NCBI GenBank assembly: GCA_014859095.1
Contig: JACUUV010000004.1
Span: 17,390-81,389, forward strand
Source of the DNA: Clostridia bacterium
GTDB taxonomy: Bacteria > Bacillota > Clostridia > Peptostreptococcales > Acidaminobacteraceae
Reading direction: 5' to 3'
DNA length: 64,000 nucleotides
The notes beneath the pieces are model-generated. The model worked only from the letters and a program-made list of their open reading frames with translations, did no database searches and had not been told where the DNA came from. Shown in pieces: positions 1 through 64,000 of this stretch. The number at the start of each line of letters is the position of its first letter. Position 1 is the first letter of the stretch. The translations under genes were made by a program, and so were the position numbers.

Positions 1-260
1 CATCAAATGGAACTGACGGCATACATGTCAGCTTTGATATGGACAGCATGGATCCTGTATTTGTTCAAGGTACCGGTACTCGAGTTCCAGGTGGTTTGAC
101 TTATCGTGAGAGTCATTTTGCACTAGAAATGATTGCACTTACAGAAAAAGTAGTCAGCGCAGAGTTCGTTGAAGTCAATCCTTTGATTGACAACAACAAT
201 GAAACAGCAAAATCGGCAGTTGCTCTTATTGGTTCTTTAATGGGAGAATGGTTGATTTAA
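1..260 (+). CDS. rocF: arginase (ureohydrolase family), C-terminal part; 5' end outside window
   Basis: Frame is open from the window edge (...HVSFDMDSMDP...GGLTYRE...EFVEVNPLID...AVALIGSLMGEWLI-stop). It carries the ureohydrolase metal-binding motifs SxDxDxxDP, GGLTxRE and E-V-NP and an arginase-type C-terminus. Confidence 0.8.
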   Translation, partial: SNGTDGIHVSFDMDSMDPVFVQGTGTRVPGGLTYRESHFALEMIALTEKVVSAEFVEVNPLIDNNNETAKSAVALIGSLMGEWLI

Positions 261-269
261 TTAAAAAAT

Positions 270-312
270 AACACCTTTTGGACGAATGATGCTGTCTAGA
301 AGGTGTTTTTTG
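270..312 (+). terminator. putative intrinsic terminator after arginase
   Basis: AACACCTT ... AAGGTGTT arms followed by TTTTTTG. The loop is long, so this is only moderately convincing. Confidence 0.45.
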
Positions 313-477
313 TTTACAATGTGGATCAATTATGGTTATAATTCTAGTTAATAAGTCAAATTGACAAAAGAGGATAAGATGAAATACTCCAATGCTTTTT
401 GGTGCGATGGTCATCTTGATGGGTACTTATTTGGTAGTGAGAAAACCAAAACCCATTGTTGAGATATAGGTGAGGAT

Positions 478-1296
478 ATGAAGATTAAATTGCACAAACT
501 GGGCATGCGCACCATCAAAACAGCAATGGCTGTGACCATAACACTGTTGATTTGTGACATCCTCAATATAACCAATCCTTTTTTTGCAGCCATTGCAGCG
601 ATTATCGCCATGGAATCGTCTATATCAGCAACCTTCAGTACTGTCAAAGATAGAATTTATGGAACAATTCTAGGTGCAATCTTGGCTTTAGTGTTTTCAT
701 GGATTTTCCCGATCAATTGGCTGTCCATGGGTTTTGGAATACTGATAGTGATTTATGTGTGCAACCAGTTTGGGTGGCAAGGTACCATCAAAATTTCTAC
801 GATTGTCTTCATAGCGGTTCTCTTGGGATATGAAGCAGGTAATCGCTGGGAATATGCCGTGTTTAGGATTATTGACACAATCATAGGTTTGACTATCGGT
901 ACCTTGATCAATTATTATGTCTTTCCACACAATATGGGTGGAGAAATCTATAGGGTGGTTGACGACTTGTTGCCTGATTTGAACAAAATGCTGGAAACTA
1001 TCGGATCACATGAGGAAAATTTTGAACTCGATACCCTGAGAAGTGAACTCTCTTTGCTTGAAGACCGATTCAACATACTCAAAAAAGACATCAAGCTTCA
1101 TGTGAATCCCGCATATGATTCCGAAACATTCAAAGCCATTATTGACAGACTCGAAATGCTATATGTACACTTGGCGGTGATCGACAATTTGGATCATCAA
1201 GAAGATAATGTTGTGATTGTGGAGTATCATATAAAATGTGTGATTGATATTATTGTTGCAGTCAATAGATTGAAACACGAATTAGACCAAATATGA
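478..1296 (+). CDS. aromatic acid exporter / FUSC-like (UPF0421) membrane protein
   Basis: N-terminus MKIKLHKLGMRTIKTAMAVTITLLI...NPFFAAIAAIIAMESS...RIYGTILGA is typical of the YgaE/YqjA-type FUSC-like family. It has 4-5 TM helices followed by a soluble helical tail. Confidence 0.65.
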   Translation: MKIKLHKLGMRTIKTAMAVTITLLICDILNITNPFFAAIAAIIAMESSISATFSTVKDRIYGTILGAILALVFSWIFPINWLSMGFGILIVIYVCNQFGWQGTIKISTIVFIAVLLGYEAGNRWEYAVFRIIDTIIGLTIGTLINYYVFPHNMGGEIYRVVDDLLPDLNKMLETIGSHEENFELDTLRSELSLLEDRFNILKKDIKLHVNPAYDSETFKAIIDRLEMLYVHLAVIDNLDHQEDNVVIVEYHIKCVIDIIVAVNRLKHELDQI

Positions 1297-1297
1297 A

Positions 1298-1308
1298 TGG
1301 GGACAGGT
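1298..1308. repeat. left arm of 11-bp perfect inverted repeat TGGGGACAGGT
   Basis: TGGGGACAGGT at 1298..1308. Its exact reverse complement ACCTGTCCCCA lies at 1879..1889. An 8-nt direct repeat CAGGTACC also occurs at 1304..1311 and 1864..1871. Confidence 0.6.
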
Positions 1309-1312
1309 ACCG

Positions 1313-1338
1313 GGATCAGCGTTCGCTGATCCTTTTTT
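1313..1338 (+). terminator. intrinsic terminator
   Basis: GGATCAGC-GTTC-GCTGATCC hairpin followed by TTTTTT. Confidence 0.7.
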
Positions 1339-1363
1339 GTGTCCTGTTATATGTAGATTGTGG

Positions 1364-1783
1364 TCAATTCATCCCGTAAACAGATTCCAAGAACCTCAAG
1401 GAAGTGACTTCACCGAAAAATTTGAATCTTGAACTCAGTTCAACAACCATAATATATTCATCGTATTTGCATCCGGATAGTTCAAATGATTTGATAAATT
1501 GATCCATCGATCCGAAGGTACTGATGACTTCAAGCATATGGTTGGCGTTGTAGACAATTGCATTGATTTTGTGCGGGTTTCGTAGCATGTCAGGGTCACT
1601 GTAGATGTCACTCAGCTTTTGTTCATCGTACTTTGCGACTTCTCGAAAATCAGAAAAATGTGACAAGATACAGTCCCATTTCTTTTCTACAACAGAATTT
1701 TTGATTCCAGAGCCGAAAACTGTAGCCATCATGAGCTCAAAAAAAACATGATCAGAGATGTAGGGTCTTTTGGATTCATTCAA
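1364..1783 (-). CDS. DNA-3-methyladenine glycosylase I (Tag)-like protein, N-terminally short
   Basis: FFELMMATVFGSGIKNSVVEKKWDCILSHFSDFREVAKYDEQKLSDIYSDPDMLRNPHKINAIVYNANHML aligns by eye with E. coli Tag (LFEMICLEGQQAGLSW...IIRHRGKIQAIIGNARAYL). The N-terminal zinc/substrate segment (CGW...HDNEWG) is absent. Confidence 0.5.
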   Translation of the reverse strand: MNESKRPYISDHVFFELMMATVFGSGIKNSVVEKKWDCILSHFSDFREVAKYDEQKLSDIYSDPDMLRNPHKINAIVYNANHMLEVISTFGSMDQFIKSFELSGCKYDEYIMVVELSSRFKFFGEVTSLRFLESVYGMN

Positions 1784-1878
1784 AATTAATACCTCCTAAA
1801 ATATGGTAATTTAAGAATATCATATTTTCCACAAAATGTAAAATGATTAGAAGGTTAAGTTTTCAGGTACCAGTTTTG

Positions 1879-1889
1879 ACCTGTCCCCA
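1879..1889. repeat. right arm of 11-bp inverted repeat (ACCTGTCCCCA)
   Basis: Exact reverse complement of 1298..1308. The two arms bracket the Tag-like gene. Confidence 0.6.
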
Positions 1890-1947
1890 ATTGGATAAGA
1901 GATAAAATTGTGTTAAGATATTATTATTATGAACACGGGGAGAGCAA

Positions 1948-3000
1948 ATGGAAACTTTAAAATTTAAATCGGTCAGTCTGGCAATACTTGCAGCGGCACT
2001 TTATGGAATCAGTGCTCCGGTGTCCAAACTCCTGCTCGCTGAATTGTCACCGACACTCATGGCTGCACTCCTTTATCTAGGGGCTGGTGCGGGAATGCTG
2101 GGAGTGAACTTGGTCAACCAACTGTTTAAACGTGAACGCATGGAAGCGAAAATGACAAAGAAAGAACTGCCATTTATCATTGGTATGGTCGTTCTGGATA
2201 TCATAGCTCCAATTTTTCTGATGACGGGTCTTCTTTTAACAACTTCATCAAATGCCTCACTGCTCAACAACTTTGAAATCGTGGCGACTTCCATGATAGC
2301 GCTATTCATTTTTAAGGAGTCCATCGGCAAAAGAATGTGGGTGGCCATTGGACTTATAACTCTTTCAAGCATCATCTTATCCGTTCAGGATTTCAGTAGT
2401 TTATCATTTTCAATTGGTTCTGTGTTTGTACTCTTGGCATGTATCAGCTGGGGATTTGAGAACAACTGCACCAGGATGCTTTCAATGAAGGATCCACTAC
2501 AAATCGTTGTGATAAAAGGCTTTGGATCTGGAGTAGGTGCATTGATCATAGCGCTCTTTTTGAAGGAAACAAGTGGACCGATTCTGTACATGTTGATTGC
2601 ATTGTTACTTGGATTTGTGGCTTATGGGCTCAGCATCTATTTTTATATCAAGGCTCAAAGAGAACTTGGTGCAGCGAGAACCAGTGCCTATTACGCGGCG
2701 GCGCCATTTATCGGTGTTGTGGTTTCTTGGATCTTTCTTCGTGAAGGCATAACAGGGTCATTTGGAGTTGCTCTTGTCATTATGCTGCTCGGAAGCTATT
2801 ATGCTGTGACTGAAGATCATCAGCATGATCATGTCCACCACGAGGAAGTGCACGAGCATAAACACAATCATATGGATGGACATCACAATCATACTCATGA
2901 TTATGATGTCATTGGTGAGCACTCACATGAACATTTGCATACGAAGAAAATTCACAAGCACGAGCACACGCCGGATCTTCATCATAGGCACTCTCATTAA
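1948..3000 (+). CDS. EamA/DMT-family transporter with histidine-rich C-terminal tail
   Basis: About 288 aa of 10-TM EamA-type sequence (AALYGISAPVSKLLL..., ...YYAAAPFIGVVVSWIFLRE...). The last 62 aa contain 24 His (EDHQHDHVHHEEVHEHKHNH...HHRHSH). Confidence 0.75.
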   Translation: METLKFKSVSLAILAAALYGISAPVSKLLLAELSPTLMAALLYLGAGAGMLGVNLVNQLFKRERMEAKMTKKELPFIIGMVVLDIIAPIFLMTGLLLTTSSNASLLNNFEIVATSMIALFIFKESIGKRMWVAIGLITLSSIILSVQDFSSLSFSIGSVFVLLACISWGFENNCTRMLSMKDPLQIVVIKGFGSGVGALIIALFLKETSGPILYMLIALLLGFVAYGLSIYFYIKAQRELGAARTSAYYAAAPFIGVVVSWIFLREGITGSFGVALVIMLLGSYYAVTEDHQHDHVHHEEVHEHKHNHMDGHHNHTHDYDVIGEHSHEHLHTKKIHKHEHTPDLHHRHSH

Positions 3001-3271
3001 GTGTAAATGAAGTATAAAAAAAAACTATCGATCATGACTCAGAAAAGTCAATCAAGATTTATCTTGATGAAGAGTTAGTCCATGAGGGCGAGTGGAATGA
3101 TGACGAAAGTGATTGAGAAGAGTATTTATTTTCAGAATGGACTTTTGACTCACAAAATTTTTATGTTCATCTTCTTTTGATCAGGATTGCATTTCTATAA
3201 ATTGGACATGCAATCGCATATCTATTAAAATGAGGGGTATCAATAGCATATGTAAATAAGAGGAGGTTACT

Positions 3272-3619
3272 ATGCGTAATTTATTTCAAATTTCAAATCA
3301 AAGAGAAATTGAAAAGATGAAATCAGATTTTCATAAGAAGATTTGTTTGGCTTTTTTAGTAGGAACTGTTATCGCCTTGGCGTTCGGGTTATTGTTTGCA
3401 CCGAAATCAGGGAAAGATTTGAGAGAACAGGTAAAGAAAATATGTAAAAATTATAGAAAGAAAGTGGATAGTGAGCTATATGTCGGGAATGTTAATTCAG
3501 ATATTTTTCACTTGAGCTCGTGTGTTCATCTGCCAAACTCAGATAACCGAATCGTTTATAGAAACCGTGATGAAGCAATTGCATCCGGCAAGAATCCTTG
3601 CCATAGTTGCAATCCATAA
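3272..3619 (+). CDS. YtxH-like membrane-anchored protein with C-terminal Cys/His (zinc-ribbon-like) motif
   Basis: Strong SD (AAGAGGAGG). N-terminal segment FLVGTVIALAFGLLFAPKSGKDLREQVKK is YtxH-like. C-terminal motif is FHLSSC-x23-PCHSCNP. Confidence 0.5.
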   Translation: MRNLFQISNQREIEKMKSDFHKKICLAFLVGTVIALAFGLLFAPKSGKDLREQVKKICKNYRKKVDSELYVGNVNSDIFHLSSCVHLPNSDNRIVYRNRDEAIASGKNPCHSCNP

Positions 3620-3644
3620 GAATAGAATTGGGAGGAGTTAGAAA

Positions 3645-3902
3645 ATGAAGCAAGTGAAACTATATACAACAAAATTTTGTCCATACTGCCTTAGAGCGCT
3701 GAAAAAACTGGATCAAAAGGGTGTGGAATATACCAATATCAATGTATCAACGAATAGGGAAGCGTTTGATGAAATCATGAAAGAAACCGGCTGGGATTCA
3801 GTGCCACAAATTTTCATTGATGGTGTTTTCATTGGTGGTTGCGATGATTTGTATGCACTTGATGACCAAGGCAAACTCGATGAACTATTGGGGGTGGGAT
3901 AG
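3645..3902 (+). CDS. grxC: glutaredoxin
   Basis: CPYC active site (LYTTKFCPYCLRA), then TVPQIF-type SVPQIFIDGVFIGGCDDL and a GrxC-type C-terminus. Confidence 0.8.
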   Translation: MKQVKLYTTKFCPYCLRALKKLDQKGVEYTNINVSTNREAFDEIMKETGWDSVPQIFIDGVFIGGCDDLYALDDQGKLDELLGVG

Positions 3903-4582
3903 TGAATAATAACATCAGAGTCGTTCACTTTTACCACAGTGGTGTAATGGTTGAGACAAAAAACAGCCAATTATATTTTGATGTGATCAGTGATCAACGA
4001 TCCTTTGTGGATGTAAATAAAAAACAATTTTATTTTGTTTCGCATGCACACAATGATCATTATGATCCCAAAGTGTTTCAGGTATCGAGTCACAATACAT
4101 TCCTCATTTTTTCGGACGATGTTGATGACCACCCGGAAGGACATATTATTACACGGGTCGAGCCAAACAAGATTTATGAGATTGATAATATTGTCATTAA
4201 AACATTCGATTCTACAGATTCTGGAGTCGCTTTTTTGGTTGCAATCGATGGCATGAGTATCTTTCATTCCGGCGACCTTAATTGGTGGCACTGGGAGAAT
4301 CGTCCCGTTCTTGAGCAAAGAAATGAGGAGATGGCATATAAAGCCATTGTATCCAATCTGGATGGAGAAAAAATAGATATCGCTTTTGTGCCTATAGATC
4401 CGAGATTAAAATCCGCAGCTTCACTTGCCGTACGTCATTTTATCGAAATGGTGGATGTCAAAACCGTTTTTCCGATTCATTTTGGTGAATCCTTCAAAAT
4501 TCTAAATGAAATTCTCATAAATGAAATCAAAGATGAAAGGGTAAAACCCGTTACTAAACGAAATGAAAGTTTTGTTGTTTAA
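3902..4582 (+). CDS. MBL-fold metallo-hydrolase
   Basis: HxHxDH motif (VSHAHNDHYD), a downstream H...D (FHSGDL) and PIHFG. The GTG start overlaps the grx stop. Confidence 0.55.
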   Translation: MNNNIRVVHFYHSGVMVETKNSQLYFDVISDQRSFVDVNKKQFYFVSHAHNDHYDPKVFQVSSHNTFLIFSDDVDDHPEGHIITRVEPNKIYEIDNIVIKTFDSTDSGVAFLVAIDGMSIFHSGDLNWWHWENRPVLEQRNEEMAYKAIVSNLDGEKIDIAFVPIDPRLKSAASLAVRHFIEMVDVKTVFPIHFGESFKILNEILINEIKDERVKPVTKRNESFVV

Positions 4583-4599
4583 GACCAAGAGGAATTGTT

Positions 4600-4932
4600 A
4601 TGGTTTTTGATCAGGTCAAATTTGAAATATTTATTCCTTGTGAATATTTGACTGCTTTACGTGATGCACTTCATGGTGTGGGGGCTGGAAAAATCGGTAA
4701 TTATGATCACTGTCTATCCGTATCCGAAGTATCTGGCTTTTGGAGACCACTTGATGGGTCAGAGCCTTTTGATGGAACAATCGGAGAGGTGAGCTCAGGT
4801 CACGAGTGCAAAGTAGAAGTAGTTTGCAGCAGCAAGATTGTGGAAAATGTGATAGAGGCGATCAAGGTTGTCCATCCATATGAGGAACCAGTCTTCAATA
4901 TCATCCCACTGCTCAACTCGTTATATCCCTAA
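4600..4932 (+). CDS. stand-alone NIF3/YqfO insert-domain (PII-like fold) protein
   Basis: KFEIFIPCEYLTALRDALHGVGAGKIGNYDHC...FWRPLDGSEPFDGTIGEV...VHPYEEPVFNIIPL matches the conserved insert domain of YqfO/NIF3-family proteins. Confidence 0.55.
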   Translation: MVFDQVKFEIFIPCEYLTALRDALHGVGAGKIGNYDHCLSVSEVSGFWRPLDGSEPFDGTIGEVSSGHECKVEVVCSSKIVENVIEAIKVVHPYEEPVFNIIPLLNSLYP

Positions 4933-5009
4933 GATTAATCTATTATTAATGGTTTCTTAATTATTATGGTTTATAATTAGACATAAACTAATTAAAAGAG
5001 GTGCACAAA

Positions 5010-5579
5010 ATGAAAAAAGGTTTAATTGTATTAATCGTAATTGGAGTAATTATTGCTTCATTGGCAGGAATGGTAATCTCAAAATACAATCAACTGGTTG
5101 TTTTAGATGAAGAAGTCAATATGTCACTTAGTCAGATTGACAATCAGCTTCAAAGAAGAAATGACTTGATTCCAAATTTGGTAGAGTCAGTTAAAGCATT
5201 CGCCAAACAAGAAAGAGAAATATTTGAAAGTGTTGCCAATGCTCGTGCAGCCATGATGAGCGCCGGTACTGTAGAACAGAAAGATGCAGCAAATGCAGAA
5301 CTTACTGGATCGCTTTCAAGATTGATCGCAATTTCAGAAAGTTATCCAGAGTTAAAGTCTGATGAAAATTTCAGACAACTTTCTGATGAACTTGCGGGAA
5401 CTGAAAATAGAATTGCGACTGCAAGAATGGATTATAACAATGTTGCCAGAAAATACAACAGTGTCGCCAAGCGTTTTCCTATGAACATTTTTGCAGGGAT
5501 GTTCGGATTTGATGATGCTATATACTTTGAGGCCAGTGAAGGTGCAGATCAAGTTCCGACAGTAGATTTCGGAAACTAA
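5010..5579 (+). CDS. lemA: LemA family protein
   Basis: N-terminal TM helix, then YNQLVVLDEEV...QLQRRNDLIPNLVESVK...ERE...ENRIATARMDYN..V..YN, the typical LemA pattern. ATG at 5010 with SD AAGAGG is preferred over GTG at 5001. Confidence 0.8.
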   Translation: MKKGLIVLIVIGVIIASLAGMVISKYNQLVVLDEEVNMSLSQIDNQLQRRNDLIPNLVESVKAFAKQEREIFESVANARAAMMSAGTVEQKDAANAELTGSLSRLIAISESYPELKSDENFRQLSDELAGTENRIATARMDYNNVARKYNSVAKRFPMNIFAGMFGFDDAIYFEASEGADQVPTVDFGN

Positions 5580-5592
5580 AGGAGGTTGCGAC

Positions 5593-6348
5593 TTGAAAAA
5601 AAGTATTGCGGCAATCCTGATGCTCATTGTCATCTTTGTAATGCCCGTGACTTTTGCAGCAACATATCCTAATCACACCAGAGATTTTTATGTCAATGAT
5701 TTTGCGGATGTATTATCCAGTGAGACAGAGCAGATGATTATGGAAACGTCTGTGGCGCTTTCAGAAGCTACTGGAGCACAGATCGTGGTAGTGACAATTG
5801 ATTCACTTGACGGTCAGGATATTGAATCCTACTCCACGGGTTTGTTTAGAGAGTGGGGCATAGGAGATGAGAAAAAAAACAACGGTCTACTCCTGCTTGT
5901 CGCTATTGAAGACAGGCGATCAAGAATTGAAGTGGGATATGGACTTGAAGGTGCGCTCAACGATGCGAAGACGGGGAGAATTCAGGATGAATATCTCATA
6001 GCAAATTTTCAAGCCGGAGATTATGATGCTGGAATCGCAGGAACTTATTTGAGATTGGCTGAAGAAGTTTATGCTGAATATGAATTGAGTGTTGAGGATC
6101 TTCAGAGTTCCAAGGCTTACTATAACCCGGTTGAAACAAAATCGGATTCTGAATTTACAATTTTTAATCTCCTCATAGGCATTGTAATTTTCATTCTGAT
6201 GATATTGGATTTGATTTTTAACAGAGGTAGATTGACACGCCTTGCATTATACGCTTTGGCAAGAGGCTCCAAAGGTTCATCACGAGGTGGCGGATTCGGA
6301 GGAGGCGGTGGAAGCAGTGGAGGCGGAGGAAGTTCAAGAAGTTGGTAA
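5593..6348 (+). CDS. TPM-domain protein (YgcG-like) with Gly/Ser-rich C-terminus
   Basis: Signal/TM segment, then YVNDFADVLS...GAQIVVVTIDSLDG..IE.Y....F..WGIG....NNG.LLLVA..DR..RIEVGYGLEG (TPM phosphatase fold). A TM helix and a GGGFGGGGGSSGGGGSS tail follow. The LemA-TPM pairing is a known conserved gene pair. Confidence 0.8.
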   Translation: MKKSIAAILMLIVIFVMPVTFAATYPNHTRDFYVNDFADVLSSETEQMIMETSVALSEATGAQIVVVTIDSLDGQDIESYSTGLFREWGIGDEKKNNGLLLLVAIEDRRSRIEVGYGLEGALNDAKTGRIQDEYLIANFQAGDYDAGIAGTYLRLAEEVYAEYELSVEDLQSSKAYYNPVETKSDSEFTIFNLLIGIVIFILMILDLIFNRGRLTRLALYALARGSKGSSRGGGFGGGGGSSGGGGSSRSW

Positions 6349-6376
6349 ACGAAAACACAGAATACGAATAATAAAG

Positions 6377-6417
6377 AAAACCCCCGCTACAGTTTAGACT
6401 GCAACAGGGGTTTTTTG
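6377..6417. terminator. bidirectional terminator between convergent genes
   Basis: AAAACCCC...GGGGTTTT arms with A/T runs on both sides. Confidence 0.5.
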
Positions 6418-6422
6418 TGTAT

Positions 6423-7871
6423 CTATTTCTTTTTGTTCAATCTTCTCATCCAGAAATCGGCATTTTTGATGCCAAGAGCTTCTGGGTTGAATACTGGATC
6501 GATACCGAGTTTCTTTTGAGCTTCATAATCTTTAAGTGTGGTAACACCGATTTTTGTGAGCAATAAGATTGCAACAAGGTTGAGCCAAGCCATTAAACCA
6601 ACGCCTACATCACCAAGTGCCCAAACAGCACCAGTTGAGTTGATAGCGCCAACAAATGTCATAACAAGCAATAAGACTCTTGTTACATTGAACACCAATT
6701 TGTGGTTCTTGAAGTTTCTAGCGATGTAAGCCACGTTTGATTCTGCATAGTAGTAATATGCCATCAGTGTTGAGAAAGCAAAGAAGAATAATGCGATTGC
6801 TACAAATCCTTTACCAAAACCAGGGATGAATGTGTCAAGCGCCATTTGTGTGTACGCCGGACCAGGTTGAACACCCGCGATATTTTCGACCAAGACGTTA
6901 CCAGCTTGATCATAAATGTTGTACATTCCAGTGATCAAGATCATGAAAGCTGTTGCAGAACATACGAAAAGTGTGTCTACGTAAACAGAGAACGCTTGAA
7001 CCAAACCTTGCTTGGCAGGGTGAGATACTTCAGCAGCTGCCGCAGCAATTGGACCAGTACCTTGTCCAGCTTCGTTGGAGTAGATACCACGCTTAACGCC
7101 CCACATGATTGCTTGTCCAAGAACCGCACCTGTTGCAGCTTTTGCACTGAATGCATGAGAGAAAATCAATTGGAGTACGCCAGGAATTTTGTCAAGATTA
7201 AGTACGATAATGATTACTGCTACGATGATGTAAGCTATTGCCATGAAAGGAACAATTATTTCCGCAGCTTTACCGATTCTTTTAACACCACCGAAGATGA
7301 TGAGTCCGAGCAATACAGCTACAATTGCTCCAGTAGCCGCTGTAGGAATGTTGAAAGCTGTATTCATGGAAGAAGCGATACTGTTCGCTTGAATTCCTGG
7401 TAAGAAAAATCCACAAGCTACAATTGCTGAGATTGCGAATAAGATACCATACCATTTTTGGCCAAGGCCTTTTTCGATGTAGTAAGAAGGTCCACCACGG
7501 AATTCTCCGTCCATTTCTTCTTTGTAAACTTGTGCAAGAGCAGATTCGATATAAGCTGAACCTGCACCAAGGAATGCGATTGCCCACATCCAGAATATTG
7601 CACCAGGACCGCCGAAACCAATAGCTGATGCAACGCCTGCGATATTACCTGTTCCTACACGACCACCAAGAGCCATCGCGAAAGATTGGAATGAAGAAAC
7701 GCCTGAATCAGAACTTCCGCCGCCAAAGAGTTGTTTTACCATATCTTTGATCAAACGAACCTGTGGAAATCTCATGATCACAGAAAAGAATATACCTGCG
7801 CCGAGACATAGCCAAACAAGCCAGTTTGACCAGATTATGGTGTTTAGAAAATCTACAACATCATTAAACAT
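6423..7871 (-). CDS. alanine/glycine:cation symporter (AGCS family)
   Basis: MFNDVVDFLNTIIWS..., FQSFAMALGGRVGTGNIAGVA.AI..GGPGAIFWMW is the typical AGCS signature. The start is set at ATG 7871 (SD AGGGGG) because the 19-codon extension to 7928 contains the sigma-54 promoter. Confidence 0.85.
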   Translation of the reverse strand: MFNDVVDFLNTIIWSNWLVWLCLGAGIFFSVIMRFPQVRLIKDMVKQLFGGGSSDSGVSSFQSFAMALGGRVGTGNIAGVASAIGFGGPGAIFWMWAIAFLGAGSAYIESALAQVYKEEMDGEFRGGPSYYIEKGLGQKWYGILFAISAIVACGFFLPGIQANSIASSMNTAFNIPTAATGAIVAVLLGLIIFGGVKRIGKAAEIIVPFMAIAYIIVAVIIIVLNLDKIPGVLQLIFSHAFSAKAATGAVLGQAIMWGVKRGIYSNEAGQGTGPIAAAAAEVSHPAKQGLVQAFSVYVDTLFVCSATAFMILITGMYNIYDQAGNVLVENIAGVQPGPAYTQMALDTFIPGFGKGFVAIALFFFAFSTLMAYYYYAESNVAYIARNFKNHKLVFNVTRVLLLVMTFVGAINSTGAVWALGDVGVGLMAWLNLVAILLLTKIGVTTLKDYEAQKKLGIDPVFNPEALGIKNADFWMRRLNKKK

Positions 7872-7917
7872 ACAATTTCCCCCTATTAAATTATAATGGA
7901 TTACAAATATAGTTAAA

Positions 7918-7932
7918 GCAATTGTCATGCCA
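7918..7932 (-). promoter_or_regulatory. sigma-54 (-24/-12) promoter of the AGCS symporter gene
   Basis: Minus strand reads TTGGCATGACAATTGCT (GG-N10-GC), against the consensus TGGCAC-N5-TTGCW. It lies about 45 nt upstream of ATG 7871 and next to a sigma-54 activator gene. Confidence 0.75.
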
Positions 7933-7977
7933 ATGCACTCATTAAGGAATTACAACATGTTTATTAATATCTTGTAA

Positions 7978-8021
7978 CAAAAAACGAGAAATAAATTTCT
8001 CGTCATGAAATTTATTTCTCG
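7978..8021 (-). terminator. intrinsic terminator after the response-regulator gene
   Basis: 15-bp stem CGAGAAATAAATTTC / GAAATTTATTTCTCG with a 7-nt loop, followed on the minus strand by TTTTTTGT. It overlaps the stop codon at 8012..8014. Confidence 0.75.
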
Positions 8022-9355
8022 TTTTCGATATCCAGTTCCTGCATTTTGTTGAAAAGTTGACGTCTTGTAATTCCAAGAATATCTGAGGCTTGAGTCAGAT
8101 GACCCGTGGTGTGTTTCAGTATACGTTGAATATACAGTTTTTCCGTTTGGTTTCTGAATTCTTTAAGCGATTGAATCTGGAGGATGTTCTTTTGGTTGAA
8201 ATCCGCCTGAAGATCGGATTTTCTCAGTATGCCGTCCGATGATAATACAATCAAGCGTTCCACCATGTTCTTGAGTTCTCTGATGTTACCCGGATAATCG
8301 TAATGGAGCAAATAATCCATCAAATCGTCATCAATTCCCTTGATGGTCTTTTTCATATCGCTGGCAAGTTTGGACATGAAAAAGTGGACCATTTGTCCAA
8401 TATCCTCACGTCGTTCTCTGAGTGGAGGTATTTCAAGTGCAAAAGTACTGATTCTATAATAGAAATCTTCCCTGAACGTACCGGATTGAATCATTTCATT
8501 CAAGTTTCTGTTGGTCGCACAGATCAGTCTGAAATCTACATTGATGAGTCTGTTTGAACCGATACGCTCAATATTTCTTGTGTCGAGTACTCTTAGCATC
8601 TTTACTTGCATATCCAAAGTGGCGTCGCCAATTTCATCGAGGAATAGTGTGCCACCTTCTGAAGCTTCAAATTTTCCGATACGCGTTTCGGTGGCACCTG
8701 TAAATGCACCTTTTTCGTGTCCAAAAAGCTCAGATTCCAGTAATGTCTTGGAATAAGCATGACAATTGACAGGAATGAAATTTTTGTCGAATCTCTGTGA
8801 TTTCTCATGAATATAAGCTGCAAAAGCTTCTTTTCCGACTCCTGACTCACCAAGTAAAAGGACATTGGCATTACTCGGCGCGATTTTCTCAATCAGCTCG
8901 ATGATTCTTTTCATCTTTGGATTCTTGGACATCATGAGGTATTGACCTTTTGCGGCAGGCTGATTGATTTTGAGCGTCAATTCAGCTATGTGCTTTACTT
9001 TTGCTACTTCGAACAAAAGTTCTTGTGGGTCATGGGACTTGATATAATAAGAAAATGCTCCTCTTCGCATGGCATCCACTGCGTTCTTTATGCTGCCATA
9101 GCCCGTGATTATTATAACTTCAGTATCGGTATGATTGGATTTGATTTTCTTGAGGAGTTCAAATCCATCCATATCCTGCATGAAAAAATCGCTGAGCACC
9201 AGGTCATAACTGTGATCATCCAACATTTCAAGCGCATGAGACGAACTCGTGGTGGTGTGAACGTCGTATTTTTCGCTTTCAAGAATAAGCTTGAGCACAT
9301 CGCAATAATGCTTTTCATCGTCGACTATCAATATTTTAAAAGCGGAGTTTTGCAT
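8012..9355 (-). CDS. sigma-54-dependent response regulator (NtrC family: REC + AAA+ + Fis-type HTH)
   Basis: REC domain (ILIVDDE...DLVLSD). AAA+ domain with Walker A GESGVGKE and the sigma-54 contact motif GAFTGA, plus FLDEIGD. C-terminal HTH segment (LTQASDILGITRRQL). Confidence 0.9.
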   Translation of the reverse strand: MQNSAFKILIVDDEKHYCDVLKLILESEKYDVHTTTSSSHALEMLDDHSYDLVLSDFFMQDMDGFELLKKIKSNHTDTEVIIITGYGSIKNAVDAMRRGAFSYYIKSHDPQELLFEVAKVKHIAELTLKINQPAAKGQYLMMSKNPKMKRIIELIEKIAPSNANVLLLGESGVGKEAFAAYIHEKSQRFDKNFIPVNCHAYSKTLLESELFGHEKGAFTGATETRIGKFEASEGGTLFLDEIGDATLDMQVKMLRVLDTRNIERIGSNRLINVDFRLICATNRNLNEMIQSGTFREDFYYRISTFALEIPPLRERREDIGQMVHFFMSKLASDMKKTIKGIDDDLMDYLLHYDYPGNIRELKNMVERLIVLSSDGILRKSDLQADFNQKNILQIQSLKEFRNQTEKLYIQRILKHTTGHLTQASDILGITRRQLFNKMQELDIENEK

Positions 9356-9357
9356 TT

Positions 9358-11346
9358 TTAAACCTCATAATCTTTCTTGAATTTGATTTTAAATGTCGTT
9401 CCAACATCCACTTTGGAAATGACTTCAATGGATCCGTTCATTTTTTTAAGCTCGTTGTATACGATGTAGAGCCCTAGACCTGTGCCTTCACCGACTTTTT
9501 TTGTGGTGAAAAAGGGTTCGAAAAGTTTATCGAGGACTTCACGGGACATCCCCATGCCACGATCAATGACATGGATTGCAGGTCCATCAGATGTTTTGTT
9601 AAGCCAAATGGTCAGTTGTCCACCCTTCGGCATTGCATCAATGGCGTTGTTCATTAGATTGATGAGTATGTGTTTTAACGATTCTTCATGTGTGTTGATG
9701 GTCACTTCCTCTAGAATCAATTGACACTTAAGTCTGTTTTGATGCATGAGTTTTTCATTGAGTTCAACGACATTCTCAATAAATTCCTTTAGAGGTACAG
9801 TAGTAATCGCATCATCTGACAGCCTTGAAAAATTCAACAGATTGTCTATGATGGACGATGCTTTTTCAACCGACTCCTCAATGATTTCGAGTGATTTTGT
9901 GAGCATCGTAGAGTCCCCCTGAGATCTTTTGAGGATAAAAGCGTAATTCCTGATCAGACCCAGTGGATTCCTGATTTCATGCGCTACTCCAGTTGCAAGT
10001 TGGCCGACAGCAGCCATTTTGTTATCCTGTAGCATTCTGGCTTCGTTGATTTTTCTGTCGGTGACATCTTCAATCATAATCAATGTGGAAGCATTGGTGT
10101 ATTCTTCATATTCAATCAGATATGGAGTCAATCGATATGTCCTACCTTTAACAATTTGTTCGAGTACTTCCCGCGAACTTAGCAAGTGCCATTTGACCGA
10201 TTCTGTAATTCCAGGCATTACAGCATCCAGGTAAGTAGATTCGACTGTAGGATCCACTTTGAAAAAATCATAAAAAAGATTGTTGGCCGTTAAGACCTGT
10301 AAATCGTTGGAAACCACTACAATCAGATGGTGGAGGCTATCTATGATAGTCAGTAGATTGTTCTTGCTGACAATCAGTGCTTTGGTTTGTGTCTCGACTG
10401 CTTTTTTCAGTTCAAGATTCCAAAATAGAGTCAAGATGATGATCAAAGAAATAATCGATATTGATGCGACAAAACTAAGAGTAATTTTCAATTTTTGTGT
10501 ATTGTTTCCAATGGGAGTGGAAATCCCAAACCATTTTTGCTGTATCTTATTGATGGTGTTTTTTTCTGTCAAGGCATAGATACCTTTGTTGATAATGCCC
10601 TGCAAACGCTTATCATCAAGCGAAAGACTCAAGACTGAAGGCAGCTCATAAAGTGGTTGGTCAACAATTTCAAACTGATCGGCTGCATCGTAGATACCAA
10701 GGAAATAACTGATTACAGGCTCATCACCTACAAGGGCTTCAACACTTCCTCCCATTAATAATCTTAGACTTTCCTCGTAATCTTTTGTGAAAACGTAGTT
10801 GACTCCATCAATTGTGTTTTTTAAGAATTCATGAACATAATCACCACTTTGCACAGCGACGGTTTTCCCTTTCAGATCAACCACGCTTTTAACGGACTGC
10901 TCGTTTTTGTTCACTAGAATGATGCCCCTCTGGTTGTAGACTGGATCTGAGAAAAGAAAAATCTCGGATCGCGCTTTCGATGGGTACATGTCACATATGT
11001 CACTTTCTCCATTTTGAAGTGCCCTCAGCGCATCCTCCCAGACCATGGGAACAAAATGTATTTCAGTACCAAGTTCAATGGAAAGTGCCTGCAGATAATC
11101 GATAACTATGCCTTTGTACTGACCAGACTCTTTATCATAAAAACGAAGAGGAGGAGAGTTGTTGTCCGAAGCATAGATGATGGGTCCATGCTCTGACAAG
11201 TAATTCCGGTCGTCACTGGTCAGTTGATGGGTAGAAAAGAAATATTGAAAAAAATTCATATGAAAGTTGGCTTTTACATAGGCATTCGAGATAAACAAGA
11301 CAAAAAGTAACAATGAAATGGTCAGTAGAGTTATTTTTCTCTTCAT
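9358..11346 (-). CDS. sensor histidine kinase with extracytoplasmic amino-acid-binding (SBP type 3) domain, PAS, HisKA and HATPase
   Basis: Signal/TM segment, then a type-3 solute-binding-like domain (SPPLRFYD...KGIVIDY...VAVQSGD...), a second TM, a PAS-like region, an H-box (VAHEIRNPL) and N/G boxes (LMNNAIDAM, DRGMGM, GTGLGL). There is a 2-nt gap to the regulator gene. Confidence 0.85.
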   Translation of the reverse strand: MKRKITLLTISLLLFVLFISNAYVKANFHMNFFQYFFSTHQLTSDDRNYLSEHGPIIYASDNNSPPLRFYDKESGQYKGIVIDYLQALSIELGTEIHFVPMVWEDALRALQNGESDICDMYPSKARSEIFLFSDPVYNQRGIILVNKNEQSVKSVVDLKGKTVAVQSGDYVHEFLKNTIDGVNYVFTKDYEESLRLLMGGSVEALVGDEPVISYFLGIYDAADQFEIVDQPLYELPSVLSLSLDDKRLQGIINKGIYALTEKNTINKIQQKWFGISTPIGNNTQKLKITLSFVASISIISLIIILTLFWNLELKKAVETQTKALIVSKNNLLTIIDSLHHLIVVVSNDLQVLTANNLFYDFFKVDPTVESTYLDAVMPGITESVKWHLLSSREVLEQIVKGRTYRLTPYLIEYEEYTNASTLIMIEDVTDRKINEARMLQDNKMAAVGQLATGVAHEIRNPLGLIRNYAFILKRSQGDSTMLTKSLEIIEESVEKASSIIDNLLNFSRLSDDAITTVPLKEFIENVVELNEKLMHQNRLKCQLILEEVTINTHEESLKHILINLMNNAIDAMPKGGQLTIWLNKTSDGPAIHVIDRGMGMSREVLDKLFEPFFTTKKVGEGTGLGLYIVYNELKKMNGSIEVISKVDVGTTFKIKFKKDYEV

Positions 11347-11424
11347 TAATCCCTCCTCTGTGGATAAATCTAATAGTCTTATATTATAACGAATCTTTAA
11401 TTAATTCAAGCTACATAAGTGATA

Positions 11425-12042
11425 CTATTTTTCTCGGCTTCTTAAACGGCTCAATATTGAGGCTACTGAAATGTTTTTTTCTCTCAGTAGAACCATCAAA
11501 TGATATAAAAGGTCACTTATTTCATCTATTAAAGGATCGATATCGTCGTTTTTTGAGGCTATGATGACTTCAGAAGCTTCCTCACCAACTTTTTTCAGAA
11601 TTTTATCTATTCCAGAGTCAAAAAGATATTTGGTATAGGAGGAGCTTGAATCAGAGTGTTTTCTTTGATCAACGGTTTCCTCAAGTGCAAATAAAGTGTT
11701 ATATAATGAAGGGAATGAGTCCAACGACTTGATCGGATCTGAAAAAAAGCAACTTGTATGTCCGGTATGGCAAGTCGGACCCTGTGGAATGGCGAATATG
11801 AGCAACGTGTCTTGATCACAGTCCAGTTTGATTTGACTCACCTTAAGCCGATTGCCTGAGGTTTCGCCTTTTTGCCAAAGTTTAAGTCTTTTTCTTGAGT
11901 AGAATGTGACCCAACCAGTTGATTTTGTAATTTCCAGTGCTTCCTCATTCATATATCCCAGCATGAGGACATCGCCTGTCACTGAGTTTTGAATGATTGT
12001 GGGGATTAAACCCGAAGCGTCATAATTGATTTGATTTGTCAT
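11425..12042 (-). CDS. hisIE: bifunctional phosphoribosyl-AMP cyclohydrolase / phosphoribosyl-ATP pyrophosphatase
   Basis: HisI part (GLIPTIIQ......LMLGYMNEEAL..T...G.VTFYSRKR..LW.KGETSGN...V..I.LDCD.D.LL) with a CHTG...CF zinc site, then a HisE part (L..LE..V..R). Confidence 0.9.
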   Translation of the reverse strand: MTNQINYDASGLIPTIIQNSVTGDVLMLGYMNEEALEITKSTGWVTFYSRKRLKLWQKGETSGNRLKVSQIKLDCDQDTLLIFAIPQGPTCHTGHTSCFFSDPIKSLDSFPSLYNTLFALEETVDQRKHSDSSSSYTKYLFDSGIDKILKKVGEEASEVIIASKNDDIDPLIDEISDLLYHLMVLLREKNISVASILSRLRSREK

Positions 12043-12054
12043 GAGAGAATCTCC

Positions 12055-12816
12055 TTATACGAGTCTGATTGGTATTCCACTGGATGCCAGTGTTCTTTTG
12101 AGTAGTCCGATGTTGAGTTGATTTCGATGAAATAGGGAGGCTGCGAGTGCACCGTCAGCACCACCAACAGTTAAAGCATCCTTAAAATGCTTGATTTCAC
12201 CAGCGCCTCCAGATGCGATTATGGGAATGCTGACAGCTTCAGAAATCAAAGAGGTGATTTTGAGATCATACCCTCCATAGACTCCATCATTGTCGATACT
12301 GTTGATTACAATTTCACCAGCACCTAGTGATTCGGCTTTTTTTGCCCATTCCACCGCATCCATATAAGTGTTTGTTCTACCGCCCGTTGTGAATACTGTC
12401 CATTTGCCATCAGATGTCATTTTGACGTCCATTGAAAGGACCACACATTGGTTGCCGAAACGCTTTGCTGCCTCTGTGATTGCGAGTGGATTCTTTATGG
12501 CACCAGAATTAATCGAGACTTTGTCGGCACCTGCAGAGAGCAAATTATAAAAATCCTCAATAGTATTTACACCACCACCGACAGTAAGTGGAATGTTGAT
12601 GTTAATTGCAGTTTTTTCAATCACACCGAGAAGCGCTTTTCTATTTTCATAAGACGCGGATATATCGTAGAAAACGAGTTCGTCCACACCTTCATCACAA
12701 TACCTCTTTGCGAGTTCGACCGGATCGCCTATTGTGGATATGTTTTGAAATTTTATGCCTTTGACCACATTGCCATCATGGACATCGAGGCATGATATGA
12801 TTCGTTTAGCCAGCAT
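12055..12816 (-). CDS. hisF: imidazole glycerol phosphate synthase, cyclase subunit
   Basis: MLAKRIISCLDV.DG.VVKG..F......GDPVELA..Y...G.DELVFYDI.AS... Start set at ATG 12816 (SD GGAGG). It overlaps the hisA stop. Confidence 0.9.
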   Translation of the reverse strand: MLAKRIISCLDVHDGNVVKGIKFQNISTIGDPVELAKRYCDEGVDELVFYDISASYENRKALLGVIEKTAININIPLTVGGGVNTIEDFYNLLSAGADKVSINSGAIKNPLAITEAAKRFGNQCVVLSMDVKMTSDGKWTVFTTGGRTNTYMDAVEWAKKAESLGAGEIVINSIDNDGVYGGYDLKITSLISEAVSIPIIASGGAGEIKHFKDALTVGGADGALAASLFHRNQLNIGLLKRTLASSGIPIRLV

Positions 12817-13522
12817 TTGAGACCTCCAGTGCTTCAACGAGGGTGAAACGTTCTTCATAGAGCGCTTTTCCGACAATACATCCATAAATATTCATGGCAT
12901 TAAGCTTTTTCAGATCTTTTAATGAACCGACACCACCCGATGCAATCAGTTCAACATCGAATGATCTCATAATCGTTTCCAGAACATTGATATTAGGCCC
13001 GATAAACATGCCGTCGGTGTCGATATCCGTATAAACCATCCTTTTGATGCCCATAGAGAGTATCGATCTGATCATATCATCTCTTTTTATCCCAGAAGAG
13101 TTTTGCCAACCATCCGTGGCCATGATGCCATCTTTGCAATCGATTGAAGCAATGATGCGTCCCGGGTAATCACTTACTAGCTTTGATATGATCTTGGGAG
13201 ATTTTGTGAGCCAACTGCCAAGTACAATCTCATAACCCATGTTTAGGTAGTCAGTAGCTGTTTTCAGTGACCTGATGCCTCCACCAATTTGTATGGGTAT
13301 GTCCACAGCTTTTCGAATGTGTTCAAGTAAACGGTCAGAAGTGTTTAGATTGCCACCCGCACCATCAAGATTGACTATGTGCAGTCTTTTTGCACCTTCT
13401 GATACAAATTGTTTGGCAACAAAAACAGGGTCATCGAAATAGACCTTTTTTGTGTCGAAATCGCCTTTAGTAAGTCTGACACATGAGCCACCCATTATGT
13501 CAATCGCTGGATATAATACCAT
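12806..13522 (-). CDS. hisA: 1-(5-phosphoribosyl)-5-[(5-phosphoribosylamino)methylideneamino]imidazole-4-carboxamide isomerase
   Basis: MVLYPAIDIMGG.CVRL.KGDF......Y.DPV..A..F...GA..LH.V.LDGA is the typical HisA pattern, at the expected operon position. Confidence 0.9.
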   Translation of the reverse strand: MVLYPAIDIMGGSCVRLTKGDFDTKKVYFDDPVFVAKQFVSEGAKRLHIVNLDGAGGNLNTSDRLLEHIRKAVDIPIQIGGGIRSLKTATDYLNMGYEIVLGSWLTKSPKIISKLVSDYPGRIIASIDCKDGIMATDGWQNSSGIKRDDMIRSILSMGIKRMVYTDIDTDGMFIGPNINVLETIMRSFDVELIASGGVGSLKDLKKLNAMNIYGCIVGKALYEERFTLVEALEVSNAG

Positions 13523-14138
13523 TTAAGCCTCCTTCAATTAAGTGATTGATCATTGCCTTAAGCATTGTTTCTCCGGATTGGCCACTTTTCTCAGGATGGA
13601 ATTGGAAACCTGCCGCACTTTCTTTTTGGACCACAGCAGGTATTGCTTCTCCATAGTGAGTTGTGAAAAGGACCACACCGGGTTCGGTGGATGTCAGTGC
13701 ATAAGAGTGTACAAAATATGCCCAGCTTCCATTGTAATTCAGACCGTTATCATTTAACTGATCTAATGTGTTCCATCCCATGTGGGGAATTTTAGGTGCA
13801 TCTGGTCTTGGACTGAGCTTTTTAAAATGTCCTTTGATCAGTCCAAGTCCTGATATGCCAGGTGCTTCGTCAGAGCTTTCAAATAAAAGCTGCATGCCAA
13901 GACAAATTCCAAGAAGTGGTCTTGAATATTCAAACCTTTTTTTTAGTGCAGAGGCAATACCGGATTGATTCAACTTATCCATGGCATCACCAAAAGCTCC
14001 AACGCCAGGTAAAATGACAAAATCAGCAGTTTCAATTTCATCTGGATTATTTGATAATGTCAAAGAAATCCCAATTCTCTGAAATGCAGCTTTGACACTG
14101 TGCAGATTCCCGGTGCCATAATCGATTAAAAGATTCAT
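13500..14138 (-). CDS. hisH: imidazole glycerol phosphate synthase, glutamine amidotransferase subunit
   Basis: IDYGTGNLHSV..AF......., ILPGVGAFGDAM, GICLGMQLLFE.S.E (catalytic Cys), and FVHSY...H. Confidence 0.9.
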   Translation of the reverse strand: MNLLIDYGTGNLHSVKAAFQRIGISLTLSNNPDEIETADFVILPGVGAFGDAMDKLNQSGIASALKKRFEYSRPLLGICLGMQLLFESSDEAPGISGLGLIKGHFKKLSPRPDAPKIPHMGWNTLDQLNDNGLNYNGSWAYFVHSYALTSTEPGVVLFTTHYGEAIPAVVQKESAAGFQFHPEKSGQSGETMLKAMINHLIEGGLNGIISSD

Positions 14139-14728
14139 ATTGCACCTCCACTTATTCGGGGATCGCCTTTAATGGAGCTGGAAGTATTGTTGCTTTGTGA
14201 TAGCGCAATTTTCAGTGCTTTACCGAGACTCTTGAAGAGTGCTTCAATGATATGGTGAGAGTTGGACCCATCCAGTACATCGATATGAAGTGTCATCCAG
14301 GCATTGCTGGAAAGTGCGTCTAGGAAAGGGATCATTGAATCGCTTTCAAAAGCCCCCAGTCGTTCGCTGAGTCTGGGAAGTTCACATTTCAGATATCGAC
14401 GTCCACCGAGGTCGATCACAGATCTCACGAGTGCTTCATCCATCGGAATCGTGACACTTGCGAATCGCTCCACTAAGGGTTTTGTTTTCATAAATTCATA
14501 TAATGCATTTCCTATCACAATACCAACATCCTCTGCTGTGTGGTGGGTGTCAACGTCAAGATCGCCTGTGACATTTATGGTCAGATTGAAACCGGCATAA
14601 AAGGTCATTGTGTTGAGCATATGATCAAAGAAACCTATACCGGTCCTAATATCACTTATACCGGAGCCATAAGGTTCGAGTGCTAACTTGACGACAGTTT
14701 CTTTAGTCTCTCTTGTGATTTCAATCAT
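14135..14728 (-). CDS. hisB: imidazoleglycerol-phosphate dehydratase
   Basis: RETKET.V.L.L...G......TGIGFFDHML........F.L.....GDL.VD.HHT.EDVGI..G is the IGPD signature. Start at ATG 14728 (SD AAGGGAG). Confidence 0.9.
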   Translation of the reverse strand: MIEITRETKETVVKLALEPYGSGISDIRTGIGFFDHMLNTMTFYAGFNLTINVTGDLDVDTHHTAEDVGIVIGNALYEFMKTKPLVERFASVTIPMDEALVRSVIDLGGRRYLKCELPRLSERLGAFESDSMIPFLDALSSNAWMTLHIDVLDGSNSHHIIEALFKSLGKALKIALSQSNNTSSSIKGDPRISGGAI

Positions 14729-15701
14729 GTTGTCTCCCTTCTTCGCAGGCAAGAATCATTTTAAGCACTTCATTATTTTGTTGCTCTGTTCCAAGACTGA
14801 ATCTTACATACGACTTAAGTGAATTGTCATCAAAGAACCTCATTGAAAAGGAAGCTTCAGACAAACTCTTTTTAAGATTTGATAGGTTCCGGGATTTGAA
14901 AAGTATGAAATTTCCGCCGGATTCGATGTATGGAATATTCATCCTATTTAGCTCGCTTTGAACCCGCTCTCGTTCCACTACAATTTTTTCAATGTTGACT
15001 TTTACTGAAGCAAGGTTATCGAGTAAGTTCAGCACTGCGGCGACTGTGAATTGGTTGACATTGTAGGGTGCTCTTTTTGACTCGATCCGCTCTATGTTGG
15101 ACTCTGAAGAGATTGCAAAACCGAATCTTAACGCTGCAAGACCATAACCTTTGGAAAAAGTCCTGAGGACGATCAGATTATTGTACTTTCGAATATAAGA
15201 CAAAACCGATTCGCCACCAAAATCAATATAAGCTTCGTCGACGATGACAGTTGCACTTGTACTTTCGAGAAGGTATATGATCTCTGCTTTTTTTATGATT
15301 TGACCCGTTGGATTGTTTGGATTGCAAAGAATAATGAGTTTTGGATTATATTTCTTCACGTGTTGGATCATCAGTTTCATATCCGGATTATAGGGAGGTT
15401 CCAGCTTGAGTTCGACATATTTAGAATCTCTTAATTCACAGATTCGTTTGTATTCGCTGAATGTAGGTGCAAAACTGACAATTTCATCACTCGCTGATGC
15501 TAGTGCGAATATCGTGCTTTGAAGGACTTCGTCAGATCCGTTGCCTAAACTGAGATTGTTACTGTCAACACCAATTGTTTTTGCTAGTTTATTCTTTAGC
15601 TCTGAATAATCAGAATCGGGATAACGATTCAGATGGATGTTTGCAAGACATTTGTCCCATTCAATCTGAGCAGGGTAAGGGTTTTCATTTTTTTCCAGCA
15701 T
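14721..15701 (-). CDS. hisC: histidinol-phosphate aminotransferase
   Basis: Class-II aminotransferase pattern (LNRYPD..., GNGSDE, NPNNPTG, VDEAY.DF, RTFSKGYGLAALR.G with the PLP lysine). Start at ATG 15701 overlaps the hisD 3' end. Confidence 0.88.
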   Translation of the reverse strand: MLEKNENPYPAQIEWDKCLANIHLNRYPDSDYSELKNKLAKTIGVDSNNLSLGNGSDEVLQSTIFALASASDEIVSFAPTFSEYKRICELRDSKYVELKLEPPYNPDMKLMIQHVKKYNPKLIILCNPNNPTGQIIKKAEIIYLLESTSATVIVDEAYIDFGGESVLSYIRKYNNLIVLRTFSKGYGLAALRFGFAISSESNIERIESKRAPYNVNQFTVAAVLNLLDNLASVKVNIEKIVVERERVQSELNRMNIPYIESGGNFILFKSRNLSNLKKSLSEASFSMRFFDDNSLKSYVRFSLGTEQQNNEVLKMILACEEGRQHD

Positions 15702-16911
15702 GATTTCTGACCTCCAATGCATTTTTGTGTGCGGTCAATCCCTCAATTTCCGCAAATTCTTGAACGGAAGCATTCACTGAACGTAGTGCTTCCTCAGTAT
15801 AATACAAATAACTCGGTCTCCTGATGAAATCATAGACGCCTAAGGGGGATGAGAATCTCGCAGTACCATTTGTGGGAAGTGTATGGTTGGTTCCGGCGTA
15901 GTAATCGCCTAGTGTTTCAGGTGTATAGTTACCCAGGAAGATTGCGCCGGCGTTGATCACAGTGTCAAGATAATCAAACGGATTTTCTATTGCAAGTTCG
16001 AGATGCTCAGGGGCAATGGTGTTGGCAAAGTCAATGCATTCATCTAGGGTTGCGGCTATATGGACTTTGAAGTTCTGATCCAGCGCTTTTGATATGGTAT
16101 CATCTCGTGACAATTTTGGCAGTTGGACATTCAATTCAGCAATGACGGAACTTGCGATATCTTGATCGGTTGTAATCAGAAAAAGACGTGCATTGGCATC
16201 GTGTTCCGCCTGGGCCATCAGGTCTGCAGCGATGAATTCAGGTGATGCAGTAGAATCGGCTACCACAGCAATTTCACTTGGTCCTGCTATCATATCTATG
16301 GCAACATCTCCAAACACTATTTTTTTTGCCATCGTCACATAACGGTTGCCAGGCCCGACAATTTTGTCAACTTTCTTGATGGATTCTGTTCCATAAGTTG
16401 CTGCGGCAATCGCTTGTGCACCACCGACGCGATAAATTTCCGTTATGCCAAGTCTATGACATACATAGAGTACGTGTGAGTCGAGTTCACCATTTATCCC
16501 TGGAGGGGAGAGGACTACGATTTCTTTTACACCTGCGATTTGAGCCGGTATGGCGTTCATTAGTACTGTTGAAGGGTAGATTGCTGTACCACCAGGAATG
16601 TAAAGTGCCACTCTGTTCAGTGGAAGGATCCGCTGTCCCATGATGATGCCTTGGTCCCTCTTGATTTCAAAGGCTTTGGGCAATTGATTGATGTGGTAGG
16701 CTCTTATATTGTCAATAGCTTCATCCACAGTTGTGATGAAAGAGGATGATACTTTCGATTCTGATTTAATAATCAAATCGTTTTCTACTCTAAGAGCTGT
16801 AATTTCCGATAGATCAAAAAGTCTTGTATATTCAAGAAGGGCAGAGTCGCCCTCCTGTCTGACTTTACCAATAATGGTTTTTACTTCGGCTTCTATGGTC
16901 TCATTGAACAT
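15685..16911 (-). CDS. hisD: histidinol dehydrogenase
   Basis: ...LYIPGGTA.YPSTVLMNAIPA.IAGV.EIV...PP..., AQAEHD, APEHLEL are the typical HisD motifs. Confidence 0.9.
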   Translation of the reverse strand: MFNETIEAEVKTIIGKVRQEGDSALLEYTRLFDLSEITALRVENDLIIKSESKVSSSFITTVDEAIDNIRAYHINQLPKAFEIKRDQGIIMGQRILPLNRVALYIPGGTAIYPSTVLMNAIPAQIAGVKEIVVLSPPGINGELDSHVLYVCHRLGITEIYRVGGAQAIAAATYGTESIKKVDKIVGPGNRYVTMAKKIVFGDVAIDMIAGPSEIAVVADSTASPEFIAADLMAQAEHDANARLFLITTDQDIASSVIAELNVQLPKLSRDDTISKALDQNFKVHIAATLDECIDFANTIAPEHLELAIENPFDYLDTVINAGAIFLGNYTPETLGDYYAGTNHTLPTNGTARFSSPLGVYDFIRRPSYLYYTEEALRSVNASVQEFAEIEGLTAHKNALEVRNHAGKK

Positions 16912-17533
16912 TGAGGATCTCCTTTTCTATATTTTTCAGCCTTTCAATCAACCGGTTGATGGCTTCAAATTTTGTTTTGTATGCGACTGGATTTGAAATC
17001 AAACGTGTGGATACGTCTTCTATTTCTTCGATTACAATCAAGTTGTTGTCGCGGAGAGTTCGTCCTGACTCCACCAAATCGACGATGACATCGCTGATGC
17101 CAACAACTGGCCCAAGTTCTACGGAACCGTTCAGTTTTATGACCGTTCCAAGCTTGCCAGAGTTCTTCAGAAATAACTCCGTGCTCTTTGGATATTTTGA
17201 TGCTACCGTGACCCAAGTCTTTTCATAGTAGGCGTGTGTGGCGGGTCCGGCGAGGCACAGTTTGCAACTGCCTATTTTAAGGTCGAGCAGTTCATATCCG
17301 TCAAATTCATATTCCTTCAGTACATCACTACCGACAACGCCAAGTTCAGCGACTGCTGATTGAACATAAGTGGGAACATCGTCCGCTTTGACCAAAATGA
17401 ATTTGAGCAGCATTGAACTGTCATAAAATTGAAGACTTTTCTCGCTACCAGGTTCAATTGCTATACCCAGGACTCTTAATTTTTCAAGAAATGCATTTGC
17501 CACCCGTCCTTTTGAAAGTGCTATCGTTATCAT
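16901..17533 (-). CDS. hisG: ATP phosphoribosyltransferase, short (HisZ-dependent) form
   Basis: MITIALSKGR.......L...GI... and DLVESGRTLRDNNL. At 210 aa it lacks the C-terminal regulatory domain, which fits the adjacent hisZ. Confidence 0.9.
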   Translation of the reverse strand: MITIALSKGRVANAFLEKLRVLGIAIEPGSEKSLQFYDSSMLLKFILVKADDVPTYVQSAVAELGVVGSDVLKEYEFDGYELLDLKIGSCKLCLAGPATHAYYEKTWVTVASKYPKSTELFLKNSGKLGTVIKLNGSVELGPVVGISDVIVDLVESGRTLRDNNLIVIEEIEDVSTRLISNPVAYKTKFEAINRLIERLKNIEKEILNVQ

Positions 17534-17542
17534 GAAATCCTC

Positions 17543-18760
17543 CTAGTGAATGGATATGCTGGTGGGGTTCGAAATCAGACGACTTTTAAGTGCATCCGGA
17601 CTGATTCGATAAGTCTCATTTTTTAATTGATCAATCACTTTGATGAACCCATCATTAAAATCTAGAATTTGATTCACCGATTTGAAATAATCACTTTGAA
17701 GTGCGATGCTGTAATCCTTTGGTCGCAAATTGAATTTGACTGAAAATCCTTTTGTCCTTAGCCAATTCGAGAAATCTAGTGCGGGACTGAATAGTTCCTC
17801 ATCGTAAATGAGTACGAAATTGGTTCGATCAATGGTCATGGTATTTTTCATTTTAATCACCTCAATTATATTTTTTATATCTATTGCTCCACCACAGGCT
17901 TCAAATTCATATCCAAAATGCTTTGATAGATCATCGTATCGGCCCCCTTGAGCAACCGTTTTGCCGGTATCAACAGAGTAAACTTTGAAGAGAGGACCTG
18001 TGTAATACGATTTTGGGTGGGTCAGGCATAGATCCAGTGCAATTTTATTCTTTGTGATTTGCTCACTGTCCAAATCTTGGATTCTATTGATAATACTTTC
18101 AAGTTGGTCCAGTGATTCAACCAATTTAGGCGTTGTTGCCAATGTTTTGGCTTTTTTTATTACTTCAATAGGTGATCCTGTAAGAGCCAATAGCTTCTCA
18201 AGTGATTTTCTTTGATGCAGTGATAAATCCTTTATGGACTCTACTGATCTTTTTCTAAGCGCTTTTTCAATATCCGGAAGATCGGTATCTGAAAAGTTAA
18301 GGGATTTGATCAGCTCAGCAGTAAAAAAGATATGTCCGATATCCAGATGGATATTTTGGACTCCAAGCTTATTGAGCACCATGCAGTTGAGGAGGATGAT
18401 TTCAGCGTCGCTTTCTGTTCCTGAATTGCCATAATACTCGAAGCCACCTTGAAGCGATTCCTTTAAGCCAATCGGTGCTTTGTGATCGAGTGTCACGATG
18501 CTCGATTTGTAATAGGTTTTCAGGTAACCATCACAAAGTGGAGCAATCTGCTTAGTGGCATGTGGAGTCGGGTCGCTTTTGAGTGAGAGCAGATCTCCTG
18601 AGGGAGCCATTATTTTCACTGCACCTGTGTCCATTTTGTGATTGTATTTTCCGAAAGTCTCAGTGAAGACTGCTTCATAGCCGTATGATTTGGCAATTGT
18701 TTCTAAAGTTTGAAAAATATGGTTGGTCAGGGTAAATTCGTTTGCATTCAGATTCAGCAT
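17543..18760 (-). CDS. hisZ: ATP phosphoribosyltransferase regulatory subunit (HisRS paralogue)
   Basis: HisRS-like class-II fold without an anticodon-binding function (...LKSDPTP..., YYTGPLFKVY, GGRYD.L). It is the first gene of the operon, directly upstream of a short-form hisG. Confidence 0.85.
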   Translation of the reverse strand: MLNLNANEFTLTNHIFQTLETIAKSYGYEAVFTETFGKYNHKMDTGAVKIMAPSGDLLSLKSDPTPHATKQIAPLCDGYLKTYYKSSIVTLDHKAPIGLKESLQGGFEYYGNSGTESDAEIILLNCMVLNKLGVQNIHLDIGHIFFTAELIKSLNFSDTDLPDIEKALRKRSVESIKDLSLHQRKSLEKLLALTGSPIEVIKKAKTLATTPKLVESLDQLESIINRIQDLDSEQITKNKIALDLCLTHPKSYYTGPLFKVYSVDTGKTVAQGGRYDDLSKHFGYEFEACGGAIDIKNIIEVIKMKNTMTIDRTNFVLIYDEELFSPALDFSNWLRTKGFSVKFNLRPKDYSIALQSDYFKSVNQILDFNDGFIKVIDQLKNETYRISPDALKSRLISNPTSISIH

Positions 18761-18770
18761 ATTGCCTCCA

Positions 18771-18809
18771 AAATAAAAAAATCATGTAGTGAGCGAACAC
18801 CTACATGAT
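18771..18809 (-). terminator. second terminator-like hairpin of the his leader, abutting the hisZ SD
   Basis: Minus strand: ATCATGTAG-(11 nt)-CTACATGAT followed by TTTTTTTATTTT, then GGAGGCAAT-ATG(hisZ). Confidence 0.55.
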
Positions 18810-18813
18810 TCTT

Positions 18814-18883
18814 AAAAATAAAAAACCACCATTAGATGCAAGCTCATTTCAAAGAGAAACAGAGCTTGCATGCCATGGTGGTC
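18814..18883 (-). terminator. his attenuator terminator
   Basis: Minus strand: GACCACCAT-GG-CATGCAAGCTC (16-nt loop) GAGCTTGCAT-CTA-ATGGTGGT followed by TTTTTATTTTT. The stem is 8 + 10 bp and interrupted. Confidence 0.75.
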
Positions 18884-18918
18884 TAAGTTTATATTAGACA
18901 CTAATGGTTACAAACCCT

Positions 18919-18972
18919 CTAATGGTGATGATGAAGTTGTGCGGAAAAAGCAATTTCAAATTTATTAAACAT
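18919..18972 (-). CDS. his operon leader peptide (hisL-like), MFNKFEIAFSAQLHHHH
   Basis: ATG 18972 is preceded by SD AGAGGTG. The 17 codons end CAT CAT CAC CAT TAG. The ORF lies between a consensus promoter and a terminator, directly upstream of hisZ. Confidence 0.7.
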   Translation of the reverse strand: MFNKFEIAFSAQLHHHH

Positions 18973-18996
18973 ATCGCACCTCTTGTCTTTTTTAGA

Positions 18997-19025
18997 ATAT
19001 TAACACATGATTGGAGGATTGTCAA
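18997..19025 (-). promoter_or_regulatory. sigma-A promoter of the his operon
   Basis: Minus strand reads TTGACA (19025..19020), a 17-nt spacer, then TAATAT (19002..18997). Confidence 0.7.
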
Positions 19026-19081
19026 CTCCATGGTATAATTAAAATATCAAATCGGGAAATGTCCCCAAATTTTGCGGAAAA

Positions 19082-19472
19082 ATGTGGCTTGCTCCCGGAA
19101 TGTCGATGGAGGACATCACGACACTGAAGTCTGCTGGTTTGATGCACGATATTGGTAAAATTGCCATTCGTCTTGACTTGTATGATAAAGAAACGTCTTG
19201 GACCCCCGCAGAGCGCATGGAAATAGGAAGTCACTCCGAAGTAGGCTATCAACTTCTCAAATCCATCACGGAGACAACGAGGCGAACATATCCCTCTTGA
19301 ATCGAGAATCATTGCGATTGCGAATTTTTATGATACAATTGTTAGGTAACATATGGATAGTGGCTCGGGTGATAGGCAATTTTTGATCAATGAACTTGAA
19401 AAAGCAAAGGGAAAACAATTGGATCCGGTACTAGTAGAAATTTTCATAGAAAAAGTATTGAATAGAAAGTAG
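19082..19472 (+). pseudogene. decayed HD-GYP (HD-domain phosphohydrolase) gene remnant
   Basis: Three frames carry consecutive HD-GYP pieces: ...AGLMHDIGKIAI...EIGSHSEVGYQLLKSI (stop), then HIPLESRIIAIANFYDTIVR (stop), then ...ELEKAKGKQLDPVLVEIFIEKVL. The N-terminal part and the HHE...GYP segment are missing. Confidence 0.7.
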
Positions 19473-19477
19473 GAAAA

Positions 19478-20965
19478 ATGGAAAATAGTTTTAATAATCT
19501 GGGGTTATCTGACAACATATTGAAGTCTTTAAACGAAATGGGTTTTACTGAACCAACCGAGGTTCAAAAAAGGACGATTCCCCGAGTCATGAGCGGTGAA
19601 GACCTGATTGTGATGTCGAAGACGGGAAGTGGAAAAACCGGAGCATTTGGTATTCCAATGCTTGAAATCATGAAAAAAGATAGCGAGGGACCTCAGGGAC
19701 TCATTTTGACTCCTACAAGGGAACTGGCCGTCCAAGTGGATACTGACATCAAATTGATGGCGAAATTCACAGACATAAGAACGACAGTGGTTTACGGTCA
19801 ACACAGCATGGTAAAGGAAGTGGAACAACTCAAAAAAGGAATTCAAATCGTTACGGGTACTCCTGGCAGGGTGTTTGACCATATCAGACAAGGCAATCTG
19901 AATATGAAAAACATAAAATTCCTTGTATTGGATGAGGCGGATCGTATGCTTGATATGGGGTTCATCGATCAAGTGGTGAAAATCATCAAAACGGTTCCTA
20001 AGGAAAGGGTCACTCTTTTATTTTCAGCAACGATTCCGCAGGAGATTCAAAAGCTTAGCAGACAATACATGAAAGAACCTTTCGTCGTGGAAATCGAATC
20101 CGATACATTGACGGTGGATTCCATTACACAAATTTATTATAAAGTGGAAGCCAATGAAAAACGCAAACAGCTGAATCGTCTTCTGACTGTGTTGCAGCCT
20201 GAGAGTTGCATCGTGTTTTGCAATACCAGATATGCAGTGGATAATATCAATGAGTTCCTCACGCGCAAAGGTTACAGTTCCAAAGCTTTACATGGTGCAA
20301 ACACCCAAAGCAACCGTATGCGATCCATTCAGCAATTCAAGAAAGACGCTTTTCAAATTCTGTGTGCAACGGATGTCGCCGCCAGAGGGCTACATATAGA
20401 TGACTTGTCATTGGTCATCAATTATGATGTGCCGTTGGAGAAAGACAGCTATGTCCATAGAATAGGGAGGACCGGTAGAGCCGGTCATGGAGGCAAAGCC
20501 ATAACTCTAGTCACCAAAGATGATTTATTCACTATGTATGAGATTGAAGAGCATGTGGGTGTGCTTATAGAAGAAGGAACGCTTCCAACTGATGAGGAAG
20601 TCGCCAAGGCTCCCCGTCAAAAGATAAAAGTTCAACCGGAAAAAGCATCCACCACGAAACCTGTTTATACTAAACCCGCACATGGAAAGCCTGCACAAGG
20701 AAGATCTACTCATTCAAAAACAGAGCAGGCAAAACCTGTGCAGGCAAAACCTGTGCAAGCAAAACCTGTGCAAGCAAAACCTGTGCAAGCAAAACCAGAT
20801 CAAACTAGACCTGTGCAAGCAAAATCACCGGTCCAGCCAAGACCCGGTTCAAATGTTGATGTTAAAAAAGCTCAGCCCGTCAAGAATGTAGAGCCAGTTA
20901 AGGTAGAACCAGTTCAAAAGAAGATTTCATTGATTGACAAAATAAAGAAGGTTTTTGAAAAATAA
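19478..20965 (+). CDS. DEAD-box ATP-dependent RNA helicase with repetitive basic C-terminal tail
   Basis: Q motif (F..PT.VQ), Walker A (SKTGSGKT), PTRELA, DEAD (VLDEADRMLD), SAT and HRIGRTGRAG. The C-terminal tail has KPVQA repeats. Confidence 0.9.
   Translation: MENSFNNLGLSDNILKSLNEMGFTEPTEVQKRTIPRVMSGEDLIVMSKTGSGKTGAFGIPMLEIMKKDSEGPQGLILTPTRELAVQVDTDIKLMAKFTDIRTTVVYGQHSMVKEVEQLKKGIQIVTGTPGRVFDHIRQGNLNMKNIKFLVLDEADRMLDMGFIDQVVKIIKTVPKERVTLLFSATIPQEIQKLSRQYMKEPFVVEIESDTLTVDSITQIYYKVEANEKRKQLNRLLTVLQPESCIVFCNTRYAVDNINEFLTRKGYSSKALHGANTQSNRMRSIQQFKKDAFQILCATDVAARGLHIDDLSLVINYDVPLEKDSYVHRIGRTGRAGHGGKAITLVTKDDLFTMYEIEEHVGVLIEEGTLPTDEEVAKAPRQKIKVQPEKASTTKPVYTKPAHGKPAQGRSTHSKTEQAKPVQAKPVQAKPVQAKPVQAKPDQTRPVQAKSPVQPRPGSNVDVKKAQPVKNVEPVKVEPVQKKISLIDKIKKVFEK
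20726..20830 (+). repeat. 15-nt in-frame tandem repeat (7 units, 4 near-perfect)
   Basis: CAGGCAAAACCTGTG x2, CAAGCAAAACCTGTG x2, then three degenerate units. They encode (Q/V)AKPV repeats in the helicase tail. Confidence 0.85.
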
Positions 20966-20969
20966 AAAT

Positions 20970-20998
20970 CAGGACGCATAATTCAAATATGCGTCCTG
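20970..20998. terminator. bidirectional terminator between helicase gene and argH
   Basis: 11-bp stem CAGGACGCATA / TATGCGTCCTG with a 7-nt loop. It is flanked by an A-run (upstream) and a T-rich run (downstream). Confidence 0.6.
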
Positions 20999-21001
20999 CA
21001 G

Positions 21002-22363
21002 TTATTTTTTGCATGATTTTATATGTTCCAGTACGGATTTTTTGCTGGTGGATCCTGTGGATTTTTTACCTTCAATACTTGTGAAAGGCTCAAGAGCTTT
21101 GTAAACACATTCATCGATCAAGTCGGAATAAGTTTTGAGCTCACTAAGAGAAAGTTCTTCAATCGGAATGTTCTTATCAATACAATCCAGAGTTATTTTT
21201 CCTGCAATCTCATGACACTCTCTGAATGGAAGTCCCTTACCAACGAGATAATCCGCCAAATCTGTGGCGTTTAAATACCCTTTCTTGACAGCCATTGCCA
21301 TATTTTCTTTAAGGAAAATGGAGCTGGACAACATTTCAGTGAAGACAGTGAGGCAAATATCAAGAGTTTCTACTGTATCAAAAAGACCTTCCTTATCTTC
21401 TTGCATATCCTTGTTGTATGCTAAAGGCAATCCTTTCATTACAGTCAAAATACCCATCAGGTTGCCGTACACGCGGCCTGTCTTTCCTCGAATCAATTCC
21501 GCTGCGTCAGGATTTTTCTTTTGTGGCATGATACTGCTTCCAGTGGAGAATTGATCGCTGAGTTCAATGAATTTGAATTCTGTACTGGACCAAAGTATGA
21601 TTTCTTCGGAGAATCTGCTGAGATGCATCATAATGATTGATCCGACACTCTGAAGCTCAATGACAAAATCCCTGTCACTGACAGCATCCATCGCGTTCAT
21701 GGAATATTTCGAAAAGCCGAGTTGCTCTTTCAAGTATTCACGGTCAGTCGAATAATTAACCCCGGCTAGTGCCCCCGATCCCAGTGGCATGACGTCTACA
21801 CGTCTTTTTAGATCGTTACATCGATCCAGATCTCTTAAAAACATTTCATAATAAGCCATCAGATGAAATGCCAAAGTGATGGGTTGCGCACGCTGTAAGT
21901 GAGTATAACCCGGCATGAGTGTGTCCACATTCGATTCGCTGATTTCGAGGAGAACTCTCATCAAATCATTCAGTCTTCCTGTCAGATTGTCGAGAGCTTT
22001 TTTCACATATAACCTGAGATCCACAGCAACTTGATCGTTGCGGCTTCTTGCTGTATGAAGCTTCTTGCTCAAACTTCCGACCTTTTCTGCCAACAATGAT
22101 TCAATATTCATATGAATGTCTTCATTTGCGATGGTCAGAACAGCCTCACCTGTCTCGATTTCAGCCTGAATCATCCTTAACGCGGTAATCAGTTCAGACA
22201 GTTCATTTTTTTCAAGGATTCCAATTTGGCATAGCATTTTTGCATGAGCAATTGAGCCTTCTATATCCTCTTCGTACAATTTTTGATCAAATGTAATGGA
22301 AGCGTTGAATTCGTCCATCATATGATGTGTGGACTCTTTGAAACGACCACCCCATAGTTTCAT
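21002..22363 (-). CDS. argH: argininosuccinate lyase
   Basis: MKLWGGRF...., the fumarate-lyase signature ([12 protein letters not shown]), and YTHLQRAQP. Confidence 0.92.
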
Positions 22364-23649
22364 ATCGCTACATCCTTTTTATAGTAATTTGCCAAGTCCA
22401 CTTCAGAGTAGCCGCTTTCATAAAGTGATTCATCGGCGTCTACTGTGGCAAGGGATTTGCCGGTCATCATAGATTTTATTTTTAGTGGTAATGTGAAAAG
22501 ATTGATGAAGCCTTCAGCATCGTATTGATTGTAGACATCATCTTCTCCGAAGGTCACGAACTCTTCACTGTACAAGGAATTCGCCGATTGGGTGGCGATG
22601 ACTTGGCAACTTCCTTTGTATAGTTTGAGTTTCACATCTCCAGTTACCAGTGTTTGTGTACTGTCAACGAAAGCATCAAGAGCGATCTTTAAATCTGAGA
22701 ACCATAAGCCGTCGTAGACCAGTTCCGCATATTTGTTGGAAATCGTCTTTTTGAAGGACATGGTCTGTCGATCCAAAACCAATTTTTCAAGAGATTTGTG
22801 TGCACTGTATAAGATTGTGCCTCCTGGAGTTTCATAAACGCCTCGAGATTTCATTCCGACCAATCGGTTTTCAACGATATCTATGATTCCAATGCCATGT
22901 TGACTTCCCATTTTGTTCAGTGTTTGGATCAACTCGACGGGTTCGTAGGATTTGCCGTTGATTTTTGTCGGGACGCCTTGTTCGAATGAAACGATTAGTG
23001 TTGTGGGAATGTCAGGACCCTTCTCAGGAGCCGCACACCATTTGTAGACTGACTCAGGGTGCGATTGCCATGGATCTTCCAAATTGCCGCCTTCATGACT
23101 GATGTGCCAAAGATTTTCGTCACGGGAATAGATGTCTTTTTTTGTGACCGTCAGTGGTATGTCGTATTGCTCGGCGTATGCGATACAATCCTCACGAGAT
23201 TTGAGTTCCCATGTTCGCCATGGCGCGATGATTTTTAGCTCTGGAGCCAATGCTTTAATGCCCGCTTCGAATCGAACCTGGTCATTGCCTTTTCCTGTCG
23301 CTCCATGCGATATGGCCTCTGCACCTTCCAGTTTTGCGATTTCCACAAGTTTTTTGGCAATCAGGGGACGTGCGAACGCAGTACCGAGCAAATAGTCATC
23401 TTCGTAAACAGCACCTGCTTTTATGCCCTTGTAAAGGTAATCCACCACAAACTCATTTTTGACATCCAATACATATGCTTTACTGGCACCTGTAGCAAGA
23501 GCCTTTTGCCATACTTTTGAGTAATCCTCATTTTGACCGACATCCACACAAACCGCGATAACCTCATAATCAAATTCAACACTTAACCATTTCAAAATCA
23601 CAGAGGTATCCAATCCTCCCGAATATGCAAGTACAACTTTCTTTTTCAT
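22360..23649 (-). CDS. argG: argininosuccinate synthase
   Basis: [13 protein letters not shown] (PP-loop), [14 protein letters not shown], and ...[17 protein letters not shown]. It overlaps the argH start by 4 nt. Confidence 0.92.
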
Positions 23650-23719
23650 AACAGCCTCCTAATTCTCATTTTGTTTTGAGAGTTTATATAATATTTTGTT
23701 TAAATATGCAGTTTGATGC

Positions 23720-23752
23720 AAAAAAACAATCCTTATCAATAAGGATTGTTTT
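23720..23752 (-). terminator. terminator-like hairpin in the argG leader (proximal to argG)
   Basis: Minus strand: AAAACAATCCTTA-TTGA-TAAGGATTGTTTT followed by TTTGC. The T-run is partly within the stem. Confidence 0.55.
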
Positions 23753-23766
23753 ATGATCGAATGCAT

Positions 23767-23790
23767 AAAAAAATCCACATTTCAGTGGAT
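23767..23790 (-). terminator. terminator-like hairpin in the argG leader (distal)
   Basis: Minus strand: ATCCAC-TGAAAT-GTGGAT followed by TTTTTTTAT. Confidence 0.5.
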
Positions 23791-23835
23791 TGATTGCTTA
23801 TTTCAATAATGAATGCACCTGAAATCCTCTGATTT

Positions 23836-24082
23836 CTTGGGACGAATTTCTCCGCGGTACCACCCAAATTAGCTTTTAGCTCTCTCATTATCAGTACGGA
23901 CATGTTGTCGATACTTATTCCCTTTAACGGTGGACATCCGGCTCACCTTACTGATTACTTCTTGTGAGCTGCTTGAAAAAGTTCTCAATATCATTGTTTC
24001 GTATGAGCTTACACCAACCTCATATCGCTGAACCCACGCCAATATATTTTCTTTTTCTCAAACGCATTTAATTATGAACTTA
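23836..24082 (-). promoter_or_regulatory. T-box leader (tRNA-sensing riboswitch) upstream of argG-argH
   Basis: The reverse complement of 23852..23870 reads AATTTGGGTGGTACCGCGG (T-box consensus AAnnnGGGTGGTACCGCG). An F-box-like CCGTTA (23930..23925) and AGAGAG lie upstream. An antiterminator-type helix is present (TTGGG...bulge TGGTACC...CCCAA). Confidence 0.8.
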
Positions 24083-24088
24083 TGATTA

Positions 24089-24117
24089 ATTATACAGAAG
24101 ACTGTATTTCTTGTCAA
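24089..24117 (-). promoter_or_regulatory. consensus sigma-A promoter of the arg leader
   Basis: Minus strand reads TTGACA (24117..24112), a 17-nt spacer, then TATAAT (24094..24089). Confidence 0.75.
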
Positions 24118-24172
24118 CACAAAAAATATTTTTTTTTAGTTTTATGATTTCACCAATCGAGATTTCAGTGAA

Positions 24173-24201
24173 TTGCAAATTCATTACAATGATGATACAA
24201 T
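24173..24201 (+). promoter_or_regulatory. possible sigma-A promoter for the ArsC-family gene
   Basis: TTGCAA, 17 nt, TACAAT, about 35 nt upstream of ATG 24237. Confidence 0.4.
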
Positions 24202-24236
24202 TACTGAAAAACTAACATTATTGGGAGTATAGAGTC

Positions 24237-24575
24237 ATGAATATTCAGATATTTGGCAAGAAGAAATGCTTCGAAACTCAGAAAGCTGAGCGATACTTCA
24301 AAGAGAGACGCATCAAATTCCAGGCAATAGACGTTTCAAAATATGGCATGAGCAAAGGGGAGTTCGATAATATCAAAAGAGTTGTCGGATTGGATGTGCT
24401 ACTTGATAAAAACAATGCGCTTTATTATCAAAAAAATCTGGATAAGATTCGTGGTGCGGAAATGATTCAGGATATCGTGCTGGACAACCCAAAACTATTT
24501 CGGACTCCTATTGTCAGAAATGGGAAGCAGGCTACAGTGGGATATCAACCGGATATTTGGGCAACTTGGGAATAA
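24237..24575 (+). CDS. ArsC/Spx/YffB-family (thioredoxin-fold) protein
   Basis: MNIQIFGKKKCFETQKAERYFKERRIKFQAIDV... shows the single N-terminal Cys and the length typical of the ArsC-family YffB-like group. Confidence 0.65.
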   Translation: MNIQIFGKKKCFETQKAERYFKERRIKFQAIDVSKYGMSKGEFDNIKRVVGLDVLLDKNNALYYQKNLDKIRGAEMIQDIVLDNPKLFRTPIVRNGKQATVGYQPDIWATWE

Positions 24576-24622
24576 TGTCCCATATTTCAGGAATAGGTCT
24601 TAACGACAGAAAGGACCGGATT

Positions 24623-25000
24623 ATGAAAGAATTTCCGTCACTTCAGAAGTTTCAAGAATTACTTGAAGAAATTATCGATGAAATACCGGCAGAGTTTTTC
24701 AATGAGCTGAGCGGTGGCATCATTTTGATGGATCAAGTGAAATTTCACACTGAAAGCAAACCGAAACAACCACTTTGCATAATGGGAGAATATCACAGGA
24801 CTGTACTGGGTTGCCAGATCAGGATTTATTACGGTTCTTTTAAGCACGTTTACAATAATATCGAACCTAAAGATCTATATGGGAGATTGAAAGAAACAGT
24901 GATCCATGAGTTCACTCATCATTTGGAGTACCGTGCAGGACTGAAAGATCTTGAAATAAAAGATAAGAAACGGATTGAATCGTATCGCACTAAACATTGA
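24623..25000 (+). CDS. small zinc metallopeptidase-like protein (HExxH; DUF1025/zincin-like)
   Basis: HEFTHH motif (VIHEFTHHLEYRAG). About 125 aa counting from ATG 24623 (SD AAAGGA). Confidence 0.55.
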   Translation: MKEFPSLQKFQELLEEIIDEIPAEFFNELSGGIILMDQVKFHTESKPKQPLCIMGEYHRTVLGCQIRIYYGSFKHVYNNIEPKDLYGRLKETVIHEFTHHLEYRAGLKDLEIKDKKRIESYRTKH

Positions 25001-25041
25001 TAACGTGGTATACTTAAAGAAAATCCACAAAGGGGATTGAC

Positions 25042-25695
25042 ATGGATCGATTATGGTATTTGTCACAAATAGAAATGTTGGAAGAGTTCACTGACGATGA
25101 GAATATGGCTATGCATGAGATGCTCAAGCAAGTTCAATTCTCAAAGGGTTCGGTTGTTCAACTGCCGAACACGCCACTTGAAGGTTTGTTTTTTATCAGA
25201 GAAGGCAAGCTGAGGCTTTTTAAAATTGATGATAAGGGAAACAACTATACAGTGGGTATTTTAAGTAAAAATTCATTTTTCGGTTGGTCGACCCATTTTT
25301 CATTGGGTACTGAATCTGTAGGCATCGAAGCACTTGAATCCACTATGATTTCAGGTTACGATGCGGAGGCTTTCAACAAATTTCTCATCGAAAAACCTGA
25401 TTTGGTAAATCAGATTCTAGACCTTGTCAGCAAGGGGAAAGTCATCCAAGAAGAGATGCTTGAGTCCATGTCAAAAATGGATTTGAAGTCACGTCTCATG
25501 TATTGGTTGGGTCAGCTTGCTCTTTATCATGGAAGCGATGTGGGCAATTATGTGACCATCAATCTCAAACTGACGCATGAAGATCTTGCACATATGATAG
25601 ATGCCAGTGTTGAAGAGATTAAAAGCAATTTACAGATTCTTGCCAAAGAAGGTGTAATCATATCAGGATTTATGAAAATCAGTTTGAAAAAATAA
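25042..25695 (+). CDS. Crp/Fnr-family transcriptional regulator
   Basis: cNMP-binding-like beta-barrel (...LFFIREGKLRLFKIDDKGN..T.GIL......FG) and a C-terminal HTH (LTHEDLAHMIDASVEEIKSNLQILAKEGVI). Confidence 0.8.
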   Translation: MDRLWYLSQIEMLEEFTDDENMAMHEMLKQVQFSKGSVVQLPNTPLEGLFFIREGKLRLFKIDDKGNNYTVGILSKNSFFGWSTHFSLGTESVGIEALESTMISGYDAEAFNKFLIEKPDLVNQILDLVSKGKVIQEEMLESMSKMDLKSRLMYWLGQLALYHGSDVGNYVTINLKLTHEDLAHMIDASVEEIKSNLQILAKEGVIISGFMKISLKK

Positions 25696-25697
25696 AA

Positions 25698-25726
25698 AAC
25701 AAGAGCGAATTTTGCTCTTGTTTTTC
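25698..25726 (+). terminator. intrinsic terminator after crp/fnr-family gene
   Basis: AACAAGAGC-(loop)-GCTCTTGTT followed by TTTT. Confidence 0.7.
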
Positions 25727-25822
25727 GCGTAGTTAAGTTTCCGAAGGAAACTTATTAGCGGCTCAGCTTTCATTTCGAAAAAGTTTTAGACAAACACTAT
25801 ATAAATATTGTGAAATTTGAAC

Positions 25823-25848
25823 AAGAGCACACTGTGCTCTTTTTTTTT
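25823..25848. terminator. hairpin at the 3' end of the RocB-like gene
   Basis: AAGAGCAC-ACT-GTGCTCTT. The T-run is on the plus strand only and overlaps the stop codon of the minus-strand gene. Confidence 0.4.
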
Positions 25849-27475
25849 ATTTGTAACAAGCTTTGATGATTTCAAGCATAATGTTTGGTATGACTTCGTA
25901 GACGTCTTTTGTGAAGACCCGTTCGGTGTTTTTATGGAGATCTTTGCCCCAAGGTCCAAGATTGATTATGGGCACATCCAGTGTTTTCAGCTTGCCAAAC
26001 GGAATCCGATAAAGTGTGTCCCATCCTGGACTGTTGGATTTTATGCACTCTATATCAGCATCATTGCCGGACCATGTGGCATAAGAGAGATCCGATATGC
26101 CCATGAAGAAGCCTTTTGATTCATATTCGATGTTATATTTTTTCATGGACACCCTATTGATCAGTTCCTCCATGGAAAAATGCAATTTCTTTGAAGTGAA
26201 AGTGTTGTTGACGTGCGGATAGTAGGGACCTGACAGTGCGATGATGATTACAGGACCTTCAAGATCGATGAAATCTGTTATGAATTCAATCAAACGGGTT
26301 GAGGCTTCAGGTAAGGTAATGGAATTTTCCCTCAGTTTGTCCAGCAACGAATCTTGATAAATATTGTATTCTTTTTCAAACCCATGATCCTTGGCATGCA
26401 TCGCCATTTCATAAATATCCTGAAATGTGAATACTCTTGGATTGAAGTTGATCTCTTCAGGGGTTTCACCTGTCAAGGCACAATAATTCTCATAGGCATC
26501 CTGAAAGTGAATCAGTGTATCCCTCATTGTACGTTTGGAGACTGAGACCAGTTTCGACATGATGCGTTGTGGTGATCTTGTAAAGGTTAACCAGTTGAAA
26601 TAACCAGTGGCAGCTTCAGGAATGGAGGCGTCATATGCTTTTTTCCTATCTTTCAGATTGACCCATACCGGAGGTGGTGTTGCCTCGTTGCCATGTTGGT
26701 CACAAAAATCGACATTGAGCTCGGTCTTTCGCTGTAGATCGGCTAGAATCAATGACGGGTTGAAGCCCGCAAAGGGATCGCCGATATGACTCTTTACACC
26801 TTTGACGTAGAGAACAGGCATGATTTTTCCAACCGAGCCCTCGTGGAATATCGCTTTTGTCTTGTTTTGATTGAAGTAAGGTTCGCTATTGATGGTGAGA
26901 ACGTAGTCAAGTCCATATTCGTCACGGAGTTTTGTGATTTGAGATACCGCTCTAAGCATTCCCTTTGATAATGATTCCTCATCAGAGACACTGATCAACA
27001 AAATATTGCCATCGAAGTTTTCGAGTTCAGAGAAATGAGCACAAAGTGACAACTGGATCGCGGCACCGGATTTCATATCGGCAGAGCCTCTACCAAAGGT
27101 CCATTCTCCTGATTCCAAATCTGCTCTCACTGTTTGGGACAAATTTCTCTCAGCCATGGCGATTGCCAGTTCGTCAGGTCTTAACGCAAAAGCTTTCAAT
27201 TTGCCATATTCTTCTATGTCTATGGCATCGTGATGATGAATCATGATAACGGTTTTATTTCCAGTGCCTTTGACGAGTGCCCATACTACATTTCTTCCAT
27301 AGGGATCATCTTCGAGCAATTCTGTGCCGCACAATTCTGGATGTGTGTCAAAGTAGGGTTGCTCTTTGATCCAGTTTAATATTTGTTCGGATATATATGT
27401 CTCTCGAAGCGACCCGGTGTCGCTTTGTGTCGCCATCAACCTCAAAAATAATGATTTGATTTTTTCTTCAAACAT
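25847..27475 (-). CDS. M20/M25/M40-family metallohydrolase, RocB-like
   Basis: The 542-aa size and pattern (VIMIHHHDAID...GRGSADMKSG...SDEE...) are typical of RocB-type M20 peptidase homologues. Confidence 0.55.
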   Translation of the reverse strand: MFEEKIKSLFLRLMATQSDTGSLRETYISEQILNWIKEQPYFDTHPELCGTELLEDDPYGRNVVWALVKGTGNKTVIMIHHHDAIDIEEYGKLKAFALRPDELAIAMAERNLSQTVRADLESGEWTFGRGSADMKSGAAIQLSLCAHFSELENFDGNILLISVSDEESLSKGMLRAVSQITKLRDEYGLDYVLTINSEPYFNQNKTKAIFHEGSVGKIMPVLYVKGVKSHIGDPFAGFNPSLILADLQRKTELNVDFCDQHGNEATPPPVWVNLKDRKKAYDASIPEAATGYFNWLTFTRSPQRIMSKLVSVSKRTMRDTLIHFQDAYENYCALTGETPEEINFNPRVFTFQDIYEMAMHAKDHGFEKEYNIYQDSLLDKLRENSITLPEASTRLIEFITDFIDLEGPVIIIALSGPYYPHVNNTFTSKKLHFSMEELINRVSMKKYNIEYESKGFFMGISDLSYATWSGNDADIECIKSNSPGWDTLYRIPFGKLKTLDVPIINLGPWGKDLHKNTERVFTKDVYEVIPNIMLEIIKACYK

Positions 27476-27601
27476 AAGTGCTCCTTCCTGGTGCTTTTAT
27501 AAGATACCATTATAACATACTTTTCAATGTTGCTTTGTTTGGTCTGAAAAAAGGGTATAATGAAAGTGTGTGTTATAAAAATAAATTTTGGGTGGAATTT
27601 T

Positions 27602-28852
27602 ATGGGGAAATTCTTTGGAATGATCAAAAATTTGGGAATGGCACTCGCTATCGGCTTGGTGGTCGGGGTGGTTTCCGTACTCTTTAATTTGGTGATTGAA
27701 GGTGGTGTTGAGCTGTCAAAAGTAATCCTTCTGAATCAGAAGAATTATTATTTTTTGTTGCCTTTTACAGGAGCGATGTTGACGATGGGAATTTATGGAC
27801 TATATCTGAAAGATGACCATACGGGACTTGGTATTGTCCAGGTTCTCATTGAACTCGAACAGATTAAAACGCATTTGATGCTTCCGTTTAGAGTATTTAT
27901 AAGGGTGGTCAGCGCTATGATCACTCTGATTTTTGGTTTCTCCGCAGGTAGGTTTGGGCCGATAGTCCACTTAGGCGCCGCAGTAGGATCAAATGCAGGT
28001 TACTATATGAAGCTGTCATCGTCTCATGTGAGGTTGTTGATTGGGTGTGGTGCCGCAGCGGCTATAGCTGCTGTATTTAAAATGCCCTTGTTTGCAGCTG
28101 TATTTGTGCTCGAGGTGCTTTATAAAAAACAGTTTGCCAATTACTTCGCTCCGGTGGTTTTATCAGCAGTAGTGGCCAATTTGCTCGGCAATTACTTTCA
28201 AGGTCCGATGCCTGTTTTTGATTTTGCGTACGAACAAGGATTTGTGTTGAACGATCTTTTGGTATTTACGGGTTTTGGACTACTGATGGGTGTGGTTGGT
28301 ATTTTGTACATACTATCCATCAATAATTTTACTGAATTGTTTGGGAAGCTGGGCAACGTTTACATCAGACTTGCCGTAGGTGGATTGATCATTGCTGTTA
28401 TAGGGCTATTTTTTTCGCTCAATTTTGAATTGCATGAAAATACGACCTCAAGGATTATGAGTGGAGAATTTGAAATTGGTGTACTGGTTGCCATCGGATT
28501 TGTGAAAATGATTGCTACAGGCATCACACTCGGAAGCGGATTCGTCGGAGGTAATTTTTATCCTGGGATTACAATCGGTGCAGGGATTGGTATGGCTTTC
28601 GGGAAAATAATTGAACCTGCGGGTGAAAATCAAATATTTGGCGTACTGGGTATGGGCGCGCTCATTTCCAGTTATCTGAATGCGCCAATTGCAGGTATTG
28701 TATGGATTTTAGAATATTCCAGGCATTTTGACTGGATGATTCCAGCGCTTATTGTGTGTTCTATGTCCGTTTCAGTCACATATCATTTGCTGGGTAAAGA
28801 TATATTCACGAAGACGTATGAAAGTGCCATTGATCAAATGAGATTGGGATAA
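27602..28852 (+). CDS. ClC-family voltage-gated chloride channel / H+-Cl- antiporter homologue
   Basis: Polytopic protein with ClC-like motifs GRFGP (GxEGP-like) and GGNFYPG (GxFxP). Start set at ATG 27602. Confidence 0.6.
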   Translation: MGKFFGMIKNLGMALAIGLVVGVVSVLFNLVIEGGVELSKVILLNQKNYYFLLPFTGAMLTMGIYGLYLKDDHTGLGIVQVLIELEQIKTHLMLPFRVFIRVVSAMITLIFGFSAGRFGPIVHLGAAVGSNAGYYMKLSSSHVRLLIGCGAAAAIAAVFKMPLFAAVFVLEVLYKKQFANYFAPVVLSAVVANLLGNYFQGPMPVFDFAYEQGFVLNDLLVFTGFGLLMGVVGILYILSINNFTELFGKLGNVYIRLAVGGLIIAVIGLFFSLNFELHENTTSRIMSGEFEIGVLVAIGFVKMIATGITLGSGFVGGNFYPGITIGAGIGMAFGKIIEPAGENQIFGVLGMGALISSYLNAPIAGIVWILEYSRHFDWMIPALIVCSMSVSVTYHLLGKDIFTKTYESAIDQMRLG

Positions 28853-28973
28853 CTTTGTTTAACTTTTATCATAATCTTAAGCAAATCTTAACCTTTCAAA
28901 TATATACTTGAAAAAGTGTAACAATTAACCTCCGTAAGTCGTTATATGTAATAAAGGGGGCGACATTTCAAGT

Positions 28974-30005
28974 ATGAATAGTAAAAATTATATGAGTATT
29001 TTGATTTTAATAGCAGTTTCTACTTTTTTGATTTCCTGTTCCATGACCGTAAAACCGTCGGATCAAGATTTTGAGCGTGATTTCACCAAGCAGAGAAACC
29101 ACGTTCAATCCGGTCGCGTTCTTCATGATCAAGAGGATGTCTATTTTTCTGTTTTGAGCGAGATTACCTATGATAGGCAAAAATCTGCAACGCGTCATGG
29201 CTCAATATTTCGAACGGACATTAAGGGAGACAAACTTTTCAAAATTGCGGACCAGTACGCAAGATTTCTGACCATACATAATGAATGGCTATATTTTTCC
29301 TCCGAAAATCTTTATAGGATGCCAAAAGAAGGAGGCGTGACAGAACTTCTGATATCAGGTCATGACTTGGAGTTTACCATCCATAAAGACAAAATCTATT
29401 ATGTGGATCGCTCAGCCGAGGAAGGCGTCTATGAATCCAATCTGGATGGTTCATCACGAAGGAAAATTTTTGATGGTGGCGCAACCGATCTGATGGTTCA
29501 TGATGATATTATGTATATTGTGAGAAAGGCTGATTTCAAACTTCATGCCATATCCATTCGGAACAATCAAAACAGTAGTATTATCAAAGATTCTGTCGGG
29601 CAGTATTGCATCGATGGACAGAAGGTCATCTATACTGGAGAAGGACTTTACGTCCAGTCCCTGCAAGGGGACTTCAGAACCATAAAAATCGACGATTTTG
29701 TCAGCACATTCAATTTGAAGGGCGAATGGATCTATTACATCAGTGCCAGTGAAGGTGATATGCTGAAGCCAATACTCAACAAAGCCCATCGCGACGGGAC
29801 TGAACGAATCGCTTTACTCGATCATGATATCAATTTTTATGATATGGAGATTTATATAGCTGGAGATTGGATTTATCTTTATAATAGATACGAACCAGAG
29901 CAATTTGTTCGAATGGATCTTGATGGTAAGGGTCTGCAGGTGCTTCGCCTCGGGAAAAATTATAAAGGTGGAAGTGTGGTGGAGATAATAAATAAGAGCC
30001 TGTAA
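28974..30005 (+). CDS. lipoprotein with DUF5050-type beta-propeller repeats
   Basis: Lipobox (FLISC at residues 18-22). Repeated W(I/L)YF/YY..., IYYVD...G.YESNLDGS segments are typical of DUF5050. Confidence 0.5.
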   Translation: MNSKNYMSILILIAVSTFLISCSMTVKPSDQDFERDFTKQRNHVQSGRVLHDQEDVYFSVLSEITYDRQKSATRHGSIFRTDIKGDKLFKIADQYARFLTIHNEWLYFSSENLYRMPKEGGVTELLISGHDLEFTIHKDKIYYVDRSAEEGVYESNLDGSSRRKIFDGGATDLMVHDDIMYIVRKADFKLHAISIRNNQNSSIIKDSVGQYCIDGQKVIYTGEGLYVQSLQGDFRTIKIDDFVSTFNLKGEWIYYISASEGDMLKPILNKAHRDGTERIALLDHDINFYDMEIYIAGDWIYLYNRYEPEQFVRMDLDGKGLQVLRLGKNYKGGSVVEIINKSL

Positions 30006-30118
30006 TTTTTTTTTGCATATTATGACCTCCTTGACCTTATTATACCCATTTGGATTGTATCGCAAAAATTTAAATGATATAATTTTTGTTACTACGGCAA
30101 AGATGAAAGGATATAAGA

Positions 30119-30358
30119 ATGATTATTTCGAAGGATGACAAGACCTATTTGGTGAGAATGGTACAGGATTATTTTGAAAGAGAACAAATGGAGGCTATCG
30201 GCAATATCGCTTCAGAGCAACTCATTGATTTTATGATGGATCATTTGGGACCCATTGCATACAACGAAGGCGTCAAGGATGTCTTTAAGCTTATCAAAGT
30301 GAATCAAGACCATCTTGAAGATGAGATTTATGTGCTGGAAAAACCGTCCAAAAGATAA
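30119..30358 (+). CDS. DUF2164-family protein
   Basis: ...VQDYFEREQMEAIGNIASEQLIDFMMDHLGPIAYNEGVKD matches the conserved DUF2164 core. Confidence 0.55.
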   Translation: MIISKDDKTYLVRMVQDYFEREQMEAIGNIASEQLIDFMMDHLGPIAYNEGVKDVFKLIKVNQDHLEDEIYVLEKPSKR

Positions 30359-30373
30359 GAGGAGTGAAAGACA

Positions 30374-30859
30374 GTGATTAGAAATATCGAATCAAAGGAT
30401 GTTGAACAGATCTGTGAGATATACAATCATTATGTTGAGAATGCCGTTTGTACATTTGAAGTTGAACCTGTAACTGTTGATGAAATGACAAAAAGAATTG
30501 AAAATGTTACAGGGGTCTATCCTTGGATCGTCGCTGAAGAAGAGGGATTGATCATAGGATATGCTTATGCGGGAAGGTGGAAAGAACGCGAGGCCTATCG
30601 ATTTACAGTAGAGACATCTGTATATATAAGATTTGGATATGTTGGTCGAAGAATTGGTTCCACAATATATACTTCTTTGATCCGGAGATTGAGATCACAG
30701 GGGATTCATGCCGTAATCGGCGGTGTTGTTCTACCAAATGAAAAGAGTGAGCGTTTGCATGAGCGTCTCGGGTTTGAAAAAATCGGACATTTTGCCGAAG
30801 TCGGATTCAAATTTGACAGTTGGAGAGATGTTGGCTACTTTGAACTGATCTTGAAGTGA
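30374..30859 (+). CDS. GNAT N-acetyltransferase, phosphinothricin/methionine-sulfoximine acetyltransferase-like
   Basis: IR....D...I.EIYNHYVEN.VCTFE..PV.V.EM..R.......YPW.VAE..G..IGYAYAG.W..R.AY...VE.SVY......GRRIG......L......GIH...G.....N..S..LHE.LGF and KFD.W.DV, the PAT-family pattern. Confidence 0.8.
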   Translation: MIRNIESKDVEQICEIYNHYVENAVCTFEVEPVTVDEMTKRIENVTGVYPWIVAEEEGLIIGYAYAGRWKEREAYRFTVETSVYIRFGYVGRRIGSTIYTSLIRRLRSQGIHAVIGGVVLPNEKSERLHERLGFEKIGHFAEVGFKFDSWRDVGYFELILK

Positions 30860-30882
30860 ATCACAAAATATGGAGGATACAA

Positions 30883-31356
30883 ATGGAATACAATGAGATG
30901 CTCGAAAGATTTGAATACTATAAATCGAATTTTATCAAAAAACAAAACCAGACGCTTAAAATAAACATCTGGATCAGTTATCTGAAAAAGATCGTTCAAA
31001 TCAAGGAAACCTCAGAACTTAGAGGGAATACAGACGAATTGATCCAAAAAACATTCAATATTCTTACCATTTACATTCATGAGAGACCAACAGACAATAA
31101 ACTCAGAAAAGAATATCTTTTGTCGTTCCAGGAAATGATGACACAAGCGAAAAAGGAATATGGTCTTGTTGCAAAAGGTTCTTTTGTGGGGATGTACATG
31201 GCTATTGGGATGTCCGTAGGTTTGGCTATTGGAATGGCAATTTTTTCAGTGGACAATGCCTTATATAGCACTGGTATAGCAGTCGGCATGGTTGCTGGAA
31301 TAGTGATTGGGAATGCTAAAGAAAATCAATTGGAGCGACAAGGAAAACTGTTTTAG
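30883..31356 (+). CDS. hypothetical protein with C-terminal Gly/Ala-rich TM hairpin
   Basis: ORF with SD GGAGGA before ATG 30883. Soluble helical N-terminal part, then two glycine-zipper-like helices (GMYMAIGMSVGLAIGMAIF, GIAVGMVAGIVIG). No recognisable family. Confidence 0.4.
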   Translation: MEYNEMLERFEYYKSNFIKKQNQTLKINIWISYLKKIVQIKETSELRGNTDELIQKTFNILTIYIHERPTDNKLRKEYLLSFQEMMTQAKKEYGLVAKGSFVGMYMAIGMSVGLAIGMAIFSVDNALYSTGIAVGMVAGIVIGNAKENQLERQGKLF

Positions 31357-31371
31357 CAGAGAGGAATTCAA

Positions 31372-31830
31372 ATGGGCTATATCAATGAATTGAGGAGCAA
31401 AGTTGGAACTAGACCAATAATACTGACAGGTGTGGCACTTCTCGTCATAAATGAAGCTGGAGAAATATTACTTCAAAGGCGCACAGATACCGGAGACTGG
31501 GGAACACTTGGAGGTTCTCTTGAACTCGGTGAAAGTTTTGAGGAAGCCGCAGTCAGGGAGCTTTATGAAGAAGCGGGTCTCAAAACAGAAATCGAAAACC
31601 TGGAACATGTAACAATCTTATCCGGACGGGGCATGTATTTCAAATATCCCAATGGGGATGAAGTTTTTAACGCTCTTGTGGTTTACAAAATCACAAAAAC
31701 GGAAGGTATCCCTCATGTCAATGATGATGAAGGATTCGAAGTGAAATACTTTCCGTTGAATGAAATTATCGATGATCTGAATCCTATGGCTAAGATCATA
31801 CTTAAAAGATGTGGTTATTATGATCTATAA
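31372..31830 (+). CDS. NUDIX hydrolase
   Basis: Nudix box GGSLELGESFEEAAVRELYEEAGL (Gx5Ex7REUxEExGU). Confidence 0.85.
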   Translation: MGYINELRSKVGTRPIILTGVALLVINEAGEILLQRRTDTGDWGTLGGSLELGESFEEAAVRELYEEAGLKTEIENLEHVTILSGRGMYFKYPNGDEVFNALVVYKITKTEGIPHVNDDEGFEVKYFPLNEIIDDLNPMAKIILKRCGYYDL

Positions 31831-32004
31831 TCAAAGAATTTTATGGAAGATGATATCATCCACATAATGTCCTGATTTTACATTCAAGTGATGCATCAAA
31901 ACTTTTCCGCCAAGAGCGAATCCTAATTTTTCAACGGCATGAAGTGAGGCCTTATTATCGCTATACACATAAATTCTAGCGATGGTGACGCCTTTTTTTT
32001 TCAT
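31831..32004 (-). pseudogene. C-terminal remnant of a GNAT acetyltransferase gene
   Basis: 57-codon ORF MKKKGVTIARIYVYSDNKASLHAVEKLGFALGGKVLMHHLNVKSGHYVDDIIFHKIL, which is only the last beta-alpha-beta part of a RimJ/RimL-type GNAT. An in-frame TGA lies two codons upstream of the ATG. Confidence 0.55.
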
Positions 32005-32059
32005 CGGTCATCTCACGTTATTGTTATTGACATATGCCTATTAAAAAAGGAGGTATACA

Positions 32060-32161
32060 ATGCCAAAAAGAGATGGAACCGGACCAATGAATCAAGGGAT
32101 GCTCAAGAAGACACTTGATGCCATTGAAAAACAACTTGAGAAATTTGAAGTAAAACCTTGA
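32060..32161 (+). CDS. 33-aa ORF with DUF5320-like N-terminus
   Basis: Strong SD (AAGGAGG, 7 nt). MPKRDGTGPMNQGMLKKTLDAIEKQLEKFEVKP. The MPxRDGTGP start and the C-terminal coiled-coil resemble DUF5320 proteins, but the Gly-rich middle is missing. Confidence 0.35.
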   Translation: MPKRDGTGPMNQGMLKKTLDAIEKQLEKFEVKP

Positions 32162-32204
32162 TTAGAGATTTGAAATATGCTAAAGTAATTTTGAACTTAA
32201 TAAG

Positions 32205-32305
32205 ATCCATTGCTAGGGGTGCTGCATAGCGGGCAGCTGAGAAAAGAAACCTATTTTTTTACCCTTTGTACCTGATCCAGATCATACTGGCGTAGGAAAG
32301 CTGAT
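32205..32305 (+). promoter_or_regulatory. TPP (THI-box) riboswitch
   Basis: CTAGGGGTGC...GCTGAGA...ACCCTTTGTACCTGATCCAGATCATACTGGCGTAGGAAAGC matches the THI element core (Rfam RF00059 type). Confidence 0.9.
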
Positions 32306-32329
32306 AATCGTTTGATTTTTTTGAACGCT

Positions 32330-32358
32330 AAACGCGACCCTCGGGGTCGCGTTTTTTT
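32330..32358 (+). terminator. riboswitch expression-platform terminator
   Basis: AACGCGACCC-TCG-GGGTCGCGTT followed by TTTTTT, between the aptamer and the thiC start. Confidence 0.85.
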
Positions 32359-32392
32359 ATTCAGCCCTTCGCACAATCCAAGGAGGCTACTG

Positions 32393-33694
32393 ATGAACAC
32401 AATGAATTACTCCACACAAATGGATGCCGCAAAAAAAGGCGTCGTCACAGAAGCGATGAGACATGTCGCACAAACGGAAAAAGTCGATGAAAAATGGCTT
32501 GTTCAAAAAATGGCGGAAGGTAAAATAGTCATACCTGCAAATAAAAACCATAAATCACTGATTCCTGTCGGTGTCGGTGAAAGACTGTCGACAAAGATCA
32601 ATGTAAATTTGGGGATATCAAAAGATGTCAATGATTATGAAGAAGAAATGAAAAAAGTGAGAAAAGCGCTGGAACTAGGTATTCATGGCATTATGGACTT
32701 GAGCAATTATGGTAAGACTGCGGAATTCAGAAGAGCATTGATTGATATTTCAACAGTTATGATCGGATCTGTCCCGATTTATGATGCACTTGGATTCTAT
32801 GAAAAAGAACTGATTGATATCAAACCGGAAGAATTCTTGGATGTCGTGGAAAAGCATGGTGAGGATGGTGTCGATTTTGTAACGATTCATGCCGGTGTCA
32901 ACAAGCATACAGTTCAGACTTTCCTCAACAATCCAAGATTGACGAATATCGTTTCAAGAGGTGGATCGCTTATATTCGCATGGATGCAACTTACCGGAAA
33001 TGAGAATCCTTTTGTTGAATACTATGACCGGTTGCTCGATATTTGCGAAAAACATGACATCACTTTAAGCCTTGGTGATGCCATGAGACCCGGATCCATT
33101 TCTGATGGTACCGATGCTTCCCAAATATCAGAGTTGATTGCACTTGGTGAACTGACCAAAAGAGCTTGGGCAAGAAATGTCCAAGTTATGATTGAAGGAC
33201 CGGGTCATATGGCAATAGATGAGATAGAGGCCAATATGCTCCTGGAGAAAAAATTATGTCATGGTGCGCCATTTTATGTCCTTGGACCACTTGTCACCGA
33301 TGTCGCTCCGGGTTATGACCATATCACTGGTGCCATAGGCGGTGCGCTCGCAGCCAGCAAAGGTGCTGATTTTCTTTGCTATGTCACTCCCGCTGAACAT
33401 TTGAGATTGCCTACCCTTGAAGATATGGTGGAGGGCATCATGGCGTTTAAGATTGCTGCCCATGCAGGTGATATCGGCAAGAAATTGCCCGGGGCAAGAG
33501 AGTGGGATAACAAGATGAGTGCCGCGCGAAAAGCTATTGATTGGGAAATGATGTTCAGTCTGGCCATCGATCCAGAGAAAGCACGAAAGTATCGCGCGGA
33601 TAGTCAACCTGAAGAAGAGCATTCTTGCACCATGTGCGGCAAAATGTGTGCAATGAGAACGATTAATAAAGTGATGAACGGAGAATCATTATGA
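32393..33694 (+). CDS. thiC: phosphomethylpyrimidine synthase
   Basis: ...[19 protein letters not shown]......L......G..VIPAN.NH......GVG..L.TKINVN.G.S, ...EGPGH and the C-terminal CTMCGKMCA. Start at ATG 32393 (SD AGGAGG). The longer track ORF would include the riboswitch terminator. Confidence 0.92.
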
Positions 33695-34194
33695 AGCATA
33701 CACATAAAATCAGCCTTTCGGGTGTGCTGATTGCACTTGGTGTGGTCTCTGGTTCTATTCTTTATATTCCTATTGGTGTCATCAAAGCGTTTCCGGTACA
33801 ACATATGATCAATGTACTTTCGGCTATTCTTCTCGGTCCGTTTTATGCGGTAACTAACGCTTTTTTGATTTCACTCATCAGAAATATGACGGGCGTAGGA
33901 AGTTTGCTTGCATTTCCAGGGAGTATGATTGGAGCATTGATTGCATCGCTCTTATATAAAAAATGGGGAAAGCTTGGACTGGCATTTTTGGGAGAGTGGA
34001 TTGGAACGGGCATAATTGGGGGTGTTGTGGCATCACTGATGGCTCAAGAGTTGCTTGGGTCCACTGCAGGAATGTCCGTATTCCTCACCTCATTTCTTGC
34101 CAGTAGTTTTGTCGGCGCCAGCATCGCAGTGGTTCTATATGGTGTACTAATGAAAACCGGATTGATGGCGTCGCTTAAGAGAGAGAATTTATGA
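33691..34194 (+). CDS. thiW: ECF-type S component ThiW (thiazole precursor uptake)
   Basis: 167-aa, 5-6 TM protein ([47 protein letters not shown]) inside a thi operon. There is a 4-nt overlap with thiC. Confidence 0.7.
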
Positions 34195-34946
34195 AAACTG
34201 TTCTAACTATTGCGGGATCGGATCCTACAAGTGGTGCAGGTATCCAATCGGATCTCTTGACCATTTATCAAAATGGCGTTTATCCATTTTCAGTGGTGAC
34301 GTCCATCACCAGTCAAAATGCAAAAGGAGTGACCGCGCGCTTCGATCTGGATGGAAACATCGTCAGAAGTCAACTGAATACGTTGCTTGAGACACATATA
34401 CCTGATGCGATCAAGATTGGTATGTTGGGTTCCGCACAGAACTGTCGTGTAGTATATGAAGTTTTGATGATGAGATTTCCAGAAGAGAGGTCGCGGCCAC
34501 CAATCATTTTAGACCCTGTTATGGTCTCAACTGGCGGAAAAGCATTGATGGATGATGACGGTGTCGATGTTCTTATCGAAAAACTATTGCCTATAGTCAC
34601 TTTGTTGACGCCGAATCTCATGGAATTTGAACGAATATTTGCTCAAAAAAAATCAATGGATATCCACCATCCCCCTTGCAACATATTGGTTAAGGGGGGC
34701 CATTCAACTGGTGATTGCACGGATCGACTTATTATGACAACCGGAGAAACGTTTTTATGGACGTCTCCACGAATCAAAGCCAGCTACGATCATGGTACCG
34801 GATGTACGCTATCGTCTGCGATTGCAGCAAACCTGGCGGTTGGAAGAACTTTGAACGAAAGTATCCGATTGGCGAAGTTGTATTTGACTGAAGGGATTAA
34901 ACATCCTGTAATCTTTGACTCGGGATTTGGTGGAATAAGAAAGTAG
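34191..34946 (+). CDS. thiD: hydroxymethylpyrimidine/phosphomethylpyrimidine kinase
   Basis: VLTIAGSDPTSGAGIQSDL.T, KIGML, DPVMVSTGG, PNL.E and HGTGCTLSSAIAANLA. Confidence 0.9.
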   Translation: MKTVLTIAGSDPTSGAGIQSDLLTIYQNGVYPFSVVTSITSQNAKGVTARFDLDGNIVRSQLNTLLETHIPDAIKIGMLGSAQNCRVVYEVLMMRFPEERSRPPIILDPVMVSTGGKALMDDDGVDVLIEKLLPIVTLLTPNLMEFERIFAQKKSMDIHHPPCNILVKGGHSTGDCTDRLIMTTGETFLWTSPRIKASYDHGTGCTLSSAIAANLAVGRTLNESIRLAKLYLTEGIKHPVIFDSGFGGIRK

Positions 34947-34954
34947 GCGAATAA

Positions 34955-35674
34955 TTGGCTATAGTACACATTATCAATAATGAGGTATCAAGAGCCTTTG
35001 TTGCCGATGGTGTTTTGGCATATGGAGGTTCGCCTATGATGTCGGAGAATCATATGGAATTTGATGCCATCCATAAACATACAGGTGCCATGCTGATCAA
35101 CCTTGGGATGGTCAATCCACAGAAAGAAAATGTCATAATCAAAGCGTGTCAAAGCGCTTCAAAATATGGAATCCCAATAGGTTTGGATCCTGTAGGCATC
35201 CATATATCACCATGGCGTCTTAAGGTGTTTGAAAAAATCATGTCCACATTTGAGATCGCATATGTCAAGGGCAATCAAGATGAAGTATACTGCGGGGTAT
35301 TTGGACCGTATGATGGGCAAAATAAATCACTTGAAGCTGTGCAGCGCTTTGAATTAGAACAGTTCAGTTCAAGGCTTCTGGCAAGTAAAACAGTTTGGTT
35401 GATTACTGGTGAGCAGGACTATGTTGTCGGTAGAGGTCGATGCGAGATTGTATCTGGAGGCACGCCAGATCTTAGAAAAATCTCAGGGGCAGGTTGCCTG
35501 CTCAGTGCTTTGGTGGCAGTGAACATATCGAAAGGGATGTGTGTTCTTAATGCTGCAGTTAAGGCAAGTTGTGATTTGAAAAAAGCTTCGGAAGGATTCG
35601 CGCAAGGAGGCGTAGGAACTTTGAAAGTGAACATTATTGATCGATTGGGACAGGCAGGTGAATCAAGTGTCTAG
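34955..35674 (+). CDS. thiM: hydroxyethylthiazole kinase (short N-terminus, TTG start)
   Basis: VHIINNEVSRAFVADGVLAYGGSPMM, LINLG, LDPVG, KGNQDE and ISGAGCLLSALVA align with B. subtilis ThiM from about residue 18. A TAA lies immediately upstream in frame. Confidence 0.8.
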   Translation: MAIVHIINNEVSRAFVADGVLAYGGSPMMSENHMEFDAIHKHTGAMLINLGMVNPQKENVIIKACQSASKYGIPIGLDPVGIHISPWRLKVFEKIMSTFEIAYVKGNQDEVYCGVFGPYDGQNKSLEAVQRFELEQFSSRLLASKTVWLITGEQDYVVGRGRCEIVSGGTPDLRKISGAGCLLSALVAVNISKGMCVLNAAVKASCDLKKASEGFAQGGVGTLKVNIIDRLGQAGESSV

Positions 35675-35675
35675 G

Positions 35676-36266
35676 ATGATGTATTTGATTACGGGTGATT
35701 TACCGATTTCAAGACAACTTAAAATACTCAAACGACTCATGCCTCTTGGCATTGAATATTTGCAGTACAGGAATAAAGTTGCAGATCCAATGACGGCTTA
35801 TAACGAAGCCTTGCAGTATAAAGTCCTTTGTGATTTATACGGAACTAAATTGATCATCAATGACTGGGTTGAAGTGGCAAGAGCAGTAAATGCTTCAGGC
35901 ATCCATTTAGGGGAATCGGATACGTCATTAGAAGTAGCTCGCTCTATACTGGAGCAAACAATAATAATCGGTAGAACGGTAAAAACAGTGGAACAAGCCA
36001 AACATGCGGAAGCTAAGGGAGCAAACTACATTGGTGTCGGAGCATTCTATTCATCCAAGACAAAAAAAGAAGCGTTGCCTATATCGACGACAACGTTGAT
36101 TGAAATCAGAAGGGAGGTCAAACTGCCAATTTTTGCAATTGGAGGATTGACTCCTGACAACATAACCTCTGAAATCACAAGTCATGTGGATGGATTCGCT
36201 TTTTCAAATGCCATCTGGCATGCAGAACGTCCCGAGGAGGTTCTTCTAGGTTTTAAAAGGATTTGA
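35676..36266 (+). CDS. thiE: thiamine-phosphate synthase
   Basis: YLIT......., LQYR.K, LIIND....A....A.G.HLG..D, GA.YIGVGA...S.TK and FAIGG. The choice between ATG 35676 and 35679 is uncertain. Confidence 0.85.
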   Translation: MMYLITGDLPISRQLKILKRLMPLGIEYLQYRNKVADPMTAYNEALQYKVLCDLYGTKLIINDWVEVARAVNASGIHLGESDTSLEVARSILEQTIIIGRTVKTVEQAKHAEAKGANYIGVGAFYSSKTKKEALPISTTTLIEIRREVKLPIFAIGGLTPDNITSEITSHVDGFAFSNAIWHAERPEEVLLGFKRI

Positions 36267-36849
36267 ACGACTTTTTTTGACGAATGGCATCTGTTGAATA
36301 AGGGTATTCTATTGTGATGATTTGAACCGGATTTCCTTTGAGAACGTAGATATGCTCAAGGCCGTTAAGTAGTAACTGACCCTCTAGAACAATAGTTTTT
36401 TGTGTCATATCATGACCAAAAAGATAATAATCTGCCTTTATGTCCTTTATGTCTTTAAATTCGTGAGCGACACAAAATAACCCGAATTCATTTTCAATCA
36501 ACGTAGGGCGATCAAAAATAAAAGCTTCTGGAAAATATTTCTTAAGTGTCGAATAATCATCGTGATTGCCCATGACAAAGTAGAATTTTGTATCTTTAAA
36601 TCCCTCCATCAACTGAGCTAGGTGAGCGATTTTTTTATCATAAAGATCAATTTTTTTGGGTGAATGTCCCAATTTGATGTCATCACAAATATCCCCTGTG
36701 TGAATGACATAATCAGGATGGATAGATTCCAATAGCCGTTTGATTTCCTTGTAGATCTGACTAGGTGTATCAGTCAAATGAACAAGCTTAATGGAATCAT
36801 TGCTTTTTAGTTCTGGCGGGATGATTATTTTTTCAAGTAATCTTTGCAA
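36253..36849 (-). CDS. calcineurin-like metallophosphoesterase
   Basis: LVHLTDTP (DxH-like), HTGDICD (GD), GNHD, and H...GH. TTG start. Its 3' end overlaps thiE by 14 nt (convergent). Confidence 0.65.
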   Translation of the reverse strand: MQRLLEKIIIPPELKSNDSIKLVHLTDTPSQIYKEIKRLLESIHPDYVIHTGDICDDIKLGHSPKKIDLYDKKIAHLAQLMEGFKDTKFYFVMGNHDDYSTLKKYFPEAFIFDRPTLIENEFGLFCVAHEFKDIKDIKADYYLFGHDMTQKTIVLEGQLLLNGLEHIYVLKGNPVQIITIEYPYSTDAIRQKKSFKSF

Positions 36850-36922
36850 AATTCTGATATGATCACCACCTTTTTATTTGTGATACCCAATTTAAGTGTG
36901 GATTATCCATAATTAAGACTAC

Positions 36923-37390
36923 CTAAGCTGGTAGTCTTTCTTCTCTTAGAAATACAGGCAATAAAGTGGCAGTCGTTATGATGATTGCACCTACTATGCC
37001 TTGTGCGCCAAATTGTTCACCTAGTAGCAACCAACCCAAGAATGCTCCGAAAATAGGTTCGAAAACATAAAGCAACGAAGTCCGTGATGCGGAAACAAGG
37101 CGCTGACAATAGTTGGCGATCAGGTATGCAATGCTCGTACATCCGATGCTTAGTACAAATAGATTACGAATCGCAATCTTGGAAAGTTCAAGAGAAGGAG
37201 ATTCAAACATAAGAATATAAAAAGCGACTATGACCGTCGATAAAAGCATTTTTTGAGACCGTTGTGTATTTCAATCCATAAGTATGGAAAATGAATGAGC
37301 CATAAAGGTGAAGACTCCCATTTCGGACAGTAGTGGTTTGGTTAGTGCAAAGGACGATCCCCATAATGCCACTGCCACCAGCAGCAACAT
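36923..37390 (-). pseudogene. disrupted EamA/DMT transporter gene (in-frame stop plus large internal deletion)
   Basis: Two same-frame fragments. 37390..37271 encodes MLLLVAVALWGSSFALTKPLLSEMGVFTFMAHSFSILMD and ends at TGA 37273..37271. 37249..36923 encodes the last TM helices (...LLYVFEPIFGAFLGWLLLGEQF...). That is about 155 codons in total, against about 290 for the intact EamA core at 1948..2811. Confidence 0.7.
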
Positions 37391-37407
37391 TTCATTGATG
37401 ATTTTTG

Positions 37408-38613
37408 TTAGGAAGGGAACATAACTTTTTCATTATGCATAAGCTTCCTGGAAATGCCAAGTAAGATAATTGTGACAGCAGCTGAAGTGGTAAAAGAAAT
37501 CATTACTTTTCCGAAATTTCCATCGCCGAGAAGCACTTGCTGCATGTTGATCAGATTGTTATATATCGGAACATAATAATTCATTGGATTCACAGTGCCC
37601 GAACCAAACATATTCATGAATCCCGCTATCATGATCACCATGTATGCTGGTGTGATGTAAGCGCCTGCTTCTTTAAGGGAGTTGGCAATCATTGATAACA
37701 CTGAAATGATTGTGACGTACATTCCGACAAGTCCAATCATACTGATAAAGAACATCAGGAAATCGGTTCCACCCAGTGACATTTGAGACATTTCGAAAAC
37801 ACCACTTGCTGATAAGAAATTTAATGAAAACGGAATCGAAATCAACACCCCGATGAACGAGGAAATCATGGAGATCAAGGCGACTATAGACAAACTGATT
37901 ACTTTTCCGCCTATGATTACGCCACGGTCGACTGGTGTCAGGAGCATGGTCGCAATCGTTCCGCGTTCCTTCTCACCTGCGATGGAGTCCATTCCAATGC
38001 TCATTGCACCCGCGAAGATGAAGATTGAAACAAGCATTGGCACCAGATTGGCTATTCCTCTGTCAATGCCTTGGTTTTGCGCAGGGATTTCAATGCCGGC
38101 TGTGGCCAAATCATAGACTCTTAAATAGGAGGCATCTCCTATACGTTCCGCTAAAACGGTTTGGCGATAGTTTTCCAGAAGTGCTCTCATTTTATAGTTT
38201 GCATTTATGGATTGATCGCTCTTAGGCGAATATGCGCCTTCAATCAATGGCAGTTGACCTGACTCAAAAGCCGTCAGTTTGGCTTCGAATCCAGGATCGA
38301 AATACAGGTAATAATCGTAAGTCTCATCCAAAATCAACTGCTCGGCAGTATTTCTATCAAAATTCCCTGTAATGAATTCTATGGAATCATCAGTATCCAT
38401 CATATCCATAATTGCTAGCGGCACTCCTGATCCGATGACTCGTGTGACATGGGAATCGAGGTCATCCTGTGAACGTTGGATCATATAACCCATCATGGAG
38501 TAAATCAGTGCGATACTGAGCATGGGCAGAATAAAACTTGTGATAACCAGTCTTTTGTCGGTAAAAACTCTCCGAAGTTCCTTTTTTGTGATGATCATCA
38601 AGGATTTAAACAT
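37408..38613 (-). CDS. ABC-2-type exporter permease (NatB-like)
   Basis: N-terminus KELRRVFTDKRL, a TM helix, a large extracytoplasmic loop, then 5 C-terminal TM helices with the ABC-2 pattern (GEKERGT). It overlaps the upstream ATPase gene. Confidence 0.7.
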   Translation of the reverse strand: MFKSLMIITKKELRRVFTDKRLVITSFILPMLSIALIYSMMGYMIQRSQDDLDSHVTRVIGSGVPLAIMDMMDTDDSIEFITGNFDRNTAEQLILDETYDYYLYFDPGFEAKLTAFESGQLPLIEGAYSPKSDQSINANYKMRALLENYRQTVLAERIGDASYLRVYDLATAGIEIPAQNQGIDRGIANLVPMLVSIFIFAGAMSIGMDSIAGEKERGTIATMLLTPVDRGVIIGGKVISLSIVALISMISSFIGVLISIPFSLNFLSASGVFEMSQMSLGGTDFLMFFISMIGLVGMYVTIISVLSMIANSLKEAGAYITPAYMVIMIAGFMNMFGSGTVNPMNYYVPIYNNLINMQQVLLGDGNFGKVMISFTTSAAVTIILLGISRKLMHNEKVMFPS

Positions 38614-39385
38614 TGTAGCCACCTCCCGAATTGTCGTATAATTTGAAAAAGGCGTCATCCAGATTGTCTTGACCTGTTAGAGAGTAGATTTCATCAATCG
38701 TTCCAATTGCTTTGATTTCTCCGTCCATGATTATGGCGATCCGATCGCAAAGTCTTTCGGCAACGTGCATCATATGTGTTGAAATTATTACTGTTTTGCC
38801 TTTGTCTTTGAGCAGTTGGAGATAGTCGGTCACTGCTCGAGCGGTTATGATATCGAGGCCGTTGGTGGGCTCGTCGAAAATAATGACATTTGGATCGTGG
38901 ATCAGACTCACTACGATAGACAATTTTTGCTTCATCCCTGTGGAGAGGTCTGAAATCTTGGTGTGTCTGAAAGAGGTTACCCCGAAATAATCAAATAGGA
39001 TTTTCATACGTTCATCAATGAGATTCTCAGGCATGTCATGGAGTCGTCCAAAAAAACGAGTGGTATATTCTGGAGTGAAATGCGTGTCGAGTTTGAGTTC
39101 GTTTGTTAGAAAAGCAAGTTCTCGTCTCACGGATTCACCTTGTGAACTGCCTTCGAATCCATTGACATTGATACTGCCTTCTGTGGGTTCGATGAGTGTG
39201 GCCAAGCATCTCAACGTGGTGGTTTTACCGGCACCGTTTGGACCAAGCAAACCGAAAATCTCGTTGTCGTTCACCTGAAAACTGATATTGTTTACGGCTG
39301 TTTTGAAATTGACTTTATCACCGTTCGCAATCATTTGTTTTTTTGAAAGTTTGAAAGTCTTTTTGAGATTGCTGATTTGTATCAT
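38606..39385 (-). CDS. ABC transporter ATP-binding protein
   Basis: Walker A GPNGAGKTT, Q-loop, signature LSTGMKQKL, Walker B IIFDEP, and an H-loop. Confidence 0.9.
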   Translation of the reverse strand: MIQISNLKKTFKLSKKQMIANGDKVNFKTAVNNISFQVNDNEIFGLLGPNGAGKTTTLRCLATLIEPTEGSINVNGFEGSSQGESVRRELAFLTNELKLDTHFTPEYTTRFFGRLHDMPENLIDERMKILFDYFGVTSFRHTKISDLSTGMKQKLSIVVSLIHDPNVIIFDEPTNGLDIITARAVTDYLQLLKDKGKTVIISTHMMHVAERLCDRIAIIMDGEIKAIGTIDEIYSLTGQDNLDDAFFKLYDNSGGGYNV

Positions 39386-39617
39386 GGGTTCCTCCTGTGT
39401 GAAATATATATGTACTGAGAACACATTAACATTTATTCCTGAAACAAAGCTTACTAAAATCTTAAATTCCTATTAAACAATTTTTACAAATCCTGTGGAT
39501 TTGAAGAAATATCAGTGATGGACTACTTCAAACTCAATTTGTGATTCTGGTGCTTGACTTGAGAAGCATCTCGAATTATTATTGAAATAGACTTATAAAA
39601 TGAGAGGAGTACATATA

Positions 39618-40034
39618 ATGATTCAGTGGGACAAGCAATATGAACTTGGGATAAAAACAATTGATGACCAACACAAAGAATTGATCAAAATCACCGGAAG
39701 ACTTTCTGATCTCTTGACAAATGCAATTGATGGGGACGATATTTACGATGAGATGGTGACGATCATCGAGGCCATCACTGACTATACGGTGTACCATTTC
39801 CAGTTTGAGGAAGAACTTTTCAATAAATTTGACTATCAGTTCAAGGACGCCCATATCGCTGAACACAACAAATTGATTGAAGAAATAAGAAGTCTTGACT
39901 TAAGAGCTGTTGATGAGGATCAGGTTGTCTATGGCAAAAAAATCCTGAAATTTTTAATCACATGGGTGTTCAAACATATAAGCGGATCTGATTTTCTGTA
40001 TAAAAATCTGTTTTTAGAAAAGGGAATCGTTTAA
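39618..40034 (+). CDS. bacteriohemerythrin
   Basis: MIQWDKQYELGIKTIDDQHKELI..., H...E and ...H....E...WV.KHI are the hemerythrin His/Glu/Asp ligand pattern. Confidence 0.8.
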   Translation: MIQWDKQYELGIKTIDDQHKELIKITGRLSDLLTNAIDGDDIYDEMVTIIEAITDYTVYHFQFEEELFNKFDYQFKDAHIAEHNKLIEEIRSLDLRAVDEDQVVYGKKILKFLITWVFKHISGSDFLYKNLFLEKGIV

Positions 40035-40119
40035 ATTGTATAGAAAATAATGAAAAAGCCATCAGTCTTAGATTGATGGCTTTAAAATTTGGTATAAATC
40101 GATTATGTGGAGGTATGCG

Positions 40120-41061
40120 ATGAAAAATTATATAGGCTTGGATATCGGAGGGACTAAAATACTGGGTGTCCTCTATGACGAAAAGGGGAACCCGATCATA
40201 AAAAGAAAGAAAAAAACAAAAGCGTCAGAGGGTTTGGATGTGGTCATGGAACAAATCTTCAAAGTCGTCGATGAGCTTTTGGAAGATAAATCCTTGGAAC
40301 TTATAGGCATCGGTGCCGGAATTCCAGGTCTTGTCACCGATGAGGGCATTATCACTTTTTCACCCAATATTCCTCTCAGGGATTTCAATCTTAAAAAGAT
40401 ATTGAGTAAAAAATACGATGTGCCAGTGATCATCGGAAATGATGTCAATGTGGCGATGTTCGGGGAGTTCAAATGTTTGAACAGAGATGATTTGAAACAT
40501 GTCTTGGGACTTTTTATTGGCACAGGAGTAGGAGGAGCCATCATCATTGATGGGAAACTTTACCAAGGCCAAGGTGCCGCAGCTGAATTCGGACACATGG
40601 TAGTAAATTCGGATGGAGTGTTTTGTGGGTGTGGTTCGCAAGGATGTCTTGAAGCATACGCATCAAAGTGGGCAATACAAGAATTCATTCAGTCTCAAAT
40701 CAAAAAAGGTCGCAAGTCAGTTCTGAGTGAGATTTTGGAAAGTGGAGATGTCATAAAAAGCTCCGCAATTGAAAAGGCATATTCTGAAGGTGATGAAGTC
40801 ACTGTAGAGGCAATAGATCGTGCGGTCAGATATTTGGGTATAGCTCTCGGGAGTCTGATCAATCTTTTCAACCCTCAAATGATCATTCTCGGTGGAGGTA
40901 TGATGGAATCCATGGGCAAGACTCTAAAATCAAAAATCATCGAGGAGTCAACACTTCATGCGATGCCTGGGTTGATGAAAACTGTTGAATTCAGTCTTTC
41001 AGTACTTGGTGATGACGCCGGAGTCTATGGCGCCTGTCAATTGATCTCAAACAATAAATGA
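40120..41061 (+). CDS. ROK-family sugar kinase (glucokinase-like)
   Basis: IGLDIGGTK, GIGAGIPG, NDVN.A..GE, and the ROK zinc motif GHMVV...G..CGCGSQGCLE. Confidence 0.85.
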   Translation: MKNYIGLDIGGTKILGVLYDEKGNPIIKRKKKTKASEGLDVVMEQIFKVVDELLEDKSLELIGIGAGIPGLVTDEGIITFSPNIPLRDFNLKKILSKKYDVPVIIGNDVNVAMFGEFKCLNRDDLKHVLGLFIGTGVGGAIIIDGKLYQGQGAAAEFGHMVVNSDGVFCGCGSQGCLEAYASKWAIQEFIQSQIKKGRKSVLSEILESGDVIKSSAIEKAYSEGDEVTVEAIDRAVRYLGIALGSLINLFNPQMIILGGGMMESMGKTLKSKIIEESTLHAMPGLMKTVEFSLSVLGDDAGVYGACQLISNNK

Positions 41062-41076
41062 AATTCGGAGGATAAA

Positions 41077-41250
41077 ATGTCAAAAAAATTATGTAAACTT
41101 GTTAAAGATGATATCTTGGAAGATGATTTCAAGACCTATGTCAAATATGTTAGAAAGCCACATTATGTCTGCAAAAAATGTGGCCGCGCCTCAGCAGATG
41201 AGGATATGCTCTGCAAACCGCAAAAAATAAAAGAAAAAGACAAGGAATGA
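41077..41250 (+). CDS. 57-aa Cys-containing small protein (putative zinc ribbon)
   Basis: SD GGAGGA. MSKKLCKLVKDD...KPHYVCKKCGRASADEDMLCKPQKIKEKDKE has four Cys arranged C-x27-CxxC-x11-C. It sits in the 15-nt / 4-nt gaps between the ROK gene and ppx. Confidence 0.45.
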   Translation: MSKKLCKLVKDDILEDDFKTYVKYVRKPHYVCKKCGRASADEDMLCKPQKIKEKDKE

Positions 41251-41254
41251 TACT

Positions 41255-42763
41255 ATGGAACAGACATTTGCAGCAATCGATTTGGGGTCCAATGCCATAA
41301 AGCTGAAAGTTGTTCAGACTGTAGGCCAAAGTTTTATGATGCTGGAAGACTTAAGTGTCCCCATACGGGTCGGAGAAGAAGTCTATTTGTCAGGGATGAT
41401 ATCGCTGGGGACAGTCAATGAAATAGTGGAAACTTTGAAATATTTCAGACAAGTGCTATCGGAGTATGACGTGAAGACATTTGAGATCATAGCAACAAGT
41501 GCGCTCAGAGAAGCCAGCAACACCAAGAATGTGGTCGAACTGATTCATATGAAGACAGGGCTTACAGTAGAAGTCGCCGAAGATACAATTGAAAAGTTTC
41601 TCACTTATAAATCCATACGCGACCAAATGGACAACTATAAAGAAATCAGAAAAGGTTCCCTTCTTGTGGAAGTCAATTCTGGAAGTTTTGATATCAGCAT
41701 CTATGCTCAGAACAAATTGATCAAGAATGAAGAGATTAAACTTGGAATCAAGGCACTCAAGTATACTTTGATGGACCTTGAAAAAAGAACAGTACTATAT
41801 CCGAATGTGTTGAAAGAATTGGTAGAAACCAGAACCTCCCACATTTGGCCATCCATAACATCCAGGAAATTGAAGCATTTGGTTGCCATAGGTGGCGATG
41901 CGAAACTCATCAGAGAAGTCTTGTTCAACAATGATGTCGTCATTCCAATGAAGGATTTCAAAGCGATGTGCGTCAGATCTCTGGATTGTGATTATGAGGT
42001 AAGAACAATGATTGAGGCATCGGGTGCCAACTGGTATGAATTCTTGGCGACCATCATTGTGTATGATGTATTTTCTGATTTGGTTGAAACCGAATTCATC
42101 TGGATTCCAGAAATTTCGCTTAGGGATGGTATGATCGCTGAGTTGGTGGAAAAAAATAGGAATTTGATGCGATACAAGAGTTTCAACAATGATGTCTATA
42201 CTTTGACCAAGGAAATTTGTAAACGTTACAGAAGCAGTGAGAGCCATGTCAAACAGGTGGAAAAGATGGCGCTTGCTTTTTGGGGTGCCCTGAAAAAAAA
42301 TTATGAATTCAACCCTCGTGATTATTTGCTTTTGAGATTGGCCGCAAATCTCCATGAGATTGGAAAATATACTAGAATGAAGGATTATTTGGTAACAACT
42401 TATGACAAGATAAGCAATTTAAACATTTTGGGAGTGACTCATAATGAAATCATGATGATTGCCCATACCAGCAGACTCATCACGAGCTCAGAATATAAAA
42501 CCTACGGCTCTGAGCTTGAAGGTATAAGAGATGAGGACCAAATCAGGGTTTACAAGCTCGCTTCCATTCTATCCATGGCAGATGCTCTGGACAAAGGAAA
42601 GAAACAGAGGATTCATGTGGTAAAAGCCTATGTCGACGGTGGAGAATTCATCATTGAAATCACAAAAGATGAACAGTGCATTTTGGAAGAATGGAGTTTT
42701 GAATTCACAATTACCAATTTTGAAAACACGTTCGGAGTCAGACCGGAATTGAGGGAGATATGA
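41255..42763 (+). CDS. ppx: exopolyphosphatase (Ppx/GppA family) with C-terminal HD domain
   Basis: AAIDLGSNAIKL (ASKHA phosphate-1 motif) and ATSALREA.N, with a C-terminal HD region (ANLHEIGKY). Confidence 0.85.
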   Translation: MEQTFAAIDLGSNAIKLKVVQTVGQSFMMLEDLSVPIRVGEEVYLSGMISLGTVNEIVETLKYFRQVLSEYDVKTFEIIATSALREASNTKNVVELIHMKTGLTVEVAEDTIEKFLTYKSIRDQMDNYKEIRKGSLLVEVNSGSFDISIYAQNKLIKNEEIKLGIKALKYTLMDLEKRTVLYPNVLKELVETRTSHIWPSITSRKLKHLVAIGGDAKLIREVLFNNDVVIPMKDFKAMCVRSLDCDYEVRTMIEASGANWYEFLATIIVYDVFSDLVETEFIWIPEISLRDGMIAELVEKNRNLMRYKSFNNDVYTLTKEICKRYRSSESHVKQVEKMALAFWGALKKNYEFNPRDYLLLRLAANLHEIGKYTRMKDYLVTTYDKISNLNILGVTHNEIMMIAHTSRLITSSEYKTYGSELEGIRDEDQIRVYKLASILSMADALDKGKKQRIHVVKAYVDGGEFIIEITKDEQCILEEWSFEFTITNFENTFGVRPELREI

Positions 42764-44814
42764 TGAGATTATTCAACAGGGAACTGAGTTGGCTTGAATT
42801 TAATGAACGCGTCTTGCTGGAGTCAAGGGACGAATCGCTACCGCTTCTGGAAAGAGTTAAGTTCAGCGCGATTTTTTCCTCCAACCTCGACGAATTTTTC
42901 ATGGTACGTGTGGCGGCAATCAAAAATCAGATATCACTTGGTTATGAAGCGGTGGATCCTTCGGGATACACCGCCAGGGAAAAACTCATTGCAATCAACA
43001 ATAGGGTGAGAGATCTTGTGGAACTACAAAGCAAGATTCAAACCAAACTCATAAAAGCGATGGACAATGAGGGCATACATTTCTTGAGAAAAGAGAACTA
43101 TAGTGAAAATGACCTGCAGAGGCTGGAGATGATGTTCAACATGGATATTTTTCCGGTTCTGACTCCAATGGCTGTTGATTTCACGAGAAGATTTCCACTT
43201 GTCAACAACAAAGGACTTTACATTGCAGTCAAGCTATTGATCGGTTTTGACACAAAACTGGCCATTGTTCAAGTTCCAAGTGTGTTGGACCGATTCATCG
43301 TTTTTTCAAAGGACGATGACAATATCCTATATGTACTGCTTGAGGATATCATTGAGACTTTTATCGACAGATTGTTTTTGGGACATCAAGTCCTATCCAC
43401 CTCACTTTTTAGAGTCACACGAAATGGCGACCTCAATATTGTTGAAGATGAGGCAGAGGACTTGCTGATGGTCATAGAAGAGGCTGTAAGGCTTAGAAAA
43501 TGGGGAGAGACTGTGCGCCTTGAAATCATTGAGGGTGCTGATCCCTGGCTTCACAAGGTTCTGCAAGATGCTCTGATGCTCGATGTTCAACAAGTTTATG
43601 AAATCAAGGAAATCATGGATGCAACTGAGTTCTTCAAATTAAAGGCTCCAAAATCCAAAAGCGATTTGATTAAAAAACCATACAAGCCCAACAAATTGGC
43701 ATTCATGGATAAAAAGAACATTTTTAAATTCATTAAGAATGAAGATTTGTTTGTACATCATCCTTATGAATCATTCGATTGTGTGGTGGATTTCATCAAA
43801 CAGGCCAGTAAAGATCCCCATGTGCTCGCCATCAAACAGACGCTCTATAGGGTCAGTGGAGATTCACAAATCGTAAAAGCACTTTCTGAAGCCGCTGATC
43901 GTGGAAAACAGGTCACTGTATTGGTGGAATTGATGGCTAGATTTGATGAGGAAAACAATATCAACTGGGCAAAAAAACTTGAACAGCGTGGAGTACATGT
44001 CATTTATGGCATATATGGCCTTAAGACGCACTCCAAAATCACTTTGGTGGTAAGAAGAGAAAAAAATAAGATTCGAAGATATCTACATCTTGGCACAGGA
44101 AATTACAACGACCAGACATCAAAGTTATACACAGATATGGGCATATTCACTGCACGGGAGAATTTCGGATCGGATGCGTCGGTTTTTTTCAATATGGTGT
44201 CCGGCTTCGCAACCTCTGTGAATACTCATGTTCTTAGTGTTGCGCCTTTCGATTTGAGGCAGAAGTTTTATCAACTGATTGATCAGGAAATAAAATATGC
44301 GAAGGAAGGCAAGAAAGCCAAAATCATGGCTAAAATGAATTCGCTTGTGGATATTGAGATGATAGAAAAACTATATGAAGCTTCACAAGCGGGTGTGAAT
44401 ATAAGGCTTGTGGTCAGAGGCATTTGCACATTGGTTCCCGGAGTTGAGAAAATGAGTGAAAATATCGAAATCATAAGCATCGTAGGAGAATTTCTTGAAC
44501 ACAGTAGGATCTATTGCTTCCATAACAATGGTGATCCGAAGGTATTTTTGTCCAGTGCGGACTGGATGACCAGAAATCTGAACAGAAGGATTGAACTCAT
44601 GTTTCCCATAGAAGAGAAAAGTATTGTGGTGAGGATCACAAAAACATTGGAGCTGTATCTCAGTGACAATTTAAAGGCGTGGGAGCTGACCACTGAAGGG
44701 CAATATGTCAAACGCAAGTCGAGGGGCAAAACAATTCATGCCCAGGAAATATTGAAACAATTGGAATATGACAGCAACTCGACATTTATTTCAAAATTGG
44801 CGGAGAGGATGTAA
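42760..44814 (+). CDS. ppk1: polyphosphate kinase 1
   Basis: FNRELSWLEFNERVL.E......PLLER.KF.AIFSSNLDEFFMVRV, and the autophosphorylated-His region (YG..GLKTHSK..LVVR). 4-nt overlap with ppx. Confidence 0.92.
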   Translation: MMRLFNRELSWLEFNERVLLESRDESLPLLERVKFSAIFSSNLDEFFMVRVAAIKNQISLGYEAVDPSGYTAREKLIAINNRVRDLVELQSKIQTKLIKAMDNEGIHFLRKENYSENDLQRLEMMFNMDIFPVLTPMAVDFTRRFPLVNNKGLYIAVKLLIGFDTKLAIVQVPSVLDRFIVFSKDDDNILYVLLEDIIETFIDRLFLGHQVLSTSLFRVTRNGDLNIVEDEAEDLLMVIEEAVRLRKWGETVRLEIIEGADPWLHKVLQDALMLDVQQVYEIKEIMDATEFFKLKAPKSKSDLIKKPYKPNKLAFMDKKNIFKFIKNEDLFVHHPYESFDCVVDFIKQASKDPHVLAIKQTLYRVSGDSQIVKALSEAADRGKQVTVLVELMARFDEENNINWAKKLEQRGVHVIYGIYGLKTHSKITLVVRREKNKIRRYLHLGTGNYNDQTSKLYTDMGIFTARENFGSDASVFFNMVSGFATSVNTHVLSVAPFDLRQKFYQLIDQEIKYAKEGKKAKIMAKMNSLVDIEMIEKLYEASQAGVNIRLVVRGICTLVPGVEKMSENIEIISIVGEFLEHSRIYCFHNNGDPKVFLSSADWMTRNLNRRIELMFPIEEKSIVVRITKTLELYLSDNLKAWELTTEGQYVKRKSRGKTIHAQEILKQLEYDSNSTFISKLAERM

Positions 44815-44824
44815 GGTGTAAACC

Positions 44825-45994
44825 ATGTTTTTAAGTTATTTGAAAGGCTTTGCTGAAGCAAGTGCCTCATATAGTGAACAACCTGAGTTTGAAACAGCTC
44901 ATCTGGAAAATGTCGTGCTGCATGCCATGCACCTTTGCAAAAATAGAGGGTTGGATGAAAAACTCGTTATCGCAATTGCAATGGGGCATGATTTGGGTAG
45001 GTCGCATCTGAAAATCCATGGTAAAAAGCATGCCAGGGCTGGAGCGAAGTTGATGAAAAGACTTATGGCGGATTCAAATTTCAGCATAGAGGAACAGAGG
45101 ATCATATGTGATGCGATTGAACATCACAATGAAAAGGATAAGATTCATGAGGGATATGCCGAACTCATCAAAGACGCCGATTCAATGGCACATAAAGATG
45201 ATGGGATTTTGCTTGATGATGACCGATTTGAACACTTGAGGATCATGGCGAGTGCATGCGGTCAATTGGCAATGTCCTATGCACCCGTATCCGATTGGAT
45301 CAGAGCATACAGAGAGCATGTGGAAATACTTAAAGCATTATATCTTAATTCGGAAAAGCGTAATGATCATCCTGATGAATGGGTTCATGAGATAAGAACT
45401 GAGACCAGAAAGCTGAGGACAATGTTGGCGTTGCTGTCTCCATCGGAACAAAAAGTCCAAAAAAATTTGAAGAAATGGGCTTTGGAGATGTCAGAAGCCA
45501 GATTTCTCCATGTTGCCTCAATGAAATCAGAACGTTTGTCTCCAAAAGTCAAAAAAAAATTAACTCGATTGTATAAGGAACTCAGGAAGAAGTTGGATGA
45601 AAAGAAGGTTTTAAACAGAATTGAGATGTTGAATGTTGAGATCGGGGACGAAAAAATCGTATCCGATGCATTATCCAGGTATGAGGATTTGATTATGAAT
45701 GTAACTCCAAAGCGAATGCATAACTTGAGAGTGAAGGGAAAAGCATTCAAATATCTTACACAATTGGGACTGATGGAATTTTCACCAAAGGAAATGTTGG
45801 ATGCCATCATTAGGTTGCATGATTTGCTTGGGGATTATGTCGATTATCTGGAAATGGCTGACTACTTCAAAGATTCAAGTTATAAAAATGACGCAAATAA
45901 GTTGTTGGAAGAGATTCAGGGCGAGATTTTTTTTATTAGAAAAATCATTCTTTGTTGTACAACAACAAAGAATGTGCGGTATAATTGGTTGTAA
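44825..45994 (+). CDS. HD-domain / CHAD-domain fusion protein
   Basis: N-terminal HD domain (H...AIAMGHDLGR...HA...IEHHN...DADSMAH). The C-terminal about 200 aa is helical with CHAD-like basic repeats (WVHEIRTETRKLRTML..., MHNLRVKGKAFKY). It follows ppx-ppk1 after 10 nt. Confidence 0.6.
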   Translation: MFLSYLKGFAEASASYSEQPEFETAHLENVVLHAMHLCKNRGLDEKLVIAIAMGHDLGRSHLKIHGKKHARAGAKLMKRLMADSNFSIEEQRIICDAIEHHNEKDKIHEGYAELIKDADSMAHKDDGILLDDDRFEHLRIMASACGQLAMSYAPVSDWIRAYREHVEILKALYLNSEKRNDHPDEWVHEIRTETRKLRTMLALLSPSEQKVQKNLKKWALEMSEARFLHVASMKSERLSPKVKKKLTRLYKELRKKLDEKKVLNRIEMLNVEIGDEKIVSDALSRYEDLIMNVTPKRMHNLRVKGKAFKYLTQLGLMEFSPKEMLDAIIRLHDLLGDYVDYLEMADYFKDSSYKNDANKLLEEIQGEIFFIRKIILCCTTTKNVRYNWL

Positions 45995-46062
45995 ATCATG
46001 AAGGAATTGTAATAAAAAAGTCAAATTTCTTAAAGATATAGTTTTTTATGAAGGGGAGAAAA

Positions 46063-47517
46063 ATGATGAATCAGGAAATGACAATTGCCAAATTCCACGA
46101 AGCCTTGTTGGCAGGAAAGACAACAGTAAAAGAGTTGGTTGAGTACTATTTGGATCGCATCGAGAAAGTAGATCCGATAATAAAAGCGGTGATATCCATA
46201 AATAAGGATGTTATCAAAGATGCACAGAAGCTTGATGAGTATTTTAAGAATAATGGATTGATCGGACCGCTGCATGGTGTGCCTATATTGGTCAAGGATA
46301 ATATGGAAACTATTGAAAACGCCACTACTGCAGGAAGTTTAAGCCTCAAAGACCATGTGCCTCACAGAGATGCCTACATCATTGAAAAATTAAGAGCAGC
46401 AGGTGGACTCGTGATTGCGAAGACGAATCTTCATGAGTTTGCGATTTGGGGTGAAACCATCAGTTCGATACTTGGTCAGACACTAAATCCATATGACTTG
46501 ACCAGAACTCCAGGAGGATCCAGTGGAGGAACAGGGGCTGGATTAGCTGCCGATTTCGCATTGATTGGACTTGGATCAGACACCATAAATTCTGTGAGGT
46601 CCCCTGCATCTGCCAATAATTTGGTTGGCATTAGACCTACTATAGGTGTTGTAAGCAGATCTGGAATAGTGCCTTATTCATATACTCAAGACACAGCGGG
46701 TCCTCTTGCAAGAACTGTTGAAGACGCAGTACTGTGTCTGGATGCCATGAAAGGTTATGATAAAGATGACGAGAGTACCGCATGGTACTTCAAGAATCAA
46801 AATGAAACATTGAAATCACATCTGGATCCGGAAGGCCTGAAAGATAAAAGGATAGGCGTTCTCAGGGAGTTGTTTGGAGCAAATGAAGTCCATTTGGATA
46901 CCACAAATGCTGTACTTAGAGCTGTCAATCAAATGAGGTCAGGCGGTGCGGTAATCATAGACATCGACGATATTTTTGACACGGGCGCGCTCGTCAACGA
47001 AGTGAGTGTGCACCTTCACGATTTCAAAGATCATCTGAATAGTTATCTGGCTACAATTCCCGATACTCTTCCGTGCAAAAACATGCAGGAAATAGTGGAT
47101 AGCGGTTTGCATCATCCGGGTGTGAAAGACAATATGATGACAGCGTTATCGCTTTCCACAGATACAGATGAGTATAGGATGCGTTTGGTCAAAAGGACAC
47201 AGCTTCAAAACAAGGTCATGAAACTGATGGCAGATTACGATTTGGATGCACTGGTGTACCCACATCAGAAACAACTTGTATGCGAAGTGGGATCATCTCA
47301 AAATGAACGAAACGGCGTGGTCGCTTCAGTGACTGGTTTTCCATCGATTTGCGTACCTGCAGGATTCTCGACACCAGATGATAATGCTCCAATTGGAGTG
47401 CCGATTGGTATGGAAATCATGGGTAGACCTTTTTCTGAAGGTATTTTGATAGAAATTGCATATGCGTATGAACAAAGGGCAAATATGAGGAAAGTACCTG
47501 TTGGATTACAAAATTAG
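46063..47517 (+). CDS. amidase (amidase-signature family)
   Basis: The GGSSGG motif (RTPGGSSGGTGAGLAA), GSDT.NS.R.PAS, and the upstream catalytic-Lys region (PILVKDN) fit a Ser-cisSer-Lys family enzyme. Confidence 0.85.
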   Translation: MMNQEMTIAKFHEALLAGKTTVKELVEYYLDRIEKVDPIIKAVISINKDVIKDAQKLDEYFKNNGLIGPLHGVPILVKDNMETIENATTAGSLSLKDHVPHRDAYIIEKLRAAGGLVIAKTNLHEFAIWGETISSILGQTLNPYDLTRTPGGSSGGTGAGLAADFALIGLGSDTINSVRSPASANNLVGIRPTIGVVSRSGIVPYSYTQDTAGPLARTVEDAVLCLDAMKGYDKDDESTAWYFKNQNETLKSHLDPEGLKDKRIGVLRELFGANEVHLDTTNAVLRAVNQMRSGGAVIIDIDDIFDTGALVNEVSVHLHDFKDHLNSYLATIPDTLPCKNMQEIVDSGLHHPGVKDNMMTALSLSTDTDEYRMRLVKRTQLQNKVMKLMADYDLDALVYPHQKQLVCEVGSSQNERNGVVASVTGFPSICVPAGFSTPDDNAPIGVPIGMEIMGRPFSEGILIEIAYAYEQRANMRKVPVGLQN

Positions 47518-47530
47518 AAAGGTGGTTATT

Positions 47531-47845
47531 ATGAGTAAAATCAGCGACAACTTAAACTATTTTCAGACAAATCATAAAAAAATCTATGAGGCTTATTCCA
47601 ATTACGGAAAGATGATTCATGAAGAAGGTGGACCTCTTGATGAAAAGACAAGAGCACTTGTCAAAATTGCCATTTCATCAGTGGGAGAACATCATTTGGC
47701 GCTTGAAACCCATATCAGAAAAGCTATGAAAGCGGGATGTACACTTGAAGAGATTGAACATGTCATATTGCTTACGGCACCTTCAGTAGGATTTCCAAGT
47801 ATGATGGAATCTTTATTGGTGTTTAGAGAATTCATTGAGAAATAA
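47531..47845 (+). CDS. carboxymuconolactone decarboxylase (AhpD-like) family protein
   Basis: LDEKTRALVKIAISSVGEHHLALETHIRKAMKAGCTLEEIEHVILLTAPSVGFPS is the CMD-domain pattern. Confidence 0.65.
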   Translation: MSKISDNLNYFQTNHKKIYEAYSNYGKMIHEEGGPLDEKTRALVKIAISSVGEHHLALETHIRKAMKAGCTLEEIEHVILLTAPSVGFPSMMESLLVFREFIEK

Positions 47846-47856
47846 GGGGGAATGAA

Positions 47857-49389
47857 ATGATATATATAGGCGTTTTGCTGGCATCCGTTTTTTGGATTTT
47901 GGTCTTTTTCATCCTGTTGAATAGGATGGAAAAAGACAATAAGGCACTTGTAGCATTGATCAAAAAATATGCACAAGGAAATTTTCTTGCGGAAAATGAT
48001 CAGAAGTTAAGATTCAAGAGCAACAAAAGAATGTCAGGTGAAATCAATGGTCTTCAGAAAACCATGAAGGACTGGCTGTACAACATGCTGAAATCTGAGC
48101 TTGAACTATCCAAATACGCCAAAATGTTGCAGGAAAATGCTGAGGAGTCTTTAAAACACATGTCTTTGATCGAATCTCAAATCAACATCATCAAAGGAAA
48201 CTCTCATGATATTGCAAGTGCTTCCCTTGAAAACGCTTCAGTATCAGAGGAGTTGCAGAGTGCCAATGACCAGATGGCGAATGACAGTCATGAGTATATG
48301 GAAGTCACAGAAGGCACGCTTAAGAATATTCAAGTTGGGAAGCATGCTATCGTCGGAGCACTTGAAGGCATCGATGAAGTGGAACTGAAAATGAGGAGCT
48401 CGGTTGAGAAAGTCAATGCATTACAAGATATGATGGACGCCATACAGACCATGACACAAGGTATCTCAAAAATATCCGAACAAACCAATCTGTTGGCACT
48501 CAACGCTTCCATCGAATCAGCACGTGCCGGTGAAGCTGGAAGGGGATTTGCGGTAGTGGCCAATGAAGTCACAAAATTGGCTGATGAAAGTTCAAGACTT
48601 GCTGAAGATATCGATCGTAAAGTCATGGCGATTGCAGAGAGCATGAAATCAGTTGTGCTTGAGATCAACAATGGTATGAAAACAACACAAACACTCAAAA
48701 GCAACAATCAGGAAGCCATTTCTCATCTGGACGAGATGGTCAAAGGTGCTGAAGGCATGCTGACTTTTATTCGTAGCATTTCAATTGGAATCCAAGAACA
48801 ACTCAAGGCGACTGAAGTATTATCAGGCAATGTCGAGAAGCTTGCAGGCATAGCGGCAGATTCTGATGGCGCGACAGTTGAGGCGGGAAAAGATGTTGAG
48901 GATCATCGTCATAAAACGAATGAGAATGCGATACTCGCTCAATCGATCAAAAGCATTTCCCACAGTTTGAATGCTTTTGTACAGATGTTTGATGAGGCAC
49001 TGAGTGAGGAGTTGTTCAGTACAGGTGAAAAACTTGCTGATATTATGAAACATCAAAAAATTGACAACGCTTATTTGCAGAAATTCTCCAAGGAAACCGG
49101 GATTTCCGAGTTCTACATTACGGATGAAAACGGGGTGACGGTATTATCAAATAATCCCGCAGGAATCGGATTCACAATTGAAAATGATCCTACAACACAA
49201 GCTTATCCCTTTTATGCGATTCTTAAGAACCCTAAACATACGGTATCTCAATCCATGATGGTAAGAGATATTGACGGAAAACACTTCAAATTCGTAGGTT
49301 TGTCCCGTACGGATCAAAGTGGAATCATCCAGTTGGGACTCAGTCTAGAAGATTTGTTGAAATTCAGAGGAAGATATGCGTTACTTTAA
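47857..49389 (+). CDS. methyl-accepting chemotaxis protein-type signalling protein with C-terminal extra domain
   Basis: One N-terminal TM helix, then a highly conserved MCP hairpin tip (TNLLALNASIESARAGEAGRGFAVVANEVTKLADES), then a non-coiled C-terminal domain of about 130 aa (...FYITDENGVTVLSNNPAGIGF...). Confidence 0.8.
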   Translation: MIYIGVLLASVFWILVFFILLNRMEKDNKALVALIKKYAQGNFLAENDQKLRFKSNKRMSGEINGLQKTMKDWLYNMLKSELELSKYAKMLQENAEESLKHMSLIESQINIIKGNSHDIASASLENASVSEELQSANDQMANDSHEYMEVTEGTLKNIQVGKHAIVGALEGIDEVELKMRSSVEKVNALQDMMDAIQTMTQGISKISEQTNLLALNASIESARAGEAGRGFAVVANEVTKLADESSRLAEDIDRKVMAIAESMKSVVLEINNGMKTTQTLKSNNQEAISHLDEMVKGAEGMLTFIRSISIGIQEQLKATEVLSGNVEKLAGIAADSDGATVEAGKDVEDHRHKTNENAILAQSIKSISHSLNAFVQMFDEALSEELFSTGEKLADIMKHQKIDNAYLQKFSKETGISEFYITDENGVTVLSNNPAGIGFTIENDPTTQAYPFYAILKNPKHTVSQSMMVRDIDGKHFKFVGLSRTDQSGIIQLGLSLEDLLKFRGRYALL

Positions 49390-50617
49390 TACAATAATAG
49401 TTGGAGGAGGGCCCAGCGGTATCACTTGTTCCTATTACTTGAAGATGAATAATATTGAACATTTGATCATAGAAAAAGGCGAAATGCTCCAGACATGGAA
49501 GCATGAACGCTGGGATTCCTTTTATCTCGTGACTCCAAATTGGATGACCAATCTTCCAGGTTTGGATCACGAGATTCCCTACAATAATGAATATATGTCC
49601 AAAGATGAGATTTTGCGAGTATTTGAGCGTTATCTCGATTTTGTTTGTCCAAATCACATGGAAAATACCACTATAGGCCACATTTCAAAATGCGAAGAAG
49701 GTTATCTTGTTGAGACCGACAGGGGTGAATTCATAGCGGAGCACATCATAATTGCAACTGGGATGTACAATAATCCTTTTGTACCAGAAATAAGTCAAAA
49801 ACTTCCTGAAAATGTCTTTCAGATGCATTCATCCGATTACAGAAATCCGGACCAACTCAAGCCTGGCAATGTTGTAGTGGTCGGTAGCGGGTGGTCTGGC
49901 GTTCAGATTGCACTCGAACTGCGTAGGTTGACAGGTCGAGAGATCTATCTTTCTATAGGAAGCATGACGCCGCTTCCAACTGTATACCGAAATATAAATG
50001 GCGTATACTGGTTGAATCGATTATCCGGTTATAAAAAAGGAAAAGCGATACTCAGTTATCATCTTGATGATTTTAAAAATACCAATATAGCCAACAAATT
50101 GAATCAAAATTTGAAACAATGTCAAATGGAAGGTGTGCAGATATTAGGTCGAATGACTGATGTGGAAGGCGATTTTCTAATCTTTTCCGATTCTCTTCAC
50201 AAGTCCATTGAAGATGCTGATGACTATTTGGACCAGGTCAAGATCAGGATTGAAGAGCACATCGCAATCGAGAAAATGGAAGTTCCAAGTGGAACGCTGG
50301 ATCATTACAATAATCGTTTGGATAAGGATCTGCTTAGAAGAATCACAGAACTGGATTTAGACCAAAATAAAATCGGAAATATCATATGGAGCACTGGCTT
50401 TAAGAGAGATTATTCATGGATTGATCTGCCAATATTTAATGAGAAGGGCTTACCTGTTGTTGAAGATGGGGATTCAATATCTGAAAGCATCTACTTTTGT
50501 AGTTTAGGTCTATCGGTGGACACAAAGCTCAAATCCGCTTTTGGAGTTGGACTTTTTGCTATCAATGAGTCTGCCGAAAGAACTGTTCAAATGTTGCTTG
50601 ATAATACTAAGAAGTAA
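49376..50617 (+). CDS. FAD/NAD(P)-dependent oxidoreductase (flavin-monooxygenase-like, two dinucleotide folds)
   Basis: GxGxxG motifs IIVGGGPSGI and VVVGSGWSGVQIALEL, plus ATG motif (IIIATGMYN). The start overlaps the MCP gene by 14 nt. Confidence 0.7.
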   Translation: MRYFNTIIVGGGPSGITCSYYLKMNNIEHLIIEKGEMLQTWKHERWDSFYLVTPNWMTNLPGLDHEIPYNNEYMSKDEILRVFERYLDFVCPNHMENTTIGHISKCEEGYLVETDRGEFIAEHIIIATGMYNNPFVPEISQKLPENVFQMHSSDYRNPDQLKPGNVVVVGSGWSGVQIALELRRLTGREIYLSIGSMTPLPTVYRNINGVYWLNRLSGYKKGKAILSYHLDDFKNTNIANKLNQNLKQCQMEGVQILGRMTDVEGDFLIFSDSLHKSIEDADDYLDQVKIRIEEHIAIEKMEVPSGTLDHYNNRLDKDLLRRITELDLDQNKIGNIIWSTGFKRDYSWIDLPIFNEKGLPVVEDGDSISESIYFCSLGLSVDTKLKSAFGVGLFAINESAERTVQMLLDNTKK

Positions 50618-50626
50618 GGGGGCACA

Positions 50627-52957
50627 ATGAATACAAAAGATGGTATCGGAACTTCACTTACAAGAAAAGAAAGTTTGGATAAGGTTTCAGGGCGAGTCAT
50701 TTACGGTGGCGACAACATGACACCTCAAATGCTTTATGCTGCACAAAAAACGAGTCCACACGCACACGCGAAAATCATCAAGATCGACACTGAAAAAGCT
50801 AAAGGTATGAAAGGTATCAAAGCGATTTTCACTGGAGATGACTATAAAGACAATTTGGGGTTATATCTTTGTGATAAACCTCCTGTAGCACGAAATGTAG
50901 TAAGACATTATGGTGAAGTCGTCGCAGCTGTGGTTGCTGACACGTATGCCAATGCCACTGCTGCAGCAGATGCGATTGCAGTGGAATACGAAGTGATGAA
51001 ACCAATTTTATCCCCATTGGAAGCACTAAGTGATGATGCTTATACCATTCACGAGGAAATGGGATCATATAGTCACATCAAACCGATTCATCCTGAACCG
51101 GGCACCAACGTAGCCAATAGAACAAAAATCAGAAAAGGCAATCCCACAGAGGCTTTCAAGAGTGCTCATGTGACCATAGAGACTTTTGTTGAGATTCCAC
51201 CGGGAGACCATGTTGCCATGGAGCCCAGAGTGGCTATCGCTGAGATAAAAAAGACCGGATATGTCCATATATTGTCATCTACTCAAGCGCCTTTTGTTGT
51301 AAAGGGGTTGATGCATCAATTCTTCGGGATCGATCAGGGAAAAATCATTGTAAAAGCACCACTGATTGGTGGTGGATTCGGAGGTAAGGCTGGAATCCAA
51401 CTTGAGGGTCTTGCTTATTTGTTGTCTCAAAAAGTTGGAGGTAGACCTGTCAAACTTGTCAACACACGTGAAGAGGATTTGACTGGATCTCCTGGTCATA
51501 TTGGACTTCAAGCCAAAATAAAGATCGCCGCTGATGCTGAAGGAAAAATCATGGGCATGGATATGGATTATTATTTCAACAGTGGTGCTTACGCCGATTA
51601 TGCCGTCAACGTTTCAAGAGCGGCTGCGATTTCTTGTACTGGACCATATTATGTACCCAATATAAGATGTGACTCCATGTGTGTTTATACCAACATGCCA
51701 TTCGCTACAGCATATAGAGGATTCGGACATATTGAAATGTCGTTTGCCGTCGAACGCGCCATGGATGAACTTGCGAATGCGCTGAAGATGGATCCACTGG
51801 AACTCAGAATAAAAAATGGTATCAAACCTCATGACACCACACCTGTTCAGAGTGTGCTCAATGAGAGTACTGGAGACATCATCAAATGCTTCGAAGAAGT
51901 TGGAGCCATGCTCGGTGGTGATATTGGAGCTACTCAGCAGCTTGAAAACAATACAGTTCGTGTCAAAGGCGTAACAGGACTCTGGAAAGCTCCTGCAATG
52001 CCTACCAATACGGATGCAGGTGCTATTCTTACTTTCAATTCCGATGGCAGTTGCAATTTAAACACTGGTGTAGTTGAAATCGGTCAAGGTACAAAGACCG
52101 GGCTTGCTCAAATTGTTTCTGAACGTTTGGGTATTCCTGTGGATAAGGTACATGTTGTCATGGAAGTGGACACAAGCGTTTCTCCAAGTGATTGGGCGAC
52201 TGCTGCCAGTCGAGGTCTTATGATGGCTGGGATGGCAACACTCGAGGCTTGTGAGGATGCAGAAAATCAAATCAAGGAAATCGCATCTGCAGTATTGAGA
52301 GTGCCGAAAAGAGATTTGAAAGTGGATGGTGAACGTGTTTTTGTACCTGATGAACCTAAAATAGGACTGAACCTCTCAGAAGTGGTGCTGGGTTATGTCT
52401 ACCCAAATGGCAACGCCATCTATGGACAAGTGATTGGTTCGGGAAAATATATCGCAAAGCATCTTACAGATCTAGATCCAGAGACCGGAGAAGGTCATCC
52501 GGATCTTGAGTGGACCCTTGGTGCTGAGGGTGTTGAAATTGAAGTGAATTTGAATACAGGCAAATATAAGATTTTAAAAGCTGTTTGTTGCATCGATGTC
52601 GGTAAAGTAATTAGTCCGGCATTGGCAAGAGGACAGATTGTTGGCGGCATGGCAATGGGTATGGGTTACACAACCATGGAAGGATTCACCTTCAATGACA
52701 GGGGACAGGTCACCAATGGTGTTCTTAGAGATTATAAGATCATGCGTTATGGCGACGAACCGGAATATCAAGTCAAATTTCTCGAAACGCCTCAGCAAGA
52801 TGGACCATATGGAGCGAGAGGTCTGGGGGAACAATCCGTAATAGGAATGCCAGGTGCGATCGCAAACGCACTTTCAAGAGCTGTTGGCAAAGGAATGAAT
52901 CAGATTCCATTGACACCGGAGAAAGTTTGGAAGACATCAATGGAGGTGAAGAGATGA
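50627..52957 (+). CDS. molybdopterin-binding large subunit of a xanthine-dehydrogenase-family hydroxylase (cluster 1)
   Basis: a/b-hammerhead N-terminus (R.ES.DKVSGR..Y..D), GGGFGGK, and the catalytic Glu region GARGLGEQS. 776 aa. Confidence 0.85.
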   Translation: MNTKDGIGTSLTRKESLDKVSGRVIYGGDNMTPQMLYAAQKTSPHAHAKIIKIDTEKAKGMKGIKAIFTGDDYKDNLGLYLCDKPPVARNVVRHYGEVVAAVVADTYANATAAADAIAVEYEVMKPILSPLEALSDDAYTIHEEMGSYSHIKPIHPEPGTNVANRTKIRKGNPTEAFKSAHVTIETFVEIPPGDHVAMEPRVAIAEIKKTGYVHILSSTQAPFVVKGLMHQFFGIDQGKIIVKAPLIGGGFGGKAGIQLEGLAYLLSQKVGGRPVKLVNTREEDLTGSPGHIGLQAKIKIAADAEGKIMGMDMDYYFNSGAYADYAVNVSRAAAISCTGPYYVPNIRCDSMCVYTNMPFATAYRGFGHIEMSFAVERAMDELANALKMDPLELRIKNGIKPHDTTPVQSVLNESTGDIIKCFEEVGAMLGGDIGATQQLENNTVRVKGVTGLWKAPAMPTNTDAGAILTFNSDGSCNLNTGVVEIGQGTKTGLAQIVSERLGIPVDKVHVVMEVDTSVSPSDWATAASRGLMMAGMATLEACEDAENQIKEIASAVLRVPKRDLKVDGERVFVPDEPKIGLNLSEVVLGYVYPNGNAIYGQVIGSGKYIAKHLTDLDPETGEGHPDLEWTLGAEGVEIEVNLNTGKYKILKAVCCIDVGKVISPALARGQIVGGMAMGMGYTTMEGFTFNDRGQVTNGVLRDYKIMRYGDEPEYQVKFLETPQQDGPYGARGLGEQSVIGMPGAIANALSRAVGKGMNQIPLTPEKVWKTSMEVKR

Positions 52958-53775
52958 TCGCATACAATCTTGATTACTTTAAACCAGAGACAACTGAAGA
53001 GGCGTATGAATGCATGAAAACTCTAAAAGAGGACAAAGTCAACGCGCTATATTATTCCGGTGGCACTGAGGTGATTACCAATCTCAGAAAGGGTGCGTCT
53101 AAAGCAGATGCGGTAATAGACCTGAAAGGAATTGTCGAAATGTCAGAAATCCTTGTCGAGGATGAATATATCGTTGTTGGAGCAAATGTTCCGCTGAATG
53201 TGATGATAGAACATCCGGAACTGGAATCTGTAATGCCTATTCTGAATAAAATTGCTGACCATACAGTCAGAAATGCATTGACCATCGGGGGAAACATTTG
53301 TGGAAAATTGCCATTTAGAGAGGCTGTTCTCCCTTTGTTGGCTTTGAATTCAAGCATAAAATGGGTTGATGAGAGCGGAATTAAAGAATCTTTGCTTAGA
53401 GATGTTTTTGATAAAAGATTGAAATTACCACCGAATGCTTTTTTGTATCAGATTATGATCCCTAGAAATGCTGGTGGCCAAATGATATCAAAGAGAATGG
53501 AAGCGCACACTGAAGTCGATTATCCGATTTTACATGTTGTGATGAACATTTCTGATACTGAAGTGTTCGTTGGTTTATCCGGATTCTCGAGTTTTCCGGT
53601 TTATCAGCTGATACCAAGAAATGTGTACGACGAGTGGTCTGATCCGGTAGGTTCCATTGCCGGTTTGTTTGAAAAAGATGCCAAATCGGATGAGCGTGCC
53701 AGCAAGGAATACCGAGTTCATCTTTTAAAGAACCAAATCGCTTTGTTTACCGGAGGTGCATATGATTCATTATAG
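52954..53775 (+). CDS. FAD-binding subunit of Mo-hydroxylase (CoxM/XdhB-like, cluster 1)
   Basis: FAD_binding_5-type N-terminus (Y..P.T.EEA......, YSGGTEV). ATGA start/stop overlap with the large-subunit gene. Confidence 0.8.
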   Translation: MIAYNLDYFKPETTEEAYECMKTLKEDKVNALYYSGGTEVITNLRKGASKADAVIDLKGIVEMSEILVEDEYIVVGANVPLNVMIEHPELESVMPILNKIADHTVRNALTIGGNICGKLPFREAVLPLLALNSSIKWVDESGIKESLLRDVFDKRLKLPPNAFLYQIMIPRNAGGQMISKRMEAHTEVDYPILHVVMNISDTEVFVGLSGFSSFPVYQLIPRNVYDEWSDPVGSIAGLFEKDAKSDERASKEYRVHLLKNQIALFTGGAYDSL

Positions 53776-54253
53776 TGGAAATGTCAGTATTCAGTTGAAT
53801 GTCAATCGTGAAATCCATGAAGTGGTTGTGATGCCTCAAGATACATTATTGAGAGTAATGAGAGAAAAGATTGGATACACAGGCCCTAAAGCGGGATGTG
53901 AGAACGGAGATTGTGGGGCTTGTACGGTTTTGATGGATGGAAAACCTGTTAAGGCATGTCTCATGCTTGCAGTTGAAGCAGTAGGAAAAGAAGTATTGAC
54001 CGTAGAAGGTCTTGAAGATACCGAGATTCAAAAGGCATTCATATCCGAAGGTGGATTCCAGTGTGGTTTTTGTACAGCTGGATTTCTTATGAACGCATTT
54101 GCATTGCTTGAGACAAATCCTGATGCGGACGAAGCGGAAAAGAAAGATTGGCTCAGCGCCAATCTGTGCCGTTGTACTGGATACGAAGGTATAGAAAAGG
54201 CACTGACTCTCGCACAAAAGAGAATTCAGGAAAAGAATAATAATAAAAGATAG
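53762..54253 (+). CDS. [2Fe-2S]-binding small subunit of Mo-hydroxylase (cluster 1)
   Basis: The Cys motifs CENGDCGACTV, CGFCTAG and CRCTGY are the two 2Fe-2S sites of CoxS/XdhC-type small subunits. Confidence 0.88.
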   Translation: MIHYSGNVSIQLNVNREIHEVVVMPQDTLLRVMREKIGYTGPKAGCENGDCGACTVLMDGKPVKACLMLAVEAVGKEVLTVEGLEDTEIQKAFISEGGFQCGFCTAGFLMNAFALLETNPDADEAEKKDWLSANLCRCTGYEGIEKALTLAQKRIQEKNNNKR

Positions 54254-54284
54254 GAAGAGCCCCTTTAGGGGCTCTTCCTATCTT
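54252..54284. terminator. bidirectional terminator between operon A and the AAA+ gene
   Basis: 12-bp GC-rich stem AGGAAGAGCCCC-TTTA-GGGGCTCTTCCT followed by ATCTTTT. Confidence 0.75.
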
Positions 54285-55496
54285 TTACGCATTTAGTGCC
54301 ATTCGCTCATTTGTAAGTCTTTTATAGGTATTGTCGATGAATTCCAAAACATTTTTGATTTCTGGATATTGTATAGTGTCTTTATAAGTGGTAGAGATAT
54401 TTTCAATCAGTTTCATCAGATCGGATAATGCCTGCTTATAAAGCTTGTCAATATCAAAATTTGGAAAATCCTTTTGATTTTCAATGTGTCGATCCAATTC
54501 ATCGAGAATGGATGTAAGGACTTTCTCGTATTTCTTTGCATCCCTTCCAGGTTTATCCAAAGTTTCATAAATGACTTCTTTGACCTTCGGAATATCCTCT
54601 TCTTTCTGCCAGAATGAAAATTGAAGGGCATTTAAATCTTCTGGGATACAATGGGTTCTACCTTCAAATAGTGCACTTGCCTTGACCAGATTTCTGCTGA
54701 GTTTCAATCGTCTTGGTGAAATGGAGATATTGTGCTTTTCCTCTAGTTGAGTGGCAATGGTCACCATGCTTCTCGCTATTTCGGAACTCATCTTTATATT
54801 GGGAAGTTCGTCTTGGATCAACATGAGTTCTGATAATTTGATTCTGGATTCACAGGTCAAATCATCGTCCATCAGAATCATCTTAACTTTATTGTCGGGA
54901 TCTTTTAAAGGTTTGAGATGATACCGTGCCAGGAATCTGTCGTGAAGTGCCTGAAGTTTGAAGTCTGTTTCTTCAGCGTCTAGATCATCCTTTTGTTTTG
55001 GGAAAAAATTGGTGTCAGCCATGAAGAATCGAAGGTTGGTTTTTATGGTCTCGGTTCCATTTTTGAACTCACCTTCGTTCAGAATGGTCAATAAGCCAGA
55101 GTTGGCTACTTGATCGCTGACTCTGTAGAATTCTGAGCAAAAGGCTATCACGGCGTCAGGTAAAAAACCTTTGTAATGGCGTTTGATAATTCCGTGTGTT
55201 TTAAAATAGGCGATGTCCGGAGCCCCGAAAATATTGTTTGGGGATATGTCAGCTCCCATTTGAATGTGAAAATAGGGGGTGCCTTTTGCTTGATCGAAAT
55301 CCATGTGAGCCACAAATTCTCTTAGAATGGCAGATTTTGCTATCCCGGGTTCTCCCAGTACAATCATGTGGGTCCTTGAAATCATGGATAGCATCAGACA
55401 GGTCACAAATTCATCCACTTCATAGTATTTGGAAGCGATGTGGTTGCGGATATCGTGTAATTTTTGGCTTGCAGCTATGAGTTCATTTGTTTTCAT
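54285..55496 (-). CDS. MoxR-class AAA+ ATPase, RavA-like
   Basis: Walker A GEPGIAKS (55355..55332). GFLPDAVIAFCSEFYRVSDQVANSGLLTILNEGEFKNG aligns with E. coli RavA [37 protein letters not shown]. The Walker B Asp is replaced by Ser. Confidence 0.75.
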   Translation of the reverse strand: MKTNELIAASQKLHDIRNHIASKYYEVDEFVTCLMLSMISRTHMIVLGEPGIAKSAILREFVAHMDFDQAKGTPYFHIQMGADISPNNIFGAPDIAYFKTHGIIKRHYKGFLPDAVIAFCSEFYRVSDQVANSGLLTILNEGEFKNGTETIKTNLRFFMADTNFFPKQKDDLDAEETDFKLQALHDRFLARYHLKPLKDPDNKVKMILMDDDLTCESRIKLSELMLIQDELPNIKMSSEIARSMVTIATQLEEKHNISISPRRLKLSRNLVKASALFEGRTHCIPEDLNALQFSFWQKEEDIPKVKEVIYETLDKPGRDAKKYEKVLTSILDELDRHIENQKDFPNFDIDKLYKQALSDLMKLIENISTTYKDTIQYPEIKNVLEFIDNTYKRLTNERMALNA

Positions 55497-55509
55497 AAAT
55501 CGTATCCTC

Positions 55510-57519
55510 CTATATCAAAGTGTATAATCGTTGATTCGTCAAGTTGTTCCAATTGCCTAAATTATCGCCTCTGATGTCGAGGATCTCATCTGAAATGAGG
55601 CCGATGTCACCGTAGTCGTTATAAGTATATGAATGCATAATTATGGTATAGAGTTTGAACTTTCGTTCTCTTTTGAGCTCGAGGAATTTCTCTCTGAAAT
55701 TCGGATGAATCTCACATTGACCATCTGTAATGAATAAAATATCGCTGTTTTTATGCTTGGCTTGTTTTATGATTTCCATGGCGGTGGAAAGTGGTTTTTC
55801 AAAGTCTGTTCCACCGCATATGAAAGTATCCATGATGTCCAGCACATCTCCCGCAGTTATTGTGAGCGGGTTGATTTCCTTGATGTATAAAGGCTCAGAC
55901 GCAGATGCGAATTGGATCAGTACCAACTTCCGTTTTTGAATTTTTGAAATTTCCAGAATCGCCAAAATATGTGCAAGTGTCTCATCGAATTTCTTTCCTT
56001 GCATGGATCCTGAACCGTCGTAACATAAAATGATAGGTCCCTTTCTTTTATCTTTTTTGGCTGCCATCTCAATAGTCAGAAGATTGTCATTGAGATATCT
56101 GTCGTAGAAATCATTCTCAAATGCATCGATATCCAGTGCGATACCGATGAATTCATCCTCAATGAGTCCGTCGATGTCGTTAGAGTAACGTATGCCATCT
56201 TGTGGCGTTACTTTCTCCCGCTTTTTTTTATAGGCTATGGTGCTGGCGTGTTTTTTGTTTTTTCCCACTTTGTTGATGAATTCTATGAATCGGGCAGATT
56301 TAGTGCGACTATACAAGGATATGATCTCATCAAATGTAAGATCGGAAATACTGCGTCCTGGTATACCAAGCGTCTTTATTTGATTGTTGAAGTGATCGAG
56401 TTTTTCACTAGTGGCTACTATGATGTCATCCCAGTCCAGCGACTCCATTTTTTTCCTGAGGTCATCGCGTTTGTCTATGAGTTCGTTATTAAGTTCAGGG
56501 ACCATTTTCAGTATCTCGGTTTCAGAAGGTGGGTTCTTTGGGGATGCTTTTCCATCGATGATCTTATTTTCATCCACATGTTCATTGTCGTCAATAGTAT
56601 CCATTTGTTTATGGAAAGGAGAGGCTCCTTGTGATTCGCCGATGGAAAAGGATTTTATAAAAGGTTTGAACCGGGACTCCAGATCTTCTTTGACATATTC
56701 TTCGTAATCTGAATCGACTTCGCCTTCTTTTCTAAGTACATCTTCCAGGGCGTCCTCGACAGCGGTGGATGTTTCCGATTGATCGAGATATTCCCTCACT
56801 TTTTCAATGTAGTCAGTAAGTGGCTTTTTATCCTCGTTTTTATAGGGTATTGAAGGTAATACTTTATCAGGTTGGGAGTCTGAATGATCAGAGTGCCTCG
56901 AAGACGCATCATTTTTACTGAGCAGTGGGATCAATGTCATCAAAAATTCTTTGGGGTCTTCTGTTTCAGATGAAGATAGAGATAAAATCTCATTGATCAT
57001 ATTGATTTCTATTGAATTCAGGATATCAGTAAATTCATAGTTTTGAAAGTCGTTACTTATAGTGTTTGACAATAAATTGTTGTATGACTCTATATGCTCT
57101 TCCATCTCGCTCAGAAATTCGGTTCCCCTCAGTTTTTCGAGCAGTTGATCCAGTAGGAGTTTCATGGCAAGATAAGATTCACCTTTTGAGCCTGCGCACC
57201 TCATCCTAAGAATTGTAGTTCTGGGATGTGAGGCGAATGATTCAATGATGACATCGTGCATTGAAACGGAATCTTCGGAGTTGAGTTTTATTACAATTTT
57301 GTATAAAATAAGATATAGATCCATTGAAATTGCATCGAACTCGGGAATGAGTCTTTGACCGTTGTCGATGAACTGTCTCAACAAATTTGAGTTTGCAAGG
57401 GTTTCCGTGAATATTAGCTCATCCATTAAGTTGTGGGTTACTATACTTTGCAAAACATCACCGCCTTTATATGATGTAGAAATGTTTACCCTAAAGTACA
57501 CTTCATAATCTGATAACAA
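55510..57519 (-). CDS. VWA-domain protein of the CoxE/ViaA type (long N-terminal region, acidic linker, C-terminal MIDAS VWA)
   Basis: The last 176 aa (55513..56040) have a complete MIDAS (ILCYDGSGSM, GGTDF, ITDG). The junction ...LLTIEMAAKKDKRKGPIILCYD is typical of the CoxE/ViaA family. The start is uncertain: the track start TTG 57519 has no SD and lies inside a sigma-54-like motif. The alternatives are TTG 57453 and ATG 57426. Confidence 0.7.
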   Translation of the reverse strand: MLSDYEVYFRVNISTSYKGGDVLQSIVTHNLMDELIFTETLANSNLLRQFIDNGQRLIPEFDAISMDLYLILYKIVIKLNSEDSVSMHDVIIESFASHPRTTILRMRCAGSKGESYLAMKLLLDQLLEKLRGTEFLSEMEEHIESYNNLLSNTISNDFQNYEFTDILNSIEINMINEILSLSSSETEDPKEFLMTLIPLLSKNDASSRHSDHSDSQPDKVLPSIPYKNEDKKPLTDYIEKVREYLDQSETSTAVEDALEDVLRKEGEVDSDYEEYVKEDLESRFKPFIKSFSIGESQGASPFHKQMDTIDDNEHVDENKIIDGKASPKNPPSETEILKMVPELNNELIDKRDDLRKKMESLDWDDIIVATSEKLDHFNNQIKTLGIPGRSISDLTFDEIISLYSRTKSARFIEFINKVGKNKKHASTIAYKKKREKVTPQDGIRYSNDIDGLIEDEFIGIALDIDAFENDFYDRYLNDNLLTIEMAAKKDKRKGPIILCYDGSGSMQGKKFDETLAHILAILEISKIQKRKLVLIQFASASEPLYIKEINPLTITAGDVLDIMDTFICGGTDFEKPLSTAMEIIKQAKHKNSDILFITDGQCEIHPNFREKFLELKRERKFKLYTIIMHSYTYNDYGDIGLISDEILDIRGDNLGNWNNLTNQRLYTLI

Positions 57520-57531
57520 TTATAATGCCAA
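57515..57531 (-). promoter_or_regulatory. sigma-54-like -24/-12 element upstream of the VWA gene (weak -12)
   Basis: Minus strand reads TTGGCATTATAATTGTT, against TTGGCATGACAATTGCT at 7932..7916. The GG-N10 spacing is right, but the -12 dinucleotide is GT instead of GC. Confidence 0.3.
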
Positions 57532-57675
57532 ATTTACTAATAATGTTTGTTGTTTACTGCTAAATAAAAAGACTATATCGTCTGAAAATTTAGTCTATTA
57601 CAATAATGAGATAAATGTGTAAAAAAAGATATAATAAGTGTGAGACGTACTGAATTACTTTTGGAGGTCATTAAT

Positions 57676-58506
57676 ATGAAAACATTTGAATACTTAAGAC
57701 CAACGTCATTAAAAGAAGCGTTGGACATTCTAAAGAATCATGACGGAAATGTATCCATTCTAAATGGAGGAACTGACCTGATTGTTAGAATGCGTGAGGG
57801 TCACTCATCACCGGAAGTTGTTATGGACATCAAAAAAATACCGGGACTCGATCAGATACAAGTGGATGAGGACCGTATCACAATAGGTGCTACGGTATTA
57901 CTCAATGATCTGGGATTGAACGAGGTCATTAAAACGAGATATCCTTACCTGGCACAAGCCGCTTTGTCAGTCGGATCCAAACAAGTCAGAAACAGAGCGA
58001 CATGTATAGGAAACATTTGCAACGCATCGCCACTTGCAGACACGGCAACTCCACTTTTGGCACTAAATGCAGATGTCCACATTTATGGGGAAGAGGGTAT
58101 AAAGACTGTACCGCTCAAAGATTTTTTTGTGTTTGTCAGAAAGACAGTTCTTAAACCTAATGAAATAGTAACGGGAATTTCATTCAAACAAGATCCGGAA
58201 GCACTTGGCATATTCACAAAAATGTCACGACGCAAAGAAGTGGATCTTTCTACAGTGTGCTCCACTGTAATGCGTACCGGTACGGAATATAGAATCAGTT
58301 GCGGAGCTGTCGCTCCAACACCGGTGAGACTCTTCAAGACGGAAGCGTTTTTAAGTGGAAAGACATTGACTGGAGAAGTAATCGAAGAAGCATGCAAATT
58401 GGCTGAAGGCGAAGTCGTTCCAATCAGTGACATCAGGGCTTCAGAAGCTTACAGACGTGAAATGGTCGGAGTAATGCTTCGTCGCGCACTCTCAGAATGG
58501 CTATAG
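57676..58506 (+). CDS. FAD-binding subunit of Mo-hydroxylase (cluster 2)
   Basis: MKTFEYLRPTSLKEALDIL......ILNGGTDL is FAD_binding_5-like, with a CO-dehydrogenase flavoprotein C-terminal domain (SDIRASEAYRREM). Confidence 0.85.
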   Translation: MKTFEYLRPTSLKEALDILKNHDGNVSILNGGTDLIVRMREGHSSPEVVMDIKKIPGLDQIQVDEDRITIGATVLLNDLGLNEVIKTRYPYLAQAALSVGSKQVRNRATCIGNICNASPLADTATPLLALNADVHIYGEEGIKTVPLKDFFVFVRKTVLKPNEIVTGISFKQDPEALGIFTKMSRRKEVDLSTVCSTVMRTGTEYRISCGAVAPTPVRLFKTEAFLSGKTLTGEVIEEACKLAEGEVVPISDIRASEAYRREMVGVMLRRALSEWL

Positions 58507-58516
58507 GAGGATAATC

Positions 58517-58987
58517 ATGAAAACTATGATAGAATTTACACTCAATGGCGAGGTTGTCGAGTGTTTGGTAGATAATCAAAGAACACTTTTAAAAATGATC
58601 AGGGAAGATTTTGACCTCACTGGAGCCAAGGAAGGTTGCGGCGCAGGTGAGTGCGGTGCTTGTACAATCATTGTGGACGGCAAGGCACTCAATGCTTGTC
58701 TCGTTCTCGCTGTTGAAGCGGACGGTACTGAGATTACAACTATAGAAGGTTTGGTAGTGGATGGAGAACTTGATCCGCTTCAAGTATCTTTTATAGACAA
58801 TGCTGCACTTCAATGTGGCTATTGCACTCCTGGCATGATCATGACCGCAAAAGCGATGCTGGAAGAAAATCCACATCCAACTGAAAATGAAATCAGAGAA
58901 GGCATCAGCGGCAACTTATGCCGTTGTACCGGCTATAAAAAAATAATAGAGGCAATCCAAGTGGTTGCTGACCAAAATAAAGCGTAG
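58517..58987 (+). CDS. [2Fe-2S]-binding small subunit of Mo-hydroxylase (cluster 2)
   Basis: Cys motifs [18 protein letters not shown] and CRCTGY. Confidence 0.9.
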
Positions 58988-58990
58988 GAG

Positions 58991-61312
58991 GTGGGAGACT
59001 TGAAATTTGTAGGAACTAGCGTAAAACGTGTCGACGGAGTAAAAAAAGTCACAGGCTCCTTAAAATATGTGGATGATATCAAATTATCAAAAATGCTTTA
59101 CGTCGCTGTAAAGAGAAGTCCTCATCCACACGCAAAAATATTGAGCATCAATTTTGAAAAAGCTTTGGCCATCAAAGGAGTCAAAGATATAATCACTGGA
59201 GATTTATTCACAAAACGTGGAGGACTTTACCTTGAAGACAAGAACTTTTTAGCTGTAGGTAAAGTAAGATATAGAGGAGAAGCTGTAGTGGCTGTTTGCG
59301 CTATTTCAGAGGAAATTGCCCAATCTGCGCTTGAGTTCATCGATATTGAATACGAAGTGTTACCGGCAGTCACCAACGCCAAAGATGCCATGAAACCGGA
59401 TTCGCCTCTTGTGCACCCGGATTTGGGTGAGTATAAATGGGCTCCTGTATTTTTCCCGGTACCTGGCACTAATATTTCCAATCACTATACACTTCGAAAA
59501 GGGGATGCGAAAAAAGCATTTGAGACTGCGGATTTTGTTGTTGAAAACGAGTTTTATGTTCCTCACGTGCAGCACGTACCTATCGAGACACATACAGCAA
59601 TCGCTCAAATGGACGCTGATGGGTTCATGACAGTATGGGCAAGTTGTCAATCGCCATATGCTGTGAGACAAGCCCTTTCAGAAGCTTTCGATCTCCCACT
59701 CAATAGACTGCGCGTACTTTCACCTGCGGTTGGTGGCGGATTTGGATCAAAAGCGGGTACCACACTGGAAGGCATTTTGATTCCTTTTGCAAAAAAATTC
59801 CCGGATCACCCGGTCAAACTGACTTATTCAAGACAAGATGAGTTTGAAAACGCTTATGTGAGACAAGGTCTACATGCGAGAATCAAAACAGGCGTCAATA
59901 AAGATGGTAAAATAATCGCGGTTGAAAATGAGTTCATTTGGGATGGAGGCGCTTACAATGAGTATGGCGTCAACATCGCAAAAGCGGCCGGATACGCTTC
60001 GGCAGGACCATATGACATTGAAAACGTATATACGGATTCATATTGTGTTTATACAAATCACCCTGTAGGGGGACCATACAGAGGATTCGGCATGAGTGAG
60101 ATTCATTTCGGTATCGAACAAAACCTCGATATGGTAGCTGAGCGAATTGGTATTGATCCAGTAGAAATCAGACGCATCAACGGAATGAAGCCGGGTGGCG
60201 TTACCGGTACCGGTGAAGTCGTCGAAGTTGCCGGATTGATGGAATGTCTGGATATCGCTGTGGATGAAATCAAATTCTACGAAAAAAGTGAAACTGTAAG
60301 TCCCACAAAAGTAAGGGGCAAGGGCATCGCATGCGGTTGGAAGGCCCCATCCATGCCGACAAATGCGGCTTCCTCGGCAATCATCAAATTGAACGAGGAT
60401 GGAACCGCCCATCTACTTGTAAGTGCACAGGATATCGGACAGGGTTCTGATACGGTCATGACACAAATAGCTGCGGAAGTACTTTCCATTTCACCAGAGA
60501 AGATTACCATTAGAACCGGTGATACGGACCAAACACCATATGAGTGGCAAACGGTTGCTTCCAGAATCACTTATTCTGCGGGTAGAGCAGTCTTTGAAGC
60601 AGCAAATGATGCAATGAACCAGTTGCTCGAACTTGCCCAAATCAAAATAGGGCTCTCCAAACGCGACTTGGAACTTAGAGACGGTTATGTGGTCTCAAAA
60701 ATCTATCCAGATAGAAAAGTAGCTATTTCAGAACTTGCTCTGGGACTTACTTTTGAGGATGGATCAGGTATTCATGGACCGATTATCGGTCGTGGTGCAT
60801 TTATTCCTCCAAATGTTCGTAACGCAGACAAAAAAACCGGTCTTGGGGAGCATCCGGTTGTATTCTGGACGTATGGAGCTCAAGGTATTGAAGTTGAAGT
60901 TGATCTCGAGACTGGGGCAGTAAAAATTCTCAAAGTCGTCTCAGTATTCGATGTCGGTAAAGTCATGAATCCACAATTGCTTGAAGGACAAATGGAAGGT
61001 GCGATTGCACAAGGTATTGGAACAGCACTTTTTGAGGAACTTATGCTTAAAGAGGGTAAAGTTCTCAACCCATCATTTGTCGATTACAAGATTCCTACAG
61101 CAGACGATATGCCAGAGATGGTGATAAAGTTTGTGGAAAATCCGGAGGATACTGGCCCATTTGGAGCCAGAGGAGTTGCCGAACCGGCGATGGTTCCTAC
61201 CGCACCCGCAATAGCGAATGCGATATACGCTGCTACTGGTATTCGCTTAAATACAATGCCGCTGACTGCTGAAAGAGTATTGAATGCAATCAAGGCGAAG
61301 AACAACGGTTAA
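58991..61312 (+). CDS. molybdopterin-binding large subunit of a xanthine-dehydrogenase-family hydroxylase (cluster 2)
   Basis: VKRVDGVKKVTGSLKY.DD, GGGFGSK, and the catalytic Glu region GARGVAEPA. The true start may be TTG 59000, which is 8 nt after SD AGGAGG, rather than GTG 58991. Confidence 0.85.
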   Translation: MGDLKFVGTSVKRVDGVKKVTGSLKYVDDIKLSKMLYVAVKRSPHPHAKILSINFEKALAIKGVKDIITGDLFTKRGGLYLEDKNFLAVGKVRYRGEAVVAVCAISEEIAQSALEFIDIEYEVLPAVTNAKDAMKPDSPLVHPDLGEYKWAPVFFPVPGTNISNHYTLRKGDAKKAFETADFVVENEFYVPHVQHVPIETHTAIAQMDADGFMTVWASCQSPYAVRQALSEAFDLPLNRLRVLSPAVGGGFGSKAGTTLEGILIPFAKKFPDHPVKLTYSRQDEFENAYVRQGLHARIKTGVNKDGKIIAVENEFIWDGGAYNEYGVNIAKAAGYASAGPYDIENVYTDSYCVYTNHPVGGPYRGFGMSEIHFGIEQNLDMVAERIGIDPVEIRRINGMKPGGVTGTGEVVEVAGLMECLDIAVDEIKFYEKSETVSPTKVRGKGIACGWKAPSMPTNAASSAIIKLNEDGTAHLLVSAQDIGQGSDTVMTQIAAEVLSISPEKITIRTGDTDQTPYEWQTVASRITYSAGRAVFEAANDAMNQLLELAQIKIGLSKRDLELRDGYVVSKIYPDRKVAISELALGLTFEDGSGIHGPIIGRGAFIPPNVRNADKKTGLGEHPVVFWTYGAQGIEVEVDLETGAVKILKVVSVFDVGKVMNPQLLEGQMEGAIAQGIGTALFEELMLKEGKVLNPSFVDYKIPTADDMPEMVIKFVENPEDTGPFGARGVAEPAMVPTAPAIANAIYAATGIRLNTMPLTAERVLNAIKAKNNG

Positions 61313-61344
61313 CGAAGAAGCTATTAATTTAGGGGAGGGGTTTT

Positions 61345-62583
61345 ATGTCTAAAAAAAATGGGCAAGCAGTTAATGTCAATGAGCACGCAATTACTGATGT
61401 ATCGGCACTTGGAACACCCAAAATGCTCACATTGGGCTTACAGCACGCATTTACAATGTTTGGTGCTACGGTACTTGTTCCAATCATCACAGGTCTAGAC
61501 GTATCGGTAGCATTGTTCTTGGCCGGTGTAGGTACTCTTTTATTTCACCTTGTAACAGGTGGTATGGTACCTGCATTTTTAGGATCTTCATTTGCATTCA
61601 TTGCGCCAATGCTCGCTGTGGCAAGCAGTCACGGACTTGATTATGCGCGAGGCGGTATCGTTGTCGCTGGTATCATCTATCTGATTCTTGCGGGTTTGAT
61701 GCAAGTATTCGGTACAGACAGAATCATCAAGTTTTTCCCACCGATTGTCACTGGTCCAATCATCCTTGTTATCGGTCTTAAGCTTGCACCGGTAGCTATT
61801 GATATGGCATCTTCCAATTGGCTATTGGCAATCATTGCATTCACCATCGTGACTATTGTCAGCGTATTTGCAAAAGGATTCTTAAAAGTAATTCCTGTTA
61901 TTATCGGTTTGATTGGCTCTTACATTATTGCTGCAGTATTCGGATTGATTGATTTCACTCCAATCAATGATGCGGCAATCTTCGGAGTTCCAGCATTTTC
62001 ACTTGCAAAATTCAATATTGATGCCGTGTTGACTGTAGCTCCAATAGCACTTGCAACTATGGTCGAGCACATCGGTGACGTTATTGCAATCGGTGCAACT
62101 GTAGAAAAGGACTTTATCAAAAAGCCTGGTTTATCCAGAACACTTCTTGGTGATGGTCTTGCCACATCGGTTTCAGCTATGTTTGGTGGACCTGCGAATA
62201 CTACTTACTCTGAGAATACAGGCGTATTGGCACTTACAAAAGCTTGGGATCCAAAGATTATGAGAATCGCAGCTGTATTTGCAATTGTTTTGGGTCTTGT
62301 GCCTAAATTAGGTGCACTGATTGGAACTATCCCAACAGCAGTAATTGGTGGTATCTCCATAATTCTTTTCGGTATGATCGCGGCTATCGGTGCAAGAACA
62401 CTTGTTGAAAACCAAGTGGATTTCAACAAATCCAGAAACTTGATCATTGCAGCAGTTATAGTTGTTTTAGGACTTGGTGGAGCAGTGCTTCCAATCAACA
62501 TTGGCGCATTGGCCCTCAACATTGAAGGTATGGCTCTTGCAGCAATCGTCGGCATTTTCTTAAACATCGTTTTACCAGAATAA
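61345..62583 (+). CDS. NCS2/NAT-family nucleobase:cation symporter, uracil-permease (UraA/PyrP) type
   Basis: LGLQHAFTMFGATVLVPIITG, FLGSSFAFIAP, MVEHIGD and the NAT signature ENTGVLALTK align closely with E. coli UraA (SLQHLFAMFGATVLVP, YLGSSFAFISP, EH.GH, GENIGVMAITR). Confidence 0.75.
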   Translation: MSKKNGQAVNVNEHAITDVSALGTPKMLTLGLQHAFTMFGATVLVPIITGLDVSVALFLAGVGTLLFHLVTGGMVPAFLGSSFAFIAPMLAVASSHGLDYARGGIVVAGIIYLILAGLMQVFGTDRIIKFFPPIVTGPIILVIGLKLAPVAIDMASSNWLLAIIAFTIVTIVSVFAKGFLKVIPVIIGLIGSYIIAAVFGLIDFTPINDAAIFGVPAFSLAKFNIDAVLTVAPIALATMVEHIGDVIAIGATVEKDFIKKPGLSRTLLGDGLATSVSAMFGGPANTTYSENTGVLALTKAWDPKIMRIAAVFAIVLGLVPKLGALIGTIPTAVIGGISIILFGMIAAIGARTLVENQVDFNKSRNLIIAAVIVVLGLGGAVLPINIGALALNIEGMALAAIVGIFLNIVLPE

Positions 62584-62607
62584 TGAAGTACGCTTCTCGT
62601 TAATCTA

Positions 62608-62640
62608 TTATGCCGGTAAGCAGCTTGCCGGCATAATTTG
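62608..62640 (+). terminator. putative terminator after the permease gene
   Basis: TTATGCCGG-(loop region)-CCGGCATAA followed by TTTGTT. The T-run is weak. Confidence 0.5.
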
Positions 62641-62753
62641 TTAGTTGGTTACAACAATAATGAAATATAACGCAAAACATTGTATCTCAACAACAATAAA
62701 TAGTGGAATCAATACACAGAATATTTAGTATAATATTGTTGGGAGGTATAATC

Positions 62754-64000
62754 ATGCAAAATAAAATGGGAGTTCGACTGAACGAAATCATTTCTCTTGA
62801 AGCTTTTGAAGGATGTGAAGTAATTAGTGGTTCAAACGGACTATCCAGACCAGTCACCAAAGTCAATATCATGGAAGTCCCCGATATCGTTCAGTGGCTT
62901 CAACCAGGAGAACTCTTACTAACGACAGCTTATTCCATTAAAGACAATGTTTTCGAGTTGAATGAACTGATTCCGAAAATGCATGAGATCGGCGTCGCAG
63001 GACTTGGACTCAAAATGAAGCGTTATATTGAAGAGTTGCCACCATCTGTAATCGAATTATCCAATCAATTGGGATTTCCGATCATAAAGATTCCAATGGA
63101 AGTATCTTTCAGTGATTTGATCACTTCCGTTCTTACTGCAGTTGTAAGCACCCAAACCAGTTTGTTGATACAAATTGACGCATTCAACAATCAACTCAAG
63201 GACATCATGCTGAGAGGTGGTGATTTGAGGGAGATTTGCAATATGATTGGGGACGTCGTCGCCGCTCCTGTCGCCATCACAGAAGAATTGTTCAAAGATT
63301 TTGTCATCAGCTCAAAGCACGAGCATGAAGAGGAAATTGAAGAAATCGTCAATAAAATGCTATTTAAACGTTCTGATCAGTTTAGAAGAATATACAGAGA
63401 TCAAGGCATTGAAACCGCAGTGGATGTCATTAAAGGCCATCCGGTGAAACGCTTAATGATTCCAATTTTCTCTGATGAGGTCCTTTACGGGCAGGTGATC
63501 ATTTGGAATATAGATGAAAAGGTCGAAGAAAAGACACTTTTCATGATTGAGGCGGCGGTATCGCTCATAGCACTACATTCAACAAAGAAATTGTCCATTT
63601 ATGAAAATGAAAACAAACATAAGATTGAGTTTATCGAGGAATTGCTTTCTCCCCAGGAGAGTCAGCAACAAAGAGCAATCGAAAAATCCAATTATTTTGA
63701 TTTTGATAAAAATAAGGCACATGGTGTGGTTTTGGTTAAGACTGTTGATGCTCCTTATGACGTCAGAATGACGCCTAACAACACACAAATCATGAAACAA
63801 CTGAATTCGAAACTGGTCAGCGTTGTCGAAAGAATGCAAAGACATTACAAAGGCACCTTGCTTTATGGAAACAAAAGTGACAGAGTGATATTCTTACTCA
63901 GTTTTGATCCTTATGCATCCCATGAGGAAAGTAAAAATGCAATGATCTCATTTTCCAATGAATTGACCAATTTCGCCAAATTCGAAAATATAGACAAAAA
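62754..64000 (+). CDS. PucR-family (purine catabolism regulator-like) transcriptional regulator, N-terminal about 415 aa; 3' end outside window
   Basis: SD GGGAGG before ATG 62754, and the frame stays open to the window end. MQNKMGVRLNEIISLEAFEGCEVISGSNGLSRPVTKVNIMEVPDIVQWLQPGELLLTTAY is the typical PucR N-terminal domain. This ORF is not in the supplied track because it has no stop inside the window. Confidence 0.75.
   Translation, partial: MQNKMGVRLNEIISLEAFEGCEVISGSNGLSRPVTKVNIMEVPDIVQWLQPGELLLTTAYSIKDNVFELNELIPKMHEIGVAGLGLKMKRYIEELPPSVIELSNQLGFPIIKIPMEVSFSDLITSVLTAVVSTQTSLLIQIDAFNNQLKDIMLRGGDLREICNMIGDVVAAPVAITEELFKDFVISSKHEHEEEIEEIVNKMLFKRSDQFRRIYRDQGIETAVDVIKGHPVKRLMIPIFSDEVLYGQVIIWNIDEKVEEKTLFMIEAAVSLIALHSTKKLSIYENENKHKIEFIEELLSPQESQQQRAIEKSNYFDFDKNKAHGVVLVKTVDAPYDVRMTPNNTQIMKQLNSKLVSVVERMQRHYKGTLLYGNKSDRVIFLLSFDPYASHEESKNAMISFSNELTNFAKFENIDK

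Follow-up and report, generated by a model that had tools for sequence, protein, structure and literature searches.

Histidine biosynthesis operons in Firmicutes are most commonly regulated by HisR, with T-boxes found mainly in Lactobacillales (PMC9413887, PMC2965389). Ahead of hisZ, His leader peptides have also been predicted for the Bacillus cereus group, for Peptostreptococcaceae together with Lutispora, and for Erysipelotrichales (Ashniev et al. 2022, PMC9413887; Naville and Gautheret 2010, PMC2965389). A first-pass annotation of the locus described here regarded Firmicute his operons as usually T-box controlled and His leader peptides as an enterobacterial solution, a view that these surveys render out of date (PMC9413887, PMC2965389). 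The existence of published Firmicute His attenuators upstream of hisZ makes the present case less surprising than that annotation held. The new leader shares with them the phylum, the hisZG... operon, a short ORF that follows an SD and carries 3-5 His codons in a row, and the succession of an 'attenuator' hairpin and a terminator hairpin with an alternative antiterminator. Like them, it occurs in a lineage with neither a HisR site nor a His T-box.

Two better-known systems offer further points of comparison. The his attenuator of Salmonella and E. coli (RF00514) also has a His-run leader peptide, and the position of the ribosome selects between pairings in a chain of segments, A-F, where B:C and D:E accompany read-through and C:D and E:F accompany termination. 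This segment scheme, with ribosome position picking the read-through or the termination pairings, was reportedly worked out by Johnston and colleagues. T-box leaders (RF00230), which are His-responsive in Lactobacillales and Corynebacterium, share with the present leader the likely signal, tRNA-His charging, and the output, a terminator versus an antiterminator. They differ in reading that signal by direct RNA-tRNA contact, whereas the sensing proposed here would proceed via the ribosome, and the leader has no T-box match.

The leader lies upstream of hisZ in a 64-kb window (the whole stretch of DNA analysed, 64,000 nucleotides) of a metagenome-assembled genome (MAG) from an uncultured Bacillota lineage, and all of its elements are on the minus strand (Table 1). 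The promoter, SD, 17-codon ORF, two hairpin and T-run units, and hisZGDCBHAF-IE operon reported at first pass are all present where they had been placed. We conclude that the leader very probably attenuates transcription of the his operon through a ribosome-mediated His leader peptide. As such, it would add an instance to a mechanism already predicted in other Firmicutes rather than establish a new principle.

Table 1. Elements of the his leader and the operon downstream, in window coordinates.
Feature	Coordinates	Strand	Basis or remark
A+T-rich block upstream of the -35 box, possible UP element	19026..19052	-	kept in relatives (alignments)
Sigma-A-type promoter: TTGACA (19025..19020), 17 nt, TAATAT (19002..18997), TG extended -10	18997..19025	-	
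SD of leader ORF, GAGGTG	18977..18982	-	invariant in relatives
Leader ORF, 17 codons + TAG, peptide MFNKFEIAFSAQLHHHH	18919..18972	-	start, frame and stop kept in seven variants
Four His codons CAT CAT CAC CAT, last sense codons of the leader ORF	18922..18933	-	
AT1 (segments B:C), 58 nt, -19.0 kcal/mol	18861..18918	-	MFE of growing transcripts
T1 (segments C:D), ~26 pairs, -34.9 kcal/mol; hairpin 18884..18822, then U6AU5	18814..18884	-	predicted
AT2 (segments D:E), T1 3' arm with spacer + T2 5' arm and loop	18790..18846	-	predicted
T2 (segments E:F), 11-13 pairs, -12.8 kcal/mol; 18811..18779, then U7AU4	18770..18811	-	predicted
hisZ SD GGAGG (18769..18765) and hisZ ATG (18760)	18760..18769	-	directly after T2
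Operon hisZ-hisG-hisD-hisC-hisB-hisH-hisA-hisF-hisIE	11425..18760	-	ORFs and NCBIfam assignments

The promoter scores 10/12 in a consensus scan, with a predicted transcription start at about 18990. No relative departs from either hexamer; the promoter differs only by single spacer changes in the L004 and L011 loci. Alignments of the relatives show that conservation begins at the A+T-rich block; beyond about 19052 the upstream sequence is unrelated or diverged. Retention of this block upstream of the -35 box, together with the place of HisR as the commonest his regulator in Firmicutes (PMC9413887), would fit control of the operon by a DNA-level repressor, HisR or another, with the leader hairpins being ordinary and non-regulatory. 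The 20-bp palindromic operator consensus of HisR, a TrpR-family repressor, reads cacTTTA-N6-TAAAgtg; it has no match near 18760-19060, however, and a search allowing 3 mismatches returns two matches elsewhere in the window (13751 and 24988), within the 3.35 expected by chance. Repression would moreover leave unexplained two U-run hairpins and a His-codon ORF conserved at 95-98%. As an account of this locus it is barely credible; a repressor acting in addition to the attenuator is conceivable, given that 64 kb of the genome was covered.

The leader ORF begins with an ATG 6 nt after its SD and ends in the His run, a (CAY)4 sequence that occurs once in the 64-kb window with both strands counted (128 kb). 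Across all relatives found, which provide seven distinct variants from 11 loci, the 281-nt leader keeps 95-98% identity. Pairwise comparison of five variants gives leader identities of 95.0-97.9%, whereas hisZ coding identity is only 76.9-87.4% and falls to 50.5-71.4% at third codon positions. All seven variants share the ATG, the reading frame, the four His codons, and the TAG; the sole nucleotide change inside the His run, CAC to CAT in L004, alters no residue and leaves a G-U pair in place. Across all relatives, conservation of the mini-ORF, the His run, and the two terminators greatly exceeds the neutral level. Alignment of related upstream regions had been suggested as a check at first pass, and the mini-ORF and His run prove to be conserved in every relative. 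Codons 2, 4, 5, and 6 of the ORF vary non-synonymously (F2Y, K4N, F5Y, and E6K), the pattern to be expected were translation and the His run all that mattered. Codons 7-13 are invariant at the nucleotide level, for which the attenuator model gives no reason. Small antisense ORFs called across the leader region in relatives are spurious; the leader ORF itself should be annotated as a leader peptide.

The distribution of the element is narrow. The lineage that bears it comprises the uncultured Bacillota UBA5201, SMBSF52, and B4G8H2-05. A HisZ protein search returns only four close clusters, with the next match 28% identical, and a HisD-based scan of GTDB genomes identifies three species that carry the leader. 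The next HisD relatives (~50% identical) have neither a His-codon run nor a T-box upstream. A metagenome scan for CAYCAYTAGAGGGTTTGTAA yields one true copy, plus five chance matches without his genes, and no more distant leader homologues are found in the genome and metagenome scans. A CAY run near hisD in the Marinimicrobia locus L031 was set aside; it lies inside the hisG coding sequence, in another frame.

No Rfam family reaches its gathering score in the leader region, and neither the T-box (RF00230) nor the His_leader (RF00514) model matches at E up to 10 between 18600 and 19300; elsewhere in the window, at 23835..24071, the scan does detect a genuine T-box. This covariance-model search, at E up to 10, confirms the earlier reading that no T-box precedes the his operon, and the scan that had been suggested with T-box and His-leader models brings no other known class to threshold. 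Permissive settings add a sub-threshold hit to the trpB motif (RF04312; 30.4 bits vs a gathering score of 59, E = 0.035), the rest being microRNA noise. The trpB motif is an orphan riboswitch or attenuator candidate of Firmicutes and Fusobacteria (PMC11109978). It has two hairpins, the second an intrinsic terminator, and an antiterminator in the right shoulder of the first, which is the geometry of AT2 (PMC11109978). The identity was rejected: what aligns is generic hairpin structure, the nucleotides conserved in trpB find no match here, the score is 30.4 bits against 59, and the gene association is a different one.

The same comparison bears on a broader alternative, in which the leader is a switch that senses a ligand or protein, whether an orphan riboswitch, a tRNA-sensing element, or a TRAP- or HutP-like site on UAG repeats. 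The expression platform would then consist of T1 and T2, and the mini-ORF and His run would be incidental or secondary. The loops, spacers, and codons 7-13 are indeed conserved nearly base for base, beyond the needs of simple hairpins, and the weak likeness to the orphan trpB motif (PMC11109978) points in the same direction. The three in-frame TAGs at 18-nt spacing noticed at first pass are present as well and supply regularly spaced UAG triplets. Such a switch is nonetheless highly improbable. Four His codons ending an SD-preceded ORF before a his operon are very unlikely to arise by chance, the only change within them is synonymous, and no Rfam family reaches threshold, the trpB alignment being one of generic hairpins. 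TRAP sites consist of ~11 triplets with 2-3 nt spacers, and HutP sites have 4-nt spacers; three UAGs at 18 nt fit neither. Only ~70 nt of non-coding RNA precede T1, leaving little room for an aptamer, and UGGU in the T1 3' arm would presumably mismatch the discriminator base of tRNA-His.

In the attenuator reading, the two hairpins are predicted terminators. The leader as a whole folds with a z-score of -4.8. The first hairpin had been described as an interrupted 18-bp stem; hairpin and T-run are present, but the stem is longer, at ~26 pairs. It includes a weak 5-pair apical extension outside the coverage of AT1, which could act as a toehold for strand displacement. Where A is replaced by G at 18879, T1 and AT1 alike retain pairing through G-U. 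T2, with its spacer, is nearly as conserved as T1 in the alignment of relatives. It is slightly degraded in L004, where one mid-stem pair is broken and a C interrupts the U-run, suggesting that T2 may be less essential. A simple terminator scan lists neither hairpin. Because that scan takes only gapless stems with loops of 3-8 nt, the bulges and loop limits account for the omission, which is not evidence against T1 or T2.

Several competing pairings overlap these stems. The word CCATTAG occurs twice, and CTAATGGTGG has three possible partners, both as pointed out at first pass. The short helix GTGTCTAA / TTAGAC-CAC reported there is also present. No unambiguous antiterminator had been recognized by eye; this helix is real, but it proves to be only the core of the longer AT1. 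AT1 begins at the first nucleotide past the stop codon, consists of the helices AGGGUUUGUA:UGCAAGCUCU (18918..18909 and 18870..18861), CCAU:AUGG, and GUGUCUAA:UUAGA-CAC, and sequesters the entire T1 5' arm. Its predicted stability is reached by 7 of 2000 shuffled sequences, and its loop holds the two most variable central positions, 18893 and 18892. A further candidate, the helix GGGUUUGUA:UAUAAACUU with an inner UUAG/CUAA hairpin as an anti-antiterminator, was dropped; it is weak (-4.4 kcal/mol) and is broken or weakened by the variants at 18893 and 18892.

Stepwise folding in silico suggests that AT1 depends on ribosome position. With the transcript exposed to index 132-150 (index = 18992 minus the window coordinate), AT1 is the MFE structure when no ribosome is present or His1 is in the A site. 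A ribosome at His1 or His2 permits AT1; once His3, His4, or the stop codon occupies the A site, AT1 is lost step by step, and a ribosome at His4 or the stop blocks it. A footprint of ~14 nt 3' of the A-site codon was assumed here, and the 'on' and 'off' ribosome positions differ by only 3-12 nt, so the outcome depends on the footprint values chosen. The barrier to refolding from AT1 to T1 is 8.1 kcal/mol with segment B free and 3.8-5.1 kcal/mol with B masked by a ribosome at the stop codon; these barriers, like the folding order, come from stepwise-MFE and findpath estimates. Masked folding of the whole leader, the check suggested at first pass, gives T1 as the full-length MFE under every mask, and the antiterminator is invisible there. 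T1 is far more stable than AT1 (-34.9 vs -19 kcal/mol) and is always the full-length MFE, so antitermination must be purely kinetic.

The His codons and TAG, which together form segment A, are also complementary to the lower T1 3' arm, with 12 pairs at -16.7 kcal/mol, a value reached by 0 of 2000 shuffled sequences. Natural variation bears on these pairings. The 245-nt aligned stretch 18992..18748 contains 23 variable positions, 22 in the leader and one in hisZ. Fourteen are unpaired in all five helices, six keep pairing via G-U or an improved pair, and three break a pair, two of them at helix ends (the AT1 core and AT2) and one mid-stem in T2. Variable sites are enriched at unpaired positions (one-sided Fisher p = 0.04). 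No compensatory double changes for AT1, AT2, or A:D occur among the seven near-identical variants, so covariation cannot support any of these three pairings.

Conservation, the lack of a known competing element, and an antiterminator that depends on ribosome position support the leader-peptide attenuator reading of the first-pass annotation. On this anatomy we infer translation, stalling, an order of folding, and termination at T1 and T2 as follows. The strong promoter would produce a ~230-nt leader RNA encoding a 17-residue peptide that ends in HHHH-stop, and the RNA can be divided into six overlapping segments: A, the His codons and UAG; B, the 34 nt past the stop codon; C and D, the arms of T1; and E and F, the arms of T2. 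Under histidine starvation, a ribosome awaiting His-tRNA at the first His codons would cover A, with its front edge at about the stop codon and B left free. AT1 (B:C) would form once C is made, and D, finding C and A taken, would pair with E as AT2. With neither T1 nor T2 formed, RNA polymerase would enter hisZ. When histidine is replete, the ribosome would reach the UAG and cover approximately the first 12 nt of B, permitting only a weak AT1 core (-4.4 kcal/mol); T1 (C:D) would zip up and terminate. With D locked in T1, T2 (E:F) would form and catch polymerases that escaped T1. If the leader is untranslated, free A would capture D, making AT2 impossible, and T2 would still terminate. A single ribosome position could in this way control both terminators, and the A:D pairing may lock the leader off when it is untranslated. 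The two-terminator relay in this detail, together with the A:D lock, is quite possible, and we advance it tentatively.

The second stage of this scheme turns on AT2, whose helices UGAGC:GCUCA, GCAUCUA:UAGGUGU (the former arm at 18839..18833), and GUGGUUUUU:AAGAAUCAU amount to 21 pairs. Its energy is -17.7 to -20.2 kcal/mol, vs -13.1 for T2 alone. Constrained folding with AT1 enforced pairs the T1 3' arm with the T2 5' arm as AT2, and T2 is absent. A second terminator had been noted at first pass with its role unexplained; the terminator is present, and this result suggests that it may plausibly serve as a relay's second stage. It is also conceivable, if unlikely, that only T1 is controlled by the ribosome, with T2 an unregulated fail-safe that lowers basal expression or answers a separate signal and the D:E complementarity a by-product of repeated CCAT/ATGG words. 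In favour of this, T2 folds locally on its own and has a good U-run, its broken pair and interrupted U-run are tolerated in L004, and once the T2 3' arm is present, a T2-containing structure has a slight stability advantage over AT2 (-21.9 vs -20.2 kcal/mol). A literature search also returned no leader-peptide attenuator with two relayed terminators. By-product complementarity, on the other hand, fits poorly with 21 pairs in three helices that only 1-2 of 2000 shuffled sequences match, and AT2 is the MFE before the T2 3' arm is transcribed as well as whenever AT1 is enforced. An efficient unregulated terminator right before the hisZ SD would, in addition, waste the derepression achieved at T1, and T2 and its spacer are conserved nearly like T1.

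The attenuator also has a kinetic requirement. Transcription is reported, by Johnson and colleagues, to outrun translation in Bacillus subtilis. If the two processes are uncoupled here as reported for B. subtilis, the attenuator would require a polymerase pause, and none could be identified in the leader. A literature search that linked runaway transcription with leader peptides found nothing, and neither did one for tandem terminators in leader-peptide attenuators.

Set against the systems described at the outset, the relay-type attenuator proposed here has several distinctive features. The published Firmicute His attenuators differ in the arrangement of the ORF and antiterminator: here, the ORF closes with the His run, and the antiterminator sets in immediately past the stop codon. 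Lutispora thermophila has AGGGTTTGTA after the His codons, as does the present leader, but in the portion of the Lutispora sequence that the comparison covered there is no alignable similarity beyond this 10-nt word, which in Lutispora falls within the ORF and has another pairing partner. The attenuator hairpin of Lutispora has no U-run after it in the part of the published sequence compared, whereas the first hairpin here is a full predicted terminator (~26 pairs and a U-run), giving two terminators in series. The survey of Firmicute his regulation did not include the present lineage (PMC9413887). Compared with the Salmonella and E. coli his attenuator, the leader has four His codons rather than seven and no RF00514 match at E up to 10, C:D would itself terminate, the no-translation lock would be A:D rather than A:B, and the host phylum may lack transcription-translation coupling. 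The full proposal, an independently evolved, lineage-specific attenuator that relays one ribosome position through the mutually exclusive helices AT1, T1, AT2, and T2, with two tandem terminators and an A:D no-translation lock, is a possible but somewhat doubtful reading.

With this leader, which has no apparent sequence relation to the published ones, the Firmicute lineages where HisR or a T-box upstream of hisZ has given way to a His-codon leader peptide would number four, supporting the idea that such attenuators have originated repeatedly. It is a small, sharply bounded, and extremely conserved element whose proposed logic is that of one sensor, two terminators, and a no-translation lock. 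If true, the four-helix relay and lock would constitute an architecture undescribed for leader-peptide attenuators. Such a relay, if real, would allow a very tight off state to be combined with full derepression and would raise the question of how the ribosome keeps up with RNA polymerase in Bacillota. It would also offer a compact natural test case for ribosome-mediated attenuation where transcription and translation are thought to be uncoupled.

A promoter, an SD, a mini-ORF ending in His codons and two hairpins with T-runs precede hisZ on the minus strand, as the first-pass annotation had described, and every repeat that it noted is found in the sequence. The hisZGDCBHAF-IE operon that it assigned also agrees with NCBIfam matches for the nine ORFs downstream of the leader (hisZ, G, D, C, B, H, A, F and IE). 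TTGACA-17-TAATAT, scoring 10/12, is the best promoter-like site of its 1-kb neighbourhood in a consensus scan. CAT CAT CAC CAT forms the final four sense codons of the leader ORF, abutting the stop codon, and is the single (CAY)4 run in the window, both strands counted. Three UAG triplets, in frame with the leader ORF, recur at an 18-nt period within the repeated CCAUUAG/CUUAG words that compose the AT1 and A:D pairings described below; they would be back-up stops, with no separate role evident, and neither TRAP nor HutP sites are known to have such spacing.

Features of the his leader and its surroundings in the window
Feature	Position	Strand	Details
TPP riboswitch	32205..32315	+	76 bits; gathering score 54.3
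T-box	23835..24071	-	98.2 bits; gathering score 93; upstream of arginine genes
argH	21002..22363
96-aa ORF	19022..19312	-	antisense to HD-GYP remnant; no family match
HD-GYP domain gene remnant	19052..19249	+	MSMEDITTLKSAGLMHDIGK...; frameshifted
Promoter -35, TTGACA	19025..19020	-	17 nt before -10
Promoter -10, TAATAT	19002..18997	-	TG two bases upstream of hexamer
Leader SD, GAGGTG	18982..18977	-
Leader ORF, ATG..TAG	18972..18919	-	product MFNKFEIAFSAQLHHHH
In-frame UAG triplets	18921..18919, 18903..18901, 18885..18883	-
Spacer		-	35 nt between leader ORF and T1
AT1	18918..18861	-	helix 1, AGGGUUUGUA : UGCAAGCUCU; helix 2, CCAU : AUGG; helix 3, GUGUCUAA : UUAGA-CAC
T1	18884..18822	-	long interrupted hairpin, about 26 pairs, -34.9 kcal/mol, then U6AU5
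AT2	18846..18790	-	helix 1, UGAGC : GCUCA; helix 2, GCAUCUA : UAGGUGU; helix 3, GUGGUUUUU : AAGAAUCAU
T2	18811..18779	-	hairpin, -12.8 kcal/mol, then U7AU4
GGAGG, then hisZ ATG	ATG at 18760	-	3' of T2
hisZ	17543..18760	-

Folding of the full leader with and without a ribosome mask on the His codons, as the first-pass annotation had proposed, yields the first terminator (T1) every time and reveals no antiterminator. T1 is far more stable than any competitor; the switch, therefore, could only be kinetic. Growing transcripts were folded with the ribosomal A site at His1, His2, His3, His4 or the stop codon, assuming a footprint of about 14 nt past the first base of the A-site codon. At exposure to index 132-150 (18992 minus the window coordinate), with the ribosome absent or His1 in the A site, the MFE structure is one long hairpin of -19.0 kcal/mol, the candidate antiterminator AT1, whose first nucleotide directly follows the stop codon and which sequesters the whole T1 5' arm. 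The short helix GUGUCUAA/UUAGA-CAC recognized earlier is indeed present, as just one of its three helices. AT1 is entirely free with His1 in the A site, progressively loses its outer helix from His2 to His4 and, with the stop codon in the A site, has the outer helix and part of CCAU masked, leaving a -4.4 kcal/mol core. The findpath barrier from AT1 to T1, which is not a simulation, is 8.1 kcal/mol with AT1 free versus 3.8-5.1 kcal/mol when the stop codon is occupied by the ribosome, a gap that by rough estimate would correspond to a hundred-fold or greater difference in rate. The T1 apical extension, five A/U-rich pairs outside AT1 coverage, could nucleate strand displacement. Just 3-12 nt separate the on and off positions of the ribosome. 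RNA polymerase reportedly outruns the ribosome in B. subtilis, a finding attributed to Johnson et al. in 2020, and the attenuator model thus needs a pause; no RNA polymerase pause was identified for it.

When AT1 is enforced, the T1 3' arm is left without its partner and forms pairs with the spacer and, in the second terminator (T2), with the loop and 5' arm. The resulting structure, AT2, has a folding energy of -17.7 to -20.2 kcal/mol, versus -13.1 kcal/mol for T2 alone, and is the MFE structure until the T2 3' arm is transcribed. With the leader divided into segments A (His codons and UAG), B (the stretch after the stop), C and D (T1 arms), and E and F (T2 arms), read-through would involve B:C and D:E pairing and termination C:D and E:F pairing. 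Polymerases that pass T1 in the repressed state would be caught by T2, and starvation would switch off T2 and T1 together. Segment A is additionally complementary to the lower T1 3' arm (12 pairs, -16.7 kcal/mol), which accounts for the three competing partners that the first-pass annotation ascribed to this arm. A ribosome-free segment A would capture D, preventing AT2 while T2 still forms; A:D would be a lock for the untranslated state, lifted when a ribosome stalls at the His codons. The Salmonella his leader, reportedly described as a segment chain A-F by Johnston et al. in 1980, resembles the chain proposed here, with the difference that C:D is itself a terminator in the present leader. 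When one strand is fixed and the other dinucleotide-shuffled (n = 2000), the real complementarity is reached by 7 shuffles for AT1, 1-2 for AT2 and 0 for A:D.

Comparative loci came from four close HisZ clusters and from a HisD scan of GTDB genomes, which finds the operon in three species (MAGs Bacillota bacterium B4G8H2-05, Clostridiales bacterium SMBSF52 and Firmicutes bacterium UBA5201) and the next HisD relative at 50% identity. The window HisZ is identical to the protein of a 'Clostridia bacterium' MAG, and among the 5.8 billion sequences of the database searched its close relatives form just four other clusters (81-90% identity), the next relative being 28% identical. HisZ of this clade is thus unusually isolated in sequence, in contrast to HisD with relatives at 50%, and scores 191 bits versus the curated NCBIfam hisZ cut-off of 272. 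The leader is present in all of the fetched close-cluster and HisD-scan operon loci, in seven distinct variants. Pairwise identity is 95.0-97.9% over the 281-nt stretch between about 19041 and the hisZ ATG, 76.9-87.4% over the hisZ coding sequence and 50.5-71.4% at its third codon positions; the upstream edge of conservation is abrupt, about 30 nt 5' of the -35 box. Loss of the ORF or His run in relatives, which the first-pass annotation had named as evidence against its reading, is not seen: the ATG, reading frame, four His codons and TAG are invariant, the sole change in the run being CAC to CAT. Codons 2, 4, 5 and 6 carry non-synonymous changes (F2Y, K4N, F5Y and E6K). Such variation would be expected if the leader is translated and, the His run apart, its peptide sequence has little weight. 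The attenuator model gives no reason for the invariance of codons 7-13, nor for that of several loops. Gene callers leave the leader peptide uncalled in every locus; those ORFs called opposite it, overlapping the attenuator (L001:2750-2955 (-) and L004:2722-2868 (-), 30 and 48 aa), are probably spurious.

The aligned 245 nt (18992..18748) contain 23 variable positions, 22 in the leader and one (18755) in hisZ. Fourteen are not paired in any of the five helices, among them 18893 and 18892, which are the most variable of the central positions and fall in the AT1 loop; six retain pairing (18879 A to G, for example, gives G-U in AT1 and T1 alike), and three break a pair, at the AT1 core end, the AT2 end and, in L004, the T2 mid-stem. 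From 18918 to 18779, variable sites are enriched among unpaired positions (5/25 vs 7/115, one-sided p = 0.04). This scarce natural variation is compatible with the proposed helices, and the seven variants hold no compensatory double changes in them.

Directly upstream of the his promoter, the HD-GYP remnant shares 89% DNA identity with codons close to the far end of the relatives' 822-aa HAMP-PAS-GGDEF-HD-GYP gene. At this place all relatives have the full GGDEF/HD-GYP gene together with a YbaK-like tRNA_edit gene; about 2.5 kb is absent from the window, with the breakpoint at the 5' boundary of the conserved promoter block, representing either a deletion scar or MAG mis-assembly.

Rfam at gathering thresholds gives no match in the his leader region; the same scan detects the T-box and TPP riboswitch elsewhere in the window. 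The T-box and His_leader models, which the first-pass annotation had suggested running, do not match the region at E up to 10, upholding its view that no T-box is present here. The T-box before the arginine genes indicates that the genome uses T-boxes for other amino acids, not histidine. The best region match at E up to 10, the orphan trpB motif (PMC11109978), was rejected, reaching 30.4 bits versus a gathering score of 59 on the basis of two generic hairpins. The HisR operator consensus, cacTTTA-N6-TAAAgtg (PMC9413887), has no match near the his promoter. Scans returned no more distant leader homologues, and the matches of a metagenome pattern scan are a single true copy plus five that lack his genes and are due to chance. 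The nearest outgroup his operons have neither a His-codon run nor a T-box, indicating that his regulation there is of another type. In these Clostridia MAGs, whose HisD is 47-50% identical, a SAM riboswitch lies on the opposite strand, about 2.5 kb upstream of hisD (L012:1445-1569 (-) and L068:1426-1549 (-)).

The conserved ORF and His run, the candidate antiterminator and the lack of a known Rfam element support the original reading, in which the leader presumably functions as a His leader-peptide attenuator. It fails the proteobacterial His_leader model. Its logic and regulated operon are those of Firmicute His attenuators (PMC9413887). A His leader peptide upstream of hisZ was predicted in the B. 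cereus group by Naville and Gautheret (PMC2965389). The survey of over 600 Firmicute genomes by Ashniev et al., outside which the present lineage falls, reports HisR sites in 395 genomes and His T-boxes in 129, mostly Lactobacillales. In 17 genomes, from the B. cereus group, Peptostreptococcaceae plus Lutispora, and Erysipelotrichales, it reports candidate leader-peptide attenuators that all combine an 'attenuator hairpin' and a terminator hairpin with an alternative antiterminator (PMC9413887). The Lutispora leader has just the word AGGGTTTGTA in common with the present one (PMC9413887), which is distinctive in its His run abutting the stop, its predicted antiterminator from the next base and two serial terminators linked by the proposed AT2. 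His leader peptides before hisZ have already been predicted in Firmicutes, and the sole aspects of potential novelty here are the proposed two-terminator relay and A:D lock.

Follow-up and report, generated by a model that had tools for sequence, protein, structure and literature searches.

The nearest characterized relatives of the MoxR/VWA pair described here are RavA and ViaA of Escherichia coli and other Gammaproteobacteria, whose clients are Frd, Nuo, and LdcI. ViaA binds the flavoprotein FrdA via its VWA domain, RavA-ViaA lowers Frd activity in E. coli, and a role for the middle domain of ViaA has been described (PMC10585395). In the CoxD-CoxE(-CoxF) system of Oligotropha carboxidovorans, MoxR and VWA genes lie beside an XDH-family L/M/S molybdenum hydroxylase with XdhC-like proteins, and CoxD is needed for the MgATP-dependent sulfuration at Mo of folded apo-CODH. 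In NorD, the partner of NorQ, a long unresolved linker joins an N-domain to a VWA domain, and the MoxR hexamer is contacted by the finger of the VWA domain and by the C-terminus. Metal insertion (FeB into cNOR) requires the linker, and the C-terminus is functionally essential too. MoxR-vWA ternary conflict systems have a third component (VMAP, iSTAND, FtsH, or a beta-propeller) and variable effectors C-terminal to the vWA domain (Kaur et al. 2020, PMC7159879).

The pair lies between two XDH-family operons, A and B, in a 64-kb window (the whole stretch of clostridial DNA that was analyzed). ORF analysis gave a two-gene minus-strand operon encoding a 647-aa VWA protein and then a 403-aa MoxR AAA+ ATPase (Table 1). 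The longest VWA ORF (55510-57519, minus strand) would encode 669 aa at most, and the TTG at 57453, picked as the start by a gene caller run on the matching contig, is preceded by AAAGGCGG. The 13 nt separating the two genes contain AGGAGG, 8 nt ahead of the MoxR ATG. Operon A (plus strand; amidase, CMD, MCP-signal protein, flavoprotein, and then Mo, FAD, and FeS subunits) converges on the pair, with a hairpin placed between the end of its 2Fe-2S gene (54253) and the MoxR stop, whereas operon B diverges from it across an intergenic region with a conserved block, ACTAAATTTTCAGA, at 57581-57594. A prior reading of the sequence alone (the sequence-only reading) had described the same two-gene unit, 13-nt gap, common terminator, and divergence, and the coordinates bear it out. 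With a divergent promoter region, SD-coupled genes, and a bidirectional terminator, the pair is a sealed two-gene unit. Its GC content resembles that of the neighboring genes, so there is no sign of recent insertion.

Table 1. Positions of the MoxR/VWA pair, its domains and motifs, and operon B within the window
Feature	Position	Strand	Remarks
Bidirectional terminator hairpin, 20-bp stem	54244-54287	.	Common to pair and operon A
MoxR gene	54285-55496	-	403 aa, RavA-like AAA+ ATPase without LARA domain
Sensor-1 strand MADTN	55008-55022	-	Clade-specific Asp two residues ahead of sensor-1 Asn
Deviant Walker B IAFCSE	55131-55148	-	Ser-Glu replacing Asp-Glu; conserved in clade
Walker A GEPGIAKS	55332-55355	-	Motif conservation
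VWA gene	55510-57453	-	Putative ViaA-like adaptor, 647 aa from TTG at 57453; family alignment, Pfam VWA_2, partial NCBIfam ViaA
VWA domain and conserved C-terminal tail	55513-56046	-	MIDAS: DxSxS 56005-56019, Thr 55801-55815, Asp 55717-55731
Helical pre-VWA region, residues 319-469	56047-56499	-	Conserved; C-terminal part aligns with ViaA middle-domain/VWA junction
Acidic linker, residues 134-318	56500-57054	-	Poorly conserved, mostly low model confidence, probably disordered
N-terminal helical domain, residues 1-133	57055-57453	-	Motifs HNLLD, LYK, LRxRTxGS, LRG conserved; AlphaFold2 model
Divergent intergenic region, VWA gene/operon B	57454-57675	.	222 bp
Operon B	57676-62583	+	Proposed client
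Operon B FAD subunit	57676-58506	+	
Operon B 2Fe-2S subunit	58517-58987	+	
Operon B Mo subunit	58991-61312	+	
Operon B xanthine/uracil permease	61345-62583	+	

The ATPase core is RavA-like by sequence comparison, minus the LARA domain. RavA, the closest solved relative, is the nearest PDB sequence (3NBX, 4.4e-25; residues 16-339 against RavA 16-327), and the match spans the whole AAA+ module and lid; the sequence-only reading had aligned the protein with E. coli RavA from Walker A to the sensor region. The Pfam matches are bpMoxR (PF20030, best, 4.7e-28), AAA_lid_8 (9.5e-14), and AAA_5 (1.2e-10). RavA has 498 aa with LARA, but the 403-aa protein has no LARA-type Pfam match and failed the full-length RavA equivalog test: its NCBIfam RavA score (NF010054) of 112 bits, over model positions 9-329 of 498, is far under the cut-off of 681. 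The single AAA+ module with a MoxR-type lid retains Walker A, sensor 1 (Asn of MADTN), an Arg finger (Arg of HDRF), and sensor 2 (SPRRLK). A canonical Walker B (hhhhDE) is not present; the catalytic Glu is retained and the Mg-coordinating Asp is lost, giving Ser-Glu where RavA has Asp-Glu. This motif reads IAF[C/F]SE in 79 of the 88 clade members, YGAE in the sister clade, and FLDE in all relatives at ≤30% identity. With this substitution, ATP hydrolysis could be reduced or lost altogether, which would leave a nucleotide-gated holder instead of a motor.

The VWA protein can be called ViaA-like in a broad sense, having a helical N-domain, a flexible middle region, a C-terminal VWA domain with a MIDAS, and an adjacent MoxR gene. 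Its sole Pfam match is VWA_2, and its MIDAS is complete, as had been claimed, and invariant across 22 homologs (D479-x-S481-x-S483, T549, D577). The NCBIfam ViaA model (NF008230 equivalog) aligns at positions 235-458 only, that is, in its middle-region/VWA part, with 60 bits against a cut-off of 500. VWA_CoxE (PF05762) was not significant (E = 0.15; 11.9 bits against a gathering score of 26.4), so that of the CoxE/ViaA-type junction proposed earlier, the ViaA half stands and the CoxE half does not. Foldseek matched the VWA domain to other VWA domains, including those of NorD (9qhe_G, 9qh8_G) and the MDN1 MIDAS domain. The linker, much longer than that of ViaA, is as strongly acidic as reported (23% Asp plus Glu and a net charge of −23 over residues 134-318). 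No domain had been recognized in the N-terminal region. For the N-domain (AlphaFold2 pLDDT 87, pTM 0.80), a Foldseek search of the PDB returned nothing below E = 5 and so no match to the ViaA VAN fold (7UGC), NMR ensembles and small helical bundles being hard targets for such a search. An N-domain profile matched 203 representative proteins, and 10 of 10 checked were ViaA-like with subthreshold ViaA matches; the pre-VWA region (pLDDT 85-91 over residues 330-410) also reaches the ViaA model. Membrane association is not predicted for the pair (top Kyte-Doolittle 19-residue mean, 1.35-1.5).

The pair stands head-to-head with orthologs of the operon-B FAD, FeS, and Mo genes in all ∼27 distinct loci having enough sequence, and orthologs unlinked from Mo-hydroxylase genes were not found among them. 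These loci belong to Acidaminobacter, Fusibacter, Peptostreptococcaceae, and Tissierellia MAGs, with VWA identities of 32 to 96% (lowest, 32 to 36%). In the reciprocal test, operon-B FAD-subunit relatives with ≥59% identity and an upstream flank longer than ∼1.3 kb all carry the pair, and those at ≤55% identity are without it. The far side of the pair varies by locus (operon A, an amidase, a Bmp-type ABC transporter, or a permease). Operon A occurs in only about half of the pair-bearing loci, converging with a common terminator in the window and about 12 loci, and in at least 10 loci (L002/L012, L004/L017, L006, L016, L018-L023, L099, L100, and L103) the Mo enzyme of operon A is missing both next to the pair and from the rest of the retrieved flanks; all of these retain operon B. 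The linkage to Mo hydroxylases that had been anticipated is thus upheld for operon B and fails for operon A. The sister clade of the pair (MoxR identity, 47 to 50%) adjoins no Mo enzyme. The VWA-first order, opposite to that of ravA-viaA as had been pointed out, is real and restricted to the clade of the pair; in the sister clade and remoter relatives the MoxR gene comes first, the distant relatives (L024-L086) having a MoxR match just upstream of the VWA gene in 54 of 63 loci.

No homolog of XdhC, YqeB, YqeC, or MoCF was found by tblastn within the window, as the sequence-only reading had stated for XdhC/CoxF-type genes. However, operon B continues past the window end with pucR, allH, fdrA/allF, allG, a cyclase, a CoA-transferase, xdhC, yqeB, and yqeC, of which the last three lie in the same gene string at the window equivalent of ∼70.5 to 72.6 kb, ∼6.5 kb beyond the end (positions from a near-identical contig with 1 mismatch to the window in 12,656 nt). 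The description of the operons as lacking XdhC therefore holds for the window only. In L004, L006, L017, and L021, operon B itself contains xdhC and yqeB, beside the pair. The YqeB assignments (TIGR03309; 336 bits in L087 and 379 bits in L004) exceed the NCBIfam equivalog cut-off of 220, as does the YqeC assignment (TIGR03172; 172 bits in L002) its cut-off of 73, and L087 has a Pfam YqeC match. Judged by this co-localization of yqeB and yqeC, the setting is that of a selenium-dependent Mo hydroxylase, and the operon-B enzyme would be a purine-catabolic member of the XDH family that is probably selenium dependent. YqeB and YqeC have so far been only genetic markers, with no established mechanism, and no MoxR or VWA factor is mentioned in the literature searched on selenium-dependent hydroxylases. 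XdhC, YqeB, and YqeC share the neighborhood of the pair, and presumably its maturation pathway, but they belong to unrelated protein families. Because they co-occur with it, the pair would supplement XdhC and not replace it.

The observed gene anatomy, domain homologies, motifs, and invariant synteny, above all the constant back-to-back position with operon B, make the pair most likely a dedicated helper of the operon-B enzyme. We hold, with moderate confidence, that it is a client-dedicated MoxR/VWA chaperone for this XDH-family and probably selenium-dependent enzyme, which keeps the maturation role proposed earlier for one or both hydroxylases but confines it to one. CoxD/CoxE is the best functional precedent, with its MoxR and VWA genes beside a similar hydroxylase. 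The pair is nevertheless not orthologous to it, since the CoxE profile is not significant and the ATPase groups with RavA/bpMoxR rather than CoxD; further, CoxD/CoxE serves the Cu-S-Mo cluster of an aerobic CO dehydrogenase, whereas the setting here is anaerobic, selenium linked, and without predicted membrane association. The RavA-ViaA clients likewise differ from the soluble clostridial Mo hydroxylase considered here. NorQ-NorD serves as the mechanistic template, given the parallel layout of N-domain, long linker, VWA domain, and conserved C-terminus, although NorQ belongs to another MoxR subfamily (CbbQ/NorQ/GvpN type), its client and metal differ from those proposed here, and no sequence or fold similarity between NorD and the VWA protein was detected outside the VWA domain.

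By analogy with NorQ/NorD, CoxD/CoxE, and RavA/ViaA, we infer a physical interaction with the hydroxylase, an assisted step, and ATPase activity. The ViaA-like protein would dock on a hexameric RavA-like ATPase via its VWA domain, middle region, and conserved C-terminus and would contact the hydroxylase through the MIDAS and/or the N-terminal helical domain. The pair keeps the motifs that a MoxR/VWA machine requires, namely Walker A, the catalytic Glu, sensors 1 and 2, and the Arg finger in the ATPase and a complete MIDAS in its partner, and nucleotide-driven movement of the ATPase, transmitted through the long acidic linker, might transiently open or hold the folded apo-enzyme. A late maturation step at the buried Mo center could follow, in which the cofactor brought by XdhC/YqeB is inserted or a labile Se/S ligand is installed, with the pair acting together with XdhC, YqeB, and YqeC. 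Synteny alone cannot decide between these steps. A more specific version, in which the pair is an ATP-dependent machine that opens the folded apo-hydroxylase for a labile Se ligand or for selenated Moco carried by YqeB/XdhC, using an AAA+ site whose Mg-binding Asp has shifted out of Walker B into the sensor-1 strand, is speculative and on the whole unlikely; if true, a Se-installing pair would be the selenium counterpart of CoxD-dependent sulfuration.

Other roles for the pair can be weighed against that of a maturation chaperone. It might instead modulate activity by binding the assembled hydroxylase, e.g., at the FAD subunit, and tuning or shutting off electron flow with no part in cofactor insertion, on the model of RavA-ViaA, which binds FrdA and represses fumarate reductase in E. 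coli. Its kinship with RavA and ViaA and the FrdA precedent point this way, a deviant Walker B would suit an ATPase that is slow and acts like a switch, maturation is already provided for by XdhC, YqeB, and YqeC, and the synteny is equally compatible with modulation and maturation. Most client-linked MoxR/VWA pairs of known role (NorQD and CoxDE) are nevertheless maturation factors, what Frd repression means physiologically is a matter of dispute, and no sequence feature favors regulation over assembly; we therefore regard modulation as possible but rather unlikely. Service to the operon-A hydroxylase, or to both hydroxylases equally, would account for the convergent arrangement and common terminator. 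It is improbable in view of the pair-bearing loci that have operon B without an operon-A Mo enzyme and of a regulatory region that the pair has in common with operon B.

The sequence-only reading had also offered an independent MoxR-VWA stress or conflict module (bpMoxR/ternary-system type) inserted by chance, and the top Pfam match of the ATPase, to bpMoxR, would fit this. The linkage to a catabolic operon is, however, invariant over about 27 loci, the composition is native-like, PADLOC gave no matches, and the two-gene operon includes no VMAP, iSTAND, FtsH, or beta-propeller component, its VWA domain being C-terminal with no effector domain after it; such a module is very improbable here. 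Scarcely credible is the substitution of the pair for a missing XdhC-type Moco insertase, for which only the window, with no XdhC homolog, would speak: the suggested anticorrelation with xdhC is refuted by the xdhC-yqeB-yqeC genes just past its end and by xdhC and yqeB within operon B itself at other loci.

As a client-dedicated chaperone, the pair would be of interest in several respects. It follows CoxD/CoxE as the second MoxR/VWA pair to have been recruited, independently, to the side of an XDH-family enzyme, which suggests that AAA+-assisted access to a buried Mo site is a recurrent solution. Its strict linkage to one probably selenium-dependent hydroxylase makes it a concrete further candidate for building or inserting a labile Se cofactor, and MoxR enzymology gains a natural experiment from a clade that has lost the Walker B Asp throughout while the rest of its AAA+ site is intact. 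Its importance is limited by its confinement to a narrow group of Clostridia and by a related XDH cluster (L104) that is set among the same kinds of genes (permease, PucR, AllH, and amidase) but has no pair in its recovered 16.8-kb locus, so that the pair is not generally required for such pathways. Among the carriers is a cultured organism, Acidaminobacter hydrogenoformans DSM 2784 (L022), which makes testing possible in at least one cultured host.

The minus strand from 54285 to 57519 holds two ORFs, a VWA gene and, after a gap of 13 nt, a gene for a MoxR AAA+ ATPase. The VWA gene starts at a TTG at 57453, as chosen by the gene caller on an almost identical public contig; this codon is preceded by AAAGGCGG and gives a protein of 647 aa. 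The VWA stop codon, TAG, overlaps an AGGAGG located 8 nt before the MoxR ATG. A hairpin lies between the pair and the converging Mo-hydroxylase operon A (by Pfam: amidase, CMD-family protein, MCP-signalling-domain protein, flavoprotein, and then Mo, FAD, and 2Fe-2S subunits), and a 222-bp intergenic region separates the VWA ORF from the FAD-subunit gene of the diverging operon B (by Pfam: FAD, 2Fe-2S, and Mo subunits and then a xanthine/uracil permease). The pair is therefore a sealed two-gene operon between two hydroxylase operons, as the sequence-only reading of this DNA had described it. Its GC content is close to that of its neighbors.

Features of the pair and its surroundings (window coordinates, or residues of the VWA protein where so marked)
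Feature	Position	Strand	Remarks
VWA ORF, longest form	up to 57519	-	669 aa, from ORF reading
MoxR ORF	54285-55496	-	403 aa, ATG start
Walker B, IAF[C/F]SE	55131-55148		MoxR residues 117-122
Sensor-1 strand, MADTN	55008-55022		MoxR residues 159-163
Hairpin	54244-54287		20-bp stem; between MoxR ORF and operon-A 2Fe-2S gene
N-domain	residues 1-133		conserved, helical; pLDDT 75-93 in full-length model
Linker	residues 134-318		poorly conserved, mostly low-confidence in model; 23% Asp+Glu, net charge -23
Helical region	residues 319-469		conserved
VWA domain	residues 470-647		invariant MIDAS D479, S481, S483, T549, D577; C-terminal tail conserved
Candidate operator block, ACTAAATTTTCWGA	57581-57594	-	14 nt; divergent VWA/operon-B intergenic region
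Copy of block, 2 mismatches	62716-62729	-	~25 nt upstream of pucR start, just beyond permease
T-box leader	23835-24071	-	Rfam
TPP riboswitch	32205-32315	+	Rfam
MCP-type gene of operon A	47857-49389	+	510 aa; overlaps next gene
Polyphosphate cluster	41255-45994	+	directly upstream of operon A

The VWA protein has few full-length homologues (about 41 clusters, from Clostridia). A scan of one genome per species gave 17 loci with full-length relatives, whose carriers include Acidaminobacter hydrogenoformans DSM 2784, Acidaminobacter sp. JC074, and MAGs of Fusibacter, Peptostreptococcaceae, Acidaminobacteraceae, and Tissierellia; these and metagenomic loci were annotated by tblastn and precomputed Pfam hits. 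VWA-then-MoxR stands head-to-head with FAD-FeS-Mo orthologues of operon B in every locus with enough sequence, down to 32 to 36% VWA identity; L015, too short to assess, is the sole locus left out. The far side of the pair is variable: operon A occupies it in about 12 loci, and at least 10 others have an amidase, a Bmp-type ABC transporter, a permease, or no identifiable gene there. The proposed tie to Mo hydroxylases thus holds for operon B, but not generally for operon A. For a reciprocal test, a metagenome search was started from the operon-B FAD subunit: every relative of ≥59% identity whose upstream DNA extends beyond ~1.3 kb has the pair, and those of ≤55% identity are without it. One locus without the pair, L104 (1-16819), has an XDH operon akin to operon B (identity, 55% for the FAD subunit and 66% for the Mo subunit) together with the same permease and nearby PucR, AllH, and amidase context, and it is a natural comparator for the contribution of the pair.

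Searches with the MoxR protein separate a tight clade of ≥55% identity from a sister clade at 47 to 50%, with a gap down to ≤30% beyond. In the sister clade, MoxR comes first and the VWA homologue, full-length at 594 aa (hhalign probability, 100%), second; no Mo enzyme was found near this pair. Its loci (L088 [8085-12977], L089, and L090) are of a dehydratase/activase type: genes for proteins of 451 and 171 aa without a Pfam match, BcrAD_BadFG, and two DUF2229/HGD-D-like genes precede the MoxR and VWA genes. Sister-clade sequence is common in metagenomes (72 index blocks). More distant ViaA-like relatives, from Binatia and others, are alike in the C-terminal half only and have the usual MoxR-then-VWA order, and a Mo-subunit gene lies within 10 kb in only 3 of 63 such loci. 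Given the constant adjacency of operon B, the variable far side, the unlinked sister clade, and the mostly unlinked distant relatives, linkage to XDH characterises this clade, and operon B, rather than operon A, is the partner.

The sequence-only reading had suggested that the pair might make up for an absent XdhC, an idea that an xdhC gene just outside the window would count against. Within the window, tblastn indeed found no homologue of XdhC, YqeB, YqeC, or MoCF, but xdhC is present just beyond it on L087, a public contig that matches the window except for 1 base in 12,656 and reaches past its end. On the operon-B strand past the permease (L087 11410-21239, equivalent to ~62.75 to 72.6 kb of the window), pucR, allH, fdrA/allF, a 59-aa ORF, and allG are followed by a cyclase-family gene, a family-III CoA-transferase gene, xdhC (equivalent to ~70.5 kb), yqeB, and yqeC, an extended purine/oxamate-type catabolic and selenium-cofactor cluster. 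The XdhC protein carries both Pfam XdhC domains, and YqeB is above its NCBIfam equivalog cut-off (336 versus 220 bits). The predicted anticorrelation between the pair and xdhC is also false: xdhC and yqeB are within operon B beside the pair in L004, L006, L017, and L021, with a MoCF_biosynth gene also inside operon B in the first three, and L002/L012 and L016 have yqeC close to the pair. A role as XdhC substitute is therefore ruled out.

These marker genes, and they only, suggest that the client is probably a selenium-dependent molybdenum hydroxylase. The operon-B Mo subunit reaches none of the NCBIfam equivalog cut-offs, its top-scoring models being 4-hydroxybenzoyl-CoA reductase alpha (578 bits) and XdhA (552 bits), and its substrate is therefore deduced from context (permease, PucR) rather than from the enzyme itself.

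VWA_2 is the only Pfam domain to pass in the VWA protein; VWA_CoxE does not (E = 0.15). Against NCBIfam ViaA it scores 60 bits (cut-off, 500) and covers model positions 235 to 458 only, i.e., the end of the middle region and the VWA domain. A four-part layout emerges from aligning 22 full-length homologues and from an AlphaFold2 model (mean pLDDT, 71.7); as claimed earlier, the MIDAS is complete. No transmembrane segment is predicted. With the full-length model, Foldseek matched the VWA domain alone (ANTXR2, integrin I domains, the MDN1 MIDAS domain, and NorD). The N-domain modeled by itself is confident (pLDDT, 87; pTM, 0.80), and Foldseek found no PDB match for it, the ViaA N-terminal NMR structure 7UGC included; a PDB sequence-profile search likewise did not identify the region. 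For this region, described earlier as lacking a recognised domain, a sequence-profile search of representative proteins was the only informative route; it matched 203 of them, and all ten examined (456 to 1052 aa) are sub-threshold ViaA matches and ViaA-like. The sequence profile therefore identifies the N-terminal region as the first module of a broad family of ViaA-like proteins; the acidic linker that comes after it here is unusually long.

The MoxR protein matches bpMoxR (4.7e-28), AAA_lid_8, and AAA_5 in Pfam and is sub-threshold for NCBIfam RavA (112 bits versus a cut-off of 681; model positions 9 to 329 of 498). The nearest solved structure by sequence is Escherichia coli RavA (E = 4.4e-25; residues 16 to 339 versus RavA 16 to 327). 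As it ends ~60 residues past the lid, the protein lacks a LARA domain. The 20 orthologues compared share Walker A (GEPGIAKS), the Arg finger, sensor 2, and the sensor-1 Asn. One unusual feature of the pair is its Walker B, in which Ser-Glu replaces Asp-Glu: Ser takes the place of the Mg-coordinating Asp in 79 of the clade's 88 database clusters and the sister clade has Ala-Glu, while all more distant RavA-like/bpMoxR relatives carry FLDE. Loss of this Asp goes together with the gain of another, two positions ahead of the sensor-1 Asn (MADTN versus AASNE in canonical relatives). The gained Asp may be a relocated Mg ligand; alternatively, the ATPase may be slowed.

MoxR ATPases and their VWA partners remodel a specific client, letting a metal or cofactor be inserted. 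In NorQD, the VWA domain inserts a finger into the pore of the hexamer, NorD touches NorQ through its C-terminus, and the N-domain binds the lid; the NorD linker is not resolved in the structure, yet it is essential for FeB insertion. In folded CO dehydrogenase, sulfuration of the Mo site depends on MgATP and requires CoxD. ViaA stimulates RavA by way of its middle domain and uses its VWA domain to bind the flavoprotein FrdA. By analogy, we propose that the ViaA-like protein would bridge the RavA-like hexamer and the operon-B hydroxylase, that the nucleotide cycle would be passed on through the acidic linker, and that the apo-enzyme would thereby be opened or held so that a late step could take place at its buried Mo centre, the pair acting jointly with XdhC, YqeB, and YqeC.

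The main rival to this remodelling is a modulatory role, in which the pair would tune the activity of the already assembled enzyme, as reported for RavA-ViaA with Frd; the deviant Walker B would fit such a role. Other explanations are poorly supported or refuted: replacement of XdhC, service to operon A only, and the suggestion that the pair is a stress or conflict module inserted here by chance. The last is not borne out, as PADLOC gave no match and the third component and effector domains that define such systems are missing.

We classify the pair as a client-dedicated MoxR/VWA chaperone pair, a known kind. It would work like CoxD/CoxE and NorQ/NorD but belongs to neither family; it resembles RavA/ViaA in sequence but fails both equivalog tests and differs in the absence of LARA, the reversed gene order, and the non-canonical Walker B. 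No mention of MoxR, RavA, or VWA genes tied to clostridial or selenium-dependent xanthine dehydrogenases was found in the literature on selenium-dependent hydroxylases, MoxR, and RavA-ViaA. Only a narrow clostridial clade carries the pair, which limits its reach, and a related pathway manages without it; its importance would be substantially greater if it acts in selenium-ligand installation.

No Moco or purine riboswitch was found near the hydroxylase operons by Rfam, whose sole matches at gathering score in the window are to a T-box leader and a TPP riboswitch. A sigma-70 promoter scan of the region scored no better than shuffles. The ACTAAATTTTCWGA block is kept in the divergent intergenic regions of loci as distant as 41 to 48% VWA identity and is a candidate shared operator, but it remains a lead because its enrichment in the window is not statistically significant.

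Operon A, a catabolic operon, is an odd setting for a protein with a methyl-accepting-chemotaxis signalling domain; the gene is flanked by those for the CMD-family protein and an MSMEG_0569-family flavoprotein, a layout kept in L003 and L009 to L011. The polyphosphate cluster encodes a Ppx/GppA phosphatase, polyphosphate kinase, and a CHAD-domain protein.

Follow-up and report, generated by a model that had tools for sequence, protein, structure and literature searches.

A uracil-type permease and a xanthine dehydrogenase-like molybdenum hydroxylase as a candidate entry to anaerobic uracil and thymine breakdown in Clostridia

What is the substrate of a molybdenum hydroxylase that would by default be called xanthine dehydrogenase, but whose operon ends with a uracil-type permease? 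Here, we address this question for operon B of a Clostridia bacterium, which lies at the right-hand end of a 64,000-nt stretch of DNA (GCA_014859095.1 JACUUV010000004.1:17390-81389; the window). A first-pass annotation of the window had doubted the default label and proposed a uracil/thymine dehydrogenase as one candidate; the sequence observation behind this proposal holds. We suggest, with a probability of roughly 0.6, that operon B provides uptake and the first oxidative step of a conserved anaerobic uracil/thymine breakdown cluster, in which the ring would then be opened and ATP gained by way of carbamoyl phosphate. For decades, the oxidative pyrimidine route has been known at the level of enzyme activities. 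It is one of four recognised routes of pyrimidine breakdown, the others being the reductive, Rut and URC routes (PMC12507026). In the literature searched, which had most subscription journals outside it, we found neither a gene assignment for uracil/thymine dehydrogenase (EC 1.17.99.4) nor a published description of the cluster or of an anaerobic uracil route. If our reading is correct, genes can be named for the first enzyme of the oxidative pyrimidine route, an "oxidative" route is open to anaerobes, with the ureido group as a source of ATP, enzymes of the AllFGH type act on a wider range of substrates, and a systematic mis-annotation as xanthine dehydrogenase is corrected in many Clostridia and metagenome bins. 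Because several carriers of the cluster are cultured, the reading is directly testable.

Operon B is encoded on the + strand and comprises genes for an FAD-binding medium subunit (288 aa; 57640..58506; PF00941, PF03450), a 2x[2Fe-2S] small subunit (156 aa; 58517..58987; PF01799, PF00111), a large, molybdopterin-binding Mo subunit (773 aa; 58991..61312; PF01315, PF02738, PF20256) and an NCS2/NAT permease (412 aa; 61345..62583; PF00860). All Pfam domains of the three hydroxylase subunits score above their cut-offs, i.e., the Hammerhead and two MoCo-binding domains in the large subunit, FAD_binding_5/CO_deh_flav_C in the second and Fer2/Fer2_2 in the third, and this places the enzyme in the xanthine oxidase/dehydrogenase superfamily of molybdenum hydroxylases. 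The permease gene was expected to be co-transcribed with the Mo gene because it starts 32 nt downstream. The gene coordinates bear out this distance; the gap contains a ribosome-binding site (AGGGGAGGGG), a search of it for a terminator-like site found none, and the adjacency of the two genes is conserved in 10 other loci, all of which is consistent with co-transcription. The four-gene unit is closed by a terminator-like hairpin recognised in the sequence (62607..62637, + strand; 14-bp stem), whose weak T tail makes read-through into the next gene possible. This gene, as had been noted, encodes a PucR-family regulator; its 5' part occupies 62703..64000 on the + strand (PF07905, PF17853, PF13556), and the complete gene (583 aa; L007:1093-2844) opens a downstream unit. 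Divergently from operon B, Pfam matches identify genes for a MoxR-type AAA+ ATPase (54285-55496, − strand) and a VWA protein (55510-57519, − strand). The pair (54285..57519) also adjoins the orthologous operon in Acidaminobacter (L010) and UBA5201 (L022), and its products are probably helpers of the operon-B enzyme.

The DNA beyond position 64000, which the first-pass annotation had recommended inspecting, contains AllFGH-like, cyclase and CoA-transferase genes, and this context lends strong support to the idea of a uracil/thymine dehydrogenase. The remainder of the cluster begins at PucR and extends ∼10 kb past the window. By gene annotation, PucR is followed by AllH, AllF, a 59-aa ORF, AllG, a cyclase, a CoA-transferase, XdhC, YqeB, YqeC, MocA and MoeA (AllH to MoeA, L007:2855-13097, equivalent to contig C92:81854-92096), and throughout, gaps are ≤51 nt or genes overlap. 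Thus, all three subunit families of the oxamate carbamoyltransferase AllFGH are encoded together (AllH, PF11392; AllF, FdrA/AllF model NF004760 with 507 bits at a cut-off of 433; AllG, PF06545, the single copy in the genome). The final ∼55 residues of AllF are on the separate 59-aa ORF. The homologues are 37%, 48% and 25% identical to the E. coli trio, which, as purified AllFGH, interconverts oxalurate with carbamoyl phosphate and oxamate (PMC11326118). The chemistry that we propose is like that of E. coli AllF-AllG-AllH coupled to the carbamate kinase AllK (Kim and Kim 2024, PMC11326118), i.e., an N-acylurea and phosphate would yield carbamoyl phosphate and an amide; however, the proposed substrate, N-malonylurea, exceeds oxalurate in length by one carbon, the genes are arranged H-F-G, and AllF is split. 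Because the cluster also lacks allantoin/ureidoglycolate genes and a carbamate kinase, we class the trio as working like AllFGH rather than as an oxalurate enzyme. The cyclase (PF04199) keeps the HxGTHxDxPxH metal motif when aligned to kynurenine formamidase, to which it is distantly related overall (E 2e-8); no barbiturate-opening activity is known for this family. Among proteins of solved structure, those nearest to the family-III CoA-transferase act on dicarboxylates (SUGCT, YfdE). Within the annotated cluster, we found no gene for a carbamate kinase, a malonamidase or a malonyl-CoA decarboxylase. The genome has a carbamate kinase gene on a different contig, and the nearest amidase, in operon A 10 kb upstream, has peptide amidase as its closest relative of solved structure, which neither supports nor excludes a malonamidase role.

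From these genes, we infer the following model. The UraA-type permease would import uracil and probably thymine, and the hydroxylase would add a hydroxyl group at C6, yielding barbiturate or 5-methylbarbiturate. This enzyme is probably selenium-dependent, as suggested by the adjacent genes for YqeB (336 bits, cut-off 220) and YqeC (158 bits, cut-off 73) and by a SelD gene with an in-frame TGA in the genome. The KynB/cyclase-family metallo-amidohydrolase, in the role of a barbiturase, would open the ring to N-malonylurea (ureidomalonate), which the AllH/AllF/AllG-like enzyme would cleave with phosphate to carbamoyl phosphate and malonamate, mirroring E. coli AllFGH on oxalurate, a substrate shorter by one CH2. 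The carbamate kinase encoded elsewhere could then convert carbamoyl phosphate to ATP. Malonate may be formed from malonamate by an enzyme of the amidase-signature type or, in relatives, by a CN-hydrolase, and the CoA-transferase would provide malonyl-CoA and, from it, acetyl-CoA. PucR would regulate the cluster, while XdhC, YqeB, YqeC, MocA, MoeA and the MoxR/VWA pair may serve as cofactor maturation factors. The more far-reaching claim that this is a complete, energy-conserving and previously undescribed anaerobic oxidative pyrimidine pathway, with the first, selenium-dependent, EC 1.17.99.4 genes, a barbiturate opener of the cyclase/KynB fold and N-malonylurea as a second substrate class for AllFGH-type enzymes, we consider evenly balanced between right and wrong.

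A close precedent is the oxidative pathway of Rhodococcus erythropolis JCM 3132, which is composed of EC 1.17.99.4, barbiturase and ureidomalonase (Soong, Ogawa and Shimizu 2001, as cited in PMC11898903). The proposed intermediates are the same, i.e., uracil, barbiturate, N-malonylurea and malonate, and in our proposal the first enzyme would likewise be a multi-subunit Mo/FAD/Fe-S hydroxylase. By contrast with this aerobic actinobacterial pathway, operon B belongs to a strict anaerobe and its enzyme is probably selenium-dependent, a cyclase-family hydrolase would take the place of an AtzD-family barbiturase, and the ureide would yield carbamoyl phosphate by phosphorolysis rather than urea by hydrolysis. 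The first-pass annotation had reported no barbiturase/AtzD-like gene in the window; we likewise found none in the 99%-complete genome, a search in which the controls also matched nowhere. The pathway, which it considered impossible to complete from the visible sequence, would not be left open, because the cyclase-family amidohydrolase and the AllFGH-like trio would fill the places of barbiturase and ureidomalonase. With the same AtzD/barbiturase model, members of the family were detected in 9 other Bacillota genomes, and in eight of these nine loci the gene adjoins AllH/F/G; the sole AtzD locus annotated in full (L041) also has a carbamate kinase. An AtzD-family and AllH/F/G module with carbamate kinase is also present on an enterobacterial plasmid. 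Neither at the Bacillota loci nor on this plasmid did we find a Mo subunit, cyclase or CoA-transferase gene. A cluster joining the operon-B Mo clade to a true barbiturase, which would have fixed barbiturate as the intermediate, was not found.

The gene set is conserved in Acidaminobacter, Maledivibacter, Alkaliphilus and two further genomes. One genome has a single tight operon for XdhC, the FAD, FeS and Mo subunits, AllH, AllF, AllG, cyclase, a CN-hydrolase and CoA-transferase, and in Dethiosulfatibacter, the order is shuffled with linkage intact (cyclase, FAD, FeS, Mo, AllH). Among 18 metagenome contigs of at least 15 kb with an AllG homologue, the cyclase is encoded on 17, the Mo subunit on 15, an NCS2 permease on 10 and the CoA-transferase on 7. 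Anaeromicrobium and Proteiniborus have the Mo operon and permease but no AllFGH within 10 kb. Mo subunit orthologues with 63-85% identity are found in Fusibacter, Acidaminobacter, Alkaliphilus, Maledivibacter and Proteiniborus. When genome contigs were scanned with this one protein as query, only 8 loci emerged, mostly from the same species, and among 400 sampled genomes of the class we found only two orthologues, with 63-64% identity. Sequencing-run matches came only from the probable source metagenome, with small shares elsewhere, and included no usable RNA. A plasmid of Rhodococcus opacus also has a match to AllG, in an unrelated context.

Phylogenetic placement, as proposed earlier, groups the permease with UraA and RutG and splits it from XanQ, XanP and UacT with 100/100 support in a tree with E. 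coli references only (PyrP, PbuX and PucJK left out). It shares 42% identity, across the core, with each of E. coli UraA and RutG, and 28-31% with UacT, XanQ and XanP; comparison with UraA gives 284 bits and with the xanthine/urate carriers 63-114 bits, and UraA structures (3QE7, 5XLS) are matched with E 1e-82 to 5e-84. The two motifs quoted earlier translate as given: the NAT signature ENTGVLALTK (62212..62241, + strand) shares the Glu-Asn of UraA and RutG and aligns its Glu290 with UraA Glu290, and MVEHIGD (62059..62079, + strand), described as a close match to UraA, is so at Glu241 but not at the His245 column, where it has Asp as in XanQ and XanP. The equivalent of UraA Phe73 is also kept. 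In contrast to UraA and RutG, the permease gene is located inside a catabolic rather than a salvage operon.

Because the permease has Asp in the His245 column and Ser in the Gly289 column of UraA, and because its score against the uracil-permease equivalog (370 bits) is below the cut-off of 477, it could carry a uracil analogue. This opens a reading in which the logic of hydroxylation, ring opening and N-acylurea phosphorolysis is retained for a different ureide-type heterocycle, such as a substituted or aza-uracil, a pyrimidinone, or a hydantoin or imidazolone oxidised towards parabanate. On the route to parabanate, true oxalurate would be the substrate of the AllFGH homologue and oxalate that of the CoA-transferase, and indeed this transferase scores 346 bits against CoA:oxalate transferase, about equal to other dicarboxylate transferases. 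AllFGH-like trios elsewhere also accompany other ring or amide hydrolases, namely AtzD-family enzymes and a cysteine hydrolase; however, the AtzD-linked modules have Gln-type permeases and no CoA-transferase. Moreover, all 17 permeases linked to the module in 80 loci have the uracil-type Glu-Asn signature despite falling into at least three motif variants, a pattern which suggests that uracil-type carriers were recruited repeatedly. In nature, uracil and thymine far exceed all other compounds of such shape in abundance. The known carriers of hydantoin are members of the NCS1 family, which counts against hydantoin. We therefore regard a different heterocycle as a possible but rather unlikely substrate, and uracil and thymine as the preferred ones.

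Is the enzyme then clearly distinct from xanthine dehydrogenases? The Mo subunit motifs quoted earlier translate as given. Alignment of bovine xanthine oxidase with paralogue C, encoded on the same contig, combined with an alignment of four paralogues, places Ala255 of the operon-B subunit, in GGGFGSKA (59732..59755, + strand), in the column of bovine Glu802 and Lys331, in NIAKAAGY (59972..59995, + strand), in that of Arg880. Around the Gln767-equivalent motif, the alignment is one residue out of register, and we draw no conclusion for that position. Lys331 keeps the positive charge; among homologues, this column is occupied by Lys or Arg in most and by Asn in one subclade. The absence of Glu802 that had been noted for both Mo subunits is thus upheld, as the operon-A subunit (GGGFGGKA, 51368-51391) also has Ala in this column, with Arg in the Arg880 column. 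Ala is invariant in the six named orthologues and in 31 AllG-linked homologues (40-83% identity), and all 31 of the latter carry GGGFGxK-Ala-Gly. Glu802 contacts the purine in the bovine enzyme (PMC3624778). The rule that xanthine dehydrogenases have Glu after GGGFGGK is nevertheless too strict because E. coli XdhA and XdhD have Gln in this column, and the missing Glu by itself proves little. The catalytic Glu near the C terminus is retained in both subunits, as had been stated (GARGVAEP, 61163..61186, + strand; GARGLGEQ, 52811-52834), and aligns with bovine Glu1261; since this column is filled in 7/7 aligned Mo subunits, including E. coli PaoC, it does not discriminate. Altogether, the enzyme shares with bovine and Rhodobacter capsulatus xanthine dehydrogenase and E. 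coli XdhABC the three-part domain set, the Glu1261 equivalent and the GGGFGxK and RGFG motifs, but differs at Glu802 and Arg880, and its Mo subunit is 32-35% identical to E. coli XdhA.

Doubts about the xanthine dehydrogenase label are reinforced by the NCBIfam equivalogs, none of whose xanthine dehydrogenase cut-offs is reached: XdhA, the second-best match of the Mo subunit, gives 552 bits (cut-off 780), PucD 428 (784), XdhB 288 (850) and Se_dep_XDH 392 (830), and the FAD subunit is below every equivalog cut-off. The default annotation would still be right if the operon-B enzyme were a xanthine/hypoxanthine dehydrogenase or purine hydroxylase of the ordinary kind, possibly one that depends on selenium, and the PucR-type regulator as well as the YqeB/YqeC neighbours, which recall the E. 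coli purine cluster, fit such an enzyme. We find this very improbable. In addition to the clade-wide Ala and the permease tree, the AllFGH, cyclase and CoA-transferase partners are conserved, and known purine routes do not explain them. Moreover, the same contig carries a separate uricolytic cluster (YgeY, carbamoyltransferase, HyuA-like, SsnA-like and DHO_dh-type genes with paralogues C and D) in which paralogue C has the Glu802 and Arg880 equivalents, so purines appear to be handled elsewhere. The reductive uric-acid cluster of E. coli and C. difficile (XdhD, YgfK or UacX, SsnA, HyuA, YgeW, YgeY, YgeX; PMC12507026) and the operon-B cluster have in common an XDH-family enzyme, YqeB/YqeC maturation genes, a role in anaerobic nucleobase catabolism (proposed, for operon B) and a possible ATP gain via carbamoyl phosphate; however, a separate copy of the uric-acid cluster is located upstream on this contig, and operon B has none of the hydrolases of that cluster. 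We know of no characterised uracil dehydrogenase sequence for comparison, and it is the gene context that makes the operon-B enzyme a candidate for EC 1.17.99.4.

The oxidative direction of the candidate uracil/thymine dehydrogenase is assumed. We give the least credence to a reductive enzyme like 4-hydroxybenzoyl-CoA reductase (4-HBCR) or E. coli XdhD, which reduces urate to 2,8-dioxopurine (PMC12507026), removing an oxo or hydroxy group from a heterocycle or from an acyl-CoA whose thioester the FdrA-type protein and CoA-transferase of the cluster would supply: 4-HBCR alpha is the best NCBIfam (578 bits, cut-off 995) and PDB match of the Mo subunit, but the 288-aa FAD subunit matches the 321-position 4-HBCR beta model in two separate stretches only, with the extra segment apparently absent, FdrA occurs here with AllG and AllH, a combination that has been shown to act as a carbamoyltransferase rather than a CoA ligase (PMC11326118), and the ring hydrolase and uracil-type permease would be left without a role.

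The window holds a second member of the GGGFGxK-Ala-Gly clade, the Mo subunit of operon A (50627..52957, + strand). By alignment, it is 38% identical to the operon-B subunit and 36-45% identical to the AllG-linked homologues, and in Proteiniborus, an orthologue with 60% identity to it is encoded beside the B operon.

We suggest that operon B most likely encodes the beginning of an undescribed anaerobic form of the oxidative pyrimidine pathway, one that would yield ATP and is probably selenium-dependent; on sequence grounds we put the probability of this reading at roughly 0.6. The first-pass annotation had doubted the default "xanthine dehydrogenase" label of operon B and named a uracil/thymine dehydrogenase as a candidate. 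This interpretation is supported by the permease tree and by the gene content downstream, and all motifs quoted for it were correct in residue and position on translation. The literature searched, the coverage of which is incomplete, yielded no description of the cluster, and to our knowledge no reference sequence exists for a uracil dehydrogenase.

The source genome of contig C92, which carries the window (C92:17390-81389), is a 2.98-Mb, 99%-complete metagenome-assembled genome; contigs that are nearly identical bear the names "Clostridiales bacterium" and "Firmicutes bacterium UBA5201". On the plus strand of the window, operon B comprises genes for the FAD subunit (57640-58506), the 2Fe-2S subunit (58517-58987), the Mo subunit (58991-61312) and an NCS2 permease (61345-62583). 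The 32-nt stretch between the Mo subunit and permease genes contains a strong ribosome-binding site and nothing that resembles a terminator. A 14-bp hairpin (62607-62637) lies 3' of the permease gene, and a gene for a PucR-family regulator starts at 62703. Divergent to operon B, on the minus strand, lie genes for a MoxR-type ATPase and a VWA protein (54285-57519). In Acidaminobacter (L010) and UBA5201 (L022), the orthologous operon has this pair as a neighbour too, which is consistent with proteins dedicated to maturation or repair.

The large subunits of operon B and of operon A, the second Mo hydroxylase operon in the window, attained none of the NCBIfam equivalog cut-offs. Roles of Glu802 and Arg880 of bovine xanthine oxidase in purine binding have been reported (PMC3624778). 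We aligned the bovine enzyme to paralogue C (C92:79-2385), a third Mo subunit encoded on the contig, and merged this alignment with one of the four contig paralogues and E. coli XdhA, XdhD and PaoC. In the combined alignments, the operon-B Mo subunit has Ala255 in the Glu802 column and Lys331 in the Arg880 column, the operon-A Mo subunit has Ala and Arg, and paralogue C has Glu and Arg, matching the bovine enzyme. The claim that both Mo subunits in the window lack the xanthine-orienting Glu therefore stands, with Ala in its place. The accompanying rule, which demands Glu of every true xanthine dehydrogenase, is too narrow for bacterial three-subunit enzymes, because E. coli XdhA and XdhD, like paralogue D, have Gln in this column. 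The motif GGGFGxK-Ala-Gly is present in all 31 Mo subunits linked to AllG loci (31/31; 40-83% identity), and the operon-A Mo subunit is a member of the same clade.

There are four Mo hydroxylases on the contig in all. Upstream of the window lies a uricolytic cluster (L009, C92:1-18000; genes at 79-2385, 3665-12000 and 11969-15497) that belongs to the reductive type, a recent description (PMC12507026). Its products are paralogue C with the Glu802/Arg880 equivalents, YgeY, a carbamoyltransferase, PLP enzymes, a HyuA-like hydantoinase, an SsnA-like hydrolase and a DHO_dh-type reductase, together with a second FAD/FeS/Mo set that includes paralogue D. Because this separate cluster is present with paralogues C and D, operon B is unneeded for xanthine or urate.

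The permease matches UraA structures with E-values of 1e-82 to 5e-84, and among E. coli K-12 carriers it scores 284 bits against UraA, 261 against RutG, 114 against UacT, 81 against XanQ and 63 against XanP. A maximum-likelihood tree, built with E. coli references only, groups it with UraA and RutG, and the branch that separates these three from XanQ, XanP and UacT has 100/100 support, in agreement with its earlier assignment as uracil type. The equivalents of UraA Phe73, Glu241 and Glu290 are conserved; however, the permease departs from UraA in having Asp in the His245 column and Ser in the Gly289 column. Its substrate could be a uracil analogue. Across 80 metagenome loci, all 17 of the permeases linked to AllG-type loci carry the Glu-Asn signature, in at least three motif variants, some of them very near UraA itself.

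Contig C92 runs 28 kb past the window. Here, PucR starts a row of genes with overlaps or gaps of ≤51 nt, in the order AllH (DUF2877), FdrA/AllF, a 59-aa ORF, AllG (DUF1116), a cyclase-family (PF04199) hydrolase, a family-III CoA-transferase, XdhC, YqeB, YqeC, MocA and MoeA. E. coli AllF, AllG and AllH form the oxamic transcarbamylase, which interconverts oxalurate and carbamoyl phosphate plus oxamate (PMC11326118); identities to the E. coli proteins are 37%, 48% and 25%, respectively. The 59-aa ORF (C92:84354-84533) matches the C-terminal end of FdrA from E. coli, and AllF is therefore split in this cluster. Small ORFs of 56 to 59 aa occupy the equivalent place in Acidaminobacter, Maledivibacter and Alkaliphilus; locus L040 has a longer AllF of 569 aa, with no small ORF predicted. 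The cyclase-family protein retains the binuclear-metal motif of kynurenine formamidase, and the closest solved relatives of the CoA-transferase use dicarboxylates. YqeB and YqeC are NCBIfam markers of selenium-dependent molybdenum enzymes. Elsewhere in the genome, selD (C96:56114-57037) has one in-frame TGA, and SelD is therefore probably a selenocysteine-containing selenophosphate synthetase; by this sequence evidence, the organism is predicted to use selenium. A carbamate kinase gene lies on a different contig.

A route of five or six steps can be fitted to this gene content. Uracil (or thymine) would be taken up and uracil hydroxylated at C6 to barbiturate, the catalytic direction being assumed. 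The barbiturate ring would be opened to N-malonylurea, and this N-acylurea would in a fourth step react with phosphate to give carbamoyl phosphate and malonamate. Malonamate would then undergo amide hydrolysis to malonate, and malonate conversion to malonyl-CoA. Between the N-malonylurea proposed here and oxalurate, the proven substrate of E. coli AllFGH, the difference is one CH2 group. Beta subunits of sodium-pumping biotin decarboxylases are encoded at two loci (C48:4646-5731 and C131:2124-3110), and either decarboxylase could act on malonyl- or methylmalonyl-CoA from the proposed route.

Among Clostridia of the Peptostreptococcales type, Mo-subunit orthologues with 63-85% identity are common, and the gene set is found again as a whole in Acidaminobacter hydrogenoformans, Maledivibacter halophilus, Alkaliphilus peptidifermentans and two further genomes. 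One genome has XdhC, FAD, FeS, Mo, AllH, AllF, AllG, cyclase, CN-hydrolase and CoA-transferase in a single tight operon. In a Dethiosulfatibacter contig, linkage is kept despite a changed order (cyclase, FAD, FeS, Mo, AllH). The 80 loci come from an AllG-alignment scan of metagenome contigs, and among the 18 of ≥15 kb, the cyclase is present in 17, the Mo subunit in 15, the NCS2 permease in 10, the CoA-transferase in 7 and an AtzD-family (barbiturase/cyanuric acid hydrolase) gene in none. An enzyme of the amidase-signature type, sharing 50-60% identity with the amidase of operon A, adjoins the module in Maledivibacter and several metagenome contigs; elsewhere the operon itself includes a CN-hydrolase. 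In two genera, Anaeromicrobium and Proteiniborus, AllFGH is missing from the vicinity of the Mo operon and permease.

AllFGH-like trios also occur with other hydrolases. When 400 genomes of the phylum were searched, the AtzD/TrzD/barbiturase family turned up at 9 loci (L041-L049), in 8 of which AllH/F/G adjoin the AtzD-family gene. These loci all lack the Mo subunit, cyclase and CoA-transferase, and the NCS2 permease they encode belongs to the Gln type. Both AtzD modules annotated in full contain a carbamate kinase, at the end of the operon in L041 and on the Citrobacter farmeri IncX5 conjugative plasmid NZ_CP081318.1 (L134). This combination suggests an ATP-yielding cyanurate or barbiturate route. 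In a third context, from a cultured organism, the Peptoclostridium acidaminophilum megaplasmid EAL2_808p (L133, 5574-16177) encodes in a row PucR, two "xanthine permeases", a cysteine hydrolase of the biuret hydrolase fold, AllH, FdrA, AllG and carbamate kinase. Thus, AllFGH-like trios repeatedly follow a hydrolase of rings or amides as the next step, and carbamate kinase serves to collect the ATP. This pairing supports N-acylurea phosphorolysis, the fourth step of our route, in kind, but does not prove barbiturate as intermediate; the Mo clade of operon B was not found beside a true barbiturase among the loci examined.

Operon A (window 46048-54253) encodes an amidase, CMD, an MCP, a flavoprotein and Mo, FAD and FeS subunits. 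In Proteiniborus ethanoligenes (L038:6822-20379), an orthologue of its Mo subunit (60%) directly adjoins the operon-B orthologue, and a gene for an MCP homologue immediately precedes the B operon. The two hydroxylases may act on related substrates, possibly with chemotaxis towards them.
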